A stretch of 64,000 nt of DNA, from positions 80,890 through 144,889 of the forward strand of contig JBEKWH010000006.1 in the NCBI GenBank assembly GCA_049513255.1, written 5' to 3'. Below are positions 1 to 64,000 of the stretch, one piece after another. How positions within the stretch are numbered: the first letter of the stretch is position 1; each line of letters opens with the position of its first letter. The notes beneath the pieces are model-generated. The model did no database searches and was not told the DNA's origin. It saw only the letters and a list, made by a program, of their open reading frames with translations. The position numbers were made by a program, and so were the translations under genes. The DNA comes from Solirubrobacteraceae bacterium. GTDB taxonomy: Bacteria > Actinomycetota > Thermoleophilia > Solirubrobacterales > Solirubrobacteraceae.

Positions 1-284
1 CGGTCGTCGCTGAGTCGTCCGACGCGCTCCACAAGGACCGCGACGGACACGCTCTCGACAGAGTCGAGGTTTATCGAGGATCGGCGGGGGATCGGATCGC
101 CGTCGGGCTCCAGGACTACCTCGCTGGCCAAGCCGCGAACGGTGGTCGTGCACGGCGCGACCAGCGCGCGCCTCAGTCGCGGGATGGCCGCATCACGCGA
201 CAGCACAACGACAGGCCGCCGCCCGATCTCCGGCAACTCACACCACCACACCTCTCCCCTCGCGGGAATAGGGCCACCGCTCAC
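1..284 (-). CDS. mazF: MazF/PemK-family endoribonuclease toxin (MazF5/Rv1942c-like), runs off the window edge
   Basis: Not in the ORF track; translated by hand from GTG at 284: [81 protein letters not shown]... It has the PemK RGEVWW and RPVVVLS motifs and a GTGA overlap with the antitoxin stop. Confidence 0.92.
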
Positions 285-517
285 GATGCCGCGGCCGCCT
301 CTCGAAACGACGCCAGATCGCCCCACGCATCGGGCTCCCCGAGTGGCTGCTCATCGTAGACCGCGTATGCAGCGTCGATCTCGGCCGCACGATGGCGGTC
401 CAAGAGCGCCGCGAGCGCCTGGTCGAGGACCGCGGCATCTGGCAACGGCGCGAGTGCCTGCCGGGCGCTCTCCAAGAGCTGTTGGTCGACAGTCGTGCTT
501 ACCCTTGTCCTTGCCAT
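281..517 (-). CDS. mazE: MazE5-like antitoxin (78 aa)
   Basis: [19 protein letters not shown]...[34 protein letters not shown] closely resembles M. tuberculosis MazE5 as I recall it. It lies directly upstream of mazF. The ATG at 517 was chosen over the ORF-track start at 559. Confidence 0.88.
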
Positions 518-543
518 GCCACTATTATGCCACAGCAATGCCA
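516..543 (-). promoter_or_regulatory. mazEF promoter/operator: three ATGCCA direct repeats at 11-bp period overlapping a CATAAT -10 box; probable leaderless mRNA
   Basis: ATGCCA occurs at 516, 527 and 538. On the minus strand CATAAT (524-529) lies 6 nt before the ATG. Confidence 0.6.
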
Positions 544-557
544 TAATCGCACAGCGC

Positions 558-622
558 ATAGCTGTTCCGGATCGGTTGAGGATGCTGATCCGATTTGGTC
601 AAGATAGCTATTCCGGATCGGT
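558..622. repeat. Imperfect 19-bp direct repeat (18/19 identical) in the divergent mazE / AAA intergenic region
   Basis: ATAGCTGTTCCGGATCGGT at 558-576 and ATAGCTATTCCGGATCGGT at 604-622. Confidence 0.8.
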
Positions 623-640
623 CGGCTATGCTACTCCGAT

Positions 641-1921
641 GTGGTCGGATCTGTTGGCTCGTCGGGGGAGCAGCCTGTGGCGCTGATTGCTCGGGGGATC
701 GAGCATGAGCTGCGCGACATTCTCAGCGTGAGTCGCGCGGCGGCGATCGTCGGTCCGCGGCAGGCTGGCAAGAGCACGCTCGCCAAACAGCTGCAGGCGG
801 CGGGTGTCGTGCCGAACTACTTCAGCCTCGACGACGAAGCGCTGCGCGCCGCGGCGCAGGCGGACCCGGACGGGTTCGCGCTGTCACTCGCGCGTCCGGC
901 GGTGGTCGACGAGATCCAGCGGGCACCGGAGCTGATGCTCGCCATTAAGCAGATCCTCGATCGCGATCACACGCCTGGCCAGTTCCTACTCACCGGCTCG
1001 GCTGACCTGGTCACGGCCAAGGTCGTCGCCGACGCACTTCCAGGTCGGGTGGAGTACGTGAATCTCTGGCCACTGGCTCAGGCCGAGATCGCGGGCAGAA
1101 GAGCCTCGATCATCGACGCACTGCTCAATGAGAGCCCGCCCCAGATCAACGGCGCGCCGAAGGGTCGCGCGGCGAGCGCGGAGGTCGTTCTCGCGGGCGG
1201 CTACCCCGATGCGCGCACCCGCGACCCGCGTCAGCGCACGCGCTACTTCCGGTCCTACGTGCAGAGCATCCTCGGCCGCGATCTACCTGAGATCGGTGAG
1301 GTACGGAGCGATCACTCAAAGCTCGAGCAGCTACTTCGGCTGCTGGCGGCCCGGACGAGTGGCACGGTCAACTACGCGGACCTCGGACGGGAGGTCGCGC
1401 TCGACGACAAGACGGTCAAGGCGCACGCAGAGCTGCTGAGACAGCTTTTCCTGGTGTATCGGCTGCGTCCGTTTTCGAGAAACCTCGGTTCCCGGCAGGT
1501 CAAGACGCCCAAGCTGTTGCTGACTGACACCGGCATGGCCGCCGCGCTAATCGGCGTGGACGCATCCCGCTACTCCGCGCCCGATCAAGGATTCCTTGCG
1601 GGCATGCTGTTCGAGACGTTCGTGCTGATGGAGCTCGTCAAGCAGGCGACGTGGAGCGCCATTCCGGTCGAGCTGTTCTTCTATCGCGACACCGACAAGC
1701 GCGAGGTCGATCTCGTCATCGAGTCTGCATCCGGTGAGGTCGTGGGGATCGAGGCGAAGGCCGCAGCAACCGCCACCGCTTCAGACGCACGCGGTCTGCG
1801 GCTGCTGCGCGACAAGCTCGGTGCGCGCTTCAAGACGGGCATCATCGTCTACTCAGGAGAGCACACCCTGCCGATCGGCGAGCGGATCTGGGCAGTGCCC
1901 ATCTCCGGGCTGTGGCAGTGA
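641..1921 (+). CDS. AAA+ ATPase with DUF4143 C-terminal nuclease-like domain (AAA_14 family)
   Basis: Walker A GPRQAGKST, Walker B VVDEIQR, FLLTGS, GGYP, KTPK, LFETFV and FYR..DKREVDLV are all typical of this family. Confidence 0.9.
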   Translation: MVGSVGSSGEQPVALIARGIEHELRDILSVSRAAAIVGPRQAGKSTLAKQLQAAGVVPNYFSLDDEALRAAAQADPDGFALSLARPAVVDEIQRAPELMLAIKQILDRDHTPGQFLLTGSADLVTAKVVADALPGRVEYVNLWPLAQAEIAGRRASIIDALLNESPPQINGAPKGRAASAEVVLAGGYPDARTRDPRQRTRYFRSYVQSILGRDLPEIGEVRSDHSKLEQLLRLLAARTSGTVNYADLGREVALDDKTVKAHAELLRQLFLVYRLRPFSRNLGSRQVKTPKLLLTDTGMAAALIGVDASRYSAPDQGFLAGMLFETFVLMELVKQATWSAIPVELFFYRDTDKREVDLVIESASGEVVGIEAKAAATATASDARGLRLLRDKLGARFKTGIIVYSGEHTLPIGERIWAVPISGLWQ

Positions 1922-1938
1922 CGCGCAACGTCAGGAAA

Positions 1939-1977
1939 TGGACCCGACCGGACTCGAACCCGGCCTCCTCCGCGCGA
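1939..1977 (-). other. Degenerate tRNA 3'-half fragment (tRNA-Ala-like), possible att-site scar
   Basis: The minus strand reads TCGCGCGGAGGAGGCCGGGTTCGAGTCCGGTCGGGTCCA: a T-loop (GGTTCGAGTCC) plus an acceptor 3' strand ending GGGTCCA. No 5' half or D-arm is visible. Confidence 0.5.
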
Positions 1978-2020
1978 TCCGTAGTTATCACCACCTAGAC
2001 ATGGGGCTGAGCACCCATGA

Positions 2021-3154
<1,134 letters not shown>

Positions 3155-3159
3155 AGACG

Positions 3160-4410
3160 ATGAGAGTGATCTCCGAGCAGCAGCTCGAGCAGGCCCTCGG
3201 GGCGCTGACGGCGGCGGAGCCGCGGGTGGTGGCGAGCGGCAACCACGGCACGCCGCTCGCGCTGCTCGACGCCCTGGAGCGCGCCGTCGAGCGCTACCGG
3301 CTGTTCATGCTCGCCGCCCAGGCGCCGCTGTCCGCGCGCGACGGCGTGATCTTCGAGACGCCGTTCGTCGGCCCTGGGATGCGCGACGCGGGCGAGCGCC
3401 TGGACTACCTGCCGATGCGCCTGTCGCTCGTGCCGCGGCTGTTCGCGACGGTGCGCCCGCCCGACGTCGTGCTGCTGCACACCTCCACCCCGCGCGACGG
3501 GCGCGTGTCGCTGGGGATCGAGGTGAACGTGCTCGTGGCAGCCGTCGAGCACGTCCGCGCGCGCGGCGGCCTGGTGGTCGCGCAGATGAACCCGCGGATG
3601 CCCTACACGTTCGGCGACGGCGAGCTCGACGAAGATCTGATCGACCTTGCGATCGAAGTCGAGCACGAGCTCCCCTCGCCCGCGGTCAGCCCCACGCACG
3701 AGCACACCGACCGCATCGCCGAGCTCGTCGCGGACCTCGTCGAGGACGGCGCCACGCTGCAGCTGGGCATCGGCCAGGTGCCGGACGCGACGCTGCTCGC
3801 GCTCAAGAGCAGGCACGAGCTCGCGATCTGGTCGGAGATGATCAGCGACGGGGTCATGGCGCTCGACCATGCGGGGGCGCTCGAGCCGCGGCGTCCGATC
3901 GTGTGCTCGTTCATGTTCGGCTCGCCCGAGCTCTACAGCTGGGTCGATCAGAACCCGAGGGTGCGGATGACCCGCACGGAGGTCACCAACGACCCTGCGC
4001 GCATCGCCGAGCACTCGGCGATGGTCTCCGTCAACACGGCGATGCAGGTCGACCTCTCAGACCAGGCCGGCGCGAGCCACATCGGCGGACGCCTGTACTC
4101 GGGCTTCGGCGGCCAGCCCGACTTCGTCTCGGGCGCGCTGCACTCGCCGGGCGGACACGCCGTGATCGCGCTGCGCTCCTGGCACGAGCGCAGCGACAGC
4201 TCGACGATCGTGCCGCGGCTCGAGCAGCCGGTCACCTCCTTCCGCCACTCCGCCGTCATCACCGAGCAGGGCTGCGCGCAGATCTTCGGGCGCAGCGACC
4301 GCGCGCAGGCACGGCTGATCATCGAGCAGGCCGCGCACCCCGATGCGCGCGAACAGCTGCGCGACAGCGCGGCCGCGCTCGGCCTGGCGCCACGCGGCGC
4401 AGCTGTGTGA
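3160..4410 (+). CDS. Acetyl-CoA hydrolase/transferase (4-hydroxybutyrate CoA-transferase-like)
   Basis: DGATLQLGIGQVP, SEMISDG, FGGQPDFVSGA and VITEQG motifs. ATG at 3160 is 5 nt after the gap stop. Confidence 0.9.
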   Translation: MRVISEQQLEQALGALTAAEPRVVASGNHGTPLALLDALERAVERYRLFMLAAQAPLSARDGVIFETPFVGPGMRDAGERLDYLPMRLSLVPRLFATVRPPDVVLLHTSTPRDGRVSLGIEVNVLVAAVEHVRARGGLVVAQMNPRMPYTFGDGELDEDLIDLAIEVEHELPSPAVSPTHEHTDRIAELVADLVEDGATLQLGIGQVPDATLLALKSRHELAIWSEMISDGVMALDHAGALEPRRPIVCSFMFGSPELYSWVDQNPRVRMTRTEVTNDPARIAEHSAMVSVNTAMQVDLSDQAGASHIGGRLYSGFGGQPDFVSGALHSPGGHAVIALRSWHERSDSSTIVPRLEQPVTSFRHSAVITEQGCAQIFGRSDRAQARLIIEQAAHPDAREQLRDSAAALGLAPRGAAV

Positions 4411-4452
4411 GCGCCGGCCGGCCGCGCAGCTTTGGGAGCGCCGCGTCGCCGC

Positions 4453-4498
4453 TCAGGTCACGTCGCGGCGGACGATCAGGTCACGTCGCGGCGGACGA
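4453..4498. repeat. Perfect 23-bp tandem duplication of the ABC permease 3' end, including its stop codon
   Basis: TCAGGTCACGTCGCGGCGGACGA at 4453-4475 and again at 4476-4498. Confidence 0.95.
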
Positions 4499-5210
4499 TC
4501 AGCGGCAGGCCGATAAGCGCCAGCACGAGCACCCACGCGACGAGCACGAGCCCGCCCGCGGCGGGCGAGAGCAGGTGCTTGGCGGTGATCCCGATCAGCG
4601 CGTCCTGGGCGCGGGTCGGCGTGAAGCGCCCAACCGACGGCACGAGGCCGAACAGCAGGTTGTCGACGATGAAGCCCCACGCGAGCAGGCCGATGATCGC
4701 GCCCACCTGGTTGCGCACGATCGCGCCGAGCGCGACGCCGATGCCGCCCCACAGCGCGGTGGCGGCGAGCGTGCCCAGCATCAGCAGCGCGACTTCGCCG
4801 CCGCCGAGCGCGAACGAGATGCCGCGCCCGGCGAGGATCGCGTAGCCGAGCGCGAAGCCGACGCCCTCGCCGACGGCGCCAAAGGCGAGCCCGGCGAGCA
4901 GGCCGGCGATGAGCTTCGCGGCGAGCACGCGCGGACGCCCGGCGGTGAACAGGAACGTCGGGCGGATCGTCCCGAAGCGATACTCGCTGGTGATCAGCAG
5001 CACGCCCGCCAGCGCCGAGAAGATGCCCGACAGGCTCGCGAGACTGAGCAGCCCGCGCTGGTCTTCGGCCGTGGACAGGCCGCCGGCGCCGCTCAGCAGC
5101 CCTGTCAGCAGGCCGAACAGCAGGATCAGCGCGATCATCCCGAGCAGCAGGCCGAGCGTCGTGCGCGTCGAGCGCACCTTCAACAGCTCCGCCTTCGTCT
5201 GCGCGATCAC
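4476..5210 (-). CDS. ABC-2 type exporter permease
   Basis: MIAQTKAELLKVRSTRT..., SEYRFGTIRPTF motif and about six hydrophobic segments. GTG at 5210 overlaps the ATPase stop. Confidence 0.88.
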   Translation of the reverse strand: MIAQTKAELLKVRSTRTTLGLLLGMIALILLFGLLTGLLSGAGGLSTAEDQRGLLSLASLSGIFSALAGVLLITSEYRFGTIRPTFLFTAGRPRVLAAKLIAGLLAGLAFGAVGEGVGFALGYAILAGRGISFALGGGEVALLMLGTLAATALWGGIGVALGAIVRNQVGAIIGLLAWGFIVDNLLFGLVPSVGRFTPTRAQDALIGITAKHLLSPAAGGLVLVAWVLVLALIGLPLIVRRDVT

Positions 5211-6103
5211 GGCTGCCCCTCGGCGGTCAGCTCGAGGAAGATCTGCTCCAGCGAGGAGCCTTCGGTGACGAGCTCGTGCAGCGGGATGCCGGCGGCGAAA
5301 GCGACCTCGCCGACGCGTTGACTCGTGGCGCCGTGCACGAGCAGCGCGTGGTCGTTGCTGGTACTCGCCTGCAGTTGCGCCTGCTCCAGGGCCTGCTGCA
5401 GTCGCGCTATGTCGGCGCTGCGCACGCGCACGGCGCCGCCGACGCGCGCCGTCAGCTGCTCGAGCGAGGACTCCACCACGAGCCGCCCGCGGTTGATGAT
5501 CAGCACCTGATCGACCGTCTGCGCGACCTCGGCGAGCACGTGGCTTGAGATCAGCACCGTGCGTCCCTGCGACGCGAACGCCCGCAGGAAGTCGCGCAGC
5601 CAGCGCACTCCCTCGGGATCCAGGCCGTTGGCTGGCTCGTCGAGGATCAGCAGCTCGGGATCGCCCAGCAACGCCGCAGCCAGCCCCAACCGCTGGCGCA
5701 TGCCCAGCGAGTAGCTCTTCACGCGGCGCCTGGCAGCGTCCTGCAGCTCGACCAGGCGCAGCACCTCGTCGGCGCGCGAGTCGGGCAGCTCGGCGGCCAG
5801 CCCGAGCGTGCGCAGGTGGTCGCGGCCCGAGCGCCCGGGATGGAAGTCGGTGGCCTCGAGCACCGCGCCGATCCGCAATGCCGGCTGCTCGAGTTCGGCG
5901 TATGTGTTGTCGAACACGAGCGCGCGTCCGCTCGTCGGCGCCGCGAGACCCAGCAGCATCCGCAGCGTCGTCGTCTTGCCGGCCCCGTTGGGGCCGAGAA
6001 AGCCCGTGATCGTGCCGGCGCCGAGCTCGAACGACAGATCCTCGACGGCCATCAGCTCGCCGAAGCGCTTGCACAGCGACTCGGCGCGAACGACAGGCGT
6101 CAC
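5207..6103 (-). CDS. ABC exporter ATP-binding protein
   Basis: GPNGAGKTT, YSLGMRQR, LILDEPANGLD and SSH motifs. Confidence 0.95.
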   Translation of the reverse strand: MTPVVRAESLCKRFGELMAVEDLSFELGAGTITGFLGPNGAGKTTTLRMLLGLAAPTSGRALVFDNTYAELEQPALRIGAVLEATDFHPGRSGRDHLRTLGLAAELPDSRADEVLRLVELQDAARRRVKSYSLGMRQRLGLAAALLGDPELLILDEPANGLDPEGVRWLRDFLRAFASQGRTVLISSHVLAEVAQTVDQVLIINRGRLVVESSLEQLTARVGGAVRVRSADIARLQQALEQAQLQASTSNDHALLVHGATSQRVGEVAFAAGIPLHELVTEGSSLEQIFLELTAEGQP

Positions 6104-6618
6104 GCGCCCAGACGCTCCCTGACGACGGCCGGCTCGACGCCGAGCGTCGCGAGCAGGCCCGCCGCCGGGTCTGGACGTTGCAGCTCGAGGATCGCCGCAA
6201 GCACGTGCTGGGGGCCCGGGTGACGATGCCCGCGGCGCATGCCCTTGGAGGACTCGCGCAGCACGTTCGCCGCGGACGGCGTCAGGCGCAGGCGTTTATT
6301 GAGCACCGTCCTGATTGTCGGCCGCGCGGGCACGTCGCGGGGATCGCCGGCCGGCAGCGGCGGCACCTCAGGGGGTGCGGCCATGCCGATCGCGACCAGC
6401 GCCTCGCGATCCATCTCATCCAAGGCCGAGCGCGCGCGCTGGGCGTCCGAGCCGACGGCGCCGGCGAGCACGGGATCGTCCAGCAACGCCACGAGCAGAT
6501 GCTCGGTGCCGACCTTGCGGTCGCCGCGGCGCCGCGCTTCCTCGCGCGCCGCGATGTACGTCGACCACGGGTGATACTCCTCACCCGATCGCTGGCGCTT
6601 GGCGGGCTCGCCCATCAC
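6100..6618 (-). CDS. Clp protease N-terminal (ClpN repeat) domain protein
   Basis: AREEARRRGDRKVGTEHLLVALL and a second repeat HPGPQHVLAAIL; no AAA domain. Confidence 0.88.
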   Translation of the reverse strand: MMGEPAKRQRSGEEYHPWSTYIAAREEARRRGDRKVGTEHLLVALLDDPVLAGAVGSDAQRARSALDEMDREALVAIGMAAPPEVPPLPAGDPRDVPARPTIRTVLNKRLRLTPSAANVLRESSKGMRRGHRHPGPQHVLAAILELQRPDPAAGLLATLGVEPAVVRERLGA

Positions 6619-6824
6619 AGCTCCTTTCCGTGCTTGGCGTGCACAGACTGCCGTGTGACGCCGAGCGCGTCACCGATCTGCTGCCACGACCACCCCTGAC
6701 GTCGGGCAACCGCGACCTGGCTGGCCTCGACGCGCTCCGCCAGCCGCCGCAGCGCGAGCGCCGCGCGCAACCCCACCAACGGGTCCTCCGAGGTGACGGC
6801 CGCCGTTATCTCGTCAATGTCCAC
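6615..6824 (-). CDS. Small helix-turn-helix DNA-binding protein
   Basis: ARRQGWSWQQIGDALGVTRQSVHAKH is an HTH typical of actinobacterial HTH-ClpN operons. Confidence 0.88.
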   Translation of the reverse strand: MDIDEITAAVTSEDPLVGLRAALALRRLAERVEASQVAVARRQGWSWQQIGDALGVTRQSVHAKHGKEL

Positions 6825-6826
6825 GC

Positions 6827-6871
6827 TGTCAGCCTAGCCTGACAGTGGGCGGCTGTCAAGACAGACTGACA
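6827..6871 (-). promoter_or_regulatory. SigA-type promoter TTGACA-N17-TAGGCT (leaderless) overlapped by two TGTCA-N8-TGACA palindromic operators
   Basis: Minus strand: -35 TTGACA (6854-6859) and -10 TAGGCT (6831-6836), with the GTG start 6 nt later. Palindromes lie at 6827-6844 and 6854-6871. Confidence 0.75.
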
Positions 6872-6899
6872 CCATATACTTAACGCACCTAAATACAGC

Positions 6900-7144
6900 C
6901 ACGAGTTCAGCGACCGCGCCGAGGCATACATGAATGGCCGTGTGCACACGAACGGGATCCAGAACTTCTGGAGCCTGCTCAAGCGCGGCCCGCGTGGACG
7001 TACGTCAGCGTGGACCCCGAGCACCTGTTCCACTACATCGACAAGCGCTTGTTCACGTTCAACCTGCGCGACCTGACTAACTCCGAGCGCTTCTCGGCCG
7101 TTCTCGCTGCCGTGAGCGGCCAGCGCCTGACCTATGGCGCGGTC
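6900..7144 (+). pseudogene. IS1595-family (ISXO2-like DDE) transposase C-terminal remnant, frameshifted
   Basis: Frame from 6900 reads EAYMNGRVHTNGIQNFWSLLKRG. After a frameshift near 6990-6998 it continues TYVSVDPEHLFHYIDKRLFTFN...RF...L...GQRLTY. The catalytic Glu of N.IE.FW is Gln and the N-terminus is missing. Confidence 0.85.
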
Positions 7145-7221
7145 GCCGGGCAGGATCGGAGGGGACGGTCCGACTGGAGCGGCAGCCGGCGACCGCCACC
7201 GCGCGGCGCAGAAAGGCAGCC

Positions 7222-7428
7222 TCAGCGAGCCGAAGGCATCAGGGCTGGGTCCGCCACAGCTTCGCCGATGATCGGTCGCGTAGCCCAAAGCCCAAGCGTC
7301 TCGCCGGGCTCCCCCCAGGCTATCTGCGCAAGCTCCGCTCGCATCAGCGCGAGCGTAAGCTGCGCTTCCGGCCCGAAGGTGCGGTCGATGTCTATGTCGG
7401 TGCTACTCGGAGCTTCCGCTTGCGTCAT
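7222..7428 (-). CDS. Small hypothetical protein (68 aa) overlapping the proteasome-like gene
   Basis: A strong GGAGG RBS precedes the ATG (GGAGGCCCAAATG). No recognisable domain. Confidence 0.45.
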   Translation of the reverse strand: MTQAEAPSSTDIDIDRTFGPEAQLTLALMRAELAQIAWGEPGETLGLWATRPIIGEAVADPALMPSAR

Positions 7429-8224
7429 TTGGGCCTCCCTCCGGATGGAAAGCGTCGAGCTGCTTCTGAAGCTCTGCGCTGGTGATCGACCGGAACCCGT
7501 CGAACATTAGAGCAAGCCGGTCAAGATCGTCGTTGCTTAGTCGTTTGAGCCCATCTCGGCTAATCACGGCCATCTCCGTGTCACGGCCAACACCGGGGGC
7601 TACCTCTGCCCCGCGCTTGGCGGCGTAAACCCGGAAAAGCGTCTGCTTGTAGTCGGCGGTGGCGCTGTGGACGTAGCCGGCCATCGTCGAGAGCACATGC
7701 GGCGCTCCGATGCCGATCGCAGCCCAGCCGATGGGATCGTGGTTGGTGTTGCCGCCACCAGGATTGCCGTTGGTATGGATATGGGCGCCCGACTCATCGA
7801 CGCCAGCTAGGAGCAACTCCACGCCCAAGTTGAACTGCGAGAGCTGGTTCTCAAGCAGCATGACGACCTGTTCGTTGAGTGCACGGTGCATCCCATGGAA
7901 CGATTCGAGCGAGAGTCCATGCGGGTTTAGGACGGTCTGCGCGGCCCGCCAGGTTCTCGCGGCGGCGTAGCGTTCGCCTAGCGCAACAGCGATGGCGGCA
8001 ATGTGCTCGGGCAAATCATCGGCAGCCGCGTCATTGACGAGCCTCATGCCGTCGAGCGTGTTCCCAGCGACCATGACGGCGGCCTTCGGGGTGAGCTGCA
8101 CCATCTTTGAGCCCGAGTGCTCGAACTCTAGGAAGTCGCCCGCCGTGACCATACGATCGGTCGCAACCACGGCTCGTGGCTCTCCATCCTCCCCCTTGCA
8201 CAAGGCGGCAATACATACGGTCAC
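7403..8224 (-). CDS. Proteasome beta-subunit-like Ntn-hydrolase fold protein
   Basis: N-terminal M-T, ATDRMVT (Asp17-like), GSK (Lys33-like), VAGN, LLLAGVD, AAIGIG and late GVG motifs. An RBS (GGAGGG) lies upstream. Confidence 0.72.
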   Translation of the reverse strand: MTVCIAALCKGEDGEPRAVVATDRMVTAGDFLEFEHSGSKMVQLTPKAAVMVAGNTLDGMRLVNDAAADDLPEHIAAIAVALGERYAAARTWRAAQTVLNPHGLSLESFHGMHRALNEQVVMLLENQLSQFNLGVELLLAGVDESGAHIHTNGNPGGGNTNHDPIGWAAIGIGAPHVLSTMAGYVHSATADYKQTLFRVYAAKRGAEVAPGVGRDTEMAVISRDGLKRLSNDDLDRLALMFDGFRSITSAELQKQLDAFHPEGGPNDASGSSE

Positions 8225-8402
8225 GCAGTCCCTCCCCGATCGGTGTCATGCGCGCATTCTCCGCGCGCGGCGCTCAGATCATAATGGTTGGAACTTCGGC
8301 CGTGGTGTTCCCGACTAGCGGCCTTCCCCGCGTTCGATCTCTTCGGGAGCTGTTTGAGCGTCGCCCCGTAGACGCGCAGCATGGCCAGGACCTGGACACG
8401 GC

Positions 8403-9410
8403 CTATTTCGTGTTCGGAGGCCTCGGCGTCTGAACGAGCTGGCGCGTCAGCGCATCGAATCGAACGAACTCGTCGTTCTTCGCGGTAGTCCTTGCCGACG
8501 CGTTACGCAGCGGCGGCTGTGACGCTGCCTGTTCGGCGTGCCACTGCTCGTCCCATTCGCGACGCTCGTCCTGCGCCTCGTCCGTCATCAGGGCCTCCCA
8601 TACGTAATCGCTGCTGAGGATGACGCCGACCCCGTAGCGGCTGGGCAAACCCTCGGGATTGGCGTCCTCGTCGGTGTAGTGCGCCGTGAAAAGGCCTGCA
8701 AACGTCGCCGTCCATGCAAGCGCGCGCAAGGTCGGTGGCGTACCATTACGCGCCTGCAATGGCCGGTCGGAAGCAACGGCCGTATCCGTGGCATACAGGG
8801 TCTGGACGAAGCATGGCGAGCCGCTGAACCCGTCATATGAGCGACAGTCAAGAAGGTGCCCGGTATAGCGGTAGGTGTGGGTGTCGTATGTTTTCTCGAT
8901 CGGCACTTCAAGGTTCCCGATGTTCCCGGCTCGCGCCATAGGCACATCGTGGAGAGGCGCGAAGATTCCGATGTAGTAGACGATCGCGCCCAGCATTGGG
9001 ACCACGCCGTGGGGGAGGATTTCGTCGATACGCACGGCCTGGAAGCGCCTCGCCAGATCATTCGGGTAGGGCGCAACCGCAAGATCAACCTCGGGGAGAG
9101 GCTGACGCCAGCCCCGCACTGGCACCGGCTCCGAAAGCTCGTGCGGCGCAAGCGGGTCGGGCACTTCGACCGCCAGCTCCACCTGGTTGCGGACATTGTG
9201 ATCTGCCGTGAGCAAGTACGGCCACCATCTGCCCCGCCGCCCCGGGGTTGGCGGGCTGGGCGCGCTAATGATGAACGCCGTACCCCGCAGTTCGCCCGCG
9301 CTCGTGAGTCGCACGGCCGCGTTGAGTGCCTCGGCTTCTAGCGGCATCGCACCGGGCTGCTGAACACGCCATCGGGGGAGATCGCACAGGCTGCACCCAT
9401 TCGCGCGCAT
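8403..9410 (-). CDS. Trypsin-like serine protease (no signal peptide or PDZ domain); start may be 9347
   Basis: Catalytic triad motifs YLLTADH, VDLAV and GFSGSPCF. Confidence 0.8.
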   Translation of the reverse strand: MRANGCSLCDLPRWRVQQPGAMPLEAEALNAAVRLTSAGELRGTAFIISAPSPPTPGRRGRWWPYLLTADHNVRNQVELAVEVPDPLAPHELSEPVPVRGWRQPLPEVDLAVAPYPNDLARRFQAVRIDEILPHGVVPMLGAIVYYIGIFAPLHDVPMARAGNIGNLEVPIEKTYDTHTYRYTGHLLDCRSYDGFSGSPCFVQTLYATDTAVASDRPLQARNGTPPTLRALAWTATFAGLFTAHYTDEDANPEGLPSRYGVGVILSSDYVWEALMTDEAQDERREWDEQWHAEQAASQPPLRNASARTTAKNDEFVRFDALTRQLVQTPRPPNTK

Positions 9411-9436
9411 GCTACCGCCCTCCTTCCGACACGTCT

Positions 9437-9481
9437 GGGGCCGTCTCCGAAGACTTGGCCGGTCGGGAGACGGCCCCTTTT
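9437..9481 (+). terminator. GC-rich hairpin followed by TTTT (intrinsic terminator-like)
   Basis: GGGGCCGTCTCCGA (9437-9450) pairs with TCGGGAGACGGCCCC (9463-9477), followed by TTTT. Confidence 0.5.
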
Positions 9482-9629
9482 CCGATTCCAGGACGAAGCG
9501 TGATCCAACCTATCCGCTGGCCCCGACAGCTATTCCGACCGGCCCAAGGTCTAGCTTCATTCAGCACAAAGGCTCGCCAAACCGGCCGGTCGGGTGAGCG
9601 CCAATTCCAAGACGAATGGAGATCACCCA

Positions 9630-9926
9630 ATGGCTATCCAAATAGTTGCTGTGAACACGTCACACGAACTGACGACCAAGGGCGCCGGTGCGATGCACAA
9701 GCACATCACCGAAGTCAAGACTGCCGGAGGTCGCGTGCTCACTCGCGCAGAAGTCGTGAGCAAAATCAAAGGGGGGACCGAGAGCTTCTGCACCAAGGTC
9801 GACGGCAAAGAACCGCTCGTCGTCGTCGTGACGTGTCCGCACTGCGCCAATGGCAGCTACATCCGCACGACGGAGGACAGCACGACTGCCGACAACCTGC
9901 TGAGCCTGCCGTCCTTTACGTCGTAG
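9630..9926 (+). CDS. DUF3892 family protein
   Basis: HKHITEV..TRAEVVSKI.GG..F.T...YIRTTEDSTTADNLLSLP matches the family pattern. RBS GGAGA lies upstream. Confidence 0.8.
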   Translation: MAIQIVAVNTSHELTTKGAGAMHKHITEVKTAGGRVLTRAEVVSKIKGGTESFCTKVDGKEPLVVVVTCPHCANGSYIRTTEDSTTADNLLSLPSFTS

Positions 9927-10272
9927 AGTCCTCGCCGCCCGCGACCGAGGCGCCAACCAGGCTGGTGATGCGTCTCGGTCGTACCGGCGGAAACGGAGCC
10001 GGGAGAATCGCAGTGTCCGGTCCGGGATGGCACCCGTAGCCGAGCGACACGGCGATGGCGTCAGCGATAAAGGGAATCAGGCGCTCGGCCTCCAGCACGG
10101 AGAACTCCGCGCCTAGCCGTCGATCGAGCACCAAGAGCACGCGGTCTTCGCCTTGCGGATGAGCCTCCAGAAACGGCACTTGCCAGCCGTTGACGACCAC
10201 ATCATGGTGCTCGCGTGGGCCACTGTAGGCGACTGCCATGCTCGGCATATCTGAGCACTCATGCTCTTGCAT
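9916..10272 (-). CDS. Hypothetical protein
   Basis: Protein-like composition (VNGWQVPFLEA...EAERLIPFIADAIAVSLGY.CHP) with a GGAAAGGA RBS-like element upstream. Confidence 0.65.
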   Translation of the reverse strand: MQEHECSDMPSMAVAYSGPREHHDVVVNGWQVPFLEAHPQGEDRVLLVLDRRLGAEFSVLEAERLIPFIADAIAVSLGYGCHPGPDTAILPAPFPPVRPRRITSLVGASVAGGEDSTT

Positions 10273-10453
10273 GACCCGTCCTTTCCACGACGGGTCGCTG
10301 TGTGCCTGCGCGTGAAACCGGGCTTGCGCGCCCAGCCGCAGACAACTAGCGACAAATGTCGGTCAGACTGACAAACCACCAACCCCTCCGGTGGGCCGGC
10401 CGTGCCACCGGATGCTGCCCGGCGACACCGGTCGGCCCATGCGCTCAGACCGC

Positions 10454-10891
10454 TCAGGATGCGGTCGGTGTGATCGTGACCGCTTCCTTCTTGGCCTCCT
10501 TCGGCAGCGGGATCGTCACTTCGACCACGCCGTCGTGGGTCTTGGCCTTGATCTTCTTGGCGTCCACGCCGGATGGCAGCGCCATCGAGCGGGAGAACGA
10601 CCCGTAGCGACGCTCGCGGCGCAGGAAGTGCTTGTCCTTCTCCTCCTTGCGCTCCTCGTGCTGGCCAGAGACCGTGAGGATGTCGTCCTCGACCTCGATC
10701 TTGACCTCCTCGGGCTTGATCCCCGGCACGTCAGCGCGCACCACGAGATTGCCGTTGTCGCGCTCGACGTCCACAGCCGGCATCCAGGCGCGCTCGCGCC
10801 CCTCGGCCAGCTCCTCGAACATGCGGTCGAAGCGACTGCGCAGCTCGCCGAGCTCGGCGAAGGGTTCCCAACGGGTAAGTGCTCCAGGCAT
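10454..10891 (-). CDS. Hsp20/alpha-crystallin small heat shock protein
   Basis: PAVDV...ADVPG, RRERRYGSFSRS and DGVVEVTIP motifs. RBS AGGAGA. Confidence 0.96.
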   Translation of the reverse strand: MPGALTRWEPFAELGELRSRFDRMFEELAEGRERAWMPAVDVERDNGNLVVRADVPGIKPEEVKIEVEDDILTVSGQHEERKEEKDKHFLRRERRYGSFSRSMALPSGVDAKKIKAKTHDGVVEVTIPLPKEAKKEAVTITPTAS

Positions 10892-10955
10892 GATGTCTCC
10901 TCAGGTCGTGATGGAAGCTGTTGATTGACGCTAGCCCGCGCCGCATGCCGGCACA

Positions 10956-10994
10956 TCGGGGAGCAACCTCAAGGCGCATCAGTGGAACGCCGCA
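10956..10994. promoter_or_regulatory. Two putative 16-bp response-regulator sites upstream of hsp20
   Basis: TCGGGGAGCAACCTCA (10956) and TCAGTGGAACGCCGCA (10979) fit the shared consensus T(C/G)(C/G/A)G(G/T)G-N4-(C/A)CC(G/T)CA. Confidence 0.45.
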
Positions 10995-11017
10995 CGGCGC
11001 TCGGAGGCACACGGGCG

Positions 11018-12124
11018 CTACGTGCTCGACAGCGCTCTCAGCGGCCGCATACGGGTGACCCGCCATGCCGGGTAGATGCCCCCGAGCACACCGATCGCCA
11101 CACCTACCAGCAGACCGCGTCCCAGGCCCCAGGCGGTGACCGACGGCGAGACGTAGGCACTGACGCCGAGCGCGTGCACGAGCAGGCTGCCGCCGATCAC
11201 GCCGATGAGCAACCCGACCGCCGCGCCCAGCACGCTGACCGCGACGCCTTCTCCGAAGATCAGACTGGCAACGCGCACGGGCGACCACCCGACGGTGCTC
11301 AGCAGCCCGAGCTCGCCCTGGCGTTCCATGATCGACATCGCCATCGTGTTGGCGACGCTGATCGCACCGACGATCAGCGCGATCACGACGATCACCAGGA
11401 TCGCCTTGGAGATCAGGATGCCGTTGGCCCCCACCCGCAGCGCCTGCTGCGGGTCGGAGATCACCTCCGTGCCGGGCAGGGCGTGTTCGATGCTCTTGCC
11501 CGCGCGGCTCGCCCGCACGCCCGGCGCCAGCTGCACGACGACGTCGGTGACCTCGGCAGGTCGGCCGGCGAGCTGCTGGGCCTGCGTGAGCGCGAGCACG
11601 GCGCCGGAGTCCTCGAACAGCACGCCCGAGTGGTAGATGCCGGCGATGCGATAGGAGTGTCCCGCCACCGTCAGGGCAACGCCGGGGTGCAGGTGCAGCT
11701 GCGCAGCCAAGCGGTCGCCGATCAGCACTTCATGCGCTCCGGAGAGCGGCTGGCGGCCCGCGGTCAGCACCAGGTTGTGCGTGAAGAAGCCGGCCGGATC
11801 GGCGCCGAACACGATCGCCGCCGGGGCGGCCTTCAGGCCTTCGACAATCAGCAGCAGCGGCGTCGCGCGCGCCACCTCGGGGCGGGCGTCCAGGCGCCCG
11901 ACGATCGATTCCGGCAGCACGGACGCGGTTGGTTCCGAGGCGTTCGACTGAAACACGCCCAGCTCCGAGCCGCCGAGATGGACGAAGCCGGCGGCGGTTT
12001 CCCTCAGCCCCTGCGTGAACGACAGCAGCGCGACGATCGTCGCCACGCCGACCGCGATCCCGAGCGCGGTGAACAGCGTCCGCGCGGAGCGCCGCATCAG
12101 GTTGGTGATGATGATCGCCGACAT
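11018..12124 (-). CDS. FtsX/MacB-type ABC permease
   Basis: N-terminal TM, large periplasmic domain, and C-terminal ERQGELGLL..VGW motif followed by TMs. Confidence 0.88.
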   Translation of the reverse strand: MSAIIITNLMRRSARTLFTALGIAVGVATIVALLSFTQGLRETAAGFVHLGGSELGVFQSNASEPTASVLPESIVGRLDARPEVARATPLLLIVEGLKAAPAAIVFGADPAGFFTHNLVLTAGRQPLSGAHEVLIGDRLAAQLHLHPGVALTVAGHSYRIAGIYHSGVLFEDSGAVLALTQAQQLAGRPAEVTDVVVQLAPGVRASRAGKSIEHALPGTEVISDPQQALRVGANGILISKAILVIVVIALIVGAISVANTMAMSIMERQGELGLLSTVGWSPVRVASLIFGEGVAVSVLGAAVGLLIGVIGGSLLVHALGVSAYVSPSVTAWGLGRGLLVGVAIGVLGGIYPAWRVTRMRPLRALSST

Positions 12125-12137
12125 CGCCCGGTCTCCC

Positions 12138-12830
12138 CTACTGCTGCCCGACCGCAGCCTGCACAGCGTCGATCCTGCCGTCGATCAGCGTGAGCGTGCG
12201 GTCCGCGCGCGCGCCGACGGACGGGTCATAGCTGACCACGACGAGCGTCATGCCGAGGTGGTCGCGGAGCTTGAACAGCAGGTCGAGCACGCGCTCGGAG
12301 GTGTGCGAGTCCAGGGCGCCTGTCGGCTCGTCGGCGAGCAGCAGGCGCGGCTCGTTGGCGAGCGAACGGGCCACGGCCACGCGCTGGCTCTCCCCGCCTG
12401 ACAGCTCCGACGGGAGGTGATCGGCGCGGTCGGCCAGCCCGACCTCCTCGAGCAGCGACAGCGCGCGCCGGCGGCGCTCCGCCCGGTGCACGCCGGCGCC
12501 GATCAGCGGCACTTCCACGTTCGCCCGGGCAGTGAGCGCCCCCAGCAGCAGGTGGCGCTGAAAGACGAAGCCGACGAGCTCGCGGCGGGCACGGGCCGGA
12601 TGCGGCTCCGTCCAGACGGCGCGGCCATCGATCTTGACCTCGCCCGTGTCGGGCTGCTCGAGGCCGCCGATCAGCGACAGCAGCGTGCTCTTGCCAGAGC
12701 CGGAGCGCCCGGTGATCGCCACCGCCTCCCCCGCCTCGACGCCCATCGTGACCTCACGCAGCGAGCGGACACGCCCGAAGCTCTTGCTCACACCCTGGAC
12801 GAGCACCTCCGCGCCCGTGCGGGTGCTCAC
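12138..12830 (-). CDS. ABC transporter ATP-binding protein (LolD/MacB-like)
   Basis: GRSGSGKST, LSGGESQRVAVAR and LLADEPTG motifs. GTG at 12830 overlaps the upstream stop. Confidence 0.93.
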   Translation of the reverse strand: MSTRTGAEVLVQGVSKSFGRVRSLREVTMGVEAGEAVAITGRSGSGKSTLLSLIGGLEQPDTGEVKIDGRAVWTEPHPARARRELVGFVFQRHLLLGALTARANVEVPLIGAGVHRAERRRRALSLLEEVGLADRADHLPSELSGGESQRVAVARSLANEPRLLLADEPTGALDSHTSERVLDLLFKLRDHLGMTLVVVSYDPSVGARADRTLTLIDGRIDAVQAAVGQQ

Positions 12831-13348
12831 GTCCTGACCTGCACCGGATAGTCGAGGTTGATCGTCACACCGCCCGAAGCTATCACCGCGCGAAACGTGA
12901 GCGGATAGCCGACAGCCGTCGCCGGCCACTTGAACACATCTGCGAAGTGCCCGTTGAACGTGTAGTGAGAGCGGCGCGCCACGACCTGCCCGCCGAACAG
13001 ATACTCGTAGCTCACGCTCGCCGCGGCCGGACGCCCGCCGCGCGTGACCGTGAACTGGATCGGCCATCGCACGTTCACCTTTGGCTGATGGGTGCCGGCG
13101 CTCAGCGTCGCGGTGATGCCGCCGGCGCTCGCGCTGACCGTATGCGCGCTGGTCGGCGCCGTTGCGATCACGGGCTGCGGCGCGGTGGTGGCCGTAGAGG
13201 TCGTGTGACTCGTGGTGGTGGCCTGGGTCGAAGAGCTGTTGGAGGAGGAGCCGCCGCAGCCGGCCAGCAGCAGTGCAGCGGCAAGCACCGCGATCGGCCA
13301 CGGAGACCTGCGGCTCGCCATGACGCTCTGAATGCTCGAACTCGTCAT
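12827..13348 (-). CDS. Putative lipoprotein with Ser/Thr-rich linker
   Basis: Lipobox LLLAGC and RBS AGGAG; coupled to the ABC ATPase gene. Confidence 0.75.
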   Translation of the reverse strand: MTSSSIQSVMASRRSPWPIAVLAAALLLAGCGGSSSNSSSTQATTTSHTTSTATTAPQPVIATAPTSAHTVSASAGGITATLSAGTHQPKVNVRWPIQFTVTRGGRPAAASVSYEYLFGGQVVARRSHYTFNGHFADVFKWPATAVGYPLTFRAVIASGGVTINLDYPVQVRT

Positions 13349-13422
13349 CGCCCCGCTCCTCTCTCGTTGGAAGGTTGCCCCAGCCGCGGTGCCCAGCTTC
13401 GCTCTCCAAGGTACAAAGGTCA

Positions 13423-13482
13423 TCGGTGTATCTCCGCTGTGGCGCAGGCGTGTTCCCGGCCGTGGCTGCGGGATTTCACGGA
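13423..13482. promoter_or_regulatory. Three putative 16-bp regulator sites at exact 22-bp period in a divergent promoter
   Basis: TCGGTGTATCTCCGCT (13423), CAGGCGTGTTCCCGGC (13445) and TGCGGGATTTCACGGA (13467). Confidence 0.55.
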
Positions 13483-13498
13483 TGGCTCGGTCGCCTGC

Positions 13499-15088
13499 AT
13501 GGGGCACCATTCCGGCATCGAGTCGGCACTCCTCTGCGCGCTGGCGGATCCCGCCACCTATGGCGGTGTGCCGGTCACCGTGCACGAGACGCACGCGTCA
13601 TGGGTGTTCGTGGCGGGGGAGCGTGCGTACAAGGTCAAGAAGCCCGTCGCCCTCGGCTTCCTTGACTACAGCACGCTCGCGCGCCGGCATCACGCCTGCA
13701 TCGAGGAGGTGCGCGTCAACCAGGAGCTCGCGCCGGGCATCTACCTCGGCGTGTGCGCGGTCGTCAAGACCGACACCGGCTTCGCGCTCGCGCCCGATGA
13801 CGGGTCACTCGAGGCCGTCGAGTACGTCGTCGAGATGTGCAGCTTCGACGAGTCGCACACGCTCGCGGGCGTGATCGCGGACGGGCGCCTCACGGACGCG
13901 CAGCTCGATGCGGTCGCTCATCGCCTGGCCGCGTTTCATCGCGACGCGGCGGTCGTCGCGGGTGGTAGCGCGCAACAGGTACTGCACGTCTGGCAGCGAA
14001 ATCTTGGCGAGCTGGAGGCCAACGCCGCGCCGCTGGAGCTGCCGGTCGCGCTCGCCTCGAGTTTCGCCGACACCTTCACGCGGGTGCACGCGCACGAGAT
14101 CGAACAGCGCCGAGACGCCGGGTTGGTGCGCGACGGGCACGGCGATCTGCGCTGCGAGCATGTGCTGGTGATCCCGGACGTGCGCGTCGTCGACCGCATC
14201 GAGTTCGACCCCGCGCTGCGCCACATCGACGTCGCCAGCGATCTGGCGTTCCTGACGATGGACCTCGAGGCCCACGACCAGCGCTGGGCCGCCGACAGGC
14301 TTCTGTCGGCCTACCGCGACAGCGGGATCGACGCGGGCAGCGACGCGCTGCTCAGCTTCCACGCGGCGCACCGAGCGCTCGTCCGAGCGAAGGTCGCGCT
14401 GATTGCGGCGGGCGAGCACGAAGACGAGCGCCGCACCGCGCTGCTCGCGCAGGCGCGGTCGCTGTGGGCGCTGTCCGAGCGCCTGTGCTGGCGCGCGCGA
14501 GCACCCGTCGCGGTCGTCGTGTGCGGACCGGCGGGCAGTGGCAAGTCGACGCTCGCGATCGAGCTCTCGCGCCGCTCGGGTCTCGAGGTGCTGTCCTCCG
14601 ACGCGATCCGCAAGTCGGCCGCAGGCTTGCAGGCCACCGACCGCGGGGGTCCAGACCTCTACAGTCACCGCGTCACGCATCACACCTACGAGCTGCTCGC
14701 CGGGCACGCGCACGCGCGCATCGACCGCGGCGACGGGGTGATCGTGGATGCGACCTGCCGCTCGCGCAGCGAGCGCTCGACGCTGCTCGGCCGCCTGGCG
14801 CGCACCGGTGCGCCGCGCCTGGTCGTGCGCTGCGAGGTCCCGCTCGCGGTCGCGCTGGCGCGCGCCGCGCAGCGCGCTCACGACCCCGCGCGCGTGTCCG
14901 ACGCGAGCCCGGCGATCGTCGCCGAGCAGTACCAGGAGTTCCAGCCGCTCGAGGAGCTGCCGCCGGGGGACGTCTTCGGTTTGGACACGCGGCTGCCCCT
15001 CGACACCCAGGTCTGCAAGGTGACGCTCGCGATCGACCGCCTGCTGGCGGCGCGTGCCGGCGTTCCAGCGTGCTCTCAGGAGGCTTAG
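13499..15088 (+). CDS. Bifunctional aminoglycoside-phosphotransferase-like kinase / AAA_33 P-loop protein (Rv2004c-like)
   Basis: ETHASWV, AYKVKKPV, RDGHGDLRCEH and DRIEFD, followed by GPAGSGKST and VIVDAT. Confidence 0.93.
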   Translation: MGHHSGIESALLCALADPATYGGVPVTVHETHASWVFVAGERAYKVKKPVALGFLDYSTLARRHHACIEEVRVNQELAPGIYLGVCAVVKTDTGFALAPDDGSLEAVEYVVEMCSFDESHTLAGVIADGRLTDAQLDAVAHRLAAFHRDAAVVAGGSAQQVLHVWQRNLGELEANAAPLELPVALASSFADTFTRVHAHEIEQRRDAGLVRDGHGDLRCEHVLVIPDVRVVDRIEFDPALRHIDVASDLAFLTMDLEAHDQRWAADRLLSAYRDSGIDAGSDALLSFHAAHRALVRAKVALIAAGEHEDERRTALLAQARSLWALSERLCWRARAPVAVVVCGPAGSGKSTLAIELSRRSGLEVLSSDAIRKSAAGLQATDRGGPDLYSHRVTHHTYELLAGHAHARIDRGDGVIVDATCRSRSERSTLLGRLARTGAPRLVVRCEVPLAVALARAAQRAHDPARVSDASPAIVAEQYQEFQPLEELPPGDVFGLDTRLPLDTQVCKVTLAIDRLLAARAGVPACSQEA

Positions 15089-15112
15089 GCCATTGAGTTC
15101 GGAGGCGTCCGC

Positions 15113-15733
15113 ATGACCAGCTCTCAGTGGAGCACGTTGTCCGCGGTGCTCATCGGCGTCTGCTGGGGCGTGGCGGCGACCGTCTGGCTGGTCGGAGCCG
15201 CGTACAACCTGCGCCGAGCGCCTGAAGTCGGCAGACGATCGGGGCGGACGGTGCTGCTGGTGGGCGCCGCGATCGCACTGCTGATCGTCAAAGTGCTGCC
15301 CGCGAGCGCGTGGAGCTGGGGCAAAGTGCACAGCTGGGAGGCGCGGGCGCCCGGCCTGGCCCTCCTGCTCATCTGCACCGCCTTCGCGCTCTGGGCACGG
15401 GTCACGCTCGGCACGATGTGGTCCTCGACCGCCCTCGTGAGAGAGCATCACCGCCTGCGCACAAGCGGTCCATACGCGGTGACGAGACATCCGATCTACA
15501 CCGGACTGCTGGGGATGATGCTCGGCACCGCGCTGGCCAACGGTCTGGGAGCCTGGCTGATCGTGTTCGCCATAGCGGTCGCGCTCACCGAGTTGAAGAT
15601 CGCAACCGAGGAGCGCCTGCTCAGCGAGGCGTTTCCTGACGACTACGAGTTCTACCGGCACGGGTGCCGCAGCTCGTTCCCGGGCTGCATCTCCACGCCC
15701 GCCCGCGACACACCGGATGACAGCGGCTCATGA
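15113..15733 (+). CDS. Isoprenylcysteine carboxylmethyltransferase (ICMT/PEMT) family protein; probable 1-bp frameshift near 15660
   Basis: LRTSGPYAVTRHPIYTG and EERLL motifs. The expected tail RVPQLVPGL lies in a shifted frame that ends at 15720. Confidence 0.82.
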   Translation: MTSSQWSTLSAVLIGVCWGVAATVWLVGAAYNLRRAPEVGRRSGRTVLLVGAAIALLIVKVLPASAWSWGKVHSWEARAPGLALLLICTAFALWARVTLGTMWSSTALVREHHRLRTSGPYAVTRHPIYTGLLGMMLGTALANGLGAWLIVFAIAVALTELKIATEERLLSEAFPDDYEFYRHGCRSSFPGCISTPARDTPDDSGS

Positions 15734-15756
15734 ACCGCGCGGTGGAGCCCCGCCGC

Positions 15757-17613
15757 TCAGCCCGCCAGCTCGGCCAGCAGCAGGCGGTGCCCGGCGATCC
15801 AGGCGATGACGGCGTGCGTGCCAGCGCCGCTGAGCGCGGCATTGCGCAGCACCCCTGTGCCGAGCGTTCGCGGCGAGGAGAACGAGGCCCCGGCGGGCCG
15901 TACGGAGTAGACGAGTCGCTCGCGATCGAATCGGCCCTCCCCCCACGCGACGATCGCGCTGTCGCTCGTCGCCGCGGCCACCGGGTATTGCGAGACCGTG
16001 CTCGGCGGGCTCAGCTGCTCGGGCGCGGAGAAGGCGCCGTTTGCCTGCTCGCCGGCCGCCTCAAGCGCGCCGGTCACGGGCGACTCCGCCTGCGCTGAGG
16101 CATCTCGGCCAACCGTCCACGCGGCGACCGGGCCGCCTTCGACCGGCAGCGCGACCACTGGCCCGTTGTACGTCGTGATGCTCGGCGGCGGGTTGGGCAC
16201 CTCCCCAGCCGTCTGCGATGCCGCGTAGGACAGATCTGGCTCGAGCGTCGAGACCTGCAGCAGCCAGGGCAGCGTTCCCTCGACGCTGTAGCCGACGGCG
16301 ACGCCGCCCGGTCCCGAGAACACGGCGTCGCCGTCGCCTTCCGAAGATGGGAGCGACTGCTGGGTGCCGGCCGACAGCACCTGCGGCGCATCGAACGTGC
16401 GCGCTCCTGCTGGCAGCACGGCGGCGGCGACCTGAGCGTTGACGGGTGTCGGCCCGAGCACCAGCGGCGTTCGATAGCTCACCGCGACATCGCCGGCGGC
16501 GTCCACGCCGGCGCCGCCCACACTCGCGTAGTAGGCGAGCGCGAGCGTGCGCGGTGCACCGAAACGGACCGAGCCGGCGGCGATCGCATACCTGATCTCC
16601 GCGCTCGTCGCCGCTTCCAGGCCTGGGACGTCCTGCCCCCAGACCGCGACAACACGTTCGTCCGTCGCGACGATCGACCAATCGGGCACGTTCGCTGTGA
16701 CGGACAGCAACCGCTGGGGCGTGCCGAACGGCTTCCCCGCAAGCGCGATCGCGCCGAGCAGCAGGCGCCGCCCATGCCCACCGCTCGGCATCGCCTCCCA
16801 GATCACCGCTGCGGTGCCGTTGGCGGCGATCGACACCTCGGGTCTGAAGCCCGGGCCGAGATGCTGCGGCGCCCCCAGACGTCCGCCGGCACTCACGTGT
16901 CGCACCACGATGCCGGTGAGCGCGTTCCACGCAACCACCGAGCTCCCGGCGGCGTTGACGGCAACCGCCGGCGGCGCGCTGAGTTCGGGCACGCCCGCCG
17001 AGGCGACCGTGATCGCCCGCCCAAAGCTCGGCGCGACCGAGCTCGGCGCGACCGTGGCGGCGACGGCCTGGCGGCAGCCGAGTCGCCGCTCGGGCCCTTC
17101 GTCGGTCAGCCCGCCATGCGAGCGTCGCAGCGACACCGTGGCGCGCAGAACGCTGGCGGCGCCATACACATAGACGCGCAGCTGCAGGCTCTGGCCGACG
17201 TGTGGCGCCGGAAGCAGCTTTGTCCCGGCAGGTACTTCCAGCTCCTGTGTGTAGCACGGGGCCGCTCGTCCGGCGCCGACTATTCCCCAGCCTTTGTCCT
17301 GGCCGGGATGCGGTGCAGCCGGGAAGCGCGTCAGGCCGAACCGGTCGAGGCCGACCCCGGCGAGCGGGCTGCCGTTGCGCAGACGCGGCACCCTGCGATT
17401 GAGCCGCAGGTATACGTAGTAGGAGTCGCCACCCGTGTGAGGCTCGAAGGTCACTATCGGGGACCCCACCAGACGAAAGGCCGCTGAACCGGCCGACGTC
17501 GCCGCGTCCCGCTCGACGCGTCCACTCGCGGGCATCGTGAGCAACGCGAGGCACACGAGCGCGCTCGAGCAAGCGATCGCGAGCGGCCGCGCAGGACCTT
17601 GGCGCAACCTCAT
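15757..17613 (-). CDS. Secreted hypothetical protein with repeated beta-rich units
   Basis: Signal-peptide-like N-terminus from the ATG at 17613, which overlaps the CYTH-CHAD stop (ATGA). Repeated G.(S/A)VVAW and G.FG.P..L motifs. Confidence 0.7.
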   Translation of the reverse strand: MRLRQGPARPLAIACSSALVCLALLTMPASGRVERDAATSAGSAAFRLVGSPIVTFEPHTGGDSYYVYLRLNRRVPRLRNGSPLAGVGLDRFGLTRFPAAPHPGQDKGWGIVGAGRAAPCYTQELEVPAGTKLLPAPHVGQSLQLRVYVYGAASVLRATVSLRRSHGGLTDEGPERRLGCRQAVAATVAPSSVAPSFGRAITVASAGVPELSAPPAVAVNAAGSSVVAWNALTGIVVRHVSAGGRLGAPQHLGPGFRPEVSIAANGTAAVIWEAMPSGGHGRRLLLGAIALAGKPFGTPQRLLSVTANVPDWSIVATDERVVAVWGQDVPGLEAATSAEIRYAIAAGSVRFGAPRTLALAYYASVGGAGVDAAGDVAVSYRTPLVLGPTPVNAQVAAAVLPAGARTFDAPQVLSAGTQQSLPSSEGDGDAVFSGPGGVAVGYSVEGTLPWLLQVSTLEPDLSYAASQTAGEVPNPPPSITTYNGPVVALPVEGGPVAAWTVGRDASAQAESPVTGALEAAGEQANGAFSAPEQLSPPSTVSQYPVAAATSDSAIVAWGEGRFDRERLVYSVRPAGASFSSPRTLGTGVLRNAALSGAGTHAVIAWIAGHRLLLAELAG

Positions 17614-18947
17614 CGGTGCTCCAGCTCGTAGAGGCGCGCACCCAGGCGCAACGCGCGGCGCTGGAGCTGCCTGCGCCGACGAGCGATCAGCCGCTGCAGA
17701 GCGCTCTGCTCGGCGCGGTCGGCGAAGCAATCCGCTCGTTCTCGGACACGCTGGGCGAGTATCGCGAGATCGTGATCGTCGCCCGTGAGGTCCGAGATGC
17801 GGTGGGCGAGCAGGATGAGTGGCTCCATCCGCTGAGGCGCGACCTCTCCGAGGATCTCGGCCGCGTGCCAGAGCTCCTTCGATCGCTTGCGCACCTCGTG
17901 CAGGCGCTCATCGCTGGGTTCTGCGGCGGCGGCTCGCACCGCTCGCCTGCCATTGCGGTAGATGCGCTGAAAGCCACTGTCGAGGGCCTCGACCTCGTCG
18001 TGCTCGAAGCGCCATCCCGGCAGGCGCTGACGCGCGCGGGCCAGCTCCTGGAGAACCGCTTCATCGGCCGTGGTGGTTCGTCCGGGGCCGCCCCCGGCGG
18101 CTTGCAGCTCGCCCACGAGCGTCTCGCGCAGCGTCGAGAATCCCGAGGCCGGCAGGTGCTGCGCGTAGAGCACGCAGAGGCTGTCCAGCGTGTCGATCAG
18201 AACCTCGCTGTCGCGAGCGCTGGAGAGTTGCTGCCCGGCGTCTCGGAAGCTGGCGAGCTCGTGCTCATAGACGGACGGCTGCAGCTGGCCTCGTGCCAGC
18301 CTGAGCGCTGCGCGTATGCGCTTGAAGCTCTTGCGAGCCTCGTGCACAGCCTCGCCGGGATCGCTTCCAGCCAGGCCACTGAGTTGGTCGGTTGCCGAGT
18401 CGATCTGCGCGCGAACCAGGCGTCTGAGACCGTCACCGACGGGCTCACCCACCGCAAGCGTGAAGCTCGGTGTCTGCGCACGCACCGACGGAACCCCTTC
18501 ATCCGCCAGTTGCTGATTGGCATAGCGACGATCGCCGGTGACCTCCGGACCGAACCATCCTGGCGGCTTGAAGCGCTGCGCCTGTGCTTCGGAGTCGAAC
18601 TCCACCTCGGCGATCGCGAGGCCGTCCAACGCGCCGGCGTAGACGTCCAGCTCGATCATCAGAGCTTCCTCGCCGGGGATCGTGTAGCGCACCTTTTCGA
18701 GTTGGTGTCCCTCGGTCAGAGGCCACAGACGCTCGAAGCGCTCCGGCTCGATTGCATGCTCGTACTCCTCGCGAGCCAGCCCACCTCCCTGCTTGACGGT
18801 CAGCAGGCCGTGGCCGTCGCTGGCCCGCAGGCGCACCTCGAGGTCCTCGCCGGCGCTGAGCAGATAGCCCTGCGCCAGGTGCCGGTGCGGGTAGCTCTCC
18901 AGCCCGGGCGGGGGGTGCGCGACGAGGAACTTGCGCTCGATCTCCAT
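17610..18947 (-). CDS. CYTH (triphosphate tunnel metalloenzyme) - CHAD fusion protein
   Basis: N-terminal MEIERKF (ExExK) and IELDVY..AEVEF motifs; CHAD motifs VHEARKSFKRIRAAL, RDSEV and LHEVRKRSK. Confidence 0.92.
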   Translation of the reverse strand: MEIERKFLVAHPPPGLESYPHRHLAQGYLLSAGEDLEVRLRASDGHGLLTVKQGGGLAREEYEHAIEPERFERLWPLTEGHQLEKVRYTIPGEEALMIELDVYAGALDGLAIAEVEFDSEAQAQRFKPPGWFGPEVTGDRRYANQQLADEGVPSVRAQTPSFTLAVGEPVGDGLRRLVRAQIDSATDQLSGLAGSDPGEAVHEARKSFKRIRAALRLARGQLQPSVYEHELASFRDAGQQLSSARDSEVLIDTLDSLCVLYAQHLPASGFSTLRETLVGELQAAGGGPGRTTTADEAVLQELARARQRLPGWRFEHDEVEALDSGFQRIYRNGRRAVRAAAAEPSDERLHEVRKRSKELWHAAEILGEVAPQRMEPLILLAHRISDLTGDDHDLAILAQRVRERADCFADRAEQSALQRLIARRRRQLQRRALRLGARLYELEHR

Positions 18948-18964
18948 CGCGAGCACCGTCCGCG

Positions 18965-21900
18965 TCAGGCCGTCTGCCAGGAGGCGACCGCAGCGAGGTC
19001 GGCCGTCGGGCGCTCCTCTTCGAGCTCGACGGCTCCGGCGAAGACGCGCCCGGTCGCACCGTCGATGCTGATCTCCTCGCCTTCGGCGAGCTCGTGGTCG
19101 CCGATCGTCACTCGGCGTCGATCGAGATCGATGTCCATGTCGGTCGCGCCCACTACGCACGGCCTGCCAAGCTCGCGCGCGACGACGGCGGCATGCGAGG
19201 TGCTTCCGCCGCTGCTCGTGAGCAGTCCCGCCGCGACGATCAGCCCGGCGAGATCCTCGGTGCTGGTCTCGCGCCGCACCAGAACGGGACTGCGGCCGGC
19301 GCCGGCGAGGCGCTTGGCGGCTTGAACGTCGAGCGCGATCGGACCGCTTGCGACGCCGGTGCTGACCGGCTGCGCTCGGCAGAGCTCGTGAGCTCCGTCA
19401 TTCTCGCGCACATGCGTGCGATGGATGCTCTGCAGGTCGAGGCCCGCGAGTCGCTCGCGCGCCTCGGTCGTGGAGAGCAGGGATTCGCGGACCTGATCCA
19501 CAGCGATGTGCAAGCTCGCCCACGGGGTGCACTTGGCGGGCCGTGTCTGCAGCAGGAAGAGCTTGCCCTCCTCCAGGGTGAACTCGAACTCCTGGGCGTC
19601 GTGGAACTCTCGCTCGAGCACACGACAGATCTCCAGCAGGCGATGGTGGACCTCGGGTGCCAGCAGCGCCAGCTGCCCGACCTCGTCGGGCGTGTGGCGC
19701 CCACTGACGAGATCCTCGCCTTGCGCGTCGCGCAGGAACTCGATCGAGGGACGGTGCTCGCCGGTGACAGGATCGCGGGTGAAGCCGACGCCGGAGCCGG
19801 ATAGGCCGCCGGCGTTGCCGAAGACCATGCGCTGCAGGATGACCGCGGTGCCGAGCGTCTCGGGAAGATCGTGCAGGCGCCGGTAGTCGCGCGCCTTGGG
19901 CGCATCCCACGACTCCAGCACCGCTCGCACGGCTGCCTGCACCTGATCGATCGGGTTCTGCGGGAACGACTTGCCGGTTGCGGCGCGAAACAGCCCCAGG
20001 TGCTCAGCGGTGAGCTCAGCGAGCGTGCCCGCGTCCAGGTCGCGCGGGCGCTGTACGCCGGCTGCCTGTATGCGCGTGGCGGTGGCCCGCTCGAACGACT
20101 CCATCGGGCAGCGGGCGACGACACGGGCATAGGACTCGACCAGCCGTCGATAAGAGTCCCAGGCCAGCCGCGGGTTGCCGGTCAAGGCGATCAGGCCCTC
20201 GACGCTCTCATCGCACAAGCCGACGTTCAGCACCGTCTCGAGCATGCCCGGCATCGACGCGGGAGCGCCCGAGCGCACCGACAGGATCAGCGGGCGCCGC
20301 GCGCTTGCGAGGCGCAGGCCGCTGCGCTCCTGCAGCGCGCTCAGCGCAGCGGAGACGAGCGTCCGCACCCGCGCCTCGCCATGACCCGACGCGAAGCTCC
20401 GGTATGCCCCGGTGCCTAGAATCGCCGCGTCGGGAACGGGCAGCTTGGCGCGCGCCATCCGCGCGAGGCCGTAACCCTTGGCGCCGATCGACGCCGCATC
20501 GGGGACCTCGCCGTCCCCGCGCCCGACGACATACAGCTCATCGATCGCGCTGCTCTCATCGCGCGCGGGCAGCACTCGCGCCGAGGACGGCTCCGGCTGC
20601 GCCGCGAGAGGCTCAGAGCGCACCACGTTGCCGAGCACCTGGCGCCGCAGCAGCTGCGCGGCGCGCATCAACGCGTCCGCCGCTTCCTCACACGCCTGCG
20701 TCGCCTGCGCGAGGACGAACAGCTCCCCAGCCGCCTCGACCTCCCGCACGAGCGCCGCCTGCACCTCGCGCAGCCCCTCGTCGGCGTCGCGCTCCAACTC
20801 CACGATCCGATGAGTGGTCTCGAGGAACACGCCCATGTCCTCGCTGGGACCGCCGCGGTGGATCTCGCGGGCGAGATGCACCGCACGCAGATGACACCGG
20901 GCCGCCTCGAGCACCAGCGCCATCATCTGTCGTGACTGGCCCAGCACGGCCCCCGCAACGCGGCCTTGAGGCAGCAGCGACCACGAGAACGCAGCCTCCT
21001 CGAATGCGTCGGCCACGTCGTCCGCCTGCTGCACGAGCTCGAGGAAGAACGCCGGCTCCTCCGCGCGCGCACAGGCTCCACGGACGTCGTTGACCAGTTT
21101 GTCGGCGCGCTGCTCCCACTCGCGCGCGAGCCGCGCCATCTCGCCTCGATCCTGGCTTGGACGCTCGAGCGCCGCCTGCTCCAGCGCGTCGCGCGCCGCC
21201 TCACCGAGCGATACGACCAGCTCGGCGTGCGCGGCGATCAGCTCGAACAGCTCCTGGCGAGCGGTGCGCACGTAGCCGATCAGCTCGGCGCGCACCTCAT
21301 CGGCCACCAGCGATGGAGACTGTCCCGCGAGCAGGCCCTCGGAGCAGATCCGCAGGACGGCACGCAGATACGAGACGGCGGCAGGCGCGCCGAGCACGTC
21401 GATCAGCGAATCGCCCGCCCGCGTGCTCCGCCCACCGGCGAAGGTCAACGCGTCGTACACGAGCTGATCGCCGCCGGCAAGCAGAAACGCCATGTGCCCG
21501 AACTCGCGCTCCGCGGCCCAGTCCAGCAGCTCGACCGCAGCCCGGTTCCCGACGAGCCGGCGAAGCCGCTTGCGCGCGCGGTTCCAGTCGATCAGGAAGA
21601 CCATGCGCGACCCGAGCAGCTCCAGAAACGCGACGAGCTCGGCGTCATCGCCCGCCGTGAAGCAGCCGACGGCGAGGTGATAGACACCCTCGCCCGTGGC
21701 GCCCTCACGACGCGAGCGCGTGTCCTGCCAGCGCAGCTCCTGAGCGGACAGCATCCGCTGGAAGAACAGCAGCCGAGCCAGGTGCACGTCCGTGTAGATC
21801 ACCGTGACCTCGCGCTCGATGATCTTCACCACGACCACATGCACGTCGGTCTCGCCGATGTCGTTCTGCACGACCAGCGCATCGCCGCTGCGCGTGGCCA

Positions 21901-22546
21901 CGGTCGCAAGGCCGGGATGCGCGAAACGCAAACGCTGGGTGCGCTCTACACCACGCGCGAACGCTCCCACCAACGGACGATCGGCCGCCCCGATCCCGTA
22001 CGCCAGCGCCCCCGAGATCGATTCGCTCGCCAGGCTCCCCGCGAGCTGGTTGAGCTCGCGATGAGCGTCCATCACGACGAGGTGAAGGCTGTCGTGATCA
22101 CCCCGCCGGGCGCTCGTCAACCGCGAGATGTCCTGCGCCGTGATCGCGTCTGCGGCAGGCTGCACAGCGTCCCCAAGCTGGCGCAGGCGCTCGTCGAGCT
22201 GCTGAGCGGCGCCGATTCCGGCTACCTCCAATGGGACGAGCATCGTCCGCACCTCCTCGAACGCCATGCGAACCAAGCCCTCGGCCCCGGGAATCAGGTA
22301 GTCGCCATCCTCGCCTCGTGCGCTGGAGCGCACGACGCGATCGAGATCCGCGTCCGAGACACCGCTGGCGAGGCGCTCCTCACGCAGATCGGATGCCCCC
22401 GCATCACCGTCCGCTGCGGCCTGCGCGTTTTGCAGAAGCGTGAGCAGATACTTGACCCGGTCGTTTGCCGCAAGCGCCTTGCCCACCAGCCCCGGCAACA
22501 GCAGCTCGTGCTCGCCAAGCGTCTCGATGATGCGCTCCTTCGACAT
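18965..22546 (-). CDS. Fusion of a PhoU/DUF47-like N-terminal region to a PPDK ATP-grasp plus phospho-His domain, lacking the C-terminal PEP/pyruvate domain
   Basis: PPDK motifs IGAKG, LILSVRSGAPASMPGMLETVLN, GEDLVSG, QEFEFT..KLFLLQTR and GGSTSHAAVVAR. The protein stops right after the His domain (ASWQTA*). Helical E..AD / DDVAD.FEEAA repeats occur in the N-terminal half. Confidence 0.85.
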   Translation of the reverse strand: MSKERIIETLGEHELLLPGLVGKALAANDRVKYLLTLLQNAQAAADGDAGASDLREERLASGVSDADLDRVVRSSARGEDGDYLIPGAEGLVRMAFEEVRTMLVPLEVAGIGAAQQLDERLRQLGDAVQPAADAITAQDISRLTSARRGDHDSLHLVVMDAHRELNQLAGSLASESISGALAYGIGAADRPLVGAFARGVERTQRLRFAHPGLATVATRSGDALVVQNDIGETDVHVVVVKIIEREVTVIYTDVHLARLLFFQRMLSAQELRWQDTRSRREGATGEGVYHLAVGCFTAGDDAELVAFLELLGSRMVFLIDWNRARKRLRRLVGNRAAVELLDWAAEREFGHMAFLLAGGDQLVYDALTFAGGRSTRAGDSLIDVLGAPAAVSYLRAVLRICSEGLLAGQSPSLVADEVRAELIGYVRTARQELFELIAAHAELVVSLGEAARDALEQAALERPSQDRGEMARLAREWEQRADKLVNDVRGACARAEEPAFFLELVQQADDVADAFEEAAFSWSLLPQGRVAGAVLGQSRQMMALVLEAARCHLRAVHLAREIHRGGPSEDMGVFLETTHRIVELERDADEGLREVQAALVREVEAAGELFVLAQATQACEEAADALMRAAQLLRRQVLGNVVRSEPLAAQPEPSSARVLPARDESSAIDELYVVGRGDGEVPDAASIGAKGYGLARMARAKLPVPDAAILGTGAYRSFASGHGEARVRTLVSAALSALQERSGLRLASARRPLILSVRSGAPASMPGMLETVLNVGLCDESVEGLIALTGNPRLAWDSYRRLVESYARVVARCPMESFERATATRIQAAGVQRPRDLDAGTLAELTAEHLGLFRAATGKSFPQNPIDQVQAAVRAVLESWDAPKARDYRRLHDLPETLGTAVILQRMVFGNAGGLSGSGVGFTRDPVTGEHRPSIEFLRDAQGEDLVSGRHTPDEVGQLALLAPEVHHRLLEICRVLEREFHDAQEFEFTLEEGKLFLLQTRPAKCTPWASLHIAVDQVRESLLSTTEARERLAGLDLQSIHRTHVRENDGAHELCRAQPVSTGVASGPIALDVQAAKRLAGAGRSPVLVRRETSTEDLAGLIVAAGLLTSSGGSTSHAAVVARELGRPCVVGATDMDIDLDRRRVTIGDHELAEGEEISIDGATGRVFAGAVELEEERPTADLAAVASWQTA

Positions 22547-22622
22547 CTGCCTCCCCTCCGGGTTCGATGTGTGACCAGTTGCGCGGCGACATCGACGCTA
22601 GCTCGCGGCGCCGACGCGCGCA

Positions 22623-22660
22623 TCGGATAAATCCCGCACGGCGCTGCGGCAAATGCCGGA
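22623..22660. promoter_or_regulatory. Two putative 16-bp regulator sites 22 bp apart upstream of the PPDK-like operon
   Basis: TCGGATAAATCCCGCA (22623) and TGCGGCAAATGCCGGA (22645). Confidence 0.6.
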
Positions 22661-22699
22661 CCCGGCCGTCCTCGCGCGCCTGACTCTCCCCAATCGCTG

Positions 22700-23179
22700 T
22701 CAGCTGCTCACGTCCTTCATCCGCCGCCCGTCCTCGAGGTAGACGCAATGCTTGCACGCCGTCGCCGCCAGCACCCGACGCCGAACCGGCCCGCTCAGCA
22801 GCGCGGCGGCCCCTGTCGCCTCGACGAACCGGTGCTCGTCGATCTCGACGCCGTCGACAGCGATCCTCGCCAGGGTCTCGTCAGGCAGGCGCCCGCAGTC
22901 GAACAGGAAGCGCACACCGCCGGGACGACCGGGACGCGGTTTCAGGAAGTCGACGCAGGCGAGCCGGCTGCGTTTGATCTCGAGGCGGCACTCCTCGAAG
23001 GTCTCGCGCCGGCACGCCTGCCAGGGCGACTCGCCGGCTTCCTCGATCTGGCCGCCGGGGATCGTCCATCCCGCCTTGTAGGTGGGCTTCAGGATCAGCA
23101 GCCGCCCGGCTTCGTCGAAGATCAGCGCTCCCGCCGAGGCGGGAATCCGCGGCAGCACGCGGGGCGGCTCGGCAGACAT
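22700..23179 (-). CDS. NUDIX hydrolase
   Basis: Nudix box WTIPGGQIEEAGESPWQACRRETFEE. Confidence 0.92.
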   Translation of the reverse strand: MSAEPPRVLPRIPASAGALIFDEAGRLLILKPTYKAGWTIPGGQIEEAGESPWQACRRETFEECRLEIKRSRLACVDFLKPRPGRPGGVRFLFDCGRLPDETLARIAVDGVEIDEHRFVEATGAAALLSGPVRRRVLAATACKHCVYLEDGRRMKDVSS

Positions 23180-23349
23180 CCCGGTCAGAGCGTAGAGCAG
23201 CTCCGTCCAACCGGACCCCGAGCGTGAGGTCCGTAGTCCTCACGGAGACGCCCGCGCGGCTTACCCCGATGTGCGCCCGGGCTCCACCGGAATAGCTTGG
23301 AGGGGTCCCGATGGATCACATCTGCAACCGGGCCCAACAAGGAGTCAGC

Positions 23350-23721
23350 ATGAACGTCACAACTCAAGAGCTCGCTGCCGAGAGATGGGCGGAGTACTTC
23401 GACTCAATCGCCCCCAGCGTCGAAGGGCTGCTGGTCACGATCGAGGTCATGAGCGAGGAGCTGGGTGACCAGACCGACGTCGAGCGGCTGCCGCTGCAGA
23501 CGATCGGCTACGACCACAAGGACAACGTGCTGGAGGTCGGCGTCGGTGGGCGCACGCCGCGCTTTCCGGTCGTGCTGCGGCACTTCATCTCCAGCCCGCA
23601 GACGATCGCGGTCGAGGAGTCAGGTCAACCAGCCCCGAGTGCGATCCTCGTCACGGACGCAAGCGGCGATCGCACGCTGATTCGCCTGTTCAAGCCCGCC
23701 ACCATCGAGGCATTGACATGA
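23350..23721 (+). CDS. DUF5335 family protein
   Basis: W..YFD.I...VTIEV..EELGDQ...LPL..I.YD.KDNVLEV pattern; RBS AGGAG. Confidence 0.75.
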   Translation: MNVTTQELAAERWAEYFDSIAPSVEGLLVTIEVMSEELGDQTDVERLPLQTIGYDHKDNVLEVGVGGRTPRFPVVLRHFISSPQTIAVEESGQPAPSAILVTDASGDRTLIRLFKPATIEALT

Positions 23722-24146
23722 GTGACACCGAGCCGAGCATCATCCAGCACAGCGTCGAAAAGACACACATCTGGCTGAACGAGGTCGCCGCGGCGCTGGG
23801 CGATGACGACCGCCAGTACGCCTACCGCGCGCTGCGCGCGGTGCTGCACGCGTTGCGGGACCGTCTGACCGTCGACGTGGCGGCCAAGCTCGCCGCCCAG
23901 CTGCCGACGCTGATCCGCGGCGTCTACTACGAAGACTGGGATCCCAGCCGCACACCGCTGGCCATCCACGACGTGGGGACGTTTCTCGACCATGTCGCCG
24001 AGGAGGGCCACATGGCTGGAGAGACCGAGGCGTCGCTCGCGGTCACCGCGGTCGCACGGGTGCTGCGGGCGCACGTCTCCGACGGCGAGATCGACGGCCT
24101 GCTGGCGGTCCTGCCCGACAGCTTCAAGCCGCTGATAACCGCTTGA
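23718..24146 (+). CDS. DUF2267 family protein
   Basis: KTHIWL.EV, AYRALRAVLHALRDRL and QLPTLIRGVYYE motifs. Confidence 0.9.
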   Translation: MSDTEPSIIQHSVEKTHIWLNEVAAALGDDDRQYAYRALRAVLHALRDRLTVDVAAKLAAQLPTLIRGVYYEDWDPSRTPLAIHDVGTFLDHVAEEGHMAGETEASLAVTAVARVLRAHVSDGEIDGLLAVLPDSFKPLITA

Positions 24147-24160
24147 GGAGGTGACAGCCG

Positions 24161-24550
24161 ATGTTCAAGAACGTGCTCGTGGGAGTTGATGGGAGGGCCA
24201 ATGGCCGCGACGCGATCGCACTGGCCACGCAACTGGTGGATCCCGATGGGAAGCTGACGCTTGCGCATGTGCACCGCGACGAAGCGGCAGAGCGCGAGTA
24301 CTCGCACAAGCTGCTGGAGCATGAGCGCAGCGGGGCCGCCGTCGAGGCCGAGCTCGTCAGCGTCGCCTCGACGAGTCCCGGCGCCGGCCTTCACCAGCAG
24401 GCGAGGGAGCTGGGCGCAGATCTGCTCGTGGTCGGCTCCTGCAGTCACGGAGTCCTCGGACGCGTGCTGCTGGGCGACGACTTGCGCGACGCCCTGGACG
24501 GCGCTCCCTGCACGGTCGCGGTCGCGATTCAGGGCTACGCCGGGCAGTAG
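24161..24550 (+). CDS. Universal stress protein (single domain, possibly truncated)
   Basis: MFKNVLVGVDG and ADLLVVGS..HG.LGRVLLG..APC.VAV motifs. Confidence 0.85.
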   Translation: MFKNVLVGVDGRANGRDAIALATQLVDPDGKLTLAHVHRDEAAEREYSHKLLEHERSGAAVEAELVSVASTSPGAGLHQQARELGADLLVVGSCSHGVLGRVLLGDDLRDALDGAPCTVAVAIQGYAGQ

Positions 24551-25911
24551 CGCCGAAGCCAGTCGATCGCCAGGCGGCTGACCTCTTCCAGCGCGCCGGG
24601 CTCCTCGAAGAGATGCGTTGCTCCCGGCACGACGGCGAGCTCGCTGGGGCAGCGCAGCTGCCGCTGGGCTTCGCGGTTGAGCTCGAGCACCTGATGGTCG
24701 GCGCCACCGACGATCAGCAGCGTCGGCGCGCTCACGGCGCCAAGGTCCTGTGCGAGATCGGGACGTCCACCGCGCGAGATCACCGCGAACACTCGATCTC
24801 CCAGCTCTGCGGCGGCCGTCAGGGCGGCTGCCGCGCCCGTGGAGGCGCCGAAGTAGGCGAGCTCGAGACTCGCGGACACGCTGCGCTCTGAAAGCCAGGT
24901 GCTTGCCGCGACGAGCCGTGAGGCGAGCAGCGGGATGTCGAAGACGTTGGCCCGGTCGAGCTCCTCGCGCGGGGTGAGCAGGTCGAGCAGCAGCGTCGCG
25001 TAGCCAGCTTCGTTCAGCGTCCGCGCCACCGCCCGGTTACGCGGGCTGAGTCGGCTCGAGCCGCTGCCGTGAGCGAACGCGACGATGCCCTCGGCGCCTG
25101 TCGGGATGTTGAGCTCGCCGGCGAGCGACACGTATGGATCGAGCGCGATCGTGACCTCATACGAGAGCGGCGCAGCACCCGCTGGCGGGCGTGCAGCGCG
25201 CTTGACCGCGTCGTCCAGCAGCGCGGCCACCTCCTCGTCGGTGGTCGGCTCGAAGTCGTCATACCAGAGGCCGACCGCCCACAGGTCCTCCGGCATCTCC
25301 ACGCAGACGATCTCATCTGCCTCCTCGCGCAGCGCTTCCACCGACGCCGGCGCCGCGACGGGCACGGCGAGGATCACGCGGGCGGCGCCGCGCTCGCGCA
25401 GCGACCGCAGCGCCGCCCGCGCGGAGCGGCCTGTCGCGAGGCCGTCGTCGACGAGAATCGCGGTGCGCCCGGTCAGCTCGACCGCCGCGCGGCTCGCGCG
25501 GTAGCGACGAGTCCGCCCGGAGAGCTCGCTCGCGACCCGTCCGATCAGCGCTTGCAGTTCGGCGTGGGAGAGGCCGATCGCACGCACGGTCTCATCGCTG
25601 AGCACCTGCACGCCACCCTCCGCGAGCGCACCGATGGCGTACTCGGGATTCTGCGGCGCCCCGATCTTGCGCACTACCACCACGTCGAGCGGCGCACCGA
25701 GCGCGCGTGCGACCTCGGCGGCCACCGGTACCCCGCCGCGAGGAATGCCGATGATCACCGGCTGCTCGTCGCGGAACCGCTCGAGTCTGGTTGCCAGCCG
25801 TCGTCCCGCATCCTGCCGGTCCTTGAAGCGCGCCCCGGATGGGGCGAGCAGCGGCGGGTCGTCGAGACAGGTGACGGCGCCCGTGCGGTGGGGGATCGAC
25901 CGTGCAGCCAT
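24535..25911 (-). CDS. Phosphoribosyltransferase - dienelactone-hydrolase-like fusion (Rv0571c/Rv2030c-like)
   Basis: FKDRQDAG, PRGGVPV and VDDGLATG motifs, then HGSGSSRLSPRN, YFGASTGA, SRGGRPDLA and ATHLFEEPG. Confidence 0.92.
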   Translation of the reverse strand: MAARSIPHRTGAVTCLDDPPLLAPSGARFKDRQDAGRRLATRLERFRDEQPVIIGIPRGGVPVAAEVARALGAPLDVVVVRKIGAPQNPEYAIGALAEGGVQVLSDETVRAIGLSHAELQALIGRVASELSGRTRRYRASRAAVELTGRTAILVDDGLATGRSARAALRSLRERGAARVILAVPVAAPASVEALREEADEIVCVEMPEDLWAVGLWYDDFEPTTDEEVAALLDDAVKRAARPPAGAAPLSYEVTIALDPYVSLAGELNIPTGAEGIVAFAHGSGSSRLSPRNRAVARTLNEAGYATLLLDLLTPREELDRANVFDIPLLASRLVAASTWLSERSVSASLELAYFGASTGAAAALTAAAELGDRVFAVISRGGRPDLAQDLGAVSAPTLLIVGGADHQVLELNREAQRQLRCPSELAVVPGATHLFEEPGALEEVSRLAIDWLRRYCPA

Positions 25912-25995
25912 GGTCTAAGCACCGTAGGGCTTCGCCGGCGCCCTCGCATCGGGGTGGATCACGGCGATCGCCGCGGCCTTCTACCGAGATGACGC

Positions 25996-28629
25996 TCAAT
26001 CGAGGTCGACGATGCGTCCGTCGTGCAGGAGCGGTAGCGAGCGTATGCGCACGCCGCAGGCGTCGAAGACGGCGTTCGCGATCGCCGGCGCGATCGCGAT
26101 GATCGGCGTCTCGCCGGCGCCCGCGGAGGGGATCTCCGGCCGGTCGACGAGCACGAGCTCGATCGACGGCACGTCGCTGAAGCGTGGCACCCGGTAGTCG
26201 CGCAGCGACGCGTTCGTGATGCGCCCGTCGGTGAAATGGACGGACTCGAACAGCGCGCCGCCGAGGCCCATCACGAGCGCGCCTTCGATCTGGCTCTCGA
26301 CGTTGGCGGGGTTGACGATCGCCCCGCAGTCGTACGCGGTGACGATCCGTAGGATCTCGAGCCTCCCGCCCTCCACCAGCACGTGCGCGCAGGTGGCGAC
26401 GCGGCCCTCCTTTTCGATCCCGCCCGCGATCCCGAGGCCGTAGCCCTCCTGGGCCTGGCTGCGCGTGCGGGCCCACTGCACGCGCTCGGCCGCCGCACGC
26501 AGCACCTCGGCGAGGCGATCGTCGGCGACGTTCTGCAGGCGCAGCTCGAACGGGTCCCTCCCGAGCGCGTGGGCGATCTCGTCGACGTGCGACTCGCGCG
26601 CGAAGTTGTTGGCGGTGGACGCCAGCGCGCGGTATGCGCCCTGCGGCAGCGGCGAGTCGGCGGGCTGGAAGGCGAGGTGCGTGTCGGCGATCGCGTACGG
26701 CGGCCACAGGCCGGGCGAGCCGGCATTGAGGTCGCGGAACTCCCATGCGCAGATCGTGCCGTCACGGCGGGCGCCGCTGCGCACGTCGACGACCGCCGCC
26801 GGGCGCACGAACGTGTGGCGAAACTCCTCCTCGCGGGTGAGCGCGACGCGCACCGGCGCGCCGGCCGCGCGCGCGAGGCAGGCGGCGGCGACCGCCTCGG
26901 CCTCGGTGTGCTTGGAGCCGAAGCCGCCGCCGAAGTCGGGCACGATCACGCGCACCTGCTCCTCGGCGACGCCGAGGGCGGCCGCGAGCTCGTAGCGCAC
27001 GAAGAACGGCTGCTGCGTTCCCGTCCACACCGTCAGGCGCTCGCCCTCCCACTCGGCCAGCGCGACACGCGTCTCGAGCGTGGCGTGCGCGACGTACGCG
27101 GTGGTGTAGGTCGCTTCGAGGCGAACGTCAGCGGCGGCGAGCGCACGCTCGACCTCGCCGCTGCGCTCCTCGACGGGCCCCTGCCAGCCGAGCGCCTCGG
27201 CCGGATGCGACCGCAGGTGGGCGACGAGCTCGGACTCGTCGGGCTGGCGCGCGCAGCTCCAGTCCGCGTCGATCGCCGCGAGCGCCCGGGCGGCGGTCTC
27301 GCGCTCGGCGCCAGCCACCGCCACGAGCTCCCCCTCGTGCACGGCCGTCACGCCGGCCACTTCCCGCGCGCGGGCGAGGTCGACCGACTTCAACACCGCG
27401 CCGTAGGCGGGTGCGCGAAGGATCAGCCCGTGCAGCATCCCCGGTCGGCTGACGTCCGAGGGAAAGCGGTGCGTCCCGGTCACGAGCGCGAGCCCTTGCG
27501 CGGGCAGGGTGGGGCGGCCCTCCAGGCGCCTGCCGGCGGGCGCGGTCGCCGGCGTCCCCCCCGCGGCGCTCGCCACGCGACGCAGGCCCCGCACGAGCTC
27601 CCCGTAGGGGAGCGCCTCCCCGCTGCCGTGCACCGCGCCGTCGCGCGCCTCGAGCTTCTCCGCTGCCTCGCTCGCACCGGTCGTCCCGGACAGCCGCCCG
27701 GCGGCCAGCTCGACCAGGAGCTCGCGGGCCGCGGCGGCGATGGTGGCGAGGTCCTCGCCGGCGTCGGGTAGCGAGCGGCTCCCGAACGTGCCCGGGTCGG
27801 ACGGGCACAGGTCGGTGTCGCCCATCGCCAGGCGCACGTCCGCTAAGGGCACGCGCAGCTCCTCGGCGACGAGCATGGACAGCGCCGTGCGGTTGTCCTC
27901 GCCCATGTTGATCTTCCCCGTGAAGGCCGTGATGACACCGTCGGCGCCGACGTGCAGCCAGGCGCCGCCGCTTTCGCTCCCGGGGCCGTATCCAGTGCGC
28001 GCCGCAGGCTCGAGGACGACGGCGAGCCCGTCACCCAGCAACTCGAAGTACTCGCGCTCGTGCGCGGGCGTGCGATCCCATGGACGCGCGGGACGAAAGT
28101 CGCTGAAGATCGGGGCGGGCGAGGGGGCGTCCGCCCGCGCGGGCGCGCCCCCGGGCGCGGACGCGCCCGCCTGCTCGCCCGCGCCCGCGGCGCGGAGCAC
28201 CGCGCGCTCGATGCGGGCGTATGCGCAGCAGCGGCAGACGTGCCCCTCCAGCGCGGATCGCACCTCATGCGAGGTGGGGCTGTCGTTGTGCGCCAGCAGC
28301 GCCGCGGCGGAGAGGATCATCCCGGGCGTGCAGTAGCCGCACTGAAAGGCGCTCTCGGCGATGAAGGCGCGCTGCAGGCGGTGGAGCCGTTCGGCGGTCG
28401 CGATCCCGGCGATCGTGGTGACCGACCGCCCCGCCGCCTCGGAGGCGGGCGTCACGCACGCGCGGACCGGCGCGCCGTCGAGCAGCACCGTGCACGCGCC
28501 GCAGGCCCCTTCGCCGCAGGCGGGCTTGGGGCCGGTGAGATCGAGGTCGTGGCGCAGGAGCTCGAGCAGCGAGCGTCCGGAAAGCGACGCGCGCTGCTCG
28601 ATGCCGTCGACCGTGACGTTGTCCATCAC
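25996..28629 (-). CDS. Molybdopterin-dependent oxidoreductase (xanthine dehydrogenase/IorAB family) with fused N-terminal 2x[2Fe-2S] subunit
   Basis: CGEGACGAC, QCGYC and CRC Fe-S motifs, then GGGFGSK, AYRA, QIEG and GAGE Mo-cofactor motifs. Confidence 0.9.
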   Translation of the reverse strand: MMDNVTVDGIEQRASLSGRSLLELLRHDLDLTGPKPACGEGACGACTVLLDGAPVRACVTPASEAAGRSVTTIAGIATAERLHRLQRAFIAESAFQCGYCTPGMILSAAALLAHNDSPTSHEVRSALEGHVCRCCAYARIERAVLRAAGAGEQAGASAPGGAPARADAPSPAPIFSDFRPARPWDRTPAHEREYFELLGDGLAVVLEPAARTGYGPGSESGGAWLHVGADGVITAFTGKINMGEDNRTALSMLVAEELRVPLADVRLAMGDTDLCPSDPGTFGSRSLPDAGEDLATIAAAARELLVELAAGRLSGTTGASEAAEKLEARDGAVHGSGEALPYGELVRGLRRVASAAGGTPATAPAGRRLEGRPTLPAQGLALVTGTHRFPSDVSRPGMLHGLILRAPAYGAVLKSVDLARAREVAGVTAVHEGELVAVAGAERETAARALAAIDADWSCARQPDESELVAHLRSHPAEALGWQGPVEERSGEVERALAAADVRLEATYTTAYVAHATLETRVALAEWEGERLTVWTGTQQPFFVRYELAAALGVAEEQVRVIVPDFGGGFGSKHTEAEAVAAACLARAAGAPVRVALTREEEFRHTFVRPAAVVDVRSGARRDGTICAWEFRDLNAGSPGLWPPYAIADTHLAFQPADSPLPQGAYRALASTANNFARESHVDEIAHALGRDPFELRLQNVADDRLAEVLRAAAERVQWARTRSQAQEGYGLGIAGGIEKEGRVATCAHVLVEGGRLEILRIVTAYDCGAIVNPANVESQIEGALVMGLGGALFESVHFTDGRITNASLRDYRVPRFSDVPSIELVLVDRPEIPSAGAGETPIIAIAPAIANAVFDACGVRIRSLPLLHDGRIVDLD

Positions 28630-28638
28630 TGGACGCTA

Positions 28639-29541
28639 CTAGCTCGCGATCGCCGCGAACGCATCGAGCATCAACCCGCCGGCGGGGAGCACCTCGACGA
28701 TCTCGCCGCCGCGCTCGCGGGCCGCGGGGAGGCTGTCGGTGGCGTAGATGCGCCTCACTCCGAGCGCCGGCAGCTCGCGCCAGCGCTCGCCGGTGAAGAG
28801 CCCGTGGGTGACGAAGACGTCGATCTCCCGCGCGCCCGCCCGTCGCAGCGCGGCGCACGCCGAGACGAGCGTGCCACCGGTGTCGAGGATGTCGTCCACG
28901 ATCACGGCCCGCGATGAGATCGCGCCGGTGAGCGAGCTGTGCGCGACTCCGTTCGCGTCACGTCGCTTGTGCAGTCGAGCGAGCGCAGAGCCATTCATGC
29001 CCGCCGCGCGGATCACAGCTTCAGCTCTCTCCACTGCGCCGTCATCCGGCGCCACGACGCTGACGCCGGCCAGCCCGCGCCCGGTGAGTACCTCGGCGAA
29101 CAGCGCCGCCGGCGAGAGCGAGTCGAGCTGCATCGGAAAGCACGCCGCCGCCCGGCTGCTGTGCACATCGAGCGTCAGCACCCGATCGACGCCGCCGGCG
29201 CGCAGCAGATCGCCGGCCCAGGCGGCGCCCAGGCTCTGACCGTGCTCGGCCCGGTCCTGGCGCGCATAGCCCAGGTACGGCAGCAGCGCCACGACCTGCC
29301 GCGCACCCTCGCGCTTGAGCGTATGGGCCAGGGCCAGCACCGACAGGATCTGCTCGTCCGGTGGCGCCAGGGAGCCCCAGATCGCGCAGATCCGGCCCGC
29401 TGCCGGATCGCCGACGCGCACGTACAGCTCGCCATTGGCGAAGCGGTCGAGCTCGCAACTTCCCAGGACGGACGTTGAACGCTCGATCAGCTCGCCCGAC
29501 AGCAGCGGGCGGTACTGCGGGAGCGGGAAGATGATCGACAT
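28639..29541 (-). CDS. prs: Ribose-phosphate pyrophosphokinase (PRPP synthetase)
   Basis: FANGE, PYLGYARQDR, LDVHS, APDDG, VDDILDTGGT and THG motifs. Confidence 0.92.
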   Translation of the reverse strand: MSIIFPLPQYRPLLSGELIERSTSVLGSCELDRFANGELYVRVGDPAAGRICAIWGSLAPPDEQILSVLALAHTLKREGARQVVALLPYLGYARQDRAEHGQSLGAAWAGDLLRAGGVDRVLTLDVHSSRAAACFPMQLDSLSPAALFAEVLTGRGLAGVSVVAPDDGAVERAEAVIRAAGMNGSALARLHKRRDANGVAHSSLTGAISSRAVIVDDILDTGGTLVSACAALRRAGAREIDVFVTHGLFTGERWRELPALGVRRIYATDSLPAARERGGEIVEVLPAGGLMLDAFAAIAS

Positions 29542-29623
29542 GCGATTTACGTAGTTCGCCCCAGCGCAACCCGTTCCCTGTGCGGATGCGCGAGCCGGAT
29601 GCAGCCAAGAGACTAGACGGGCG

Positions 29624-29857
29624 ATGACACGAGCTCTCCTACACCGATCTGGCCGTCGCCGAGCGCCGACCGTGCTGCCCCGCTCCGGCAGCTACGTGAC
29701 AGACGGCCGCAGGCTGTTCCGCGTCGTCTCGCAGTTCGCCTTCGCCGGCGACCACGTCGTCGCTTCGCTCGAGGACTGCCTAACGCTCGACGTGCGCGCA
29801 TACTCTCCCGACGAGCTGCACGCAATGGGGCTGCGAGCGGTTCGAACTGGCCGATGA
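29624..29857 (+). CDS. Small hypothetical protein
   Basis: ATGA overlap with the downstream USP; protein-like composition (YVTDGRRLFRVV...LEDCLTL). Confidence 0.6.
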   Translation: MTRALLHRSGRRRAPTVLPRSGSYVTDGRRLFRVVSQFAFAGDHVVASLEDCLTLDVRAYSPDELHAMGLRAVRTGR

Positions 29858-30711
29858 GCGCACGCGGCGCGAAAGCGCCAGACTCGCCTCGCGCAGCGCG
29901 GACGGTCCTCGCCGCGATCGCCGACGACGCGGCGGCTGCCGGCGTGCTCTCGGCGGCCGGCGCGATCGCGACCCTGTACTCCGCGACGGTGGAAGCGGTG
30001 CACGTGGGCGAGGCGAGCCCGGCGCTCGCCACGAAGGCGCGAGGTGCGGGCGTTCCCGTGAGAACGGTCCCGGGTCGGCCCATCGAGGCGCTCACACAGG
30101 TGGCTGCGGACGAGCGCGTGGTTGCAGTGGTGATCGGCGCGAACGGCAGCGCCGCGGGCAGCGGTCGCGCAGACCACACCGCGATGGCTCTGTTCACCTC
30201 GCTCGAGAAGCCGATTGCCGTCGTGCCCGCCAACGCGCCCGTCGCGCACCCCATCCGGAGCATGCTCGTGCCGCTCGACGGGACTGCAGCGAGTGCGGCG
30301 GCGCTGCAGGAGATCGTCGCGCTGGCTTCGGACGCCGAGGTGCAGATCGTCGTGGCGCACGTGCACCAGGAGCGCTCGCTGCCTGCGTTCAGCGATCAGC
30401 TCGCCCATGAGGTGCGCGCGTGGAGCGATGAGTTCATCGCGCGCCACTGCCCTTCGGCAAGCCAGGTCACACTCGAGTCGCGTGTCGGCGAGCCGCACGA
30501 ACATCTGCTCGACATCCTGCGCCGCAGCGGCTGCGACCTCGTCGCGCTCGGGTGGAGCCAGGACCTCGCCGGCGGACGCGCGGCGGTCGTGCGCGGAATG
30601 CTCGCCGAGTCACCCGTGCCCGTGCTGCTCACACCCGTGCACAGCGATTCCGTGTTCGCGCTCGCGGCCGCTGCAACCGCCGCCGGCGCGGCTGACATCC
30701 CGCCGGCATGA
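29854..30711 (+). CDS. Tandem-domain universal stress protein
   Basis: SMLVPLDGTAAS and CDLVALGWS...VRGML..SPVPVLL motifs. Confidence 0.85.
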   Translation: MSARGAKAPDSPRAARTVLAAIADDAAAAGVLSAAGAIATLYSATVEAVHVGEASPALATKARGAGVPVRTVPGRPIEALTQVAADERVVAVVIGANGSAAGSGRADHTAMALFTSLEKPIAVVPANAPVAHPIRSMLVPLDGTAASAAALQEIVALASDAEVQIVVAHVHQERSLPAFSDQLAHEVRAWSDEFIARHCPSASQVTLESRVGEPHEHLLDILRRSGCDLVALGWSQDLAGGRAAVVRGMLAESPVPVLLTPVHSDSVFALAAAATAAGAADIPPA

Positions 30712-31853
30712 CGACCGTCGGCCGGCGCACGCTCTTGGCGATCGCCCTCGGCGTCGGCCTGGCGGGCGGCGCGCTGGCGCTCGCGCTGGCGCTGGCCGTC
30801 GGCGCGCTGCACACGGGCTCCGGCGTCAGCGCGAGCGCAAGGGCGACAACGGTGATCGAGCCTGTGCCGCAGAGCGTGAGCGCGAGCGGCTCGTCCGCGG
30901 TGAACTGGGCGGCCGCGTATGCGCAGGCCGCGCCGGGCACGGTCGACATCACCGCCCAGACGGTGACGAGCGAGAACACGCCGTTCGGGCCGACGCAGCA
31001 GCCGGTGACCGACGAGGGATCGGGCTTCGTGATCGACAGCGAAGGTCGCGTCCTGACCGCCGCGCACGTAGTCGCGGGCGCGAGCTCGGTGACGGTCACC
31101 TTCCAGGACGGCGCCACACGGGGCGCGAAGGTGCTGGGCGAAGACGACTCCTCCGATGTCGCGGTGCTGCGCGTCGCTCCCGCGGGCCTGACGCTGCACC
31201 CGCTGACGCTCGGCAGCTCAGCGTCGCTGGCCGTTGGGGATCCCGTGGGCGTGATCGGCGACCCGCTCGGGTTCGACCGCAGCCTCAGCACCGGTGTGGT
31301 CTCCGCCCTGGAACGCACGATCGAAGCGCCCGACGGGTTCGTGATCCCCCACGCCGTGCAGACCGACGCGGCACTGAATCCGGGCAACTCCGGCGGCCCC
31401 CTGCTGAGCTCCCAGGGTCAGGTGATCGCGATCGCCGATCAGATCGCCACCGGCACGAACGCGTTCGGCCGCTCGAGCTCCGACACGAACACCGGGGTCG
31501 GCTTCGCGGTCCCGATCGACCTCGCCAAGGCCGAGCTGTCCAAGCTCGAGCGCGGCGAACACGTGACACACGCCTACCTGGGCGTGAGCACGGCCACCAC
31601 GACGAGCACACCCACCGAACAGGGAGCGCTCGTCGAAGCGGTGCAGAAGGGGACGCCTGCCGCCAAGGCGGGGCTCCGCGCCGGTGATGTGATCGTCTCA
31701 TTCGACGGCACCACGATCCACGGCGCCAGCGGCCTGATCGACGCGCTCGCCGCCGCCCGAGTCGGGGAGAAGGTCCAGCTGACGGTGCTGCGCAGCCACA
31801 GTCGCTTGACGCTCACGGTCACACTTGCCGCGCAGCCCACGCAGGCCGAATAG
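30708..31853 (+). CDS. HtrA/DegS-type serine protease (TM anchor, trypsin, PDZ)
   Basis: GSGFVI, TAAHVV, DVAVL, QTDAALNPGNSGGPL and PDZ motif PAAKAGLRAGDVI. Confidence 0.94.
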   Translation: MTTVGRRTLLAIALGVGLAGGALALALALAVGALHTGSGVSASARATTVIEPVPQSVSASGSSAVNWAAAYAQAAPGTVDITAQTVTSENTPFGPTQQPVTDEGSGFVIDSEGRVLTAAHVVAGASSVTVTFQDGATRGAKVLGEDDSSDVAVLRVAPAGLTLHPLTLGSSASLAVGDPVGVIGDPLGFDRSLSTGVVSALERTIEAPDGFVIPHAVQTDAALNPGNSGGPLLSSQGQVIAIADQIATGTNAFGRSSSDTNTGVGFAVPIDLAKAELSKLERGEHVTHAYLGVSTATTTSTPTEQGALVEAVQKGTPAAKAGLRAGDVIVSFDGTTIHGASGLIDALAAARVGEKVQLTVLRSHSRLTLTVTLAAQPTQAE

Positions 31854-33579
31854 GCTTGTAGCGATCACCGACGACGGCTACAAGTGGGTCGCCCTGTCGA
31901 ATACGACGCTCGGCGTGCTGCTGGCGACGATCGACGCCTCGATCACGCTGATCGCGATGCCGGACATCTTCCGCGGCATCCACCTGGACCCGCTGGCGCC
32001 TGGCAACAGCTTCTACCTGCTGTGGATGATCCTTGGCTTCCTGGTGGTGACGAGCGTGCTGGTCGTCAGCCTGGGCCGGCTGGGCGACCTGTTCGGGCGG
32101 GTGCGCATGTACAACCTCGGCTTCGTGATCTACACGACCGCGTCGCTGTTCCTGGCGGTCGACTGGCTCACCGGACGTTCGGGAGCCACCTACCTGATCG
32201 CCTTCCGCGTCGTGCAGGGCGTCGGCGCGGCGTTCCTGCTCGCCAACTCCGCCGCGATCCTGACCGACGCGTTCCCCTCCCACCAGCGCGGCCTGGCGCT
32301 CGGGATCAACAACATCGCCGGCATCAGCGGCCAGTTCATCGGGCTGCTGCTCGGCGGCCTGCTCGGACCGATCGACTGGCGCCTGGTGTTCCTGGTGTCG
32401 GTGCCGATCGGACTGTTCGGGACGGTCTGGGCGTATCTGAAGCTCGAGGAACGCGGCGTCCCGCACAGGGCGCCGATCGACTGGCGCGGCAACATCGTCT
32501 TCGCGGTCGGCTTGATCCTCGTGATGGTCGGCATCACCTACGGGATCCAGCCCTACGGCACCCACGCGCTCGGCTGGAGCAATCCGCGCGTGCTCGCCGA
32601 GCTGATCAGCGGGGCGGCGCTGCTGGTCGTGTTCGCCGTGATCGAGCGCCAGGTGCCCGAGCCGATGTTCCGCCTGCCGCTGTTTCGCATTCGCGCCTAC
32701 ACGTTCGGCGTGATGTCGAGCTTCCTCTCGGCGGTCGCGCGCGGCGGGCTGATGTTCATGCTGATCATCTGGCTGCAGGGCATCTGGCTGCCCCGCCACG
32801 GCTACAGCTTCACCGAGACGCCGCTGTGGGCGGGCATCTACATGCTCCCGCTCACGCTCGGCTTCCTGATCGCCGGGCCGGCATCCGGCTACCTGTCCGA
32901 CCGCTACGGCGCGCGTCCGTTCGCCACCGGCGGGATGCTCATCGCTGCCGTCAGCTTCCTGCTGCTGGAGCTGCTGCCGATCGACTTCCCCTACCCGGCG
33001 TTCGCCGCGATCCTGCTGCTGAACGGGCTGGCGATGGGCTCGTTCGCCTCCCCCAACCGCGCAGGGATCATGAACAGCCTCCCTCCCGCCGACCGTGGCG
33101 CCGGCGGCGGCATGAACCAGACGTTCCAGAACTCCGCCCAGGTGCTGTCGATCGGGATCTTCTTCACGCTGATGATCTCCGGTCTGGCCTCCACGCTCCC
33201 CGCCAGCCTCTCCACCGGCCTGCAGGCCCACGGCGTGTCGGCGAGCCTCGCCTCGCGGGTCGGCCACCAGCCCCCCGTCTCGATCCTGTTCGCGGCCTTC
33301 CTCGGCTACAACCCGATCCAGAAGCTGCTCGGCGCCCACGCGCTCAGCCTGCTCTCGCCCGCCAACGCCGCCACCGTCACGGGGCGCTCGTTCTTCCCGC
33401 AGCTGATCTCCAGCCCGTTTCACTCGGGCCTGCACGCCGCATTCGCGTTCGCGATCGTCGCCTGCCTGCTCGCGGCGGCCGCCTCGTGGTCGCGTGGCAG
33501 CCGCTACGTCGCCGGCGAGGTGCCCGAGCACCTTCACGCCGAACACGCACGGGTCTCGGCATCCGGGCCCGTGCCGTAG
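31825..33579 (+). CDS. MFS transporter (DHA2/EmrB-like, about 14 TM); start codon uncertain
   Basis: YKWVALSNTTLG, GRLGDLFGRVR, R.VQGVG and LSDRYGAR motifs. Confidence 0.9.
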   Translation: MPRSPRRPNRLVAITDDGYKWVALSNTTLGVLLATIDASITLIAMPDIFRGIHLDPLAPGNSFYLLWMILGFLVVTSVLVVSLGRLGDLFGRVRMYNLGFVIYTTASLFLAVDWLTGRSGATYLIAFRVVQGVGAAFLLANSAAILTDAFPSHQRGLALGINNIAGISGQFIGLLLGGLLGPIDWRLVFLVSVPIGLFGTVWAYLKLEERGVPHRAPIDWRGNIVFAVGLILVMVGITYGIQPYGTHALGWSNPRVLAELISGAALLVVFAVIERQVPEPMFRLPLFRIRAYTFGVMSSFLSAVARGGLMFMLIIWLQGIWLPRHGYSFTETPLWAGIYMLPLTLGFLIAGPASGYLSDRYGARPFATGGMLIAAVSFLLLELLPIDFPYPAFAAILLLNGLAMGSFASPNRAGIMNSLPPADRGAGGGMNQTFQNSAQVLSIGIFFTLMISGLASTLPASLSTGLQAHGVSASLASRVGHQPPVSILFAAFLGYNPIQKLLGAHALSLLSPANAATVTGRSFFPQLISSPFHSGLHAAFAFAIVACLLAAAASWSRGSRYVAGEVPEHLHAEHARVSASGPVP

Positions 33580-33588
33580 CAGCCCGAT

Positions 33589-35067
33589 TCAGCGCCGGGA
33601 AGTCCCGGCGTCGGTCGAGACCTGCAGTGTGGTCACGCCGCCCACGATCACCCCCGATACGACGAGCGCTTCGCCGCTCAGCGGCTGGAAGGCCACCAGG
33701 CCGGAGCCGCCGGTGACGTCTTCGCCGGTGAGCCTCACCGCGAGCTCGAAGCGCCCGCTGCCGCGTCGCAGCGAGGCGTAGACGGGACCGATGGCGGACG
33801 TCGCGTGACGCACGTCGAACCACGACACGAGCAGCGCCCCATCGGGCCCGGCGGTCGCGTCGTCGAGCGCGCCACCCACGAGGGAGTCGGAGAGCGGCGT
33901 CCAGAAGCCGATCCCGCTCGCGGTGAGCTCGGCGAGCTTGACGATCGGTGAACCCTCCAGCCCGCCCGTCCAGGCAAGGTACACGTGGCCAAAGCTGTCC
34001 ACGAGCGGAGCGATGCCCGCCAGGCCTGCCGCCACGGCCCCACCGGGCGCGTCGGCCGCGATCGATGAGCGCTCGACAGTGAACACCCGCCACGACGCGC
34101 GAGTCGACGCAGCGCGTGCGACCGGTGCGTGCCAGGCGGCGCCTGCACGCAGGACGGTCGCACAGCCTTCGCAGCTGCTGGCGCTCTCCCACGCGAGCAC
34201 GATCGTCCCCGCCGGTGTGATCGCGGCGCGCAGCTTGCTCGTGGGGACGGGCCTGGCGGGAACGGGCAGGCGCGCGACCAGCTGCGACGGGCCCCACGGA
34301 CCCCGCGCGGGGCGAACTCGCGCATACAGATCGCGGCCATCGACCCAAGCCAGCAAGCGCTCCCCGCGCGCGTTCAGGGCGACCGTGAAGGGCTCGCCGG
34401 CCAGCGCCGGTCCGGGGAACGTGAGCGGCTTGCCGAAGGCACCCCCAAGGCTGCGCCCGGCGACGCGAAAGCGCCTGCCGTGTACCCACGCGACGATCGC
34501 GTCGCCACGCTCGTCCGCCGCCGACACCGGCGTGCTGCCGTTCTGATCGAGCACCCTGACGGGACCGAAGCTGCCGTCGGCAGAGCCGTCCGCGTAGATC
34601 ACGCGCACACGCAGGACCGTGCCCGGATAGCCGGCGCAGCACGGCAGAGTCCCCGGCGGCCGTGCGCCGCCCGACGCGGTCACCGCTTCGGAGCCCACGA
34701 GCATCGCGCGCCCGCTGCCATACAGCTGCAGCTGCTCGATCGCCGTGAACGGCAGTTCCGGTGTCTGACCCCAACCACCGCCCGCGACGCGGGTCTCGCC
34801 ACCGTCGAGGAGCCGCGGCGACTGCAGCGCGTACGGGTTGCCGGCCCACACGAGCAGCCCGTCACCGGCGGGGTCGAAGGACAGCGCGGTCGGGCCCACG
34901 ACGCCGGCGGGCGACAGCGTTTCCGTCCGCCACCCCGCTTGCGCCGCCGCCGGCCCAACGTGCAGCGCCATCCCCGCGAGCACGGCAGCCACGGCCCCCG
35001 CGCCGATGCGCCTGCGGGGCGCTGGGTGTCGGCGCAGCTCGCGCGCGATCCCTCCAGCGCGGGTCAT
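33589..35067 (-). CDS. Secreted hypothetical protein with repeated beta-rich units (same type as 15757-17613)
   Basis: Signal peptide ending AAAQA; repeats such as ERGDAIVAW, ARGERLLAW and GAFGKPLTF. Confidence 0.7.
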   Translation of the reverse strand: MTRAGGIARELRRHPAPRRRIGAGAVAAVLAGMALHVGPAAAQAGWRTETLSPAGVVGPTALSFDPAGDGLLVWAGNPYALQSPRLLDGGETRVAGGGWGQTPELPFTAIEQLQLYGSGRAMLVGSEAVTASGGARPPGTLPCCAGYPGTVLRVRVIYADGSADGSFGPVRVLDQNGSTPVSAADERGDAIVAWVHGRRFRVAGRSLGGAFGKPLTFPGPALAGEPFTVALNARGERLLAWVDGRDLYARVRPARGPWGPSQLVARLPVPARPVPTSKLRAAITPAGTIVLAWESASSCEGCATVLRAGAAWHAPVARAASTRASWRVFTVERSSIAADAPGGAVAAGLAGIAPLVDSFGHVYLAWTGGLEGSPIVKLAELTASGIGFWTPLSDSLVGGALDDATAGPDGALLVSWFDVRHATSAIGPVYASLRRGSGRFELAVRLTGEDVTGGSGLVAFQPLSGEALVVSGVIVGGVTTLQVSTDAGTSRR

Positions 35068-35076
35068 ACAGCCGCG

Positions 35077-37518
35077 CTACGCGCCGATCGAAGCGGCGGG
35101 CTCATCGGGTCCTCCGCGGTGGCCCCACTTGCGTGCGGACAGCGCCATCGCGGCCAGACGCTCCTGGACGCGGGCGTGCAGCGTTCCCGCTGGATAGGCG
35201 CCATCGGTCCCGCGCTCGCCGGCGGGCAGGCCCGTGAGGATCTCGATCCCCTGATCGATGCTGTCGACCGCCCAGATGTGAAAGCGACCGTCCCTGACCG
35301 CCGCCAGCACGGGCTCGTCGAGCATCAGGTGACGGCGGTTTGCGGCAGGGATGATCACGCCCTGCTCGCCCGTGAGCTCGGCGCGCTCACAGGCCGCGAA
35401 GAAGCCCTCGATCTTTTCCGTCACCCCGCCCACGGCCTGCACGCGGCCGTACTGGTCGACCGAGCCGGTGACCGCGATGCCCTGGTCGATGGGCGCGCCG
35501 GCGAGGCTCGAGAGCAGCGCGTGGAGCTCGCTGCTGGATGCCGAGTCGCCTTCCATGCCGGCATAGGACTGCTCGAAGGTCAAGCTCGCGGACAGCGACA
35601 GCGGCACGTCATCGCCGTAGCGCTGCTCTAGATAGCCGCGCAGCGTGAGGAACCCCTTGTCGTGGATCGGCCCGCTGAGCTTGCTCTCGCGGTCGATGCT
35701 CACCAGCTCGCCGCCGCCGGTCGCGGTCGTCGCTGTGATGCGCGCCGGGTGCCCGAAGGCGTAGTCGCCCAGCGCGACGACGGCCAGTCCGTTGACCTGG
35801 CCGACCGCGCTGCCGCACAGCTGGATGTGCAGCGTTCCTTCGTCGACCATCTCGGCCAGGCGCTGCTCGAGCAGGTCCGAGCGTGTGCGCCGCTCGCGGA
35901 TCGCCTGCTCGACGTGCTCGGCTGCCACCACCTTCGCCCCGGCTTGCGCGGCCCAGTGACTGGCCTCGGTGACGACGTCGGCGACCTCCTGGAAGCGCGT
36001 GGAGAGCTTGCCCTGGTGGGCGGCGCGGCGGGCACCGTCCTCGACCACGCGCGCGACCGCGCCGGCGTCGAAGTGCAGCAGCCCCTCGCGCGCGACCTGG
36101 GTGCTGATGAACGTGGCGTAGCCCGAGGACCCCTCATCGCTCCACGGCATCTGCGTGTCGAAGTCGGCCTTTACGCGGAACAGCTCGCGTACGTCCTCGT
36201 CGAGCGCGTGCATCAGCTCGTACAGCTCGCCCGAGCCGACGAGCACGACCTTCACCTCGACGGGGACGGGCTCCGGCGTGAGCGAGGCGGTCGGGAACAG
36301 CATGAACTGCTCGCCGAGGTTCTCGACCTGCGCGAGGCCGGAGCGCAGCACCTCCTTGAGCTTCTCCCAGGCGAACGGCTGGCGCAGCACGTCGGCGGCG
36401 CGCAGGATCAGGTAGCCGCCGCTCGCCGTGTGGATCGCGCCGGCCCTGATGTGGCGGTGGTCGGTGATCGCCGCACCGAGCGTCGTCTCGAACTCGATGC
36501 GCCCGAACAGACGCGGGTACGTCGGGTTGCGCTCCACCACCACCGGCGCACACTGCGCGTCGCTCGCCACGAACACGTTGACTTCGTAACGGGCCCGGAA
36601 CGCGTCCGCGCCCCGGCCGAGCACGATGCCGAGCGGCGCCGTGAGCTGGCTCTGCTCGGCACCGGCGAGAAAGCCGCCGTAGTTGTCGATCACATCCTCG
36701 CGAACACGCTCGAGCCAGCCGGCCACCGCCTCCACCCCACCGTGCTCGCGCTTGACGTCGTCGATCAGGTGCCCGACCGCGAACAGGACCACCTCCCTCT
36801 CCAGCGCGCGCACCCGCTCGCGTACGCGCGATTCGATCTCGCGCATCTGGGGGATCACGCCGACCATCCGCTGTTCGACCTCGTGGCTCGCGGCGTCGAG
36901 GTCCCGGCGTGTCTGCTCTGGCAGCCGCTCGAACTCCTGGGGCGTGACGGGCCGTCCGTGCACGAGCGGGATCGTGACCGCACCGGCCGGCGTGACCTCG
37001 AGATTCAGCCCGCGTGAGCGCGCGAACGTGCGCACCTGCTCGAGCAGCTCCTGGCGCTCGCGCTCGAACGGCTCGACGACCTCGCCCCGGCGGCGCTGGT
37101 AGCTCTCGCTCTCGAACGCGTGCGGGATCTCCGTGCCGGCCTGCTGAACGAAGGCGCTCATCGCCCGCTCGAGACGGCGCCCGTCGCCGGGTGCCAGCAA
37201 GGCGCACAACGGCTTGGTGGGCTCATCGAAGTTGAACAGGAACACAACGTCGCGTGAGGCTGGACGAGCGTCGGCGTGCGTGCGCACGCGCGCTTGCACC
37301 GTCTCGCGCTTGCCCGTGCCATCGGGGCCGGTCGCGAACACGTTGTATCCCCGCTGTGGCACCTCGACCGCGAAGTCGATCGCGCGCAGCGCCCGCTGCT
37401 GGCCGCTCGCGCCGTCCGCCGGCTCGATCTCGGCGGTCGTAGCGAACGGCAGCGCCGCAGGATCGCAAAACCGGCGCAGCTCCTGCGGCGCAAGCCTCAA
37501 GTCGACGCGCGAGCTCAC
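35077..37518 (-). CDS. Lon-like ATP-dependent serine protease (AAA_32 + Lon_C; LonC/LonB type)
   Basis: GQQRA, GPDGTGK, EGDSAS (catalytic Ser), AVTGSVDQ and GGVTEKIEGF (catalytic Lys). Confidence 0.93.
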   Translation of the reverse strand: MSSRVDLRLAPQELRRFCDPAALPFATTAEIEPADGASGQQRALRAIDFAVEVPQRGYNVFATGPDGTGKRETVQARVRTHADARPASRDVVFLFNFDEPTKPLCALLAPGDGRRLERAMSAFVQQAGTEIPHAFESESYQRRRGEVVEPFERERQELLEQVRTFARSRGLNLEVTPAGAVTIPLVHGRPVTPQEFERLPEQTRRDLDAASHEVEQRMVGVIPQMREIESRVRERVRALEREVVLFAVGHLIDDVKREHGGVEAVAGWLERVREDVIDNYGGFLAGAEQSQLTAPLGIVLGRGADAFRARYEVNVFVASDAQCAPVVVERNPTYPRLFGRIEFETTLGAAITDHRHIRAGAIHTASGGYLILRAADVLRQPFAWEKLKEVLRSGLAQVENLGEQFMLFPTASLTPEPVPVEVKVVLVGSGELYELMHALDEDVRELFRVKADFDTQMPWSDEGSSGYATFISTQVAREGLLHFDAGAVARVVEDGARRAAHQGKLSTRFQEVADVVTEASHWAAQAGAKVVAAEHVEQAIRERRTRSDLLEQRLAEMVDEGTLHIQLCGSAVGQVNGLAVVALGDYAFGHPARITATTATGGGELVSIDRESKLSGPIHDKGFLTLRGYLEQRYGDDVPLSLSASLTFEQSYAGMEGDSASSSELHALLSSLAGAPIDQGIAVTGSVDQYGRVQAVGGVTEKIEGFFAACERAELTGEQGVIIPAANRRHLMLDEPVLAAVRDGRFHIWAVDSIDQGIEILTGLPAGERGTDGAYPAGTLHARVQERLAAMALSARKWGHRGGPDEPAASIGA

Positions 37519-37534
37519 CGCACGGATGCAGCCA

Positions 37535-37990
37535 TCAGCATTTGAGCGAGCCGTAGGCCTGCTTGTAGCTGGTGGAGAGCTGCGCCAGCGCAGCCTTGAT
37601 CTCGGGGCCGACGGACTGCAGCGCCGCTTGGATGCCCCCGGGCACCTTGGCAGCCAGCGCGAGGCCCCCGTCGATCGTCGTCATCTCGGCCTGGAAGCTC
37701 TTCGTGCCCGCTTCGACCTGCTGCTTGACCGCGGGTTCCAGCTTGGGCTCGGCGTCCTTGATCTTGGTGACGCTCCCGTCGATCGCTTCGACGCTCGCCT
37801 TGGCCTCCGTGAGCAGGCTCGCCGAGATCGGCAGCCCTTCCAGCTTGGCCACCTGCGCGGCGATCTCGGTGCGTGCCGAGCACACCTGCGCTTTGGCCTT
37901 CGCCTGGGTCGATTCGCCGCAGCCGGCGAGCAGCAACGGCGCGAGCGCGAGCACGGCTACTGCGGATGGCCTGCGAAGGATTCTGTACAC
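37535..37990 (-). CDS. Putative lipoprotein
   Basis: Lipobox LLLAGC; helical mature region with two further Cys; RBS AGGAGAGG. Confidence 0.78.
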   Translation of the reverse strand: MYRILRRPSAVAVLALAPLLLAGCGESTQAKAKAQVCSARTEIAAQVAKLEGLPISASLLTEAKASVEAIDGSVTKIKDAEPKLEPAVKQQVEAGTKSFQAEMTTIDGGLALAAKVPGGIQAALQSVGPEIKAALAQLSTSYKQAYGSLKC

Positions 37991-38044
37991 GGGGCACCTC
38001 TCCTTTGGAATGCGTTGAGCGCGAGGCTACGCTTGCGGCGCACG

Positions 38045-38151
38045 CGGGGCATCCGGTCCTGGCCCACCGGATACAGCGGGAAAGTACTGAACCGGCGACG
38101 GCGTGCGATGCGAGGTGGAAAAACCACTGCCTCAACCGTGATTATCCCTGA
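38045..38151. promoter_or_regulatory. Divergent promoter with putative 16-bp regulator sites
   Basis: AGCGGGAAAGTACTGA (38075), AGGTGGAAAAACCACT (38113) and ACCGTGATTATCCCTG (38135; 22 bp after the previous site). Confidence 0.45.
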
Positions 38152-38187
38152 TGACAAGTGACTGGCCAGGCGTAGTGTGATGACACC

Positions 38188-38841
38188 ATGCGCGTGCCAG
38201 TCCGATCCGAGCCAGACGCCTTCCGCTTGACCGTGGCCGGCGCGCTGGCGGTTGCGGTCGCGGTGCTGGTCGGCTGGCTCACCAAGCCGCTGGTTGGCGC
38301 AGCGGTGTTCGTGGTGGTGCTGATACTGGCCGCGATCGCCTACCTGCGCGCGGCCAACCCCGATCGCCGCACGCCGCTGCGCGAGGCGAGCGTCGCGGTG
38401 CATCCTCACGGCGCCGCGCCCGGCAAGCGCCATGTGCTGGTCGTCGCCAACGAGACGCTCTCAGGCGCGGCGCTGTGCGAGCGGATCCTCGGAGATGATC
38501 ACGAGCGCGTCGAGGTCGACGTCCTCGCCCCGGTGCTCACCTCGCGCCTGCATCAAGGAGTATCTGACATCGACCGCGAGCTCGAGCACGCCCGCGCGCG
38601 CCTGGAGCGCTCGCTGGCGTGGGCGCACGAGCAGGGCATCGTCGCCCGCGGCGAGGTCGGCGATCCCAGCGCGACGAGCGCGATCGAGGACGAGCTGCGC
38701 GACTTCGGCGCCGACGAGGTGATCGTCGTCACGCATCCGCGCGAGCGTGAGACCTGGCAGGAGCATGGAGAGCTGGAGCGTCTGCGGCGTGAGCTGGACA
38801 TACCTGTCACGCACGTAGTGGTCGGTGACGGCGGCTCGTAG
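38188..38841 (+). CDS. Membrane-anchored USP-like (adenine nucleotide alpha hydrolase fold) protein
   Basis: Two N-terminal TMs, then HVLVVANETL, GEVGDP and FGADEVIVVTHP. Confidence 0.75.
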   Translation: MRVPVRSEPDAFRLTVAGALAVAVAVLVGWLTKPLVGAAVFVVVLILAAIAYLRAANPDRRTPLREASVAVHPHGAAPGKRHVLVVANETLSGAALCERILGDDHERVEVDVLAPVLTSRLHQGVSDIDRELEHARARLERSLAWAHEQGIVARGEVGDPSATSAIEDELRDFGADEVIVVTHPRERETWQEHGELERLRRELDIPVTHVVVGDGGS

Positions 38842-38859
38842 CTCGTCCGACATGAAGCC

Positions 38860-39597
38860 ATGCCGCCGTCGAGCAACCAACGGTCGGGCCTGACAGCGGC
38901 CGCCCGCGGCCCACGGTGGCTGGCGGCGCTGGTCGTCCTGACTGCGGTGATCGCGAGTGGACCGGCGGCGTCGCCGGCTCTCGCGAGCAGGCCGCGCGCG
39001 GCGGTCGCCGCCCCTACCGGGCGCCAGGCCGCGGCGAACCTGAGCCTCGGCTCGCACGGGCCGGCGGTGCGCACGCTGCAGAGCGCGCTCGCACGCTTGA
39101 CGTATCTGCCCTCCGACGGCGTCGACGGGGTCTTCGGCGAACGGACCTGGCACGCGGTGGTCGCGTTTCAGGGGTGGAGCGGGCTGGTGCGCGACGGCGT
39201 GGCGGGCCCGCTCACGCAGCGGGCGCTCGCGCACGCGCGGCGGCCGGTGCCGTGGTCCACAGCCACAGGGTTCGAGGTCCACATCGCTCAGCAGGTGCTG
39301 CTGCTCGTGCGCGACGGGCGGGTGCAGCGCGCGATTCACGTCTCGACCGGGCGCCCGGGCTGGCCGACGCCGGTCGGGCACTTCACGATCCTGGAACGCG
39401 ATCTGATGAGCTGGTCGGCGCCGTTCCAGGTGTGGATGCCGCTTGCGCAGTACTTCTACGACGGCTTTGCCCTGCATGAGTTCTCCGAAGTGCCCGACTA
39501 CCCCGCCTCGCACGGGTGCATCCGCGTGCCCGAAGTGGAAGCGCCGACCGTGTGGCAGTTCGGGCGTGTCGGGATGCGCCTGTGGACAAGCCCTTGA
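38860..39597 (+). CDS. L,D-transpeptidase with peptidoglycan-binding domain
   Basis: PG_binding_1 pattern LQSAL..L.Y..DG.FG..T..AV.AFQ and YkuD motif ALH...PASHGCIRV. Confidence 0.92.
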   Translation: MPPSSNQRSGLTAAARGPRWLAALVVLTAVIASGPAASPALASRPRAAVAAPTGRQAAANLSLGSHGPAVRTLQSALARLTYLPSDGVDGVFGERTWHAVVAFQGWSGLVRDGVAGPLTQRALAHARRPVPWSTATGFEVHIAQQVLLLVRDGRVQRAIHVSTGRPGWPTPVGHFTILERDLMSWSAPFQVWMPLAQYFYDGFALHEFSEVPDYPASHGCIRVPEVEAPTVWQFGRVGMRLWTSP

Positions 39598-39632
39598 GCT
39601 GGAGGCGCCAGGCCGCGACGATCACGGGCAAC

Positions 39633-41468
39633 GTGCACCCTTCGACGCTCCCCGTGCCGGCGCCCGCGTCTCAGCGCCTCAAGGACGCGAGCCGGGCTGC
39701 GCGCGGATTGGCGGCGCGTGTCGCGCGCGGGCTGTGCGTGCGCGTGCCGGGGACCGCGGCGGGTCTCGCCGCGGCGATCCCCGTGATCAACTCGACGATC
39801 AAAGCCGCACATGCGGGATGGGTGCCGGCGGGGGACGACGGGATCATCGCCACGCGCGGCTGGGACGTGCTCACCTCGCACACGCCGCTGGTCGGCCAGT
39901 ACTCCGAGGCCGGCCTGGTGATCCGCGGGCAGGTCATGCACAGCCCCGGTCCGATGCTGTACTGGCTGATCGCGCTGCCGGCGCGCTTCGGCAGCGTCAC
40001 GAGCATCGCGGTGACGATGGGCATCGTCAACACGCTGGCGATCATCGGCTGCGTCGCGCTCGCGCGCCGCCGCGGCGGCCTGGTCCTGATGTTCGCGACG
40101 GCGGCCGGGATCGCGCTGATGTGCCAGTCGCTGCCGACCGAGGCGATGCACGACATCTGGAACCCGGCGGCCGGCCTGTTCGGATTCCTGCTGCTGATCT
40201 TCCTCGGCTGGTCGCTCGCCTGCGGTGAACACCGCCTGCTGCCGATCACGGTGTTCGTCGCGAGCTTCGTCACGCAGACCCACCTGATGTACGCGGCGCC
40301 GACCGCGGTGCTGCTCGCGGTCGGCTTCGGCGGGCTCTTGATCGGGTCGCTTAGGCGCCGCCGCGTACGCGCCGCCGGCCGCGGGCCGCACTCGCAGCCG
40401 CAGCCGCAGCCGCAGCCGCCAAGGAGGATCTGGCCGTGGGCGCTGGCGGCGCTCGTGGTGGCCGGCGCGTGCTGGACCGAGCCGGCGATCGATCAGATCG
40501 AGAACAGCCCTGGGAACCTCTCGATGATCGTGCGCACCGCGGAGCACCGCGGGCCGACGCTCGGCGCGACGGCTGGTTGGCACGCGGTGGTCCGCTCGAT
40601 CGGGGTGCGGCCGTGGTGGCTGTACGTGCCCGCGTCGGAGTGGGAGCGCAAGGCGGACGTTCGCGCCACGCCGAGCAGCCGCGCCCTCGATTCGACGATC
40701 GCGCTGCTCGCGGCGCTGGCGCTGGCCGGGCTGATCGGCGCCGTCCGGCGACGGTGGGATCTCACCGCGGCGACGCTGATCGGCCTGGGGCTGTGTGCGG
40801 CGATCGGCGTCGAGGCGGCCTCCAACCCGTCGACGAGACTGCTTGCGGAAACTCTCGGCTACACGATGTGGTGGGGCTCAGAGCTGGGCCTGTGGGTGTG
40901 GCTGATGCTCGCGTGGGCGCTGTGGCTCGGGCTCATCGGCATGTCGCGCCCGCCGCTGCGGGCGCTGCGCCGCCGCATCCGCGGCGACCGCGGGGCGCTG
41001 CCCGCATGGGTGCGACCGGCTGCGGTCGTGCTCGCCTCGCTGGCGAGCATTGGCGGAGTGGCCGCTGTGGGCAGCGCGGTCGCGGCGACCGCGAAGCCGG
41101 ACTCCCACGTGTACGAGTACCGGCCGATCCGCGCGGTTGCGGCGGGCATCGAGCGCCTGATCGAACCAGGCCGGTCGATCGAATATCGCCTCGGACCGCT
41201 CGACGTCGGCACGCAGCCGATGGAGCCCGCGATCCGCTTCCTGCTCGTCCGCCACGGAGACCGCGTCCTGGCGGAGGGCTCGTACCCGCGACTCGGCTCC
41301 TACTACGAGCTGTATCACCGTCCGGTGCAGTGGACCGTGTACCTCCGCGACGGCACCCGGCGCCAGCCGCACATGACGCTCGCGGCGCGCGTCCGCTTCA
41401 CCGACCCCTGGGGCACGGACGTGCTCAGCGCGTGGGTGGCCCGCGCGAGGCGCGCACGGGCTCCGTAA
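39633..41468 (+). CDS. Multi-pass membrane protein (GT-C/ArnT-like topology); start uncertain
   Basis: GDDG..A acidic loop after TM1, HSPGPMLYWL and WNP motifs, many TMs, and an internal (QP)4 repeat. Confidence 0.65.
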   Translation: MHPSTLPVPAPASQRLKDASRAARGLAARVARGLCVRVPGTAAGLAAAIPVINSTIKAAHAGWVPAGDDGIIATRGWDVLTSHTPLVGQYSEAGLVIRGQVMHSPGPMLYWLIALPARFGSVTSIAVTMGIVNTLAIIGCVALARRRGGLVLMFATAAGIALMCQSLPTEAMHDIWNPAAGLFGFLLLIFLGWSLACGEHRLLPITVFVASFVTQTHLMYAAPTAVLLAVGFGGLLIGSLRRRRVRAAGRGPHSQPQPQPQPPRRIWPWALAALVVAGACWTEPAIDQIENSPGNLSMIVRTAEHRGPTLGATAGWHAVVRSIGVRPWWLYVPASEWERKADVRATPSSRALDSTIALLAALALAGLIGAVRRRWDLTAATLIGLGLCAAIGVEAASNPSTRLLAETLGYTMWWGSELGLWVWLMLAWALWLGLIGMSRPPLRALRRRIRGDRGALPAWVRPAAVVLASLASIGGVAAVGSAVAATAKPDSHVYEYRPIRAVAAGIERLIEPGRSIEYRLGPLDVGTQPMEPAIRFLLVRHGDRVLAEGSYPRLGSYYELYHRPVQWTVYLRDGTRRQPHMTLAARVRFTDPWGTDVLSAWVARARRARAP

Positions 41469-41498
41469 AAGACCGCAATGCGCGTGGTAGCTACCGCC
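41462..41498. promoter_or_regulatory. Two putative 16-bp regulator sites upstream of the acsA-pdh-ATPase operon
   Basis: TCCGTAAAAGACCGCA (41462) and CGTGGTAGCTACCGCC (41483). Confidence 0.5.
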
Positions 41499-41559
41499 GA
41501 TGCGGGCGCTTCGGCTGATGCCCTACGGTTCGGACGTGTCCTCCACGGGTGAGAGAGCC

Positions 41560-43359
41560 GTGACCCAAGCTCGGGGATCCGGGCATGCGGATGCGAGCTC
41601 GCACGCGCAGGGCGTTCCGCCGAACATGGTGGACTACGACGAGGCTCGCTCGACGTTCTCGTGGACGGCGGCGCGAGCGGAGCTCGCGGGCCTGCCCGGC
41701 GGCGGCTTGAACATCGCGCACGAGGCCGTCGACCGCCACGCGGATGGGCCGCTGGCAGACACGACCGCGTTGCGCTGCCTCGGCAGGCACGGGGGCGCGC
41801 GCGAGATCACCTACGCGGAGCTGCGACGCGAGACCGCCCGCTTCGCGAACGTGCTGGAGACGCTCGGCGTGCAGCGCGGGGAGCGCGTGTTCGTCCTCAG
41901 CGGGCGGATCCTCGAGCTGTATGTGGCCGCGCTGGGGACGCTCAAGCACGGCAGCGTGTTCTCGCCGCTGTTCTCGGCGTTCGGGCCCGAGCCGATCGAG
42001 CAGCGCCTGGCGCTCGGCGACGCGCGCGCGCTGATCACGACGCCGGCGCTGTACAAGCGCAAGGTCGCGCAGCTGCGCGAGCGCCTGCCACAGCTCGCGC
42101 ACGTGCTGCTGGTGGGAGACGAGGCGGAGATCGCGGCGATCCCGGACGTGCAGGACTTCAAGCGGCTGATGGGCGCGGCCGGGGACACGTACGAGATCGC
42201 CGTGACGGCTCCGGAGGACATGGCGCTGCTGCACTTCACCAGCGGCACGACCGGGACGCCGAAGGGGGCGGTGCACGTGCACGAGGCGGTCGTGGCGCAT
42301 CGTGCGACCGGGCGCACCGTGCTCGATCTGCGCCCCGGCGACGTGTTCTGGTGCACCGCCGATCCGGGCTGGGTGACCGGCACCTCCTACGGGATCATCG
42401 CCCCGCTGACGCTGGGCGTCACGAGCGTCATCGACGAGGCCGACTTCGACGCCGACCGCTGGTACACGATCCTCCAGGAGCAGCGGGTGAGCGTGTGGTA
42501 CACGGCGCCGACGGCGTTGCGGATGCTGATGCGCATCGGCGCCGAGGTCGCCCGCGAGTACGACCTCAGCTCGTTGCGCTTCATCGCGAGCGTCGGCGAG
42601 CCGCTGAACCCCGAGGTGGTCCTGTGGGGCGAGGAGGCGTTCGGCATGCCGATCCACGACAACTGGTGGCAGACGGAGACCGGCGGGATCATGGTCGCCA
42701 ACTACCGCTCGATGGACGTGCGGCCAGGGTCGATGGGCCGCCCGCTGCCGGGGATCGAGGCGGCGGTGGCGCGACGCGACGCCGAAGGCCGGCCGGTGCT
42801 CGCCGATGACGGTGGCCTCGAGCTGGTGCGCGCGCCGGAGGAGCAGGGCGAGCTGGTGCTGCGTCCGGGCTGGCCGTCGATGTTCCGCGGCTACCTCGGC
42901 GAGCAGGAGCGCTACGAGCGCTGCTTCGCCGGCGGCTGGTATCTGAGTGGCGACCTCGTGCGACGCGACGCCGACGGCTACTTCTGGTTCGTCGGGCGCG
43001 GCGATGACGTGATCAAGTCGGCGGGACACCTGATCGGCCCGTTCGAGGTGGAGAGCGCGCTGCTCGCCCACCATGCCGTCGCCGAAGCGGGCGTGATCGG
43101 CAAGCCCGATCCGGTGGCCGGGGAAATCGTCAAGGCGTTCGTCGCGCTGGCCCCGGGCCAAGAGCCGGGCGAGGAGTTGCGCAAAGAGCTGCTGGGCTTC
43201 GCGCGCCAGCGGCTCGGCGCGGCGGTCGCGCCGCGCGAGATCGACTTCGTCGCGAGCGTGCCGCGCAATCGCTCCGGCAAGATCATGCGCCGGCTGCTGA
43301 AGGCGCGCGAGCTCGGCCTGCCCGAGGGCGACGTCTCGACGCTGGAGCCGGACGCATGA
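41560..43359 (+). CDS. acsA: Acetate/acyl--CoA ligase (acetyl-CoA synthetase-like)
   Basis: [37 protein letters not shown] and RSGKIMRR motifs. Confidence 0.93.
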
Positions 43360-44369
43360 GCGCCGAGGAGCCGCTGCAGCGCGACCACGGACTGCACCTG
43401 CTGCATCAGATGCTGCGCGTGCGCCGCTTCGAGGAGAAGTGCGTGGAGCTGTACAGCGCGGCCAAGATCCGCGGCTTCATGCACCTGTACATCGGCGAGG
43501 AGGCTGTGGCCGCGGGCGTGATGGAGGCTCTGGGGCCCGAGGACGCGATCGTGGCGACCTACCGCGAGCACGGCCACGCGCTCGTGCGCGGGGTGTCCGC
43601 GGGCGCGATCATGGCGGAGATGTACGGCAAGGTCGAGGGCTGCTCGCGTGGACGCGGCGGGTCGATGCACCTGTTCGACGCGGCCACGCGCTTCTACGGC
43701 GGCAACGCGATCGTCGGCGGCGGGCTGCCGCTGGCGCTCGGCCTGGCGCTGGCGGACAAGCTGCAGGGGCGCGAGCGCGTGACCGCGTGCTTCTTCGGCG
43801 ACGGCGCGGTCGCCGAGGGCGAGTTCCACGAGTCGATGAACCTCGCCGCCCTGTGGCGGCTGCCGGTGCTGTTCTGCTGCGAGAACAACCTCTACGCGAT
43901 GGGCACCGCGATCGAGCGCTACGAGTCCGAGACCGAGCTCGCCCTGAAGGCCGCGAGCTACGAGATGCCCGCGTGGAGCGTCGACGGGATGGACGTGGTC
44001 GCGGTCGAGCACGCCGCGCGCAAGGCCGCGGCCGAGGTCCGCGGCGGGATGCCGTGCTTCCTGGAGCTGCGGACCTACCGCTTCCGCGCGCACTCGATGT
44101 ACGACCCGGACCTGTACCGCTCCAAGGATGAGATCGAGCACTGGAAGGAGCACGACCCGATCGCCGTGCTGACCAGGGCTCTGCAGGAGGGCGACATGCT
44201 CAGCGACGACGATCTGGCCGGGCTGGAGCGCGCGGTCGCGCAGGAGGTCGAGGACGCGATCGCCTTCGCGGAGTCGGGCACGCTGGAGCCGGTGGAGGAC
44301 CTGGAGCGGTTCGTTTACTGGGAGCCCGCCCACTCGGAGCCCGCCCACCCCGAGCCGGCCCGGGCATGA
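43356..44369 (+). CDS. pdhA: Pyruvate/2-oxoacid dehydrogenase E1 alpha
   Basis: TYREHG, GRGGSMH, the ThDP motif GDGA...ENN, and YRFRAHS. Confidence 0.95.
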
Positions 44370-45364
44370 GCAGCCCGGCGGCGGTCACGCTGACCTATCG
44401 CGAGGCCATGCGCCAGGCGATCCGCGAGGCGCTGCTGGGCGACGAGCGGGTGTTCCTGATGGGCGAGGACGTCGGCGCCTACGGCGGCTGCTTCGGCGTC
44501 TCCAAAGGCCTGCTCGAGGAGTTCGGGCCCGAGCGCATCCGCGACACGCCGCTGTCTGAGTCGGCGTTCGTCGGCGCGGGGATCGGCGCCGCGATGGGCG
44601 GCATGCGCCCGATCGTCGAGGTGATGACCGTCAACTTCTGCCTGCTGGCGCTCGACCAGATCATGAACAACGCCGCCACGATCACGCACATGTCCGGCGG
44701 CCAGTTCTCGATCCCGCTGGTGATCCGCATGACGACCGGCGCCGGGCGCCAGGTCGCCGCCCAGCATTCCCACAGCCTCGAGGGCTGGCTCGCCCACATC
44801 CCCGGGCTGCGGCTGCTGACCCCGGCGACACTCGCCGACGCCCGCGGGATGCTCGCGCCGTCGCTGCAGGATCCCAACCCCGTGCTGATCTTCGAGCACG
44901 GTGGGCTCTACAACCTGGAGGGCGAGCTGCCCGCCGACGCGGGCGCCGTCGACATCGAGCGCGCCGCCATCCGCCGCGCCGGCGCCGACGTGACGCTGAT
45001 CGCCTACGGGGGGACGCTGGCGACCGCGATGGACGCCGCCGATGCGCTCGCCGGGGCCGGCATCGAGGCCGAGGTGATCGACCTGCGGGTGCTGCGCCCG
45101 CTCGACGACGCGACGGTGATCGAGTCGCTTGCGAGGACCCACCGGGCAGTGATCGTCGATGAGGGCTGGCGCTCGGGCAGCCTCGCCGCGGAGGTCAGCG
45201 CGCGAATCATGGAGCAGGCCTTCTACGAGCTCGACGCCCCTGTCGCCCGCGTCTGCTCGGCGGAGGTCCCGATGCCATACGCCCAGCATCTCGAGCAGGC
45301 GGCGCTGCCGCAGGCGAGCACCGTCGTCGCCGAGGTCCAGCGGATGGTGGGCGCCGGTGGCTGA
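44366..45364 (+). CDS. pdhB: Pyruvate/2-oxoacid dehydrogenase E1 beta
   Basis: MGEDVG.YGG, DTPLSE, AAQHSHS and DLRVLRPLD motifs. Confidence 0.95.
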
Positions 45365-46616
45365 TTTCCTGATGCCCTCGCTGGGAGCCGACATGACCTC
45401 CGGCACCCTGCTCGAATGGCGCGTGAAGCCCGGCGATGAGGTCAAGCGCGGTGACATCGTCGCGGTCGTCGACACGAGCAAGGCCGAGATCGAAGTCGAG
45501 ATCTTCGAGGACGGCGTGATCGACGAGCTGCTCGTCCCCGAGGGCACCCGCGTGCCCGTCGGAACGCCGCTCGCGACCGTCCGCGCCGGCGCAGAGCAGG
45601 AGGCGCCGCCCGCACCGCCCGTACCGCCCGCGCCCGCGCGGCACGTCGCCGTGCCCGCGTCGCCGCAGCCGCTCGAGGAGCACCGTCTACGGGCCTCGCC
45701 GCTGGCGCGGCGCGTGGCCGAACAGCTCGGCGTCGACCTGGCGACGGTCGCGGGCAGCGGACAGGCCGGGGCGATCACCAGGACCGACGTGGAACACGCC
45801 GCGGCGGGTGCCGTCACGCCGGCCCCGCCGGCGCCGGCGGCTGCACCCTCGCCTGCTGCGTCTGCACCGGCGGCACCCGCTCCGGCCGCGAGCGGCGCGC
45901 TCGCCCCCCCACCCACGCCACCGGCCCCACCAACCGGGGAGCCCGGCGACCGTGCGCTGGCGATGCGCCAGGCGATCGGGGCGCTGATGGCGCGCTCGAA
46001 GCGAGAGATACCGCACTACTACCTGCAGACTCAGATCGACATGAGCGGAGCGCTCGCGTGGCTGGCGGAGCAGAACCTCGAGCGACCGATCGCCGAGCGC
46101 CTGCTGCCATCGGCGCTGCTGCTGAGCGCGGCGGCCAAGGCGGCCGCCGCGACGCCGGCGCTGAACGGCTTCTGGGTCGACGAGGCGTTTCGCCCGTCCG
46201 AGGCTGTCCACCTCGGCGTGGCGATCTCGCTGCGCGGCGGCGGCCTGGTCGCGCCGGCGCTGCACGACGCCGACCGCAGCAGCCTCGACGAGCTGATGGC
46301 CGGCCTGCGCGACCTCGTGACGCGGGCTCGAGCGGGCAGGCTGCGCGGCTCGGAGATGTCCGATCCGACGATCACCGTGACGAACCTGGGCGAGCAGGGA
46401 GTCGAACTGGTGCACGGCGTGATCTACCCGCCGCAGGTGGCGCTGGTCGGCTTCGGTGCCGTGCTGGAGCGACCGTGGGCCGTGGACGGGATGCTCGGCG
46501 CGCGGCCGATCGTGACCGCGACGCTCGCGGCCGACCATCGCGCGAGCGACGGCCACGCCGGAGGCCGCTTTCTCACCCTGATAGACCGCCTACTGCAGAA
46601 ACCGGAGGAGCTATGA
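45357..46616 (+). CDS. pdhC: Dihydrolipoamide acyltransferase E2
   Basis: Lipoyl domain DTSKAE, E3-binding domain [15 protein letters not shown], and catalytic DHRASDG. Confidence 0.94.
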
Positions 46617-46879
46617 ACGAGCAGGAGCTGCGCGACGTCGTGATCCGGGCGTTGACCGAGGTCGCACCAGATATCGACCCGGCCGCGATCGATCCCGCGG
46701 CCGATCTGGCCGAGCAGCTGGACATCGACTCGATCGACTTCCTCAACGTGCTCGTCAACGTGCACGAGCAGACGGGGATCGAGATTCCCGAGCGCGACTA
46801 CCCGAAGCTCTCCACGCTCGACGACGCGGTCGCCTATCTCCTCGCTGCACAGCCGCGAGGCGCCGGCACGGACGCGTAA
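46613..46879 (+). CDS. Acyl carrier protein
   Basis: Not a separate track ORF; ATG at 46613 overlaps the pdhC stop. Phosphopantetheine site LDIDSIDF and GIEIPERDY motif. Confidence 0.92.
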   Translation: MNEQELRDVVIRALTEVAPDIDPAAIDPAADLAEQLDIDSIDFLNVLVNVHEQTGIEIPERDYPKLSTLDDAVAYLLAAQPRGAGTDA

Positions 46880-46890
46880 CCTCCCTGCCG

Positions 46891-47319
46891 ATGACACCCC
46901 TGGCCGAGCTCCTCGACCGGCTGCGACGCCGCCGCCAGCCGCCCGGGCGCGCGGCTGCGGCGGTGGGTGTGCCCGCGGTCGAGCCCGACGTCGCCGCGGA
47001 GCTGGCGCCCCTGTTCGGCCGGCTCGACGAGATCGACGCCGAAGCGGCCGCGATCGTGCAGGCAGCCCGGTCGCAGGCGGCGGCGATCGAGCGCGACGGG
47101 CAGCGAGAGGCCGAGCGAATCCTGGAGCTGGCGAGGAGCGAGGCAGGGCTCGAAGCGGATCGCGTGCGCCGGGAGCGGCGCGAGGCGGCCGAGCTCCAGG
47201 CGCGGGCGATCCTCGCGAACGCCCGCTCCGAGGCGACGCGCCTGCGCGAGCGGGCCGCGCAGCGCGCGCCGAGCGTCGTCGAGGACGTGCTGGGGCTGCT
47301 CGTACGGGGGGCCGGTTGA
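46891..47319 (+). CDS. A/V-type ATPase peripheral stalk subunit G/H-like
   Basis: Long Ala/Glu/Arg coiled coil; first gene of the ATPase run. Confidence 0.6.
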   Translation: MTPLAELLDRLRRRRQPPGRAAAAVGVPAVEPDVAAELAPLFGRLDEIDAEAAAIVQAARSQAAAIERDGQREAERILELARSEAGLEADRVRRERREAAELQARAILANARSEATRLRERAAQRAPSVVEDVLGLLVRGAG

Positions 47320-48228
47320 GCGCCGAGTGGATCGCGGGCACGGTGCGCGGCAGGCTGCTGCTCGAACGCCGCCTGGGCGAGGAGCCCGCTCGCACGCTGG
47401 CCGCGCAGAGCTCCCTCGCCGCGGCCCAGCGCCTGCTGCTGGCAAGCGCTTACGGCCGTGACGTCGGCGCTGCGCAGGAGCTCGCTCCCGCGCAGCGCGC
47501 CGTCGCCGCGACCGCGCTGTGGCATCTGCGCATCTTCGCCGGCTGGCTGCCGCCGGACGGCGCCGTGCTGCTGCGTGCGCTCGCCGCCTGGTACGAGCTG
47601 GTCAACATCGAGCACCACATCGCCTGGATCGTCACGGGGGCCAGCCCACCGCCGCCGTTCGAGCTCGGCGGCCTCGCCACCGTCTGGCCCCGCGTCGAGC
47701 CGACGCGCAGCGCGGCCGAAGTCCGCGCGGCGCTCGCAGCGTCGCCCTGGGGAGAGCCGGCCAGCGAAGAGCCGCTCGCACTGCATCTGGCGCTGCGCGC
47801 CGGTTGGGCGCGGCGCGTCATCGACCATGCGGGTGCGGCGAGCGAGTGGGCGCGGGCGGCGGTTGCGCTGCTGGTGGCGCGCGAGCTGCTGCTGGGCGAC
47901 GGCGAGGACCAGCGGCGCCTGCTGGCGCTGCCGGGGGTGAGCGCGAGCTGGCTGTCGGCGTCGAGCGTGCCCGAGCTTGCCGCGCGCCTGCCCGCGAGGA
48001 TCGGCTGGGTGTTGCGCGAGGTGGAGCGGCCCGAGCAGCTGTGGCGTGCCGAACTGGACTGGTGGCGGCGCGTCGAGGACGACGCGCAGGCGCTGATGCG
48101 AAGCCCGGTCGGGTCGCCCGCGCTGGTCGTCGGGACGGTCGCGCTGCTCATGGCCGACGCGCGGCGAGCGGGTCAGGCGCTGGCGATCGCGGCGCTCGGC
48201 GGCAGCCAACGAATGCGAGAGCGCGCGG

Positions 48229-48242
<14 letters not shown>
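47316..48242 (+). CDS. A/V-type ATPase subunit C (d)-like, divergent
   Basis: Size, position and helical content; YELVNI resembles the subunit C ..N(I/L) motif. Confidence 0.6.
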
Positions 48243-50265
<2,023 letters not shown>

Positions 50266-50269
<4 letters not shown>

Positions 50270-50808
50270 GACGCTCCCCCCACCGGCGGGCAGCCGCGAC
50301 GCGCCGGCCCGCGGAGGTCGATCGCTGGGCGCCGGTTCGCAGCACGACACTGGCCGACGCCCACGCGGAGGCCGAACGACTCCGCGCCCAGGCAGGGGAG
50401 CGTGGAGCGGCCGCGCTCGCCGCGGCCCACGCGCGCGCTCGGGAGCTGCACGAGGACTCGATCGCGGCGGCCCGCCGCGCTGCCGACGACGACGCCCGGC
50501 GGGTGCTCTCGGCCGCGCGCAAAAGCGCACACGAGCTGCTGCTGTCGGCGCGCCGGGAGGTCTACGCCGGCGTCGCCCGTGACGTCGCCCAGCAGGCGTC
50601 GAGCCGCCGCGCGGACTACCAGGCGGTGACCGAACGGCTGATCGGCGACGCGCGGCGACGCCTGGGGGCGGACGTGCAGATCACCGACGCGCCGGACGGC
50701 GGGATCATCGCCCACGCTCCGGGACGTCAGATCGACTACTCGCTCTCGACCCAGGTCGGGCGCTGTCTGGCCGAGCTGGACGACGAGGTGGCGGCGTTGT
50801 GGAGTTGA
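50266..50808 (+). CDS. A/V-type ATPase subunit E-like
   Basis: N-terminal coiled coil followed by DGGIIA..GRQIDYSL; lies between F and A. Confidence 0.75.
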
Positions 50809-52526
50809 GCAGCGGCACGGTCACCCGCGTGAACGGGCCGATTGTCGAGGTCGCGGGACTGGGCGGGCTCGGCGTCGCTGAACTCGTGACCGTCGGACCG
50901 CGCCGGCTGGCGGGTGAGGTGCTGTCGCTGGCGGGCGAGACCGCGACCGTGCAGGTCTACGAGGAGACCTCCGGGCTGCGCCCGCGCGAGGCGGTGCTGG
51001 CGAGCGGGCATCCGCTCAGCGCCGAGCTCGGTCCCGGCCTGCTCGGCGGCGTGTTCGACGGCATGCTCCGGCGCCTGCAGGACGCCGGCCCGTGGCTGGA
51101 GCCGGGCGTCCTCACCGGGGCGCTCGATCCCGACCGGCGCTGGCGCTTCACTCCGAGCGTTCGCGCCGGCGATGACGTGGAGGCCGGCCAAGTCCTCGGC
51201 ACGGTGCCCGAGACCGGCGCGATCACCTACCGCGCGCTCGTCCCGCACGACCTCGCCGGCAGAGTCGAGACGATCCTCGACGAGGGCGAGGTCACGGTCG
51301 GCGAGACGATCGCGACCGTCGCCGGGCACGCGATCACGCTGGCCCACACATGGCCGGTGCGCCGCCCGCGGCCGGCCGCCGGGCGCCTGTCCTCCGGCCG
51401 GCCGCTGGTCACCGGGCAGCGCGCCGTCGACCTGCTGTTCCCGCTCTGCCAGGGCAGCACCGCGGGCGTGCCCGGCGGGTTCGGCACGGGCAAGACGCTG
51501 CTGCTGCAGCAGATCGCGAAGTGGTGCGACGCCGACGTGATCGTGTATGTCGGCTGCGGCGAGCGCGGCAACGAGCTCGCGGAGCTGCTCGAGGACTTCG
51601 CCGAGCTCGAGGACCCGCGCAGCGGCCAGCGGCTGATGGAGCGCACGGTCACGATCGTCAACACCTCCAACATGCCGCTGCTGGCGCGCGAGGCGAGCAT
51701 CTACACGGGTGTCACGGTCGCCGAGCACTACCGCGACATGGGCTACGACACCGTCGTGATCGCCGACTCGACCTCCCGCTGGGCCGAGGCGCTGCGCGAG
51801 TCGGCGGCACGCACCGAGGAGCTGCCCGCCGAGGAGGGCTATCCGCCGGAGCTGTCCTCGACGCTGGCCGCCTTCTACGAGCGCGCCGGGCGCTTTCAGA
51901 CGCTGACCGGCGCGCAGGCGTCGGTCACGATCCTCGGCGCGGTCTCTCCCCCCGGCGGTGACCTGGCCGAGCCGGTCACGGCGCACACGCGGCGGTTCGT
52001 GCGGGCCGTCTGGTCGCTCGACCGCCAGCTCGCCTATGCGCGCCATCACCCGGCGATCAGCTGGACCGACTCCTCCTCGCGCGACGCCGAAGCGATCGCG
52101 GCCTTCAAGGCCGCCGAGGGGGATGACGACTGGGCACAGCGCCGGCGCGAAGCCCTGCAGCTGCTGATGGACGCCGACCGGATCGAGTCGGTCGCCCAGC
52201 TGACCGGCGTCGAGAGCCTGCCCGGCCCGGAGCGCGTGACGCTCATCTCCGCGCGGCTGCTGCGCGAGGGTGTGCTGCAGCAGAGCGCGCTGAGCCTCAA
52301 CGATCGCTACTGCGCCACCGCCAAGCAGGGGGCGCTGCTCGCGCTGGTGCTCGACATCCAGCGAGCGCTGCTCGCGTCGGCAGATGGGGGCACCGCGATC
52401 GAGCGCATCGAAGCGCTCGACCTCTCCGACGTCGCGCGCATCCGCGACGAGTGCCCCGCCGACGACGTCGATGCGGTCGCGCGGCTGGGCGCCGAGATCC
52501 AGAGCCGAATCGCACGGCTGCGATGA
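50799..52526 (+). CDS. atpA: A/V-type ATPase catalytic subunit A
   Basis: VYEETSGL, Walker A GGFGTGKT, CGERGNE, DSTSRWAEALRE and PAEEGYP motifs. Confidence 0.97.
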   Translation: MELSSGTVTRVNGPIVEVAGLGGLGVAELVTVGPRRLAGEVLSLAGETATVQVYEETSGLRPREAVLASGHPLSAELGPGLLGGVFDGMLRRLQDAGPWLEPGVLTGALDPDRRWRFTPSVRAGDDVEAGQVLGTVPETGAITYRALVPHDLAGRVETILDEGEVTVGETIATVAGHAITLAHTWPVRRPRPAAGRLSSGRPLVTGQRAVDLLFPLCQGSTAGVPGGFGTGKTLLLQQIAKWCDADVIVYVGCGERGNELAELLEDFAELEDPRSGQRLMERTVTIVNTSNMPLLAREASIYTGVTVAEHYRDMGYDTVVIADSTSRWAEALRESAARTEELPAEEGYPPELSSTLAAFYERAGRFQTLTGAQASVTILGAVSPPGGDLAEPVTAHTRRFVRAVWSLDRQLAYARHHPAISWTDSSSRDAEAIAAFKAAEGDDDWAQRRREALQLLMDADRIESVAQLTGVESLPGPERVTLISARLLREGVLQQSALSLNDRYCATAKQGALLALVLDIQRALLASADGGTAIERIEALDLSDVARIRDECPADDVDAVARLGAEIQSRIARLR

Positions 52527-53935
52527 CAGCGGCGCGCGTGCCGATCGAGTACAGCTCGACGGCCTCGATTCGCGGTCCGTTGATCGTCGTCGAGGGCGTG
52601 CAGGACGTCGGCTGGAACGAGGTGGCCGAGATCCGGCTGGCCGGCGGCGAGGTGCGCCACGGCGTCGTCCTGGACGTCTCCCTCGACCACGCGATCGTCG
52701 AGGTGCTCGAGGGCACGGCCGGCATGCGCCTTGATGGGGTGCGCACCGCCTTCGGCGGTGCCCCGATGAGCGTGCCGATCACCGAGGAGTGGCTCGGCCG
52801 GGTGTGTGACGGTCGCGGAGAGCCGCTCGACGGAGGCCCCCCGATCCTCGGCAGTCACCGCCGCGAGATCAACGGCACGCCGATCAACCCCGCCGTGCGC
52901 ATCCCGCCCAGCGAGCCGATCATCACCGGTGTCAGCGCGATCGACGGGCTCGCGACGCTCGTGCGGGGCCAGAAGCTGCCGATCTTCTCGGTGGGCGGTC
53001 TTCCACACCTGGAGCTCGCCGCCCAGATCGCCGTGCAGGCGAACGTGGCGGGCGAGCCGTTCGCGGTCGTGTTCGCGGCGCTCGGGGTGACCCACGCGGA
53101 CGCGGCCTCGCTGCGGGAGACGCTCGAGACGCGCGCCGGCGAGCGGGAGACGGTGATGTTCATCAACACCGCCGAGGACCCGGTCGTCGAGCGCGTGATG
53201 ACGCCGCGCCTGGCGCTGACCGTCGCCGAGCACCTCGCGTTCGAGTGCGACCGGCACGTGCTGGTGCTGCTCGCTGACATGACCAACTACGCCGAGGCGG
53301 TGCGCCAGGTGTCGGCCGCCCGCGGGGAGGTGCCCACGCGGCGCGGCTACCCGGGCTACCTGTACAGCGACCTCGCCTCGCTGTACGAGCGCGCCGGTCG
53401 CATGCGCGGCCGCCGCGGCTCGGTGACGCTCGTGCCGGTGCTGACGATGCCCGCCGGCGACATCACGCATCCCGTGCCGGATCTGACCGGCTACATCACC
53501 GAGGGCCAGCTCGTGCTCGCAGCCGACCTGCACGCCCGCGGCGTGTACCCGCCGCTGGATCTGATGGGGTCGCTGTCGCGCCTGATGCGCAGAGGCGCCG
53601 GCGCGCAGCTGACGCGCGAGGATCATCTCGAGCTGTCCGACCAGCTGTACTCGCTGATGGCCCGAGCGCTGCAGGCGGCCGACCTCGCGGAGATCGTCGG
53701 CGCCGATGCGCTGCCCGCCGCCGACCAGCGCCTGCTGGCGTTTCGCACGGCGCTCGAGCGCGAGTTCCTCAGCCAGGGCCAGCAGGAGGCGCGCACCGTG
53801 GAGGCGACGCTCGACCTCGGCTGGCAGGTGGCCTCGCGCCTGCCTGCGTCGGAGCTGACGATGGTCAGCCGCCAGACCCTCGCCGCACGCTACCGAGGGG
53901 AGGAGACCGATGCCGAGCACGGGCACGTCGGGTAA
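52523..53935 (+). CDS. atpB: A/V-type ATPase subunit B
   Basis: RGQKLPIFS, DMTNYAEA, RGYPGYLYSDL, DITHPVPDLTGYITEGQ and SLSRLM motifs. Confidence 0.97.
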   Translation: MTAARVPIEYSSTASIRGPLIVVEGVQDVGWNEVAEIRLAGGEVRHGVVLDVSLDHAIVEVLEGTAGMRLDGVRTAFGGAPMSVPITEEWLGRVCDGRGEPLDGGPPILGSHRREINGTPINPAVRIPPSEPIITGVSAIDGLATLVRGQKLPIFSVGGLPHLELAAQIAVQANVAGEPFAVVFAALGVTHADAASLRETLETRAGERETVMFINTAEDPVVERVMTPRLALTVAEHLAFECDRHVLVLLADMTNYAEAVRQVSAARGEVPTRRGYPGYLYSDLASLYERAGRMRGRRGSVTLVPVLTMPAGDITHPVPDLTGYITEGQLVLAADLHARGVYPPLDLMGSLSRLMRRGAGAQLTREDHLELSDQLYSLMARALQAADLAEIVGADALPAADQRLLAFRTALEREFLSQGQQEARTVEATLDLGWQVASRLPASELTMVSRQTLAARYRGEETDAEHGHVG

Positions 53936-54530
53936 GGCGGCGCGGCTCGTGCTGCGTCAGCGGCTCGCCGTCGCGCGCCGCGGCGCCGACCTGCTCTCAC
54001 GCAAGCGCCAGGCGCTGCTGGCCGAGCAGCGCCGGCTGCGCGACGCAGCCACTGCGGCCGCCGGCGAGTGGGCGCAGGCGATCGCCGAGGCCGAGCGCTG
54101 GCTCGCCCGCTCGGCCCTGCTCGACGACGCCGGCGAGATCGCGCGAATCGCCTCCTATGCGCAGCACGCGCCGGAGCTGACGGTCGCCTGGGAGCCGCTG
54201 ATGGGCATCGTCCGGCCGCGCATCGCCGTCCTCGAGCAGGGCCCGGCGCCGCCGATCTCCTCGCTCGGCGGAAGCTCGGCTCTGCACTACGCAGCGCTCG
54301 CCTACCGGCGCGCGACCCGGGCGGCCGCCGCGCAGGCCGCCGCGCAGATCGCGCTCGAACAGGTCTCGCACGAGCTCGCCACCGTCGCCCGCCGCGCACG
54401 CGCGATCGAGCGACGCCTGATCCCCCGCCAGGAGGCCGAGCTGGCCACGCTCGAACTCAGCCTCGAGGAGAGCGAACGCGAGGAGGCCGCCCGCCTGCGC
54501 CTGCTGACCCGCCGCCGCGGCCAGCCCTGA
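53910..54530 (+). CDS. atpD: A/V-type ATPase subunit D
   Basis: ARRGADLLSRKR and RRARAIERRLIP...LEESERE motifs. Confidence 0.9.
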   Translation: MPSTGTSGKAARLVLRQRLAVARRGADLLSRKRQALLAEQRRLRDAATAAAGEWAQAIAEAERWLARSALLDDAGEIARIASYAQHAPELTVAWEPLMGIVRPRIAVLEQGPAPPISSLGGSSALHYAALAYRRATRAAAAQAAAQIALEQVSHELATVARRARAIERRLIPRQEAELATLELSLEESEREEAARLRLLTRRRGQP

Positions 54531-54534
54531 ATCG

Positions 54535-54600
54535 CGCGCGGGCCCACTTGAGATCCCGCGCGGGCCCATTCGAGATCCCGCGCCGGCCGACTCGAGATCC
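54535..54600. repeat. Three tandem imperfect 22-bp repeats
   Basis: CGCGCGGGCCCACTTGAGATCC, CGCGCGGGCCCATTCGAGATCC and CGCGCCGGCCGACTCGAGATCC, head to tail. Confidence 0.9.
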
Positions 54601-54611
54601 ACGACCGGCGC

Positions 54612-54989
54612 CTACACGCGAGCCTCCACGAGGCGCTTGATGGCGTCCAGCGTGCCCATCACTTCGCTGTCTGACGCGTCCCCGTGGGCGGTTGCGAGAA
54701 ACAGCGTCAGGTGCGAGCCATCCGGCTCGGGGCTGATCTGAATCCAGCCGTGGTAGGCGCTGTCGGGGGCGCCCCATTCGATCCGCTGCTCAGCCTGATT
54801 TGCCCGAAACCATGCCTCGCCGCGCTGCGTGTGGCCGTCATAGCGCGCCTCGATCGTGAGCTTGTCGCCCTCCCCGCGCTCCACGGCGGTCAACTGCGCC
54901 ACGTACTGCGGCAGGTTCTCCGGATCGGCGAGGGCAGCGAAGACCCGCTCGGGCGGCGCGCTTACGTGCTCGGTGTGCTCGTGCTCCAT
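54612..54989 (-). CDS. SRPBCC/polyketide-cyclase family protein
   Basis: VSAPPERVFAALAD.ENLP motif at the N-terminus. Confidence 0.85.
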   Translation of the reverse strand: MEHEHTEHVSAPPERVFAALADPENLPQYVAQLTAVERGEGDKLTIEARYDGHTQRGEAWFRANQAEQRIEWGAPDSAYHGWIQISPEPDGSHLTLFLATAHGDASDSEVMGTLDAIKRLVEARV

Positions 54990-55155
54990 CTCTCATGTCC
55001 TTTCAACGGTGCGGTGCGAACGCACGCCACCAACACGCGGGAAGCGACTCGAATTGGCCGTGGCCAGCCCGACCGCTCGGCATCTCCATCACCAAGCCTA
55101 TGTGCTGCCCGCTGTGACTGCTGTCGCGGTTACGAGGCCGGACGCGTGCGTCTGC

Positions 55156-56040
55156 TCACCCGCCGCCGCGCGGCGGCCTCAGTCGGCGCAGGCGCGCCAG
55201 CACCCGCGCGCGGGACTTGCGCCGTCTCAGCTTCAGCGGCTCGACGATGCCGAGCAGGTGCGTCTCGGCTCGCGCCCGGCGCCGAGCAAGCAGGCCGCCA
55301 CCGAGCCCGATCGCTGCAAGCGCGGCCAGGATCAGGCCGGGACGCGCGAGCTCGCGCCCGTACTCGCGCTGGACGGTCGGCCACAGCTCACGGTCGACCA
55401 GCTGGCTGAGCGCGTCTGGGTGATCTGCGACCGGGGCGGGGTCGATCGCCGGCAGGAACGCGACCTGCACCCGGCGGGGCTTGGGCAACGGCCCGAGCCA
55501 CAGCCGCTGCGTGCCCGCGATGGCGGCGGGGATTATGGGCGCACCGGTCATCAGCGCCAGCCTCCCGGCGCCATGGTGGGGAGCGCCGAGCGCGTGGGGA
55601 TCCTCCACCCTGGTGCCCTCGGGAAAGATCACGAGCACGCCGCCCTGCTCGAGGATCACCCTCGCGGTCTCCAGCGCTTCGGCGTCCGCCTCGCCGCGGA
55701 GCACGGGGAAGGCCCCCAGGCGTAGGAACAGCCAGCCGACCGGGCCTTTGAACAGCTCCGCCTTGGCCATGTAGCGCACATGGCGGCGCGTCGAGATGCC
55801 CACGAAGAACGCGTCGAGGAAGCTCTTGTGGTTGGGCGCGATGACCGCCGCACCGCGCGCCGGGATGTGCTCGCTGCCGGAGATGCGCACCCGAAACCAG
55901 AGCCTGAGCGGGGGCGTCAGCAGGAACCGGACGAGCGTGTACAGCGGGGCCACGACGCCGCGCTCGCGCGCTCGTTGATGCGCGGCGAGCCTGCGGCGAT
56001 CGCTCGGGCGTGTCCCGCGAGACTCATTTCGGCGTGTCAT
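55156..56040 (-). CDS. Lysophospholipid acyltransferase (PlsC family)
   Basis: NHKSFLD (HX4D), MAKAELF and FPEGTR motifs. Confidence 0.92.
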   Translation of the reverse strand: MTRRNESRGTRPSDRRRLAAHQRARERGVVAPLYTLVRFLLTPPLRLWFRVRISGSEHIPARGAAVIAPNHKSFLDAFFVGISTRRHVRYMAKAELFKGPVGWLFLRLGAFPVLRGEADAEALETARVILEQGGVLVIFPEGTRVEDPHALGAPHHGAGRLALMTGAPIIPAAIAGTQRLWLGPLPKPRRVQVAFLPAIDPAPVADHPDALSQLVDRELWPTVQREYGRELARPGLILAALAAIGLGGGLLARRRARAETHLLGIVEPLKLRRRKSRARVLARLRRLRPPRGGG

Positions 56041-56953
56041 CAGACCGGACTCGCGCGGGACGTTCGGCGGCTCGCTCGAACATCCCGCGCACGCGGTTGA
56101 CAGCAAACGCGGCTCGCGGCTGGGATCCGCGCCGGCCCGAACCCGGCGAGCCGGGTTCCCAACGGAACGTGAACAGCGCAAACGTGGCCGCCACGACGCC
56201 CCATATGAGCAGGACCTCCAGGTGCTGCCAGTGCAGCGCCGAGCCTCCCTGGATCGGGTTGAACAGGCTCTCGAGGTCGTCGGCGAACGGGCGCAGCGGA
56301 AAGAACGACGCGGTCTCCCGCAGCCAGTGCGGGGCGCTGTCGATCGGCATGAACACGTCGGATATGAAGCACAGCGGCAGGATCGTCCCCCACGCGACCG
56401 GGAGCGCCGAGTCGGCCCTGGGCACCAGCGCCGTCACCGCAAGCCCGAGCGCGCTGAAGCAGAACATGGCGACCGCTAGGACCAGCAGCGCTGCCGGCAC
56501 GGCGCTCCAGATCACTTCGAAGCCATACACGCCCGCACCGACGGCGACCACGACCACGGCCGAGATCAGCGCGACGAGCCCCGCCGAGACGAGCCGGCCG
56601 CTCATGTAGATCCACGGCGGCAGCGGTGTCCCGCGCAGCCGCTTGAGGATGCCTTCATCGCGCGCGAGGCTCGTCGCGGAGATCACGCTCATGTAGCACG
56701 CGTTGACCACCGCGAAGGCGACCATCGCCGGCGTGAAGAACTGCACGTAGGCGATCCCGCCGCGGCTGGAGAGGTGGGTGCCGCGGTACAGGAGGTTGAC
56801 CGCAAGCAGCACCATCAAAGGGATCACGAGCGTGGCGAACGATCCGATCGGAGAGCGCACGAGCACCCGCAGCTGGTAGACGACCTGCGCCGCGAGCAGC
56901 CGCCCCACGGACGGCCGCCGGGCAGGCGCGCGGCGCTGCTCAGCCGCCGCCAT
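56024..56953 (-). CDS. ABC-2 exporter permease
   Basis: RDEGILKRLRGTP motif and about six TMs. Confidence 0.9.
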   Translation of the reverse strand: MAAAEQRRAPARRPSVGRLLAAQVVYQLRVLVRSPIGSFATLVIPLMVLLAVNLLYRGTHLSSRGGIAYVQFFTPAMVAFAVVNACYMSVISATSLARDEGILKRLRGTPLPPWIYMSGRLVSAGLVALISAVVVVAVGAGVYGFEVIWSAVPAALLVLAVAMFCFSALGLAVTALVPRADSALPVAWGTILPLCFISDVFMPIDSAPHWLRETASFFPLRPFADDLESLFNPIQGGSALHWQHLEVLLIWGVVAATFALFTFRWEPGSPGSGRRGSQPRAAFAVNRVRGMFERAAERPARVRSDDTPK

Positions 56954-57857
56954 CGTCGCCGGCCTCCGTGAGCTGCAGGTAGACGTCTTCGAGCGAGGGG
57001 CCCACGACCTCCAGCCCGTGAAGCTCGATCCCGCAGCCGATCGCCCAGTTGCACAGCAGCGCCAGCACGTGCGTCGGATCCGCCGTCCGCAGGACCAGCT
57101 CGCCGTCACACAACTCGACCAGGTCGCGCACCTCGGCCGGCAGCTCAGCAACGCCGTGCGGGCTCGCCAGGCGGAACTTGATGATCGTCTCGTGCGGCGC
57201 GCTCCCGCCGAGCATGTCCGGGCTGCCCTCGGCGACGATCCGCCCGCCCGCGAGCACGACCACCCGGTCGGCGAGATGCTGGACCTCATCCATGTAGTGC
57301 GAGCTCAACACGATCGTGCGACCGAGCGAGCGCAGGCTCTCGATCAGCCGCCAGGCGCCCTGCCGCGCCCCGGGGTCGAAGCCCGTCGTCGGCTCGTCGA
57401 GGAAGATCAGGTCGGGGTCGCCGACGAGCGCGAGCGCCAGGTCGAGGCGACGACGCTGACCGCCGGACAGCGTCTTCACGCGCGCGCCGCGCTTGTCCTC
57501 GAGGCCGACCAGCTCGATCACGTCATCTGCCGGCAGCGCACGCGGATAGCACCCGCCGTACAGCGCCAGCACCTCGTGCACCGACAGCTCGCCGTCGAGG
57601 CCGGCCGACTGCAGCACGATCCCGATTCGCTCGCGCAGCGTGCGCCCGCCGAGCTCGGGATCGAGGCCGAGCACCGACACGCGTCCGCCACTGCGGCGGC
57701 GGTGACCCTCGAGGATCTCGAGCGTCGTCGTCTTGCCCGCCCCGTTGGGGCCGAGCAACGCGAGCACCTCTCCGTCCTCCACCCGAAAGCTCACACCACG
57801 AAGCGCGTCCACAGACCCGTAGCTCTTGAAGAGGCTGTCAACCTCGATCGCCGTCAT
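56940..57857 (-). CDS. ABC exporter ATP-binding protein
   Basis: GPNGAGKTT, LSGGQRRR, FLDEPTTG and SSH motifs. Confidence 0.95.
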   Translation of the reverse strand: MTAIEVDSLFKSYGSVDALRGVSFRVEDGEVLALLGPNGAGKTTTLEILEGHRRRSGGRVSVLGLDPELGGRTLRERIGIVLQSAGLDGELSVHEVLALYGGCYPRALPADDVIELVGLEDKRGARVKTLSGGQRRRLDLALALVGDPDLIFLDEPTTGFDPGARQGAWRLIESLRSLGRTIVLSSHYMDEVQHLADRVVVLAGGRIVAEGSPDMLGGSAPHETIIKFRLASPHGVAELPAEVRDLVELCDGELVLRTADPTHVLALLCNWAIGCGIELHGLEVVGPSLEDVYLQLTEAGDDGGG

Positions 57858-58621
57858 CGCGCAAGCAGCGTAAGCCCCTCGCGCGCGCGGGCTCTCCCAT
57901 CCGAGCGTCCGCAGCGTTCAACGCTCTCCGGCCGCGCACGCTCGGCAACCGCTCGCGCGATCTCCTGCGCGCTCGCCTCACCGAGTCCGAGCTCCACGAG
58001 CCCGGTCAGACGCCTGCGCAGATCACTCTGCAGGGCTGCGTCGACGATGGGCCACAGCTCGCACGGGCTGACGACCACGAGCTGGTCGAAGGCGCGACGC
58101 CGGTCGGCGCGCAGCAGCAGCTCGGTGACGCGCCGCGCGCGCCTGCGGTCGCAATCGTCGTGCACGGTCGCGAACTCCACGAGCATGCGCGATGAGCCTC
58201 GAAACAGTCGCGCCGCGCACCGGTCGACGACGGCGACGGCGTGGTCCCCGGGGCTGAAGATGCCCGCCAGCGGCTCGAGCCACGGCGAGGTGTCGATGAC
58301 CGCCATCGGTCCGACCGGGCTCGGCAGCGGGACGGCGGCGACCGCGGTCCCTTTCGCTGAGGAGAACAGGGCGAGGCTCCGCGTGCCGTAAGCCAGCCCC
58401 GGCGTGCAGCGCAGCATCGCATGCAGACGGCCTACGTCGGCCTCCACAGACCGCCGCTCTGTGTCAGCCATCAAGCGCTCGAGCGCATGCTCCCGCGTGG
58501 CTGCGCTTGAAGATCCCGTGCAGTCGAGGCCGAGGTAGACGCTCAGCACGGGATCGCCACCGGTCTCGAGCTCACCGAGCCGGCGCAGCGTGCCGATCCC
58601 TACCGCGGGCGCTGCCATCAC
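57854..58621 (-). CDS. Bacterial eRF1-like (baeRF/VLRF-type) protein, internally deleted and truncated
   Basis: PVLSVYL, LPSPV...D.SP.LEPL, VVDR..ARLF and FDQLVV motifs. The GGQ-equivalent loop and the C-terminal domain are not visible. Confidence 0.62.
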   Translation of the reverse strand: MMAAPAVGIGTLRRLGELETGGDPVLSVYLGLDCTGSSSAATREHALERLMADTERRSVEADVGRLHAMLRCTPGLAYGTRSLALFSSAKGTAVAAVPLPSPVGPMAVIDTSPWLEPLAGIFSPGDHAVAVVDRCAARLFRGSSRMLVEFATVHDDCDRRRARRVTELLLRADRRRAFDQLVVVSPCELWPIVDAALQSDLRRRLTGLVELGLGEASAQEIARAVAERARPESVERCGRSDGRARAREGLTLLAR

Positions 58622-58662
58622 GCCCGGCCCTCCTGCGATTCCGCGGCGGCGGCCATGACCGC

Positions 58663-59877
58663 TCAGCTCGCCGGCTGGAGGATCGACGCCCGCGCGGCGC
58701 GATGTGGCGTCGGATCGATCGCCTCGGCGCGGGACGCTGGCTGGCCGTTGCGAGTGAAACGTGGGACTGCGCCCGCCTCTGGGCGGATCGCGCGGTAATA
58801 GACGTCCTCATAGCCTGCGGCGACGATCGCCGCGTCGTATCGGGAGGCGACGCTTCGCCGGCAGCGCGCCGCGTCGATCTTCTCGAGCGATCGAGTCGCC
58901 TCGGCCATTGCCTGCACGTCGGCGACGTGAAAGCCGTTCTCGCCGTCGAGCACGATCTCGCCGGCGGCGCCTTCGGGGAAGGCGATCACCGGGGTTCCGC
59001 AGGCGAGCGCCTCGACCATCACCATCCCGAACGGCTCCGGCCAGCTGATCGGCATCAGGAACGCCTTTGCGCGCGCGAACAGATCCTTGCGGCGCACCCC
59101 GCCGACCTCGCCGGCGAACACGACGTTGCGGCCATCGACGTGCGCCTCGATCTCACTGTGGAAGTACGTCTCCTGCCCAGGCTGCACCGGCCCGGCGAGC
59201 ACGAGTCGCATGCCCGCGGCCCGGGCCGCCGCGATTGCGCGGTGGGCGCCCTTGATCGGGTCCATCCGCCCCATCCACAGCAGGTAGTCGTCCTTGTCCT
59301 CGCGAAACGGCCAGTCTTCGACCCGGATCGGATTGGGTACGACGTCGGCGACGCACACGCCGGACGGTGCGTGCTCGAGCTGGAAGTGGCTGATCGCGAC
59401 GAGTCGCGCCTTGTGGCCGTGTCGCTCGTAGAACGGGCACATCTCAGGGCTGAAGGGGCCATGCAGGGTGTGAACCACAGGCACCGAGACGCGGTCCGCC
59501 ATGGCCAGCGCGGTGAAGCCCGAGTGGTCATGTACGACATCGAACGGTCGAGCTTCCGTGGCGGCGCGATCGATCGCGTCATACGCGGCGGCGACGTGGT
59601 CTGACTCGTACAGCGACGAGCCGATCTCGTCAGGATGCGTGCCTTGCAACGGTGAGCACACGCGGGCGGCCGAGTGCGAGCCGGGAGCGGCGAACAGGGT
59701 CACATCGTGTCCTCGGCTGACCAGCTCCTCGCACAAGAGCGCGACGACGGCCTCGATCCCTCCATAGCCCGGTGGCGGCACCGTGATCCACGGCGGCGCG
59801 AGCATGGCGACCCTCAGCGCCCTCCGCTCCGCATCACGGGGGAGAGTCGTGATCTCGTGGAGGGAGGGCGCGGTCAT
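58663..59877 (-). CDS. Glycosyltransferase family 4
   Basis: VPPPGYGGIE, GRMDPIKG and EPFGMVMVEA.ACGTPV motifs. Confidence 0.94.
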   Translation of the reverse strand: MTAPSLHEITTLPRDAERRALRVAMLAPPWITVPPPGYGGIEAVVALLCEELVSRGHDVTLFAAPGSHSAARVCSPLQGTHPDEIGSSLYESDHVAAAYDAIDRAATEARPFDVVHDHSGFTALAMADRVSVPVVHTLHGPFSPEMCPFYERHGHKARLVAISHFQLEHAPSGVCVADVVPNPIRVEDWPFREDKDDYLLWMGRMDPIKGAHRAIAAARAAGMRLVLAGPVQPGQETYFHSEIEAHVDGRNVVFAGEVGGVRRKDLFARAKAFLMPISWPEPFGMVMVEALACGTPVIAFPEGAAGEIVLDGENGFHVADVQAMAEATRSLEKIDAARCRRSVASRYDAAIVAAGYEDVYYRAIRPEAGAVPRFTRNGQPASRAEAIDPTPHRAARASILQPAS

Positions 59878-60074
59878 GAACTTGAGGGCTGCTTGCGCGC
59901 CGTCCCGGCTGCAATATCCGCCGACCAGCGCATTTTGCGTCTGCATGACAGAAATTAATACTCTTGCGCGATCGGGGCATCCGCAGGCCGCCACCGGGAT
60001 CGAGCCGGAAACTACGGAGCCGGCCGCCCCCCGGGGGTCTACGATCGGCGGTTGATGATGAGAGCGTCGTCGCG

Positions 60075-62381
60075 GTGAGTCAGCAGGGAGCAGCGGGGCC
60101 GACAGGCGACCGGCGCCAGACGACGCGCCAGCGCGTCACGCCCACGACGACGGCGGCGAGCGAGCGGGCGATCCTCAGCCCGCGCGGCGAGCAGTTCGAG
60201 GTGCTTGGCCGCGCGGGACCGATCGAGCTCCGGGGCGCACCGGAGATCCCGGCGGAGGCGCGCGAGGAGCTGCTCGTGATCAAGGACGGCGAGCTGTTCC
60301 TGTGCGCGCGCACGGACGGCGACGTCGCGGCGCCGCGGGTTTCCGGCGAGGGCCTCTACGCCCAAGACACGCGCTACCTGTCGGAGATCCGCTTCGAGGT
60401 CGGCGGTGCTCCTCCGGTGGCGCTGTCCTACGCGGCGGTCGATGACCACGCGATCGTCGACTCGACCAACGCCAGCCTGCCGCGCAAGGCGCTGGCGCCC
60501 GTGCCGCAGCAGTCGTTGAGCATCAGCCGCGAGCTGATGATCGCCTCGGGCCGGCTGTACTACCTGGTGCGCGTGCTGAACTTCCTGCGCGAGGCGGTCA
60601 CCACGAGCGTCTCGCTCGCCCTGGCAGCCGACTTCGCCGACATCTTCGAGGTGCGTGGCGGCCTGCACAGAGAGGCGCGGGGACATGCGCTCGCCCCCAA
60701 GCAGCTCGAGCGGGGTCTGGTGCTGGCCTATGTCGGCGAGGACGAGACGTTCCGTGAGGCGGTGATCGAGCTCGACCCTCGGCCCGACCGCGTCGAGCTC
60801 GATGCGGACTGCGTGCGCGCGCATTGGGAGGTGACGCTGGAGCCAGGGGTTCCGGTGACGATCTTGATGACGGCCGAGCCCTCGATCGGCGGCAGCCGGC
60901 GGCCGCGGCGGCGCATCGAGACGGCAGCAGCGGAGCTCGCGCAGGCGGGCTCGGAGTGGGAGTCGCGCTGCACGCGCATCAGCAGCGACAACGAGCTGTT
61001 CGGCGGACTGACGGCCACCTCCAGCCGCGACCTGCGCGCGCTCGTGACGCCGGCGCCCGGAGGACGCATCCTGTCCGCCGGCATCCCCTGGTATGTCGCG
61101 CCGTTTGGACGCGACGCGCTCGTCACTGCGAGCGAGGCGCTGATGCTGAATCCCGACCTGGCGCGCGACGCGCTGCGCGTCCTCGCCAAGCTCCAGGCGA
61201 GCGAGGACGACCCCTGGCGCGACGCCGAGCCGGGCAAGATCATGCACGAGCTGCGCGTCGGCGAGCTCGCGCAGACGGGGATCATCCCGCACACCCCGTA
61301 CTACGGAACCGTGGACGCGACGCCGCTGTTCCTGATGTGCGCCGCCGACTACTACGCGTGGACGGGCGACCTGCAGACGCTGCGCGCGCTGCGCCCGTCG
61401 CTCGACGCCGCCTTGAGGTGGATCGACGAGTTCGGCGATCGCGACGGCGACGGGTTCATCGAGTACGAGCGCCGCTCGCCGGGCGGCCTGCAGAACCAGG
61501 GGTGGAAGGACTCGCACGACTCCGTCGTGCACGCGGACGGCAGCCTCGCCGAGGGCCCGATCGCGCTGGTCGAGGCGCAGGGCTACGTCTATCGCGCGAA
61601 GCTCACGATCGCCACCGTCTACGCGGCGCTCGGCGACACGGACACGGAGCTGCGGCTGCGCGGCGAGGCGCAGCACCTGCGCGAAGCGTTCAACGAGGCA
61701 TTCTGGAACCCGCAGGAGGGAACGTTCGCGCTCGCGCTCGACGGACGCAAGCGCCAGGTCGCGAGCGTCACCTCCAACCCCGGCCATTGCCTGTACTGCG
61801 GGATCGTCGAGCCGGAGAAAGCCGCGGCCGTGGCCGAGCGCCTGATGGCGCCGGACATGTTCAGCGGCTGGGGCGTGCGCACGCTGTCGAGCGACTGTCC
61901 GGCGTACAACCCGATGAGCTACCACAACGGCTCGGTGTGGCCACACGACAACGCGATCATCGCCGCCGGCCTGAAGCGCTACGGCCACGATGGCGCCCTG
62001 CGACAGATCGCAGGTGCACTGTTCGACGTCGCCACCGGCGCCCGCGACTTTCGCCTGCCCGAGCTCTACTGCGGGTTTGCCCGATCGGAGCGTCCGGCGG
62101 TGGTCGCCTACCCGGTTGCGTGCATCCCGCAGGCGTGGGCGGCAGCGGCGCCGTTCCTGCTGCTGCAGACGATGCTCGGCATCTCACCCGATGCGCCCGA
62201 CCGCGCGCTGAGGATCGAGCGTCCGATCCTGCCCGACTGGCTCGAGCACGTCCGGCTGCAGGCGCTGCACGTCGGCGACGCCACCGTCACGCTCGACTTC
62301 AAACGCGACGGCCGCGTCACGAGCTTCGCGCTGCCCGAGCAGCACGGCGAGCTGAACGTGACGATGGCCGCCGCCCCGTGA
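60075..62381 (+). CDS. Amylo-alpha-1,6-glucosidase / glycogen debranching enzyme family protein
   Basis: DTRYLS, AGIPWY..FGRD, EPGKIMHE, GTVDATPL, NQGWKDS and YHNGSVWPHD motifs. Confidence 0.93.
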   Translation: MSQQGAAGPTGDRRQTTRQRVTPTTTAASERAILSPRGEQFEVLGRAGPIELRGAPEIPAEAREELLVIKDGELFLCARTDGDVAAPRVSGEGLYAQDTRYLSEIRFEVGGAPPVALSYAAVDDHAIVDSTNASLPRKALAPVPQQSLSISRELMIASGRLYYLVRVLNFLREAVTTSVSLALAADFADIFEVRGGLHREARGHALAPKQLERGLVLAYVGEDETFREAVIELDPRPDRVELDADCVRAHWEVTLEPGVPVTILMTAEPSIGGSRRPRRRIETAAAELAQAGSEWESRCTRISSDNELFGGLTATSSRDLRALVTPAPGGRILSAGIPWYVAPFGRDALVTASEALMLNPDLARDALRVLAKLQASEDDPWRDAEPGKIMHELRVGELAQTGIIPHTPYYGTVDATPLFLMCAADYYAWTGDLQTLRALRPSLDAALRWIDEFGDRDGDGFIEYERRSPGGLQNQGWKDSHDSVVHADGSLAEGPIALVEAQGYVYRAKLTIATVYAALGDTDTELRLRGEAQHLREAFNEAFWNPQEGTFALALDGRKRQVASVTSNPGHCLYCGIVEPEKAAAVAERLMAPDMFSGWGVRTLSSDCPAYNPMSYHNGSVWPHDNAIIAAGLKRYGHDGALRQIAGALFDVATGARDFRLPELYCGFARSERPAVVAYPVACIPQAWAAAAPFLLLQTMLGISPDAPDRALRIERPILPDWLEHVRLQALHVGDATVTLDFKRDGRVTSFALPEQHGELNVTMAAAP

Positions 62382-64000
62382 GCGCTCCCACCGCGCTGGG
62401 AGCCCAGCTGGACCGGCGCTTCGAGGCGCTGATCCTCGACTGGGAGCGCACCGCAGCGGCGGAGCGCTCCGCCGCTGCGGGCGCCCTACGCGCCGCTGTT
62501 GAATCCGCATCGACCCTCGGCCTGGACATGGCGGTGCTCAGCGCGACGGGCGTGGCGAGCATCGACGACCAGTTGGGCGCGCGACCTTGCGGCCCTGGAG
62601 AGCTCCATCTGCTGCTCGCCGGCGACTCGGAGGTGTATCGCGCGTCGACGGAGGGCGTCGAGCTCGTTGCGCGAGGAGAGATCGACCTGATCCGCTGGTA
62701 TCTCGAGCATCTGTGGCGGCGCGGGGTGTCCCACGAGCAGGTCCTGGTCGCGGGCGAGGAGCTCGGGACGCTCGGCCCCCTGCGACTACTCGACCGGCAG
62801 CTCGCGCTGCGCCGGCGGGGCGCCTTGCCGATCGTGCCATCCGACCCCTGCTGGACGCTGGCGGTCGATGGCGTCGAGCACGCGCGCGAGCGCACGCACG
62901 AAGCGCTGCTGACGCTCGCAGACGGCCGCGTCGGCACCCGCGGCAGCGTACTCGCGCCGGCCCCCGGTTCGGCGCCGGCGGTTCTGATGGCGGGCGTCTA
63001 CCGTGGCGAGGGCGAGCTCTCGGAGCTGCAGCCGGCGCCGCTGTGGAACCGCCTCGCTGCGCTGGCACCCGGCGGTCGCGTGCGCCGCGTTCTCGATCTG
63101 CACGCCGGCGTGCTATGCCAGGAGATACCCGACGAGCTGGGCGCGTTGCAGTTCTCCTCGCTCGCCGAACCCGGAGTCGCGGTCCTGCGCGCACGCGCGC
63201 CACGAGCGACGCTCGAGGCCAGCCCGCCGCTCGTCGCGCCGCCACACGCGCACGCCGAGCGCCACGACGGCGGCACCGTGATCAGGATCGCCGTGGCGGA
63301 CGGCAAGCTCGAAGCCGCCGTGGTGCAGTCGATCGCTGGAGCCGGTGAGGACGCGTCGCTCGAGCGCATCGCAGCCTACGCGACGACCTCCGCCGAGGAT
63401 TCGAGCAAACCGGCGCTGAGACGTGTGCAGCGAGCCAGGCAGGCCGGGCGCGAGCGGCTGTTGAGCGAGCATCGCCGCGCCTGGGCGCAGCGCTGGGAGC
63501 AGGCCGATGTGCGGATCGACGGCGATCCCGAGCTGCAAGCCGGGATACGGCTGGCGCTGTTTCACCTGATCGCCTGCGCAGGCGATCACGGTGAGGCGGC
63601 CGTCGGCGCTCGCGCCCTGACTGGCCGCGGCTACCGCGGCCACGTGTTCTGGGACAGCGACGTGTTCGTGCTGCCGTTCCTCGCCGCGACCCACCCCGCG
63701 TCCGCGCGGGCGATCCTCGAGTACCGCGTCAGGCGTCTGGGAGCGGCCCAGGCTGCCGCGCGCGCCGCCGGACGCGCCGGCGCCCGCTTTGCCTGGGAGT
63801 CGGCCGCGAGCGGCGAGGATGTCACGCCGCGCTCCGCGCGCGACCGCGCCGGGCGCGAGGTCGCGATCTACACCGGCCAGCGCGAGGAGCACATCGTCGC
63901 CGACGTCGCCTGGGCGGCCGGCTACTACCTCGACTGGACCGGCGATGAGACATTCCGCGAAGGCTCCGGACGGCAGCTGCTCGTCGAGACGGCCCGCTAC
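62378..64000 (+). CDS. Glycoside hydrolase family 65 phosphorylase with degenerate HAD-like N-terminus (Rv2006/OtsB1-like), runs off the window edge
   Basis: Not in the ORF track; GTGA overlap, open to 64000. Contains LADGRVGTRG, GYRGHVFWD, ARFAWESA and HIVADVAWA. Confidence 0.9.
   Translation, partial: MSAPTALGAQLDRRFEALILDWERTAAAERSAAAGALRAAVESASTLGLDMAVLSATGVASIDDQLGARPCGPGELHLLLAGDSEVYRASTEGVELVARGEIDLIRWYLEHLWRRGVSHEQVLVAGEELGTLGPLRLLDRQLALRRRGALPIVPSDPCWTLAVDGVEHARERTHEALLTLADGRVGTRGSVLAPAPGSAPAVLMAGVYRGEGELSELQPAPLWNRLAALAPGGRVRRVLDLHAGVLCQEIPDELGALQFSSLAEPGVAVLRARAPRATLEASPPLVAPPHAHAERHDGGTVIRIAVADGKLEAAVVQSIAGAGEDASLERIAAYATTSAEDSSKPALRRVQRARQAGRERLLSEHRRAWAQRWEQADVRIDGDPELQAGIRLALFHLIACAGDHGEAAVGARALTGRGYRGHVFWDSDVFVLPFLAATHPASARAILEYRVRRLGAAQAAARAAGRAGARFAWESAASGEDVTPRSARDRAGREVAIYTGQREEHIVADVAWAAGYYLDWTGDETFREGSGRQLLVETARY

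Follow-up and report, generated by a model that had tools for sequence, protein, structure and literature searches.

The 64,000-nucleotide stretch of DNA analyzed here (the window) encodes an intact N-terminal-threonine hydrolase that belongs, by its residues and predicted fold, to the proteasome family, and this gene and the small open reading frame (ORF) beside it are very probably the surviving cargo of an IS1595-family transposon. The hydrolase gene, which we call PH (proteasome homolog), lies at positions 7403 to 8224 on the minus strand, and its partner, an ORF of 68 amino acids (aa), lies at positions 7222 to 7428 on the same strand. Together they constitute a discrete two-gene module, whose relatives are found in IS1595- and IS1-like elements, integrative elements, and phages. 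Strong purifying selection continues to act on the pair in the window, and both genes appear in metatranscriptomes from peat.

PH encodes a proteasome-family hydrolase with an N-terminal threonine

PH encodes 273 aa from a GTG start codon preceded by a Shine-Dalgarno (SD) site, GGGGAGGGA. The product begins MTVCIAALC, with Thr directly behind the GTG-encoded Met. Upstream of the GTG, the frame stays open for only ∼6 further codons (280 aa open in total); a propeptide is therefore impossible, in line with the sequence-only reading of this DNA, which saw none, and removal of the initiator Met alone is the predicted route to an exposed Thr1. That reading had also called the gene a proteasome-beta-type Ntn hydrolase, and this was borne out. 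In a Pfam search, PF00227 (Proteasome) scored 26.3 bits against a cutoff of 22.4 and was the sole Pfam match. The AF2 model (pLDDT, 95.5; pTM, 0.90) matched archaeal beta subunits in Foldseek with a TM of 0.83 and a root mean square deviation of 2.6 to 3.9 (probability, 1.00), and all of its best 50 Foldseek matches were 20S subunits. Model and matches together place PH in the four-layer alpha-beta-beta-alpha Ntn fold.

The predicted catalytic residues are T2, D23, K40, and G54. In an alignment of 85 family sequences, T2 was present in 84/84, D23 in 84/85, K40 in 85/85, and G54 in 84/85, and profile alignment matched T2, D23, and K40 to Thr1, Asp/Glu17, and Lys33 of archaeal beta subunits (3h4p/6he5), which confirmed the register of the residues first picked out from the sequence alone. 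PH combines, then, an N-terminal nucleophile of the Thr/Ser type with equivalents of Asp17, Lys33, and Gly47. The first hairpin carries an insertion of 5 to 6 residues relative to the archaeal beta subunit, and therefore the Asp falls at residue 23 and the Lys at residue 40. The equivalent of Ser129 is position 172, which is Ser in 65 of the 85 family members and Ile in the clade of the window; the replacement of IGSG by IGIG, from which altered chemistry had been suspected, is thus real but clade-specific, and a swap at a position that varies across the family is weak evidence for such a change. At the level of the alignment, the invariant E207 falls near the position of Asp166 in the 20S beta subunit, and the family has an invariant KRxxEVAPGVG block of its own. 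Against its ortholog at locus L077, PH has a dN/dS of 0.058 (dS, about 1.3). We hold the fold and the predicted catalytic competence of PH with high confidence.

Compared with the archaeal-type 20S beta subunit (MEROPS T1A; 1J2Q, 3H4P, and 1PMA), PH shares the Ntn fold and the Thr1, Asp17, Lys33, and Gly47 equivalents but lacks a propeptide and is variable across its family at the Ser129 position. The PH model (helices H1, 56 to 68, and H2, 75 to 102) further differs by an additional helical hairpin after H2 (∼103 to 130) and a 28-residue C-terminal helix (231 to 258). TIGR03634 scored PH at 23.9 bits against a cutoff of 224, which sets it apart from canonical 20S beta subunits, and the 94.5%-complete genome yielded neither an alpha subunit nor any other PF00227 gene. 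Similarity to HslV is marginal (4hnz_A, E value of 0.33; phrog_1040, E value of 0.28), and no HslU partner accompanies PH at the loci examined. Neither HslU nor ARC was found near PH in the window or in homolog loci with listed gene calls, and no AAA+ gene adjoins PH in any locus with such calls. At an E value of ≤1, the only NCBIfam matches were to subunits of the archaeal proteasome and to PdsA, an unrelated family. Anbu and BPH, which like connectase and PH have no propeptide, appeared neither among the best 60 PDB sequence matches nor among the best 50 Foldseek matches. The earlier description of PH as an uncharacterized family member with no proteasome partner nearby therefore stands: by Pfam, NCBIfam, profile, and Foldseek comparison, it does not nest within HslV, connectase, or the canonical 20S subunits.

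A small gene overlaps PH and is probably coupled to it

The 68-aa ORF overlaps the 3′ end of PH by 26 nucleotides (nt), and a strong SD site, GGAGGGAGG, sits 5 nt 5′ of its ATG; this arrangement suggests that the two genes are translationally coupled. Its product is 65% identical (E value of 1e−32) to that of the equivalent ORF beside the PH homolog in L077, which is itself 88% identical to PH, and its dN/dS of 0.14 (dS, about 1.3) indicates purifying selection. Both genes are covered in four metatranscriptomes from peat, and one RNA contig (7272 to 8256) spans both with zero mismatches. The small ORF, whose coupling to PH the sequence-only reading had rightly noticed, is thus a genuine gene cotranscribed with PH, as read from RNA contigs that are unstranded and may include DNA. 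No RNA contig in run X21 bridges positions 8310 to 8420, toward the trypsin-like gene described below.

The region upstream of PH (8225 to 8316, minus strand) contains the SD site of PH, a conserved promoter-like block (AAGTTCCAACCATTATGATC), and a GGAAC-N12-GTTCC inverted repeat. Positions 8275 to 8316 are 97.6% identical to the corresponding DNA of locus L014, far above the 70% identity of the coding DNA. The region is a putative promoter/operator. Homology between the window and L077 spans exactly 7222 to 8296, ending upstream of PH.

An ORF at the same position recurs next to PH relatives across phyla. PH is coupled to a small ORF in most of the loci examined, and the partner is fast evolving. 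In many copies from Actinomycetota and Chloroflexota, the partner C terminus reads RDLSPxGR, while that of the window ends in PSAR. Partners of the DLSPxGR type occur at 10 loci, without exception at the same position 3′ of PH. An iterated hidden Markov model (HMM) of this type gave no link to partners of the window type or the Acidobacteriota type, and the window partner showed no significant similarity to that of L013, so that position, not sequence, is what supports homology of all partners. A search for natural protease-partner fusions found none.

The C-terminal motif of the partners recalls connectase, a proteasome homolog that acts as a sequence-specific ligase on a short motif (PMC7980362, PMC8665760). 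By this precedent, PH could be a connectase-like transpeptidase or peptide-processing enzyme, with the small protein as a dedicated substrate recognized through its short, conserved, linear motif. We regard this as highly doubtful. The motif is not kept beyond one clade, some elements lack the ORF, and the connectase family gave no Pfam match to PH at an E value of ≤1. In addition, connectase lacks H1/H2, and a lid of two helices is inserted between its S3 and S4 (PMC8665760), whereas PH, to judge from its model, keeps H1/H2 and has no helix between S3 and S4.

Many relatives of PH lie in small DDE transposons

Many PH relatives lie inside IS1595-family elements with inverted repeats at their ends and target duplications of 8 bp. 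At 2.1 kb, L064 is the smallest such element and consists of PH and a convergent IS1595 transposase only, without the small ORF, between inverted repeats and an 8-bp duplication (TTAACTAT). Terminal inverted repeats and a target duplication also mark L065 (TGGTTAAG), a perfect 27-nt inverted repeat with a duplication marks L007 (AAGTCGAT), L009 has a perfect inverted repeat of 45 nt, and terminal inverted repeats are present in L006, L048, and L076. Full transposase genes of these relatives carry the Pfam domain DDE_Tnp_IS1595 and a Zn ribbon. Across 61 loci, genes or remnants of IS1595-type transposases were found at 12 and IS1-like ones at 9, mostly directly 3′ of PH and convergent with it. 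About two-thirds of PH-family loci have no transposase within 4 kb, and some are phage or integrase contexts; the family is therefore not exclusively IS-borne. Because relatives lie inside IS1595- and IS1-type elements, the apparent orphan in the window is best read as leftover transposon cargo and not as a component of a cellular proteasome.

Copies of the PH module occur on differing transposon backbones. L077 keeps the arrangement of PH and transposase intact; between it and L009, the transposases are 91% identical and the proteases 50%, while between it and the window, the proteases are 88% identical and the transposase remnant only 35%. These discordant identities point to module swapping. 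They bear as well on an alternative in which PH would control transposition by cutting its own transposase, the small helix-turn-helix (HTH) protein encoded after the transposase, or the upstream XRE repressor, by a logic perhaps analogous to that of ImmA/ImmR or CapP/CapH and tuned to host state, with the small ORF as an adaptor or decoy. The minimal element L064, with protease and transposase alone, would suit such a role, as would the repeated association, across phyla, with transposases of two related families. So would the XRE gene that overlaps the start of PH in L007 and L076; the L007 protein best matches restriction-modification controller proteins (2.9e−13) and resembles CapH (1.9e−8); in the PADLOC searches, controller and CapH models matched this XRE neighbor only. 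The natural partner of CapH is a protease. We nevertheless consider transposition control unlikely, since the identities above reveal no coevolution of protease and transposase, the protease in the window is under strong selection and represented in RNA runs although its transposase is dead, and the family extends to phages and integrase elements that have no such transposase.

The window probably retains a decayed copy of such an element

A remnant of an IS1595-family DDE transposase lies at positions 6891 to 7156 on the plus strand, convergent with the PH pair. Its 89 codons correspond to residues 226 to 314 of a 314-aa relative; the N-terminal 225 codons are gone, and a frameshift lies near position 6998. 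By tblastn, the remnant matches the transposase of L014 (E value of 2e−29), which in turn matches Pfam DDE_Tnp_IS1595 and Zn_ribbon_IS1595. Directly 5′ of the remnant is an AT-rich stretch, CAGACTGACACCATATACTTAACGCACC (6862 to 6890, plus strand). It includes ATATACTTAAC, a candidate counterpart of the (T)ACTTGAC motif that related elements carry in their inverted repeats and in palindromes of the transposase promoter; neither an inverted partner nor a second copy of this block was found in the window.

Neither terminal inverted repeats nor a target duplication was found in the window itself. A 10-bp direct repeat, CAGACTGACA (6862/10364), was tried as a target duplication and is at chance level, being one of seven exact repeats of ≥10 nt within 3.8 kb; IS1595 elements give 8-bp duplications, and it was therefore rejected. 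Genomes of the same genus did not define an empty site, as the sole ortholog of the flanking Clp_N gene lies at a contig end.

Both genes lie in a low-GC islet (6500 to 11000; GC of 0.61 to 0.68, versus 0.69 to 0.74 in the flanks) that holds the transposase remnant, the PH pair, a trypsin-like gene, a DUF3892 gene, and a 118-aa ORF. The proposal of a mobile cargo island was correct as far as a low-GC, horizontally acquired islet is concerned; more specifically, it is very probably a decayed IS1595-family transposon, intact relatives of which carry the pair. The trypsin-like gene (8403 to 9410, minus strand) encodes a 335-aa serine protease with its His in LLTADHNV and its Ser in GFSGSP, which matches Pfam Trypsin_2 below the cutoff (E value of 0.0037). 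The sequence-only reading had named it as a gene to vary in a phage challenge. A homolog next to PH was found in one close relative only (L014) and is missing from L077, so we rejected it as a system component.

The frameshifted transposase and the loss of all inverted repeats from the window could mean that PH is likewise a functionless, decaying passenger of a dead transposon. That reading is scarcely credible in view of the data on selection and expression, which already go most of the way to refuting it: the frame is intact, all catalytic residues are kept, dN/dS is low for protease and partner at a dS of about 1.3, and both genes are covered in all four of the metatranscriptomes mentioned above.

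PH represents a large, patchily distributed family

The gene had been described as a standalone orphan. It is indeed uncharacterized but is no isolated oddity, since the family numbers 1,700 or more clusters at 50% identity, almost solely metagenomic and drawn from uncultured lineages of soil, peat, and sediment. In the NCBI clusters, every member is a "hypothetical protein" entry from a metagenome-assembled genome; no functional name occurs among the family proteins seen by name, and PADLOC, PHROGs, and NCBIfam offer no family-level name. Apparent N-terminal fusions of 300 to 520 aa proved to be gene-caller overextensions across the GTG start. Searches by tblastn with three family members found no match among PLSDB plasmids or INPHARED phages. 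No PADLOC model matches the proteins of the window or three other family members; the suggested anti-phage role is neither supported nor excluded.

The PH gene is present in 2/37 genomes of the genus and in 0/24 of the rest of the order, a distribution that fits a mobile, accessory gene. This extreme patchiness counts against a further alternative, that PH is a horizontally acquired, host-beneficial, stand-alone Thr protease, self-compartmentalizing or monomeric, that degrades proteins generally or under stress in a genome without 20S and HslV, with the small protein as an Ump1-like assembly chaperone or gate. Consistent with that alternative, PH was the sole PF00227 gene detected in the genome, it is represented in metatranscriptomes in situ, its neighbors include HSP20 and a Clp_N protein, and in the model its C-terminal helix (231 to 258) seems to resemble H5, which has been described as stabilizing double rings (Fuchs et al., PMC8665760). 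Against it, PH turns up repeatedly within transposons, phages, and integrative elements, and HSP20 and Clp_N are not conserved at the other PH loci listed. We consider a host role of this kind quite improbable.

Two family members, HAC44472.1 and HAF19838.1, have low-numbered accessions of the TPA type and were presumably already public when Fuchs and colleagues made their survey of proteasome homologs. That survey catalogued 22 orphan families and reported no genomic context hinting at function (Fuchs, Alva, and Lupas 2021, PMC8665760). By their descriptions, its uncharacterized clusters, WPH, PHI, and PMI-4 among them, are like PH in having neither a propeptide nor an AAA+ partner, in occurring in bacteria, archaea, and phages, and in their proximity to alpha as well as beta subunits (PMC8665760). 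The helical insertion of PH after H1/H2 is as described for PHI and PMI-3/4, and its long C-terminal helix is as described for WPH and some PHI (PMC8665760). For the PH family, the present analysis shows a recurrent context, consisting of IS1595/IS1 elements, the coupled small ORF, and an XRE controller.

Proposed function of the PH pair

Our best explanation, toward which we lean if only slightly as a whole, is that PH and its partner form a transposon-carried module that acts as a regulated protease conflict system. The partner may bind the protease as a pseudosubstrate inhibitor, gate, or assembly partner, possibly by way of a conserved amphipathic helix and a short motif at its C terminus. 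Loss of a labile partner, or a trigger derived from an invader, would then unleash proteolysis, in the manner of addiction or abortive infection, to the benefit of the mobile element; in elements of Actinomycetota, a controller-type XRE repressor just 5′ would restrain expression. Taken by itself, the function in conflict is a tentative proposal and rather doubtful. A broader formulation, which we regard as possible but short of probable, is that PH and partner are a selected module of an IS1595-/IS1-type transposon lineage, borrowed by phages and integrative elements and acting as either a conflict effector or a transposition controller.

Regulated modules on mobile elements include ImmR/ImmA of ICEBs1, CapH/CapP of CBASS, and toxin-antitoxin pairs in Tn3-family transposons. 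These share with PH loci a small module of two or three genes, an XRE-type controller beside a protease or effector, and a mobile carrier. Unlike ImmA and CapP, PH is an Ntn Thr protease and not a Zn metallopeptidase, and the likeness is one of analogy.

IS1595-family transporter IS (tIS; Siguier, Gagnevin, and Chandler 2009), in the account given by PMC3129680, have the same IS size, IS1595 DDE transposase, inverted repeats, 8-bp duplications, and internal passenger as the PH elements. The latter differ in that the passenger is a proteasome-family protease, which recurs across phyla and also with IS1-like transposases, and in that the copy in the window has lost its ends and most of its transposase. 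Our literature search found no report of a proteasome-family protease as an IS1595 passenger.

The PH family now has a reproducible context: the carriers are small DDE transposons whose inverted repeats and target duplications are clean, copies of the module sit on differing backbones, a fast-evolving partner is coupled to the protease in most loci examined, and some lineages add a controller-type repressor. This context makes function testable through assays of toxicity (partner present or absent), of retention, of protection against phages, and of control over transposition, with a natural element of 2 kb at hand. If the proposal is true, proteasome-type chemistry would reach into the biology of mobile elements, and the family would define a new class of IS accessory gene and provide the first proteasome-family protease in mobile-element conflict, as a partner-restrained effector or a transposition controller.

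The conflict reading draws on several features of these loci, namely, the discordance between PH and transposase identities, the fast evolution of the partner, and the XRE gene that overlaps the start of PH in L007.

The protease is an intact N-terminal threonine hydrolase

The protease is encoded on the minus strand by a 273-aa ORF (7403 to 8224) that begins MTVCIAALCKGEDGEPRAVVATDRMV at a GTG start codon preceded by a strong Shine-Dalgarno sequence (GGGGAGGGA). Because only ~6 open codons lie upstream of the GTG (280 aa of open frame in total), a propeptide cannot be encoded, as the sequence-only reading had stated, and removal of the initiator Met would make the following Thr N terminal. 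Pfam returned a single match, Proteasome (PF00227; 26.3 bits versus a cutoff of 22.4), and single-sequence searches of PDB sequences yielded only weak matches to 20S alpha/beta subunits, with HslV at an E value of 0.33. A profile built from 85 family members reached archaeal beta subunits (E = 5e-10) and aligned T2, D23, and K40 of the protease with their Thr1, Asp/Glu17, and Lys33, which bears out the active-site assignments made from the sequence. These residues are near-invariant (84/84, 84/85, and 85/85 sequences, respectively), as are G54 (84/85) and a family-specific block, K203-R-x-x-E207-V-A-P-G-V-G213; C4, C9, H148, and H176 are also largely invariant. An AlphaFold2 model computed from the 85-member alignment was very confident (pLDDT 95.5, pTM 0.90), and the top 50 PDB structures returned for it by Foldseek were all 20S subunits, in agreement with the predicted Ntn hydrolase fold. 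The model superimposed on the beta subunits of A. fulgidus, T. acidophilum, and M. jannaschii with a TM score of 0.83 (RMSD, 2.6 to 3.9 Å); unlike archaeal 20S beta, however, it has an additional helical hairpin after H2 (about residues 103 to 130) and a 28-residue C-terminal helix (231 to 258). By both fold and catalytic residues, the protease belongs to the proteasome-like superfamily; as a Thr1 hydrolase it is intact, and no catalytic residue is missing. The sequence-only reading had correctly seen IGIG in place of the usual IGSG and raised the prospect of altered chemistry. The Ser129-equivalent position is Ser in just 65 of the 85 family sequences and I, V, T, M, or N in the others. IGIG is therefore characteristic of a clade, at a position that tolerates change, and is not strong evidence of new chemistry.

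The protease differs from canonical 20S beta in lacking an alpha subunit and in scoring far below the equivalog level, and family tests assigned it to neither HslV nor connectase, consistent with its description as an uncharacterized member of the superfamily. That it might be a connectase-like enzyme with the small partner as its target is, given this result, quite improbable. Compared by descriptions only, its features fit the WPH, PHI, or PMI-4 groups of Fuchs et al., and the family probably corresponds to or borders one uncharacterized cluster from that study. The genome from which the window comes, 94.5% complete, has a single copy of the protease gene, and no other PF00227 gene was detected in it; to that extent, the claim that it has no alpha-subunit partner stands.

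A small partner gene overlaps the protease gene and is expressed with it

The partner is a 68-aa ORF (7222 to 7428, minus strand) whose ATG lies 26 nt before the protease stop codon, so that the two ORFs overlap, and 5 nt after a strong Shine-Dalgarno sequence (GGAGGGAGG); both features had been noticed from the sequence. By our count, a same-strand ORF lies near the protease stop in a large majority (roughly three quarters) of 51 homolog loci spanning Actinomycetota, Chloroflexota, Acidobacteriota, Planctomycetota, and others, starting from about 120 nt before the stop to 30 nt after it. Partner sequences diverge quickly but share an amphipathic helix with a short motif containing Pro after it. 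Iterated HMM searches recovered a partner subfamily ending in RDLSPxGR at 10 loci, every match being directly downstream of the protease. In L077, the family locus with the closest protease relative for which context is available (88% identity), the adjoining partner ORF is 65% identical to that of the window (E = 1e-32). Both genes are under purifying selection, with a dN/dS ratio (Nei-Gojobori; dS of about 1.3) of 0.14 in the partner and 0.058 in the protease. The small ORF is a real gene that is probably translationally coupled to the protease. Its helix and short C-terminal motif may bind the protease as an inhibitor, gate, or first substrate.

This region is represented in metatranscriptomes from peat and wetland. 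One assembled RNA contig matches 7272 to 8256 with zero mismatches; it begins 32 nt upstream of the protease gene, runs through its full length, and takes in most of the small ORF. The pair is covered in four RNA runs. The two genes are cotranscribed; these contigs are unstranded, and the direction of transcription is inferred. In run X21, a coverage gap separates the pair from the adjacent trypsin-like gene, and the contig of a nearby HSP20 gene (10454 to 10891, minus strand) has a word depth of 83 versus about 6 for the protease contig. This ~14-fold difference within one run argues for RNA over DNA carry-over and fits a real, differential RNA signal. Selection and expression both contradict the idea that the protease is a relic, which we regard as highly improbable. 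Elsewhere in the window, the stretch 6452 to 6534 of a Clp_N-domain gene is replaced in RNA contigs from runs X22 and X24 by a variant joint of 15 different letters (GCCAAGACGACCACC), which probably reflects strain variation in that gene.

Small transposons carry the protease gene

The decisive observation came from the neighbors of relatives: small DDE transposons carry the protease gene. In the simplest case (L064), a 2.1-kb unit contains the protease gene, a convergent IS1595-family transposase, and no other gene; its ends are CATGATTATT(C/T)ACTTGAC inverted repeats flanked by an 8-bp direct repeat (TTAACTAT). L065 has the same layout plus one 127-aa ORF and a duplication of TGGTTAAG. Four Actinomycetota elements of 3.9 to 4.4 kb are likewise bounded by inverted repeats, perfect in L007 (27 nt) and L009 (45 nt) and imperfect in L006 (56 nt at 82%) and L076 (30 nt at 90%); L007 also has a target duplication (AAGTCGAT). 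L007, L009, and L076 contain, in order, an 84- to 86-aa ORF (no Pfam match for the L007 copy scanned), an XRE HTH gene, the protease, and the small partner, and then a 67- to 69-aa HTH ORF and the transposase on the opposite strand, followed in L007 and L009 by a 224- to 277-aa ORF; L006 has homologous genes in a rearranged order. The XRE genes (L007, 7711 to 8004; L076, 4696 to 5004; L009, 7625 to 7903) lie immediately upstream of the protease and overlap its start in L007 and L076. A 3.1-kb version occurs in Pirellulales (L048). Pfam identified DDE_Tnp_IS1595 and Zn_ribbon_IS1595 in five element transposases and an IS1-like DDE domain in three others. Across 61 loci, transposase HMMs found IS1595-type genes or remnants in 12 and IS1-like ones in 9, mostly directly 3′ of the protease pair and convergent with it. 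Other carriers include an integrase-bearing element (L011/L012) and phage-like contigs in which a terminase small subunit follows the family gene (L061/L062). The protease family travels on mobile elements and passes between them.

The IS1595 family was the first in which IS copies were described as carrying passenger genes ("transporter IS"; PMC3129680, citing Siguier et al. 2009). We found no mention of a proteasome-like passenger on IS elements in the searchable literature, and Fuchs et al. explicitly reported no informative genomic context for their new proteasome homologs (PMC8665760).

In L063 (4307 to 6597), an inverted repeat (TGCTTGAC...CAAGCA) is present three times and encloses an IS1-like transposase and the protease as separate units, a layout that would allow the protease cassette to move on ends of its own. 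Two Solirubrobacterales genomes with common flanking synteny (L009, 3177 to 13311; L013, 186 to 9591) hold different versions of the proteasome homolog in the same slot, each 50 to 66% identical to that of the window, with a full transposon in L009 and none in L013; this slot is a possible hotspot for repeated insertion or exchange.

The window copy is probably a decayed transporter IS

The window element is probably an IS1595-type transporter IS that has decayed. A remnant of an IS1595 transposase (6891 to 7156; residues 226 to 314) lies 66 nt past the small ORF, in the opposite orientation; it lacks the first 225 codons, has a frameshift near 6998, and is 61 to 74% identical to the L014 transposase (E = 2e-29). 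In L077, the arrangement is complete and the transposase (323 aa) is intact; at the DNA level, L077 is similar to the window from 7222 to 8296 exactly, a block made up solely of the partner, the protease, and the 72 nt upstream of it. The remnant matches the L014 transposase type (69%) and not that of L077 (35%). More widely, the identities of protease and transposase disagree, for example between L009 and L077 (50% versus 91%) and between L007 and L076 (50% versus 88%), which indicates that the protease-partner block behaves as a cassette moving between related transposon backbones. That the protease governs transposition, through cleavage of the transposase or of a repressor, is doubtful, since protease and transposase show no coevolution and the protease is kept after transposase loss.

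An upstream block (AAGTTCCAACCATTATGATC) precedes the protease gene in the window, L014, L077, and L009; 8275 to 8316 is 97.6% identical to L014, while the coding DNA is 70% identical, and this block is a putative conserved promoter/operator. GC content is 0.61 to 0.68 across 6500 to 11000 versus 0.69 to 0.74 around it. No element ends were found in the window, and a 10-bp direct repeat proposed as a target duplication was rejected, its frequency being at chance level. The same low-GC islet holds a DUF3892 gene (9594 to 9926, plus strand; also phrog_8224, E = 1.5e-15), an unnamed 118-aa ORF (9916 to 10272, minus strand), and a trypsin-like gene (8403 to 9410, minus strand). The last encodes a cytoplasmic 335-aa protein with plausible His (LLTADHNV) and Ser (GFSGSP) motifs; it matched Pfam Trypsin_2 at only E = 0.0037 and received no name from PADLOC or NCBIfam. 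The suggestion that this neighboring protease is part of the system failed: among family loci, its sole relative is a fragment where the L014 contig ends, with none in L077 or any distant locus, and it is an islet neighbor.

The only intact IS1595 transposase of the window's genome (302 aa; G000:C20:17491-18399, i.e., L072 1444 to 2352, minus strand) adjoins an unrelated 236-aa ORF in place of a proteasome homolog, with no clear inverted repeats around it.

The family is widespread, patchy, and found in metagenomes

A word-indexed search returned 207 protease relatives, all from metagenomes or MAGs where a source was shown, named only "hypothetical protein" or, by JGI's automatic annotation, "20S proteasome alpha/beta subunit" or "HslVU peptidase subunit"; all NCBI copies are "hypothetical protein." In a full HMM scan of 1.84 billion representatives, the number of clusters was 5,541 at E ≤ 1e-3, 4,071 at E ≤ 1e-10, and 1,728 at E ≤ 1e-30. 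The 47 loci from species-representative genomes are MAGs without exception, from Solirubrobacterales, Gaiellales, Acidimicrobiia, Chloroflexota, Acidobacteriota, Planctomycetota, Bacteroidales, Alphaproteobacteria, Patescibacteria-type genomes, and several archaeal lineages; IMG/VR contigs added 11 loci. tblastn with three family members found no match in PLSDB plasmids or GenBank phage genomes, and no PADLOC model matched the window protein or three other members scanned. Within the genus, 2 of 37 genomes have the protease; it is absent from all 24 genomes from elsewhere in the order. This distribution weakens the case for a stand-alone protease that benefits the host, which we consider improbable.

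We tentatively favor a conflict module resembling a toxin-antidote or abortive-infection pair, a possible reading because the distribution is patchy, cassettes swap between backbones, the partner evolves fast, and the XRE protein overlapping the protease start in L007 (the sole copy scanned) has as its best PADLOC matches the restriction-modification "Control_protein" (2.9e-13) and CapH (1.9e-8). Such a module may be retained through a benefit to its mobile element.

Longer and shorter database versions of family proteins are gene-calling artifacts around the GTG start. Public 5′ calls are often wrong (P0010, P0013, P0188, P0147, P0243, and P0256), being truncated by ~25 aa or extended by 30 to 217 aa across the GTG, which hides the M-T N terminus.

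Follow-up and report, generated by a model that had tools for sequence, protein, structure and literature searches.

A 1193-aa protein encoded in a Solirubrobacteraceae genome (gene A; positions 18965 to 22546, minus strand, of a 64-kb window, i.e., the whole stretch of DNA analyzed) is the single-chain, fused form, found in Solirubrobacterales, of a conserved two-protein predicted dikinase. Its residues 1-643 (the N-module) are a complete member of a conserved, widespread, and unnamed family of ~645-aa proteins, while residues 674-1193 comprise a PPDK-type ATP-grasp and a swivelling phospho-His domain. We propose that gene A may encode a non-pyruvate dikinase whose acceptor site would lie in the N-module and whose third substrate would belong to the inorganic phosphate pool, a reading that sequence comparisons suggest and whose chances we judge to be evenly balanced.

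The fusion itself is well documented. We see only a vanishingly small chance that it reflects an assembly or sequencing error or a decaying pseudogene, a reading for which no supporting evidence was found and against which stand the same full-length architecture in >120 homologue clusters (1186-1241 aa, 53-100% identity), the complete gene sequence in at least 20 independent DNA runs, RNA contigs from three runs that span the domain junction with zero differences, and a third-codon-position GC of 0.85, the value expected for coding DNA. The clusters, DNA runs, and junction-crossing contigs show the fusion to be genuine and exclude the sequencing read-through that a preliminary description of this DNA, made from its letters alone, had considered. 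Separately, gene A transcripts are present in peat and wetland metatranscriptomes, and a tRNA-Ala predicted inside the gene by ARAGORN was rejected, with Rfam blank at this site.

The fusion point is a flexible linker (residues 644-673; positions 20528 to 20617, minus strand) with pLDDT <50 at residues 642-667 of an AlphaFold2 model whose overall pLDDT is 83, and it coincides with a gene boundary in other phyla, where stop and start lie at this point in split loci. Among 87 loci, 60 are split and 18 fused, and most of the others are cut off by the end of a contig or were missed by the ORF caller. In 60 of the 69 unfused loci, the N-module gene is directly followed on its own strand by one for a ~535-aa truncated PPDK, whose start frequently overlaps the preceding stop, and independent context look-ups returned this arrangement in 7 of 7 split cases. 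Such adjacent, separate genes for the two halves extend to hundreds of bacteria and archaea. Further, there is a second, divergent fused clade, and no third partner family occurs in >15% of loci.

The C-terminal half shares with PPDK (EC 2.7.9.1; C. symbiosum structures 1KBL/1DIK) its ATP-grasp, swivelling phospho-His domain, ATP/Pi site, and TSH motif, but lacks the PEP/pyruvate TIM barrel and is joined to an unrelated 643-residue N-terminal module. The ATP-grasp nucleotide-binding domain (residues 674-1050; positions 19397 to 20527, minus strand) matches Pfam PPDK_N at 4e-33 and, by Foldseek, 1kbl at 2e-35, and is followed by the phospho-His domain (residues 1051-1180; positions 19007 to 19396, minus strand; Pfam PEP-utilizers, 2e-20), in which the predicted catalytic His1118 is encoded at positions 19193-19195. 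Residues 17-527 of the 874 in C. symbiosum PPDK align at 39% identity, with K690, R758, E986, E988, Q1000, and R1002 of gene A corresponding to K22, R92, D321, E323, Q335, and R337 of the ATP/Pi site, and T1116-S1117-H1118 to T453-S454-H455 of the phospho-His motif. TSH is invariant in 32 homologues, and the ATP/Pi-site residues are invariant or nearly so; the catalytic residues for both partial reactions of PPDK are thereby retained. The earlier view that both domains are intact is borne out by the retention of all these residues, as is the view that the protein ends where the PEP barrel would be expected to start: the C. symbiosum alignment and that to TIGR01828 (model positions 9-522 of 865) stop there, and the protein terminates within the linker ahead of the PEP/pyruvate barrel, with the TIM barrel (PEP-utilizers_C) missing.

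Gene A might still be a true PPDK if another gene of this genome, at a distance, encoded that barrel, and its C-terminal half is indeed nearest to genuine PPDK (39% identity; 502 bits to TIGR01828). However, 502 bits falls short of the 843 that TIGR01828 requires, what the truncated PPDK has as a conserved partner is the N-module, and no PEP-utilizers_C signature was found anywhere in the window (64 kb) or at 86 related loci by a PROSITE-type motif run as a regular expression, which is less sensitive than an HMM, nor in any annotated neighbourhood inspected. We consider a true PPDK very improbable and uphold the earlier claim that the protein is not a pyruvate dikinase, the PEP/pyruvate domain being missing in cis, in the window, and in the 86 loci. 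Another comparison is the mycobacterial short 'PPDK' (NF004531/PRK05878; Rv1127c type), also a truncated PPDK with ATP-grasp and His domains only; it is the second-best NCBIfam match to gene A (6e-121), but the score of 404.6 bits (rounded, 405) is under the cut-off of 456, as are the split truncated-PPDK partners (406 bits).

Other enzymes have paired the same scaffold with new acceptors. In RPH, glucan water dikinase, phenylphosphate synthase/HpeHI, and PigC/RedH, an ATP-grasp and a swivelling His serve a lineage-specific acceptor part, and some of these swapped-acceptor dikinases are split into subunits, resembling the two-gene form of the N-module/PPDK pair. They differ from gene A in that the acceptor module is unrelated, and the C-terminal half of gene A is much nearer true PPDK than these enzymes; the rifampin phosphotransferase model NF041857 gave 47 bits against a cut-off of 999, in the His domain only, and the NCBIfam RPH, PigC, and RedH models all score gene A far under their cut-offs.

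The N-module family comprises 1101 representative clusters, a collection with one genome per species contains at least 571 stretches that match it, and its carriers include Proteobacteria (among them Accumulibacter), Planctomycetes, methanogens, Nitrososphaerales, and Halobacteria. Residues 1-643 of gene A are homologous end to end with stand-alone ~645-aa proteins (E 1e-100 to 1e-154) and retain 30 of the 30 invariant columns of a 54-sequence alignment. The first 410 residues (positions 21317 to 22546, minus strand) form a domain of helices and beta-sheet, modelled at pLDDT 91. In the alignment, 24 of its positions never vary; His, Asp, Lys, and Arg are abundant among them, and they include K3, K32, R120, H155, H162, H210, N228, H236, D253, H255, R258, W273, D320, W321, and N322. 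The domain also carries a strongly basic invariant helix, WNRARKRLR. This domain had no match in Pfam, in NCBIfam, in the PDB (family profile against sequences), or in Foldseek (full-length and N-module models).

Residues 411-643 (positions 20618 to 21316, minus strand) form a PhoU/DUF47-like six-helix bundle with the two three-helix repeats of the PhoU fold, supported by Foldseek matches to 3l39 (TM 0.83) and 4q25 (TM 0.81), both at probability 1.0 and rmsd 2.4-2.5 A, and by a family-profile match to 3l39 at 2e-8. Pfam DUF47 (PF01865) reaches 8e-5 and 22.5-23.9 bits on gene A, slightly under its gathering score of 24.4, and matches 38 of 54 family members at E<=0.05 (best 2e-11). The bundle carries acidic motifs at E478/D482, D509-D513-E516, E585/D589, and E620/D624, of which the paired E/DxxxD motifs (E478/D482, D513/E516, E585/D589, and E620/D624) are kept in 46-53 of 54 sequences; an E(D)XXXD motif has been described for PhoU/DUF47 proteins (PMC5686610). 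Gene A thus shares fold and paired acidic motifs with known PhoU/DUF47 proteins (PF01865; 3L39, 4Q25, 2OLT), which differ in being ~210-aa stand-alone regulators encoded beside Pst/Pit transporters, whereas in the N-module the bundle makes up the last third of a 645-aa protein and is coupled to a predicted dikinase. The PhoU-like fold that the preliminary description saw in the N-terminal half is therefore confirmed for about residues 411-643 only, and this half as a whole is no loose PhoU-like region but a complete ~645-aa protein that also contains the conserved 410-residue domain.

PhoU/DUF47 proteins regulate Pst and Pit transporters, and gene A might accordingly be a regulatory device in which the PhoU-like N-module senses Pi or polyphosphate (polyP) and either gates the truncated PPDK or is phosphorylated by His1118 on an invariant His, a reading we consider possible and yet unlikely; that its output would be a signal (phosphate-uptake control or stress entry) rather than a metabolite is about equally doubtful. 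The known role of these proteins, the retained six-helix bundle and acidic motifs, five invariant His as possible phospho-acceptors, His_Phos_1/SixA-like genes in ~9 loci, and a nearby PstB-PhoU in 4 loci are all consistent with regulation. However, no response regulator, transporter, or kinase is conserved with the pair, nor is any other family present in >15% of loci; 24 invariant polar positions in 410 residues are more active-site-like than sensor-like; and a strict 1:1 pairing in operons, together with fusion, is the usual pattern for enzyme subunits. As a complete conserved protein that brings a 410-residue domain of its own, rich in invariant His and Asp, the N-module resembles an acceptor or a catalytic partner more than it does a sensor of Pi.

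For the dikinase reading, the nature of the third substrate is suggested by gene neighbourhoods, searched as stop-to-stop six-frame segments (the window DNA is 70% GC). Genes for polyP or Pi metabolism (PPX, CHAD, PPK2, PPK3-like, TTM, PhoU-PstB, and PhoX) lie within 10 kb of the pair in ~17-20 of ~83 unique loci, about one fifth, to be read against a background rate estimated by reasoning; ~80% of loci have no such gene nearby. The linked loci span Actinomycetota, Alpha-, Beta-, and Deltaproteobacteria, Methanomicrobia, and Nitrososphaerales; the genes are contiguous and on the same strand with the pair in six lineages; and PPX is the joint most frequent Pfam family in an unbiased census of the two upstream neighbours. 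Split versions of the pair beside CYTH, CHAD, or PPK2 genes, whose existence the preliminary description had raised, were found elsewhere. Literature searches on DUF47 with PPDK, DUF47 with polyphosphate, and dikinase with PhoU and polyphosphate returned nothing on the N-module/PPDK pair: a paper on laterally acquired 'phoU homologs' in Accumulibacter mentions no dikinase (PMC11361876), and dikinase and DUF47 are not among the typical polyP-neighbourhood genes of a PPK3 paper (PMC12995831).

These neighbours would be incidental if the pair were a dikinase for an organic acceptor, e.g., a sugar or glucan, a phenolic, or another metabolite, which we regard as improbable though worth keeping in view. 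Such an enzyme would fit the known re-use of the scaffold with new acceptor domains (RPH and HpeI are among the Foldseek matches of the ATP-grasp), the lack of polyP genes at most loci, and the glycogen phosphorylase and PPi-PEPCK genes at Thiobacillus-type loci. Yet organisms as different as halophilic archaea and soil actinobacteria carry the pair, in contexts unrelated to one another, and this breadth favours a universal substrate; polyP/Pi genes are the only recurring specific neighbours; and the N-module carries a PhoU-type domain and the strongly basic invariant helix.

In the window, gene A is followed by gene B (positions 17610 to 18947, minus strand), a 445-aa fusion of a CYTH domain (triphosphate tunnel metalloenzyme, NeuTTM type) and a CHAD domain. 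The spacer between them (positions 18948 to 18964, minus strand) is 17 nt long and terminator-free, with GGACGG 8 nt before the ATG, and is bridged by one RNA contig (18917-19259). An ExExK motif at the N-terminus (MEIERK), matches to the NeuTTM-type CYTH structures 3typ/2fbl at 1e-35 and to Pfam CHAD at 1.7e-32, and further matches to 6qv7/3e0s confirm the earlier report of a CYTH-CHAD gene 17 nt downstream. Gene B resembles NeuTTM/YgiF, an inorganic triphosphatase found as CYTH alone or CYTH-CHAD, in its ExExK start, its layout, and its NeuTTM match; it differs in that its activity is putative and in accompanying gene A only in particular lineages. Of the four closest fused relatives for which sequence continues past gene A, three (L007, L009, and L010; 76-83% identical) gave no tblastn match to gene B there, and the fourth (L011) has a CYTH start followed by the contig end; 'CHAD' matches from six-frame segments in these four loci were out-of-frame hits inside gene A, and L007, L009, and L010 were not counted as CHAD-linked. 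CHAD is reported to bind polyP (bioRxiv 10.1101/567040). For a phosphorelay from gene A to CHAD, as first imagined, we found no evidence, and the CYTH-CHAD neighbour is itself not conserved.

Upstream, a NUDIX hydrolase gene (positions 22700 to 23179, minus strand; Pfam NUDIX 1.3e-13) lies 154 nt from gene A, is possibly a member of its transcription unit, and is conserved only in the closest relative, L007. The 657-aa ORF that follows gene B has no Pfam match and is not a conserved companion of the N-module/PPDK pair. A promoter and terminator scan gave 0 promoters and 1 terminator-like site against 1.5 expected, and was uninformative.

Returning to the proposed non-pyruvate dikinase, homology strongly suggests that the C-terminal half binds ATP in its PPDK-type ATP-grasp and should generate phospho-His1118. 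Since its ATP/Pi site is complete, the likeliest chemistry is that of PPDK (ATP + Pi + His -> AMP + PPi + His~P). The swivelling His domain would then deliver the phosphoryl group to a site in the N-module instead of the absent pyruvate/PEP barrel; the AlphaFold2 model docks this domain on the ATP-grasp as in 1kbl and is uninformative on N-module docking. The acceptor site might be the invariant His/Asp/Lys/Arg cluster of the 410-residue domain and/or the putative metal-binding acidic pairs of the PhoU-like bundle, and the third substrate, to judge from gene neighbourhoods, might be Pi, PPi, triphosphate, or polyphosphate. One candidate reaction would be near-isoenergetic and reversible: ATP + Pi + polyP(n) <-> AMP + PPi + polyP(n+1). 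In the Solirubrobacteraceae host, whose genes A and B sit in a stress/dormancy-type gene neighbourhood, the downstream triphosphatase-CHAD protein may act on the same phosphate pool. The PPi/polyP cycling put forward in the preliminary description is reasonable on the gene neighbourhoods and stays at the level of a proposal.

Truncated PPDK genes like gene A are routinely annotated as PPDK, and some sources do so for its homologues. The consequence is a spurious gluconeogenic or glycolytic reaction in the metabolic models of actinobacteria from peat and soil, polyP accumulators of wastewater, methanogens, and ammonia-oxidising archaea. The analysis shows instead that these truncated PPDKs are one component of a conserved two-part, predicted enzyme, the other being a large, unnamed, and structurally uncharacterised protein family, and the natural Solirubrobacterales fusion, being a single chain, lends itself to expression, assays, and structural study. 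Its repeated occurrence within polyP operons makes the pair a concrete candidate for a missing polyP/PPi/adenylate energy reaction. More speculatively, and at long odds in our view, the N-module and truncated PPDK could constitute a previously unrecognised polyP (or PPi/triphosphate) enzyme class, a 'polyphosphate, phosphate dikinase'. If so, ATP would be rebuilt directly from AMP via polyP and PPi, and polyP could be started or extended without PPK1, PPK2, or PPK3, to the benefit of polyphosphate-accumulating bacteria, methanogens, and dormant soil actinobacteria.

Gene A (window 18965–22546, reverse strand) is a 1193-aa open reading frame (ORF) that joins an N-terminal module (the N-module, residues 1–643) to a truncated PPDK and, in a window of ~70% GC, shows the codon-position GC pattern typical of a real gene. 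Its C-terminal half carries PPDK_N (4e-33) and PEP-utilizers (2e-20) by Pfam, and residues 17–527 of the 874-residue C. symbiosum PPDK align to the protein at 39% identity. Against TIGR01828, the NCBIfam model of true PPDK (865 positions, cut-off 843 bits), it scores 502 bits and covers only model positions 9–522, and from where these two alignments end we infer that the protein stops in the linker helix preceding the PEP/pyruvate barrel of PPDK. Residues K690, R758, E986, E988, Q1000, and R1002 correspond to K22, R92, D321, E323, Q335, and R337 of C. symbiosum PPDK, and T1116-S1117-H1118 to T453-S454-H455, all of them strictly or almost strictly conserved across 32 homologues; by homology, gene A thus has an intact PPDK-type ATP/Pi site and carrier histidine. 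Such a half could belong to a genuine PPDK whose barrel is detached, but a signature-motif scan detected no PEP-utilizers_C signature in the window or any of the other 86 compared loci, and we regard this reading as very unlikely. Without its own PEP/pyruvate domain and with a sub-cut-off score, gene A falls outside PPDK (TIGR01828), in line with the preliminary description, which had argued against a pyruvate dikinase; gene A and its split-form counterparts also fall short of the cut-off set for NF004531, a short mycobacterial-type model. The protein would nonetheless work like the dikinase superfamily, with an ATP-grasp and a swivelling histidine. An ARAGORN call of tRNA-Ala (CGC) inside the coding sequence (20267–20344, reverse strand), where Rfam gave no tRNA at gathering score, is most likely a false positive of GC-rich coding DNA.

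The fusion is real. Proteins of the same length (1186–1241 aa, at 53–100% identity) form more than 120 clusters, the gene A stretch is complete in at least 20 independent DNA runs (peat, wetland, and soil), and in three metatranscriptome runs contigs read through from one half into the other with zero differences, which excludes an artefact such as sequencing read-through. Gene B (17610–18947, reverse strand) begins 17 nt past the gene A stop and encodes a 445-aa CYTH-CHAD protein with a MEIERK start (the ExExK motif), a CYTH part matching NeuTTM-type structures 3TYP and 2FBL at 1e-35, and a CHAD domain at 1.7e-32 (Pfam; structures 6QV7 and 3E0S). What the preliminary description observed is confirmed. 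A terminator scan revealed no terminator-like site between the two genes. Contigs from four metatranscriptome runs span the greater part of gene A and portions of gene B, and one contig (18917–19259) bridges the spacer, which hints at co-transcription, with DNA carry-over possible and the contigs strandless.

Several other features of the surroundings deserve mention. A divergent three-gene block (DUF5335, DUF2267, and universal stress protein; 23311–24550, forward strand) reached contig depths of 22–56 versus ~1–15 for gene A in the same peat/wetland metatranscriptome runs, with a variant allele carrying 26 substitutions in one run. A 657-aa ORF (15757–17730, reverse strand; likely ATG at 17616, 4 nt before the gene B stop) has a signal-peptide-like start; it matches no Pfam family, and the other 86 loci lack a counterpart. 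Several Solirubrobacterales genomes (the window plus L010, L018, L020, L021, and L047) repeatedly carry stress/dormancy-type genes near the fused gene, namely HSP20, a protein of 713 aa whose C-terminal domain is AAA_33 kinase-like, Usp, and a fusion of phosphoribosyltransferase and hydrolase (in the window, 10454–10891 reverse, 12947–15088 forward, 24161–24550 forward, and 24535–25911 reverse), a set that presumably resembles mycobacterial DosR-regulon content. Window 8001–10000 has 63.5% GC versus ~71%, no ORF of the usual high third-position GC, and no Rfam match.

The N-half of gene A, judged by its homologues, is a protein in its own right, complete and widespread. Used as query in an exhaustive HMMER search, residues 1–670 returned 1101 representative clusters at E ≤ 1e-3, of which 287 reach E ≤ 1e-30; most are 640–660 aa and aligned end to end, from Thiobacillus, Methanomethylovorans, Halobacteria, and others, and annotated at source only as “hypothetical” or “uncharacterized protein Yka (UPF0111/DUF47 family)”. 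At least 571 stretches in a one-genome-per-species scan encode a relative, and the best 80 of these span bacteria (Ca. Accumulibacter, Ca. Methylophosphatis, Azonexaceae, Plasticicumulans, Geobacteraceae, Pirellulales, Dormibacterota, and others) and archaea, including Methanoregula, Methanolinea, and Nitrososphaerales. AlphaFold2 (full-length pLDDT 83; N-half alone pLDDT 91, pTM 0.83) predicts helices around a small antiparallel sheet (residues 1–410), a six-helix bundle (411–643), and a disordered linker (642–667). The bundle resembles PhoU and PhoU-like proteins (Foldseek: 3L39, TM 0.83; 4Q25, TM 0.81; probability 1.0), as the preliminary description had anticipated; Pfam places a sub-threshold PhoU_div/DUF47 match at 434–630 (8e-5), the family profile matches 3L39 at 2e-8, and four acidic E/DxxxD-type pairs are kept. 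It thus has the fold and motifs of PhoU/DUF47 regulators but not their size or genomic setting, and the label of PhoU-like regulator misses residues 1–410, for which neither Pfam and NCBIfam nor the sequences and folds of the PDB offered a match. Across 54 aligned members (32–46% identical to the window protein), 24 of 30 invariant columns fall within these residues, including K3, K32, R120, H155, H162, H210, N228, H236, D253, H255, R258, W273, and D320-W321-N322, and a basic helix, WNRARKRL, is nearly invariant, a pattern that suggests a catalytic or ligand-binding site.

Gene order ties the N-module to the truncated PPDK. We analysed 87 loci, namely the best 80 of the at least 571, six looked up (some duplicating scan loci), and the window. 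The fused form occurs in 18, all Solirubrobacterales or unclassified actinomycete MAGs, while in 60 the halves are split, with a ~535-aa PPDK_N plus PEP-utilizers gene immediately 3' on the same strand, usually overlapping by 4 or 8 nt or separated by ≤15 nt; the remaining nine are mostly contig-edge ends or ORF-calling losses. The pair was also present in 7/7 split contexts from annotated contigs, a second, divergent fused clade was found, and no third companion family exceeded ~15% of loci. On this comparative evidence the halves are obligate partners, a classic Rosetta-stone case in which they should work together, with the N-module occupying the place of the pyruvate/PEP domain of PPDK.

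PPX, CHAD, or PPK genes usually number one or two copies per genome, and we reasoned from copy number that a random 20-kb window should hold a polyphosphate (polyP) gene in ~1–2% of cases. In ~17–20 of ~83 unique loci, the pair has Pfam-confirmed polyP or phosphate genes no more than 10 kb away. At ~20% across several phyla, the association, set against this estimated background, appears strong, and it upholds the proposed phosphate/polyP link. It is also partial: four further contexts examined have no such gene, and of the four closest fused relatives with sequence beyond the gene, three (L007, L009, and L010; 76–83% identical) lack the CYTH-CHAD neighbour. CYTH-CHAD lies directly 3' in the window and L002/L015 (52% identical to gene B), and a CYTH start precedes the contig end 3' of the fused gene in L011. 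Split pairs likewise accompany CHAD, as the preliminary description had proposed checking: in L024 (Dongiaceae; 620–7738) and L034 (Geobacteraceae; 915–7978), a co-directional block comprises thymidylate-kinase-like, CHAD, PPX, N-module, and truncated PPDK genes, with PhoU ~7 kb away and, in L024, PstB too. Two tandem thymidylate-kinase-like genes and PPX occur in the Nitrososphaerales loci L049 (1–3275) and L075 (813–3979); the thymidylate-kinase-like gene is single in bacteria. Such an arrangement, with thymidylate-kinase-like genes beside PPX and CHAD, is the PPK3 polyphosphate kinase operon type recently described in PMC12995831. Elsewhere we found PPK2 (L014, L045, and L006), PPX directly upstream (L030 and L031), CHAD (L069), PstB-PhoU (L025 and L074), and, in Thiobacillus-type loci, PhoX, glycogen phosphorylase, PPi-PEPCK, and His_Phos_1. 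Two methanogen CHAD fusions are unusual: one with Ppx-GppA domain III/HD upstream of the pair in L061 (Methanoregula; 7558–9393, forward strand), and one with a calcineurin-like metallophosphoesterase in L071 (4396–6426, reverse strand), which also has a PPX gene. When the two genes 5' of each pair were counted by Pfam family in an unbiased census, Ppx-GppA tied for commonest (5/143); the commonest downstream neighbour was a pyridine-nucleotide-disulphide oxidoreductase, in archaeal loci. Directly upstream of the pair in Thiobacillus-type loci stands a divergent gene for a histone-H1-like protein of ~190 aa, rich in Ala/Lys/Pro, whose C-terminal domain is conserved and which matches nothing in Pfam (L003 7305–7874, reverse strand; equivalent place in L022, L026, L031, L032, and L036).

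We propose that His1118 would take its phosphoryl group from ATP, in a step that turns Pi into PPi and frees AMP, and would swing on its linkers to the candidate site in the N-module. Gene neighbourhoods, the PhoU-type bundle, and basic invariant residues point to an inorganic phosphate species as acceptor, and ATP + Pi + polyP(n) <-> AMP + PPi + polyP(n+1) is an attractive candidate reaction. Since two phosphoanhydride bonds are broken and two made, it should be freely reversible, and in reverse could rebuild ATP from AMP; the NeuTTM-type triphosphatase-CHAD protein of gene B may act on short polyP of the shared pool. That the N-module is instead a sensor or phosphorelay part, as its PhoU-type bundle might invite, seems improbable, and nothing found here speaks for the phosphorelay to CHAD first suggested. 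An organic acceptor unrelated to polyP, as in rifampin phosphotransferase (RPH) or glucan water dikinase (GWD), is similarly doubtful beside the neighbourhoods that favour inorganic phosphate. The ATP-grasp and swivelling-histidine scaffold has been re-used with new acceptor modules in RPH, GWD, phenylphosphate synthase/HpeHI, and PigC; scaffold re-use is thus a known principle, while the partner domain of gene A is new, and a full-text literature search found no description of the pair. The main value of these results lies in the protein family behind gene A, together with a hypothesis that is now directly testable.

Follow-up and report, generated by a model that had tools for sequence, protein, structure and literature searches.

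The closest solved relative of the ATPase described here is the V/A-ATPase of Thermus thermophilus (atpG-I-L-E-C-F-A-B-D), which has the same nine-subunit inventory. The resemblance is strong for the catalytic subunit A (E about 1e-160), extends to the fold of subunit C/d (TM 0.64) and includes the membrane part of subunit I, which can be aligned. The gene order differs, however, with C before I and F before E in our locus; subunit I is ∼165-190 N-terminal residues shorter, the c subunit carries an extra, non-homologous pair of N-terminal helices, and, unlike in T. thermophilus, a C2-metabolism cassette and stress genes are joined to the operon or lie close by. The Na+-translocating V-ATPase of Enterococcus hirae (ntp) is a bacterial A/V-type ATP-driven ion pump. 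It has in common with the present operon a four-helix c subunit with one ion site, and its subunit I is the best PDB match for ours (8wci_P, E = 8e-24). Its c subunit is a duplicated hairpin, whereas the first pair of helices in ours bears no relation to ATP-synt_C; regulation and gene context also differ, and we assign no Na+-site motif to our sequence.

For the metabolic genes, acsA of Bacillus subtilis, which accompanies acoABCL (acetoin/acetate utilisation), encodes an AcsA of the same NCBIfam equivalog type (NF003313). The acoABCL system and the alpha-proteobacterial and mitochondrial-type PDHs also have in common with our cluster an E1alpha/E1beta heterotetramer and an E2 with lipoyl and E3-binding domains, but the cluster described here is without an E3 gene and has a dedicated acyl carrier protein (ACP) built into the unit. 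The 2-oxo substrate may be pyruvate, acetoin or another compound. An E1/E2 pair encoded beside a stand-alone carrier protein is likewise found in natural-product C2-transfer systems of the QncN/QncL/QncM type, which offer a precedent for transfer from a lipoyl arm to an ACP. In contrast to these, our locus has no NRPS/PKS context, its E1 is of the PDH type rather than transketolase-like, and the cassette resides in stress islands. A last point of comparison is the mycobacterial DosR/DevR dormancy regulon, which has a similar inventory to the neighbours encoding Usp, CBS, M50-CBS, eRF1-like baeRF, PRTase, HSP20, ferredoxin, P-type ATPase, GH65 and hydrogenase proteins. The DosR/OsdR literature that we examined mentions neither an A/V-ATPase nor this cassette.

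The window (the whole stretch of 64,000 nucleotides that was analysed) comes from a Solirubrobacteraceae bacterium of peat and wetland. It contains 14 ORFs, all on the + strand between 41500 and 54530, which encode AcsA, PDH-type E1alpha, E1beta and E2, and ACP, and then all nine subunits of an A/V-ATPase, ordered G/H-like, C/d, I, K, F, E, A, B, D (Table 1). The co-directional ORFs, their overlaps of 4-26 nt, the single 11-nt gap and the lack of a terminator had all been part of the original prediction, and each was confirmed on re-reading. The gene after subunit D (54612-54989) is on the opposite strand. A PlsC-type acyltransferase gene, also on the other strand, lies just downstream of the operon and is found among the other loci only in the closest relatives. 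The locus is no product of misassembly, since at least 22 independently assembled contigs and the genomes of six related species share the arrangement.

Table 1. Features of the operon and its leader, with the junction of each gene to the one that follows.
Feature	Coordinates	Strand	Junction with next gene	Remarks
Probable promoter and 5' leader of operon	41440..41559	+		function predicted
acsA, AMP-forming acetate--CoA ligase	41500..43359	+	4-nt overlap	start possibly GTG 41560 or further downstream
E1 alpha, heterotetrameric PDH-type 2-oxoacid dehydrogenase	43356..44369	+	4-nt overlap	TIGR03182, 449 bits (cut-off 394); E1_dh
E1 beta	44366..45364	+	8-nt overlap (GTG 45357)	NF006667, 399 bits (cut-off 321); Transket_pyr, Transketolase_C
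E2 dihydrolipoyl acyltransferase	45357..46616	+	4-nt overlap	Biotin_lipoyl, E3_binding, 2-oxoacid_dh
Acyl carrier protein	46613..46879	+	11-nt gap	88 aa; PP-binding
ACP/first ATPase gene junction	46880-46890	+		cctccctgccg
First ATPase gene, probable peripheral-stalk G/H-like subunit	46891..47319	+	4-nt overlap	142 aa; coiled-coil-like
Subunit C (d/AC39), rotor socket	47316..48242	+	14-nt overlap	308 aa; structure-based
Subunit I (a), stator and ion channel	48229..49635	+	4-nt overlap	V_ATPase_I; arginine motif present
Subunit K (c)	49632..50051	+	4-nt overlap	139 aa; ATP-synt_C at residues 76-135 only
Subunit F	50048..50269	+	4-nt overlap (ATG 50266) or 22-nt (GTG 50248)	ATP-synt_F
Subunit E, peripheral stalk	50266..50808	+	10-nt overlap	vATP-synt_E, 27.6 bits (cut-off 24.2); alternative GTG 50248
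Catalytic subunit A	50799..52526	+	4-nt overlap	ATP-synt_ab, ATP-synt_ab_Xtn, ATP-synt_VA_C
Non-catalytic subunit B	52523..53935	+	26-nt overlap	ATP-synt_ab, ATP-synt_VA_C; P-loop degenerate (GGLPHLE)
Central-stalk subunit D, last operon gene	53910..54530	+		ATP-synt_D, E = 1e-29

Gene identities are based on Pfam and NCBIfam matches, on structure for the 308-aa ORF, and on independent gene calls for other assemblies of the locus. AcsA scores 909 bits against the NF003313 equivalog (cut-off 729), with AMP-binding and AMP-binding_C domains and the SGKIMRR lysine motif. Its start may be ATG 41500, GTG 41560 (as originally predicted) or that of a 577-aa call; the protein is 619 or 577 aa long according to other gene callers. 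The thiamine-diphosphate motif GDG...NN is present in E1 alpha, as are the catalytic motif DHRASDG and the lipoyl lysine in E2, for which every NCBIfam equivalog score is under its cut-off. The serine motif DIDSIDFL is invariant in the ACP family, and the ACP gene is directly downstream of E2 in essentially all 80 metagenome loci. An E3 component would have to come from elsewhere in the genome, and in the other genomes examined the cassette is not accompanied by a ketosynthase, acyltransferase or reductase gene.

Among the ATPase genes, the first is assigned as a probable G/H-like subunit from its position and composition; it has no Pfam match and only weak NCBIfam matches to F-type b and V-type E/H subunits (E about 1e-3), and is a conserved operon-first gene (family 6) in at least 20 loci. 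The AlphaFold2 model of subunit C (pLDDT 90.6) has as its top Foldseek matches the T. thermophilus V/A-ATPase subunit C structures 8ywt_M and 1r5z (probability 1.00), and 10 of 16 homologs match PF01992. Subunit I, at 468 aa, is a short form in which the N-terminal soluble domain is truncated, and its residues 27-458 can be aligned with residues 190-646 of the T. thermophilus protein. In subunit K, two extra N-terminal hydrophobic helices, conserved clade-wide, precede one canonical hairpin with a single Glu. Subunit E has 180 aa according to other gene callers. Subunit A, with Pyrococcus as well as T. thermophilus subunit A as best solved relatives, contains the GGFGTGKT and GERGNE motifs. 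The enzyme is a member of an actinobacterial clade that has the order G/H-C-I-K-F-E-A-B-D, a short subunit I and a four-helix c subunit.

The upstream region has a -10-like TAAAAG at 41466-41471, which runs into the stop codon of the preceding gene, and a perfect 10-bp palindrome, GGTAGCTACC, at 41486-41495. The putative regulator sites proposed earlier are thus present as sequence, and the TAAAAG/GGTAGCTACC block is kept in the closest relatives (L001, L004 and L006), with similar GTAG/CGTA-rich blocks upstream in other Solirubrobacterales. A sigma-70 consensus scan of the leader gave no match, no regulator was identified, and no shared motif emerged from the comparison of upstream regions. 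Within the operon, no terminator-like site was found at any gene junction; on the + strand the terminator scan gave matches within atpI only (48761-48780). The ACP/ATPase junction forms no hairpin, its RNA folding being no better than that of shuffled sequence (z = -0.8), and its 11-nt spacing is identical in L001-L006. It is spanned by two mismatch-free RNA contigs (X21, 46540-46917; X22, 46822-46976), the junction-crossing contigs, at 100% identity, coming from two metatranscriptomes in which RNA of both halves was detected. No sign of a transcript boundary is seen between 46879 and 46891, in line with the single operon originally proposed. The RNA data are low-depth, unstranded and assembled, and are compatible with an internal promoter or contaminating DNA, although the uneven depth of a further contig (X23; 12.5 over ACP and 3-5 elsewhere) argues for RNA.

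The C/d subunit has relatives in 463 species genomes, and linkage was surveyed in 80 of these ATPase-bearing genomes, with a cassette within 10 kb as the criterion. Seventeen of the 80 loci have one, in at least five arrangements. The direct tandem is found in the window, L001-L006, L035 and L050, and in metagenome contigs L081, L086, L087 and L134; in L018, L072 and L078 the tandem has one to five genes between the modules. In L034 they diverge from a common 44-nt intergenic region, in L011, L043 and L084 the ATPase comes before the cassette, and in L038, L041, L080 and L161-L164 the modules are convergent. In L055 and L064, decayed remnants of the ACP or E2 gene precede the ATPase. Direct fusion is limited to some Solirubrobacterales and two Acidimicrobiia, and proximity is seen across Thermoleophilia, Acidimicrobiia and Actinomycetes. 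Outside close relatives, linkage was observed in 11 of 74 genomes, where rough arithmetic for random placement in a 4-9 Mb genome gives fewer than one, so the proximity is far above chance. It is nonetheless facultative, because 63 of the 80 ATPase loci lack a cassette inside 10 kb and nearly all cassette-bearing metagenome contigs lack the ATPase. The adjacency is not restricted to this genome. Of the single coupled system that had been proposed, the recurring adjacency and the one operon here stand, but the halves are independent modules.

Both modules, here and elsewhere, have neighbours of stress and dormancy type (Usp, CBS, DUF2267, PNPOx, HSP20, M50-CBS, baeRF10, PRTase and NiFe hydrogenase). 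Among the 150 nearest ATPase-operon neighbours in 74 distant genomes, CBS (11), Usp (8), 4Fe-4S (6), DUF2267 (5), PNPOx (5), KdpA (4) and M50 (4) genes were counted. The place that the cassette has in the window, immediately ahead of the ATPase, is taken in several Solirubrobacterales by a gene for Usp, DUF2267 or CBS, and the ATPase-less cassette of L165 has on its flanks M50-CBS, baeRF10, PRTase, two Usp and a NiFe hydrogenase with HycI. The window also encodes HSP20, DUF5335-DUF2267-Usp, a second Usp, two PRTases, baeRF10, a PPDK-like protein and an acetyl-CoA hydrolase/transferase, and the locus is found in peat, wetland and permafrost metagenomes. As in the DosR/DevR regulon, Dev-box-like palindromes (GGGAC-N4-GTCCC with at most one mismatch) precede the ATPase in 11 of the 43 loci from outside the Solirubrobacterales (13 matches, 2.85 expected from intergenic controls), and similar boxes lie ahead of acs in L035, L050 and L072. 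Unlike in that regulon, neither the window nor any other Solirubrobacterales locus examined has such a box, and a DosR/DosS pair was not identified here. The proposed role in hypoxia or dormancy draws on gene context and on boxes in other lineages, but not on a DosR-type box in the window.

On balance we favour the reading that the locus is one lineage-specific transcription unit in which two autonomous, widely distributed modules of hypoxia/dormancy type have been fused, and which may serve ATP-driven ion pumping. One would be the five-gene C2/C3 cassette of fixed order, the other the nine-subunit rotary ATPase, both drawn from a stress gene pool of Actinomycetota (in which the hydrogenase neighbour would be group-3-like NiFe) and joined head to tail in this Solirubrobacteraceae lineage. 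When respiration is limited, the cassette would act at the pyruvate/acetyl-thioester/acetate node, either making ATP by substrate-level phosphorylation or scavenging acetate, and the ATPase would then hydrolyse ATP and pump H+, so that proton-motive force and internal pH are held. The F-type synthases of mycobacteria are latent as ATP hydrolases and would be poorly suited to such pumping. Against this reading, the T. thermophilus enzyme is a synthase, AMP-forming AcsA normally runs toward acetyl-CoA, and NADH from PDH is unhelpful in hypoxia unless disposed of, e.g., as H2. The direction of the ATPase, that of AcsA/PDH flux and the role of the ACP are what we infer, rather than observe.

The same enzymes could instead form an aerobic or micro-oxic energy-harvesting unit, in which the ATPase is an alternative ATP synthase (e.g., at a low or acidic-side proton-motive force) and the cassette simply supplies respiration with acetyl-CoA made from acetate and pyruvate. 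The solved T. thermophilus and Pyrococcus relatives of subunit A are from synthases, AcsA scores as a bona fide, normally assimilatory acetate--CoA ligase, and the c subunit has one carboxylate per canonical hairpin; but a four-helix c subunit with one carboxylate usually means a lower ion/ATP ratio, the neighbours have stress, dormancy and hydrogenase rather than respiratory functions, and the DosR-like boxes of other lineages point to induction on respiratory failure, so we regard this as unlikely. Somewhat less probable is a response to acid and organic acids in peat, with AcsA/PDH clearing the uncoupling weak acids acetate and pyruvate while the ATPase expels their protons. It would suit the peat and wetland source, the KdpA and P-type ATPase genes that adjoin the operon in some genomes, and the ATP-driven proton extrusion well established for pH homeostasis in other Gram-positive bacteria. 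However, the same ATPase clade and neighbours occur in soil actinomycetes whose habitats are not acidic (Lentzea, Saccharopolyspora, Actinoplanes), and the neighbour inventory resembles a hypoxia/dormancy set, not an acid-resistance set.

The near-constant ACP gene after E2, the Qnc-type precedent and the PlsC-type gene downstream would suit a biosynthetic role, in which E1/E2 and the ligase load acetyl or other short acyl groups onto the ACP as primers for storage lipids or other lipids made in dormancy, with the ATPase a mere regulon neighbour. Elsewhere, however, the cassette lacks accompanying ketosynthase, acyltransferase or reductase genes, and a PlsC neighbour is seen in the closest relatives only, and we give this reading slightly less credence again. 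That two mobile or island-borne modules lie side by side by chance, with physiologically meaningless read-through, seems very improbable: both are autonomous, their flanks are highly variable and arrangements differ even inside one order, but the proximity survives at least five rearrangements across classes, and the clade of the window keeps the terminator-free gap across six species. If the preferred reading of two fused stress modules is right, the unit may keep the membrane energised once oxygen runs out.

The fourteen ORFs at 41500-54530 all lie on the + strand (window G+C about 71-72%), and adjacent ORFs overlap by 4-26 nt, the sole gap being the 11 nt that follow the acyl carrier protein (ACP) gene (46880-46890). 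The original observation of one operon, in which an acs-E1alpha-E1beta-E2-ACP cassette is followed by the nine genes of an A/V-type ATPase (G/H-C-I-K-F-E-A-B-D), is borne out by these overlaps and the short gap, by a terminator scan that returned none at any gene junction of the operon, and by recurrence in other assemblies. The identical arrangement is present in at least 22 independently assembled contigs and in six related species genomes, and therefore is no chimera. Folding of the junction RNA was not more stable than that of shuffled sequence, and a scan for sigma-70 consensus promoters gave zero matches, the consensus being poorly suited to 72% G+C. A membrane protein gene at 39516-41468 was dropped as an operon member, as it was found in just three of the six close relatives. 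Right behind the atpD stop codon there are three tandem 22-bp repeats (CGCGCGGGCCCAYTYGAGATCC-like, 54533-54600), which might mark the end of the operon or act in regulation; folding of the repeats showed no improvement over shuffled sequence, and Rfam gave no match for the stretch that follows atpD.

The fused modules make up one compact unit, from which RNA is made in situ. Metatranscriptome RNA contigs with zero mismatches cover parts of acs, E1alpha, ACP, atpC, atpK/F and atpA, and two zero-mismatch contigs cross the ACP/ATPase junction (46540-46917 in metatranscriptome X21; 46822-46976 in X22). The uneven depth of the contigs points to genuine RNA. Since these data are shallow, unstranded and assembled, the proposed co-transcription of both halves is supported by the junction-crossing contigs but not proven. 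Just past atpD, on the - strand, is a gene for a small SRPBCC/Polyketide_cyc2 protein (54612-54989), for which an RNA contig (54629-54887) is 100% identical in three metatranscriptomes, with depths of 5.6 (X21), 6.3 (X22) and 15.7 (X23); in X22 and X23 this is deeper than for the genes of the operon. The nearest genomes are Solirubrobacteraceae MAGs, and the sequence was found again in peat, wetland, soil and permafrost metagenomes.

The cassette combines known kinds of enzyme with a dedicated ACP. AcsA is predicted to be an AMP-forming acetate--CoA ligase, scoring above the curated equivalog cut-off (NF003313, 909 bits versus 729) and carrying the lysine motif SGKIMRR. E1alpha (TIGR03182) and E1beta (NF006667) also score above their cut-offs, with the thiamine-diphosphate motif present, and E2 has a lipoyl domain with its lipoyl lysine, an E3-binding domain, and a catalytic domain with a DHRxxDG active site; by sequence, the three are assigned as PDH-type 2-oxoacid dehydrogenase components. 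A gene for E3 (dihydrolipoyl dehydrogenase) is absent from the operon and from the other cassette loci examined. The ACP (88 aa) has the PF00550 PP-binding fold and the conserved Ser of DSxD, and the family alignment shows no variation at Asp39, Ser40, Asp42 and Phe43.

The operon ATPase is, as judged from its subunit sequences, a true A/V-type enzyme. Subunits I, K, F, E, A, B and D are identified by Pfam/NCBIfam. Subunit A contains ATP-synt_ab_Xtn, ATP-synt_ab and ATP-synt_VA_C domains, the non-homologous insert, the Walker A motif GGFGTGKT and GCGERGNE, and matches PDB relatives at E about 1e-160. In subunit B (ATP-synt_ab and ATP-synt_VA_C), GGLPHLE replaces the P-loop, which is the degenerate, non-catalytic form. 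The rotor and stator set is present (D, F, C/d, I/a, c, and peripheral-stalk E and G/H-like subunits), as are the essential Arg of subunit I and the carboxylate Glu of subunit c, in GLAEG. Neither the 142-aa first ATPase ORF nor the 308-aa ORF matched Pfam, and a PDB sequence profile search with the subunit C/d alignment gave no match. For the 308-aa ORF the identity was settled by predicted structure: the AlphaFold2 model (pLDDT 90.6) was matched by Foldseek to T. thermophilus subunit C (TM 0.64, probability 1.00), and 10 of 16 homologs match PF01992; the ORF is subunit C/d. The 142-aa ORF is probably a G/H-like peripheral-stalk partner, judging by position, composition and weak matches alone.

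This ATPase clade is a variant of the A/V type, which differs from the T. thermophilus enzyme in gene order, in its shorter subunit I, and in an unrelated extra helical pair of the c subunit. Subunit I (48229-49635; ~468 aa) has ~110 residues before the membrane domain, and its alignment to the T. thermophilus homolog starts at residue 190 of the latter, so that ~165-190 N-terminal residues are missing; the full-length soluble domain that would serve two peripheral stalks is not present. The loss of about half of this N-terminal domain is a trait of the whole actinobacterial clade (the 80 ATPase loci L001-L080, and L161), and the short subunit may imply a single peripheral stalk. The extra N-terminal hydrophobic helix pair of the c subunit (49632-50051) is unrelated to ATP-synt_C and is conserved in homologs; it has an RR loop and an Ala/Thr-rich linker, and the one canonical hairpin after it bears a single Glu.

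A subunit C/d profile search, with one genome per species, identified 463 genomes with a relative, and the best 80 of these 463 ATPase loci were taken with 10-kb flanks. ATPase gene order is kept in every one of these loci that reaches far enough, and the cassette lies within 10 kb of the ATPase in 17 of the 80, in several orientations (see table). Direct adjacency is found beyond the window genome, for example in the six close relatives and two Acidimicrobiia. Decayed cassette remnants lie upstream of the ATPase in L055 and L064, which otherwise have no cassette there, and this suggests ancestral adjacency followed by loss. The locus L063 (Candidatus Limnocylindria, Chloroflexota), one among the 80 best that falls outside Actinomycetota, has perfect and near-perfect GGGAC-N4-GTCCC boxes upstream, along with E1beta/E2 fragments, which hints at horizontal transfer of modules.

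When approached from the cassette side, an ACP profile search gave 557 relatives on metagenome contigs and 2588 matching proteins in the protein collection. E2 is directly upstream of ACP in essentially all loci, and the complete order acs-E1alpha-E1beta-E2-ACP occurs on twenty contigs. The ATPase adjoins the cassette in only five contigs, all Solirubrobacterales-like (tandem in L081, L086, L087 and L134; ATPase first in L084), and the other cassette contigs have no adjacent ATPase. In the L161-L164 lineage, the cassette faces, in convergent orientation, an ATPase operon whose last gene is a Usp and which is preceded by M50-CBS and erythromycin-esterase-like genes. Because each module recurs alone and in varied arrangements, the two are autonomous, and are neighbors often but not by necessity. 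The suggestion of a coupled new system stands as a real, recurrent association, yet not as a single indivisible system.

Arrangements of the cassette and ATPase, and positions of cassette remnants, window genes and palindromes
Feature	Loci or sequence	Position
Direct fusion as in the window	Six close relatives	
Cassette directly upstream of ATPase	L035, L050 (two Acidimicrobiia)	
Cassette upstream, one to five genes between	L018, L072, L078 (a Streptomyces)	
Cassette divergent, 44-nt intergenic region common to both	L034	
Cassette downstream, same strand	L011, L043	
Cassette convergent with ATPase	L038, L041, L080 (a Streptomyces)	
ACP-like pseudogene	L055	8974-9555
E2 C-terminal fragment and ACP	L064	5698-6264
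Acetyl-CoA hydrolase/transferase	Window	3085-4410
HSP20	Window	10454-10891
PPDK-like protein, 1193 aa	Window	18965-22546
DUF5335-DUF2267-Usp run	Window	23311-24550
PRTase	Window	24535-25911
PRTase	Window	28639-29541
Second Usp	Window	29854-30711
baeRF10	Window	57854-58621
GDE-like hydrolase	Window	59964-62381
CACGG-N6-CCGTG, intergenic copies	Window	7565, 7582, 7882, 10096, 23241, 25960, 38125, 56613

The modules are recurrently linked, and their neighborhood is of the stress/dormancy type. A set of 150 genes that lie closest to the ATPase operon, drawn from 74 distant genomes, is enriched in CBS (11), Usp (8), 4Fe-4S (6), DUF2267 (5), PNPOx (5), KdpA (4) and M50 (4), and the neighbors also include genes of the Sdh/Frd, GH65, GDE-like and P-type ATPase kinds. 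In several Solirubrobacterales, a co-oriented Usp, DUF2267 or CBS gene is directly upstream of the ATPase, which is the place of the cassette in the window. Stand-alone cassettes are near genes for RtcB, PolX, NAD synthase, a PRPP-synthetase-like protein, ribonucleotide reductase, alpha/beta-hydrolase and Usp. In L165, a 2-Mb Solirubrobacterales contig, a cassette without ATPase (14449-19453) is flanked by M50-CBS, baeRF10, PRTase, two Usp, and NiFe hydrogenase with the protease HycI; the hydrogenase cluster (NAD_binding/DHODB_Fe-S, Oxidored_q6, NiFeSe_Hases, HycI) is 4 kb from the cassette, and a cNMP-binding protein gene is present too. The entire 64-kb window reads like a stress/dormancy island, with a gene inventory closely like that of the mycobacterial DosR regulon. 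GAPDH, NUDIX, LonB-like protease and GT4 are also encoded within 2048-31853 and 56940-62381.

Direct DosR control of the window operon was rejected: a DosR-box search of the window gave fewer matches than shuffled sequence, with none near 41400-41560, upstream of acs. The GGGAC-N4-GTCCC-type box is likewise absent from every Solirubrobacterales locus examined. When 5-N4-5 palindromes ahead of the ATPase were enumerated without bias in non-Solirubrobacterales loci, with intergenic controls, this box ranked third (13 matches in 11 of 43 loci, versus 2.85 expected), and the two palindromes above it are GC-rich and derive from coding sequence within the test windows. Similar boxes are found upstream of acs in L035, L050 and L072. 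A comparison of the acs-upstream and ATPase-upstream regions of Solirubrobacterales gave only loosely similar GTAG/CGTA-rich blocks and no convincing common site. A different palindrome, CACGG-N6-CCGTG (≤1 mismatch), has 14 copies in the window, eight of them intergenic, including one upstream of the DUF5335-DUF2267-Usp run and another upstream of a PRTase gene, and may be a regulator site. It is absent upstream of acs at that spacing, and a 9-nt-spaced version is at the acs start (41545-41563).

Under oxygen or energy limitation, the cassette would act at the pyruvate/acetyl-thioester/acetate node, while the A/V-ATPase would hydrolyze ATP for ion pumping, by which both proton-motive force and internal pH would be kept up. 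The predicted four-helix, single-carboxylate c subunit fits a pump, and mycobacterial F-ATPases are latent in hydrolysis; both are compatible with this role rather than proof of it. Against pumping is the fact that the nearest solved A/V enzyme works as a synthase, and the ATPase may be an alternative ATP synthase. Other points count against the part assigned to the cassette, in that AcsA usually runs towards acetyl-CoA, PDH yields NADH, the locus has no E3 gene, and the scheme does not account for the ACP; the cassette may instead serve acyl-ACP biosynthesis. The operon may also be a response to acid or acetate stress. Finally, the juxtaposition may be neutral; by rough arithmetic for random placement in a 4-9 Mb genome, less than one linked case is expected in 74, versus 11 observed outside the close relatives, and proximity is therefore maintained through repeated rearrangement.

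A more specific version of the pumping proposal, which we consider unlikely, is a two-part "fermentative membrane energiser" of obligate aerobes, based on ACP-linked acetyl transfer and ATP-driven pumping. Here the dedicated ACP, in place of CoA, would receive the pyruvate-derived acetyl group from E1/E2, and AcsA would operate in reverse (acetyl-S-ACP + AMP + PPi -> acetate + ATP). This ATP would then fuel proton pumping by the A/V-ATPase, whose short subunit I is of the single-stalk type and whose c ring is of the four-helix, one-carboxylate kind, and the proton-motive force would be upheld in anoxic dormancy, the F-type synthase being unable to reverse.

The literature searched, including papers on the DosR/OsdR regulon, contained no description of the cassette, of the physiology of the ATPase clade, or of their linkage; one taxonomic paper does no more than record genes for an A/V-type ATP synthase in an actinomycete. 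The short subunit I and unusual c subunit of the clade are of structural interest. Cultured genera with the ATPase include Lentzea, Saccharopolyspora, Actinoplanes, Streptosporangium, Nonomuraea and some Streptomyces, among others, so that genetics and biochemistry are feasible. How membrane potential is kept up in non-growing, oxygen-starved aerobes (mycobacteria, streptomycetes, soil actinobacteria) is an old open question. For this the locus offers a concrete, testable candidate: a second rotary ATPase, of archaeal type, which hundreds of actinobacterial species have among dormancy-type genes, with DosR-like boxes ahead of it in some lineages, and with recurrent linkage to a conserved AcsA-PDH-ACP cassette for which no function has been described.

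Follow-up and report, generated by a model that had tools for sequence, protein, structure and literature searches.

The five genes at 41560-46879 of the window (the whole 64,000-nucleotide stretch of DNA that was analysed) are one copy of a widespread, conserved and mobile accessory cassette, of which no published description was found in the literature. The cassette encodes an AcsA-type acetate-CoA ligase, the E1 alpha, E1 beta and E2 subunits of a pyruvate dehydrogenase (PDH)-like complex and a dedicated acyl carrier protein (ACP). The explanation that we favour, tentatively and at a little under an even chance, is an accessory PDH/AcsA module for low oxygen or stress that carries acetyl on its private ACP.

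Layout and distribution of the five-gene cassette

A sequence-only reading of this DNA had described a set of E1 alpha, E1 beta and E2 genes together with a ligase and an ACP. Reannotation confirmed the set, with all five genes on the forward strand and A/V-type ATPase genes following them:

41560-43359, + strand: acsA, AcsA-type (short, Bacillus-type) acetate-CoA ligase, about 599 aa, GTG start at 41560
43356-44369, + strand: pdhA-like E1 alpha, ThDP-binding, 337 aa
44366-45364, + strand: pdhB-like E1 beta, 332 aa
45372-46616, + strand: E2 dihydrolipoyl acetyltransferase with lipoyl, PSBD and catalytic domains, 414 aa
46613-46879, + strand: dedicated ACP, PP-binding, 88 aa
46891-54530, + strand: A/V-type ATPase genes I, K, A, B and D and small subunits, assigned from Pfam matches

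Inspection of the acsA start showed the GTG codon to be in frame with an open reading frame beginning at 41500. Three of the four cassette junctions (acs/E1 alpha, E1 alpha/E1 beta and E2/ACP) are 4-nt start/stop overlaps, the ATG of the ACP gene overlapping the TGA of the E2 gene (ATGA), and the E1 beta and E2 genes are separated by 7 nt. No terminator-like site was found in 41000-47400. Related loci with enough upstream sequence were treated as informative (n = 53), and a survey of ACP neighbours covered 71 loci. The five genes are a real gene set and their arrangement is not due to chance, because the identical order is complete in 45 of the 53 informative loci.

The cassette was found in at least six phyla, namely Actinomycetota, Deinococcota, Planctomycetota, Proteobacteria, Acidobacteriota and Myxococcota. 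Among 400 sampled Actinomycetota genomes, it was present in 6 besides the source genome. Plasmid copies occur in cultured Rhodococcus, Sinorhizobium, Cupriavidus and Paraburkholderia, and annotated plasmids carrying the cassette are found in Sinorhizobium fredii and Rhodococcus sp. DK17. This patchy distribution fits horizontal transfer.

The ligase and the PDH-like subunits

The acsA product contains the Pfam domains AMP-binding and AMP-binding_C, and gave a full-length equivalog match to NF003313 ('acetate--CoA ligase') with 909 bits against a cut-off of 729. Its best match of solved structure is AcsA chain 9g79_B (E 1.9e-167), aligned over the full length with about 57% identity, an estimate counted from the printed alignment. 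The gene had been read from the sequence alone as an acyl-CoA ligase; an adenylating ligase it is, and these two matches narrow the assignment to an AcsA-type acetate-CoA ligase. The motifs WWQTETGG and SGKIMRR are present and the regulatory Lys motif is kept. A Pat-like GNAT gene adjoins acs in 12 related loci, and none was found next to acs in this window. The retained SGKIMRR Lys and the Pat-like neighbour recall Bacillus subtilis AcsA with its AcuA/Pat-type lysine acetyltransferase, but the cassette acsA differs in leading an operon that also encodes PDH E1/E2 and an ACP. By sequence, the equivalog status and the Pat-like partner fit an ordinary acetyl-CoA synthetase, with no sign of ACP use.

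E1 alpha matched PF00676 (E 4e-84) and scored 449 bits against TIGR03182 PDH_E1_alph_y (cut-off 394), which we take to be a model of one PDH clade, held apart from acetoin and branched-chain E1s. It is 45% identical to the housekeeping E1 alpha encoded on contig C22. E1 beta contains Transket_pyr and Transketolase_C domains and scored 399 bits against NF006667 (cut-off 321). Phylogenetic analysis placed the cassette E1 betas in a clade of their own (100/100), nested within a 99/99 PDH clade that includes housekeeping PDH E1 betas, with other paralogues of the same genomes falling outside. Across five distant genomes the cassette E1 betas are 68-73% identical, compared with at most 50% for their next-best paralogues. 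Both E1 subunits are thus of the PDH clade, and from this phylogeny we infer that pyruvate is the probable E1 substrate.

The E2 subunit contains the Pfam domains Biotin_lipoyl, E3_binding and 2-oxoacid_dh. Its lipoyl Lys and catalytic His, previously reported as intact, lie in DTSKAE (Lys37) and DHRASDG, respectively. All 51 loci conserve Lys37, a PSBD match is present in the E2 of 50 loci, and D197, H198, R199 and G203 are invariant. The lipoyl Lys, PSBD and DHRxxDG expected of a PDH E2 are therefore all in place, although the whole protein lies below every NCBIfam E2 cut-off (best TIGR01349, 230 bits versus 445). The closest solved structures are mitochondrial E2p cores. The resemblance of the cassette E2 to an ordinary mitochondrial-type E2p counts against acetyl-ACP formation.

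These results also bear on the possibility that the true substrate is not pyruvate but acetoin, a different 2-oxo acid or, as for QncN, a ketose, and that an acyl unit other than acetyl is loaded on ACP or CoA. We regard this as improbable, since E1 alpha passes TIGR03182, E1 beta nests with the housekeeping PDH enzymes at 99/99 and apart from same-genome paralogues, the closest solved E2s are pyruvate-specific, and the partner ligase is acetate-specific by family, matching a C2 product. Such a substrate would be in keeping with the divergence of E2 below the curated cut-offs and with the adjacency of AcsA to acetoin-utilisation genes in Bacillus, and a paralogue whose function has changed may still score above an equivalog cut-off.

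The absence of dihydrolipoamide dehydrogenase (E3) and lipoate ligase genes, noted earlier for the window, was upheld by profile searches: the sole TIGR01350 match above cut-off in the genome is on contig C22, and the only BPL_LplA_LipB match is on contig C1. The E3-less trait is family-wide, with no E3 gene within 10 kb of the ACP gene in any of the 71 related loci. A genome search for lpdA located a single true E3 gene on C22, where it forms part of a housekeeping E3-E1a-E1b-E2 operon, distinct from the cassette and close to lipA. The presence of this operon and the separate clade of the cassette E1 beta indicate, in agreement with the earlier supposition, that the cassette is not the housekeeping PDH. 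Since the genome supplies E3 and lipoylation genes elsewhere and the E2 of 50 loci retains its PSBD, dependence of the cassette on E3 in trans remains likely.

Like heterotetrameric-E1 PDHs (mitochondrial, alphaproteobacterial and Gram-positive pdhA-pdhB-pdhC-lpd), the cassette has PDH-clade E1s and a three-domain E2. Unlike them, it is an extra paralogue beside a housekeeping operon, lacks an E3 gene in or near the operon (71 loci), has an E2 under the curated cut-offs with a translationally coupled ACP, is led by an acsA gene, and is patchily distributed in a stress or low-oxygen island setting.

The dedicated carrier protein

The ACP matched PF00550 with 31.7 bits (cut-off 20.8), and its previously noted DS site reads DIDSIDFLN. 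It falls below all NCBIfam ACP cut-offs (best NF002147, 42 bits versus 84). Across 53 orthologues, D39, S40, D42 and L44 are invariant, as is P59-E-R-D-Y63, a motif specific to the cassette ACP family. The PF00550 domain together with the invariant D39-S40 places the predicted ACP among carrier proteins, and the conservation of Ser40 and PERDY points to a genuine carrier that has a specific partner. A search of the protein collection returned 588 relatives at E<=1e-5, and the genome contains one PPTase-family gene.

A separate fatty acid synthase acpP lies in a fabD-fabH-fabG-acpP-fabF cluster on contig C8, and its product is 37% identical to the cassette ACP (tblastn); the description of the latter as dedicated holds accordingly. 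Identity of the cassette ACP with housekeeping AcpP was ruled out by its sub-cut-off AcpP scores and its location outside the fab cluster.

At the majority of related loci, the ACP start coincides exactly with the end of the E2 alignment. Rare E2-ACP fusions on single contigs (P0126 and P0127) are singletons and could be artefacts of a single-base error in the ATGA overlap. At two loci (L054 and L069), the ACP gene follows acs and a Pat-like GNAT gene, with neither E1 nor E2, so the partner of the ACP need not be E2.

Co-folding of three E2 catalytic domains with the ACP gave an ipSAE of 0.37, compared with 0.15 for the best control, and a verdict of 'weak support', with runs agreeing in at least 91% of contacts and a partner pLDDT of at least 80. 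In calibration, 58 of the 80 solved complexes reached the mark, as against 2 of the 110 mismatched pairs; at scores of 0.60 or below, it was reached by only 7 of the 80 solved complexes and by both mismatches. By this calibration, such modelled support for an E2/ACP contact would more often be wrong than right, unless the contact was already likely.

A rather unlikely alternative is that the cassette encodes an ordinary accessory PDH and AcsA, both making acetyl-CoA, with the ACP serving as a regulatory or structural subunit or as the octanoyl donor for lipoylating the cassette E2. The enzymes themselves are compatible with it: the ligase scores above the equivalog cut-off and closely matches an AcsA of solved structure that uses CoA, both E1 subunits pass PDH cut-offs, and E2 keeps three canonical domains including the PSBD. 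Mitochondrial ACP is a bound subunit in other complexes, and the closest solved relatives of the cassette ACP are AcpM and the mitochondrial ACPs that are structural subunits of complex I; against a passive subunit, the Ser and PERDY invariant across phyla and the strict coupling to the E2 catalytic domain suggest a catalytic carrier. Lipoylation needs an acyl-ACP donor (LipB), and the finding of only one BPL/LipB-family gene in the genome favours an octanoyl donor, for which, however, the fatty acid synthase acpP is already available. Neither LYR-like nor lipoylation genes recur next to the cassette, which speaks against this alternative.

Related systems, genomic setting and proposed mechanism

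To our knowledge, the Qnc and Scl systems are the only described precedent for transfer from an E2 to an ACP. QncN/QncL/QncM in the quinocarcin pathway and SclQ1-4 in the scleric acid pathway form glycolyl-ACP, the C2 unit moving from a lipoyl arm to a stand-alone ACP; their E1 components are hybrids of transketolase and PDH type with ketose phosphates as substrates, and QncL joins the pyrimidine-binding part to the E2-like part in one protein (PMC6335953). The likeness to QncN/QncL proposed earlier survives in the outline of the parts list: an E1-type ThDP enzyme, a lipoyl-bearing acyltransferase, and a stand-alone ACP whose gene (46613-46879 in the cassette) accompanies those for E1 and E2. 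It fails for E1 type, E2 fusion and NRPS/PKS context, leaving a functional analogy only. The Qnc and Scl systems sit in NRPS clusters and lack AcsA, whereas the cassette has AcsA, its E1 is split into separate alpha and beta proteins of the PDH clade, its E2 is free-standing with a PSBD, and no transketolase-like E1 fused to a lipoyl-acyltransferase was found.

It is accordingly very improbable that the cassette is a Qnc/SclQ1-4-type loader of starter or extender units, delivering C2-ACP to an NRPS or PKS in secondary metabolism. Beyond the similar parts list (PMC6335953), this would require setting aside that the E1 is not a transketolase hybrid, that the E2 is unfused to an E1 part, that the neighbours are stress and energy genes, and that the cassette keeps one form across six or more phyla, which would be unusual for a module of a biosynthetic cluster. 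Among the window genes that were scanned and the neighbour clusters that were sampled, none showed an NRPS, PKS, KS or condensation domain.

Recurrent neighbours of the cassette are genes for a USP, a LuxR-type (DosR-like) response regulator, a GAF histidine kinase, LonC and a PRTase, together with a P-type ATPase, an M50-CBS protease and an A/V-ATPase; pfkB, Hsp20 and nicotinate PRTase genes are further island neighbours at related loci. The recurrent neighbours resemble members of the Mycobacterium tuberculosis DosR regulon. The window has LonC and a PRTase-hydrolase gene; the queries used detected neither a USP nor a response regulator in it, and a search near its acs gene gave no DosR-box-like palindrome. 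USPs, GAF kinase/LuxR pairs, pfkB and PRTases are likewise features of low-oxygen or dormancy islands (the mycobacterial DosR regulon and the Burkholderia cenocepacia lxa locus), as are the P-type ATPase, M50-CBS protease, Hsp20 and nicotinate PRTase. The lxa locus carries an acetate module consisting of acetate kinase and phosphotransacetylase; the cassette is absent from the list in that paper, and ACP and pyruvate dehydrogenase are unmentioned (PMC3721108).

For the favoured explanation, an accessory low-oxygen or stress module with acetyl on a private ACP, we infer that E3 acts in trans, that the ACP becomes acetylated and that the module serves at low oxygen, as well as the direction of flux. 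In the proposed mechanism, E1 alpha/beta would decarboxylate pyruvate and reductively acetylate lipoyl-Lys37 of the cassette E2, followed by transfer of the acetyl group by the E2 catalytic domain to the 4'-phosphopantetheine thiol of the private, co-translated holo-ACP, possibly alongside CoA. The dihydrolipoyl arm would be re-oxidised by the single genomic E3 of the housekeeping operon, borrowed via the conserved PSBD. The AcsA-type ligase would link the acetyl-thioester pool to free acetate, either charging the pool from acetate and ATP or, when respiration fails, converting acetyl-thioester, AMP and PPi to acetate and ATP. The genome also encodes acetate kinase, so the reverse-AcsA route to ATP is not required.

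The A/V-ATPase genes begin 11 nt past the ACP stop and are probably co-transcribed with the cassette; matches to V_ATPase_I, ATP-synt_C, ATP-synt_ab (twice) and ATP-synt_D were found in the downstream genes. Joint transcription would fit a module that helps to maintain energy and membrane potential under oxygen shortage. At least two V-ATPase subunits are encoded within 10 kb of the ACP gene in 14 of the 71 loci. The A/V-ATPase is context, lying outside the five-gene core.

The five-gene cassette and the housekeeping PDH

The source genome is Solirubrobacteraceae-like (4.35 Mb, 94.5% complete), and the window has a high GC content of ~71%. At 41560-46879, the forward strand carries five genes arranged head to tail.

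Genes of the cassette
41560-43359 (+), ligase (acs), with Pfam AMP-binding and AMP-binding_C domains
43356-44369 (+), E1 alpha; TIGR03182 (PDH_E1_alph_y), 449 bits against a cut-off of 394
44366-45364 (+), E1 beta; NF006667, 399 bits against a cut-off of 321
45372-46616 (+), E2; lipoyl domain (Lys37 in DTSKAE), peripheral-subunit-binding domain (PSBD) and catalytic domain (DHRASDG)
46613-46879 (+), acyl carrier protein (ACP) of 88 aa with the motif DIDSIDFLN; member of PF00550

The ligase scored 909 bits on NF003313 ('acetate--CoA ligase', cut-off 729) and contains both the ACS-typical WWQTETGG motif and the C-terminal SGKIMRR lysine. Alignment with the solved AcsA chain 9g79_B extends over the full length (E 1.9e-167; ~57% identity, counted on the printed alignment). 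The whole E2 scores below every curated E2 cut-off, and the solved structures nearest to it are mitochondrial E2p cores. Its lipoyl lysine and catalytic motif were both read in the protein, as described in the sequence-only reading, an earlier model-made account of this DNA. The ACP scores below all curated ACP family cut-offs. Genes overlap by 4 nt at three of the four junctions, the ACP start codon overlapping the E2 stop in an ATGA, and a sequence scan of 41000-47400 detected no terminator-like or sigma-70 promoter site. The cassette is real and tightly coupled.

The sequence-only reading had also proposed that the window lacks an E3 and that its complex is not the housekeeping PDH, and had suggested a genome search for lpdA. 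This search bore the proposal out: the sole lipoamide dehydrogenase above the cut-off lies on another contig of the genome, C22, as the first gene of a second operon (order E3-E1a-E1b-E2) with 45% (E1a), 53% (E1b) and 31% (E2) identity to the cassette, and lipA is found a few kb away. The PDH of the window is therefore an extra rather than the housekeeping complex, with an E3 and lipoylation genes available elsewhere in the genome. Queried with the genome's own E3, none of 71 related loci had an E3 within 10 kb of its ACP, and the missing local E3 is thus a family trait and no accident of this window. Conservation of the lipoyl lysine in 51/51 loci, and of the PSBD in 50, argues that the complex still runs a lipoyl cycle and docks peripheral subunits. 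The cassette is a PDH-clade paralogue that is distinct from the housekeeping operon, includes an ACP of its own and an AcsA, and has no local E3.

Conservation and mobility of the cassette

Species-representative genomes were scanned for the ACP, yielding 73 loci, onto which the window proteins were then mapped. Upstream sequence sufficed at 53 loci, and 45 of these have the arrangement acs-E1a-E1b-E2-ACP in the same order and orientation; another two of the 53, L030 and L071, look complete save for frameshifts or divergence. At most related loci, the E2 alignment stops precisely where the ACP begins. Three copies show decay (L026, L075 and L082), their acs, E1 or E2 bearing internal deletions or frameshifts; an intact ACP survives in L026 and L075 and a truncated one in L082, and a V-ATPase operon still adjoins the L026 copy.

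Among the carriers are Solirubrobacterales, Acidimicrobiia, Nitriliruptoraceae, Trueperaceae, Thermomicrobiales, Planctomycetota, Alphaproteobacteria (Tistlia, Hyphomicrobium), Acidobacteriota and Nannocystaceae. The distribution is patchy: of 24 other genomes in the genus, 2 encode a close ACP orthologue, as do 6 of 400 Actinomycetota genomes sampled evenly. Compared with the E1 beta of the window, the cassette copies in five distant carrier genomes show 68-73% identity, while the next-best paralogue in each of those genomes does not exceed 50%. A maximum-likelihood tree placed the six cassette E1 betas in a 100/100 clade of their own, nested (99/99) with housekeeping PDH E1 betas and apart from the other paralogues. 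Tree and identities together support pyruvate as the likely E1 substrate, and the probable horizontal spread of one distinct paralogue.

Analysis by tblastn revealed plasmid-borne copies in cultured Sinorhizobium fredii, Rhodococcus sp. DK17, Azospirillum oryzae, Cupriavidus, Ralstonia, Burkholderia and Paraburkholderia phymatum, annotated by their depositors as acsA, pdhA, beta subunit, acetyltransferase and acyl carrier protein. The cassette is mobile. Several of these plasmid carriers are genetically tractable (Rhodococcus sp. DK17, Sinorhizobium fredii, Paraburkholderia phymatum, Cupriavidus, Azospirillum), and the cassette is therefore directly testable; the Sinorhizobium (L093) and Rhodococcus (L094) copies are ready experimental systems. 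No description of the cassette was found in the full-text literature searched, whose coverage is incomplete, so that it counts as not found rather than absent; likewise, no paper searched mentioned the Sinorhizobium or Rhodococcus copy by protein accession or locus tag. A paper on the lxa locus lists ackA/pta, not the cassette (PMC3721108), and one on Acidobacterium nanoxia served as background only.

The carrier protein and the acetyl acceptor

The phosphopantetheine-site serine of the ACP (D39-S40) is invariant in 53 orthologues, as is a motif specific to this ACP family, P59-E-R-D-Y63, which speaks for a genuine carrier and a specific partner surface. A role as the fatty acid synthase ACP was ruled out, as acpP sits in a fabD-fabH-fabG-acpP-fabF cluster on contig C8.

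The PDH complex is among the most thoroughly studied enzyme machines, and textbooks give free CoA as its acceptor. We propose that the cassette complex would oxidise pyruvate using the borrowed housekeeping E3 and pass the acetyl group to the ACP and/or CoA, with AcsA providing a link to acetate. The main rival explanation is that both cassette enzymes simply make acetyl-CoA and that the ACP is accessory, a reading favoured by the closeness of the ligase to a CoA-using AcsA; the cassette would then still define a new paralogous PDH subfamily of use in annotation. No sequence feature separating the acetyl-ACP from the acetyl-CoA reading was found. The CoA-binding residues were considered as a discriminator and dropped: the segment holding the Arg191/Arg194 loop of Salmonella Acs, which we take to bind CoA, is missing from the ligase and also from the CoA-using short AcsA 9g79_B, so the loop is uninformative on CoA versus ACP use.

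To assess E2-ACP pairing, three E2 catalytic domains and the ACP, each supplied as an alignment, were co-folded. The ipSAE was 0.37, compared with 0.15 for the best control (tool verdict 'weak support'), with at least 91% contact agreement between runs and a partner pLDDT of at least 80. In calibration, 58 of 80 solved complexes attained the mark, as did 2 of 110 mismatched pairs, but only 7 of the 80 did so at scores of 0.60 or below, together with both mismatches. The predicted complex counts as no more than a slight nudge towards E2-ACP pairing. In two Actinomycetes MAGs (loci L054 and L069), E1 and E2 are replaced between acs and the ACP by a 588-aa Pat-like GNAT protein (L054, 8238-10004, +; same place in L069), whose stop codon shares an ATGA with the ACP start codon. 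Over its C-terminal 280 aa it has 45% identity with the Pat-like GNAT upstream of acs elsewhere, and the protein has no Pfam match.

A fusion search returned just two E2-ACP fusions, each from a single contig: P0126 (300 aa) and P0127 (490 aa) join 2-oxoacid_dh to the cassette ACP, the latter also carrying lipoyl and PSBD domains. They are either rare natural fusions or frameshift artefacts, and were judged too weak as support, since a one-base error at the ATGA overlap gives the same result.

Precedent for an E2-type lipoyl acyltransferase loading an ACP comes from the glycolyl-ACP loaders QncN/L/M (quinocarcin) and SclQ1-4 (scleric acid) (PMC6335953). The sequence-only reading had likened the cassette to such sets; this precedent for loading stands, whereas family membership does not, as E1 type, fusion architecture and NRPS context all differ. 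A secondary-metabolism reading was rejected on these grounds among others, the genes scanned in the window and the neighbour clusters sampled having shown no NRPS or PKS domain.

Stress-type islands and the A/V-type ATPase

All ORFs of the loci were clustered, and recurrent clusters were then named.

Recurrent neighbours of the cassette
V-ATPase subunits: 11-13 loci per subunit cluster; 14 loci with at least two subunits
Pat-like GNAT protein acetyltransferase adjoining acs: 12 loci
Phosphoribosyltransferase (PRTase): 10 loci
Universal stress proteins (USP): 10 loci
LuxR-type response regulators: 8 loci
LonC-like protease: 7 loci
P-type cation ATPase: 7 loci
M50-CBS protease: 6 loci
GAF/PAS histidine kinases: 5 loci

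On the Rhodococcus plasmid pDK1 the cassette adjoins a GAF kinase/regulator pair, USP, pfkB, ppsA and GNAT genes, and on the conjugative Sinorhizobium plasmid pSF45436d USP, Hsp20, nicotinate PRTase, FtsH and BON genes. The cassette is located in stress-type islands. The neighbours are presumably of the kinds found in the M. tuberculosis DosR dormancy regulon, which suggests a likeness to it. The DosR-box-like palindrome GGGNCNNNNGNCCC had one match in the window, far from acs, compared with 3.1 expected by chance, and so offers no evidence on regulation. A PDH that lost its own E3, gained a private ACP and an acetate ligase, and reached stress or low-oxygen islands across many soil phyla by horizontal spread would suggest unrecognised acetyl handling, and perhaps also an ATP-making route when aerobic bacteria run out of oxygen.

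Only three recurrent neighbours occur in the window, and queries from other loci detected no USP, response-regulator, kinase, P-ATPase or M50-CBS homologues there.

Recurrent neighbours in the window
24535-25911 (-), PRTase fused to a hydrolase-like domain; homologues in 10 cassette loci
35077-37518 (-), LonC/LonB-like AAA protease (AAA_32, LonB_AAA-LID, Lon_C); homologues adjoin the cassette in 7 loci
46891-54530 (+), complete A/V-type ATPase operon (I, K, A, B, D and small subunits)

An interval of 11 nt, with no terminator-like site in it, separates the ACP stop from the first ATPase gene, and the operon is probably co-transcribed with the cassette in this genome. Of the 71 related loci, 14 (Solirubrobacterales and Acidimicrobiia) have two or more V-ATPase subunits no farther than 10 kb from the cassette ACP, in varying order and orientation. 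An improbable extension is that the private ACP replaces CoA, with AcsA running in reverse on acetyl-ACP, AMP and PPi to give ATP and acetate, and the unit fuelling the ATPase in anoxia. Such a unit would be a closed pyruvate-to-acetate substrate-level phosphorylation system insulated from the CoA pool, and would directly fuel the co-transcribed ATPase, holding the membrane potential during anoxia. An acetate kinase (AckA) scored above its family cut-off on contig C9 (44298-45251, -), and no Pta (PF01515, PTA_PTB family) was found in the 94.5% complete genome; AckA without Pta was set aside as too indirect a clue to the direction of AcsA.

Next to the PRTase-hydrolase gene is a xanthine-dehydrogenase-type molybdoenzyme with 2Fe-2S domains (25996-28629, -), adjoined by a PRPP-synthetase-like gene (28639-29541, -). 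Just upstream of acs, two genes with good coding GC3 (38188-38841, +, 217 aa; 39516-41468, +, 650 aa) gave no Pfam or NCBIfam matches, and their conservation next to the cassette is confined to its nearest relatives (L019, L022).
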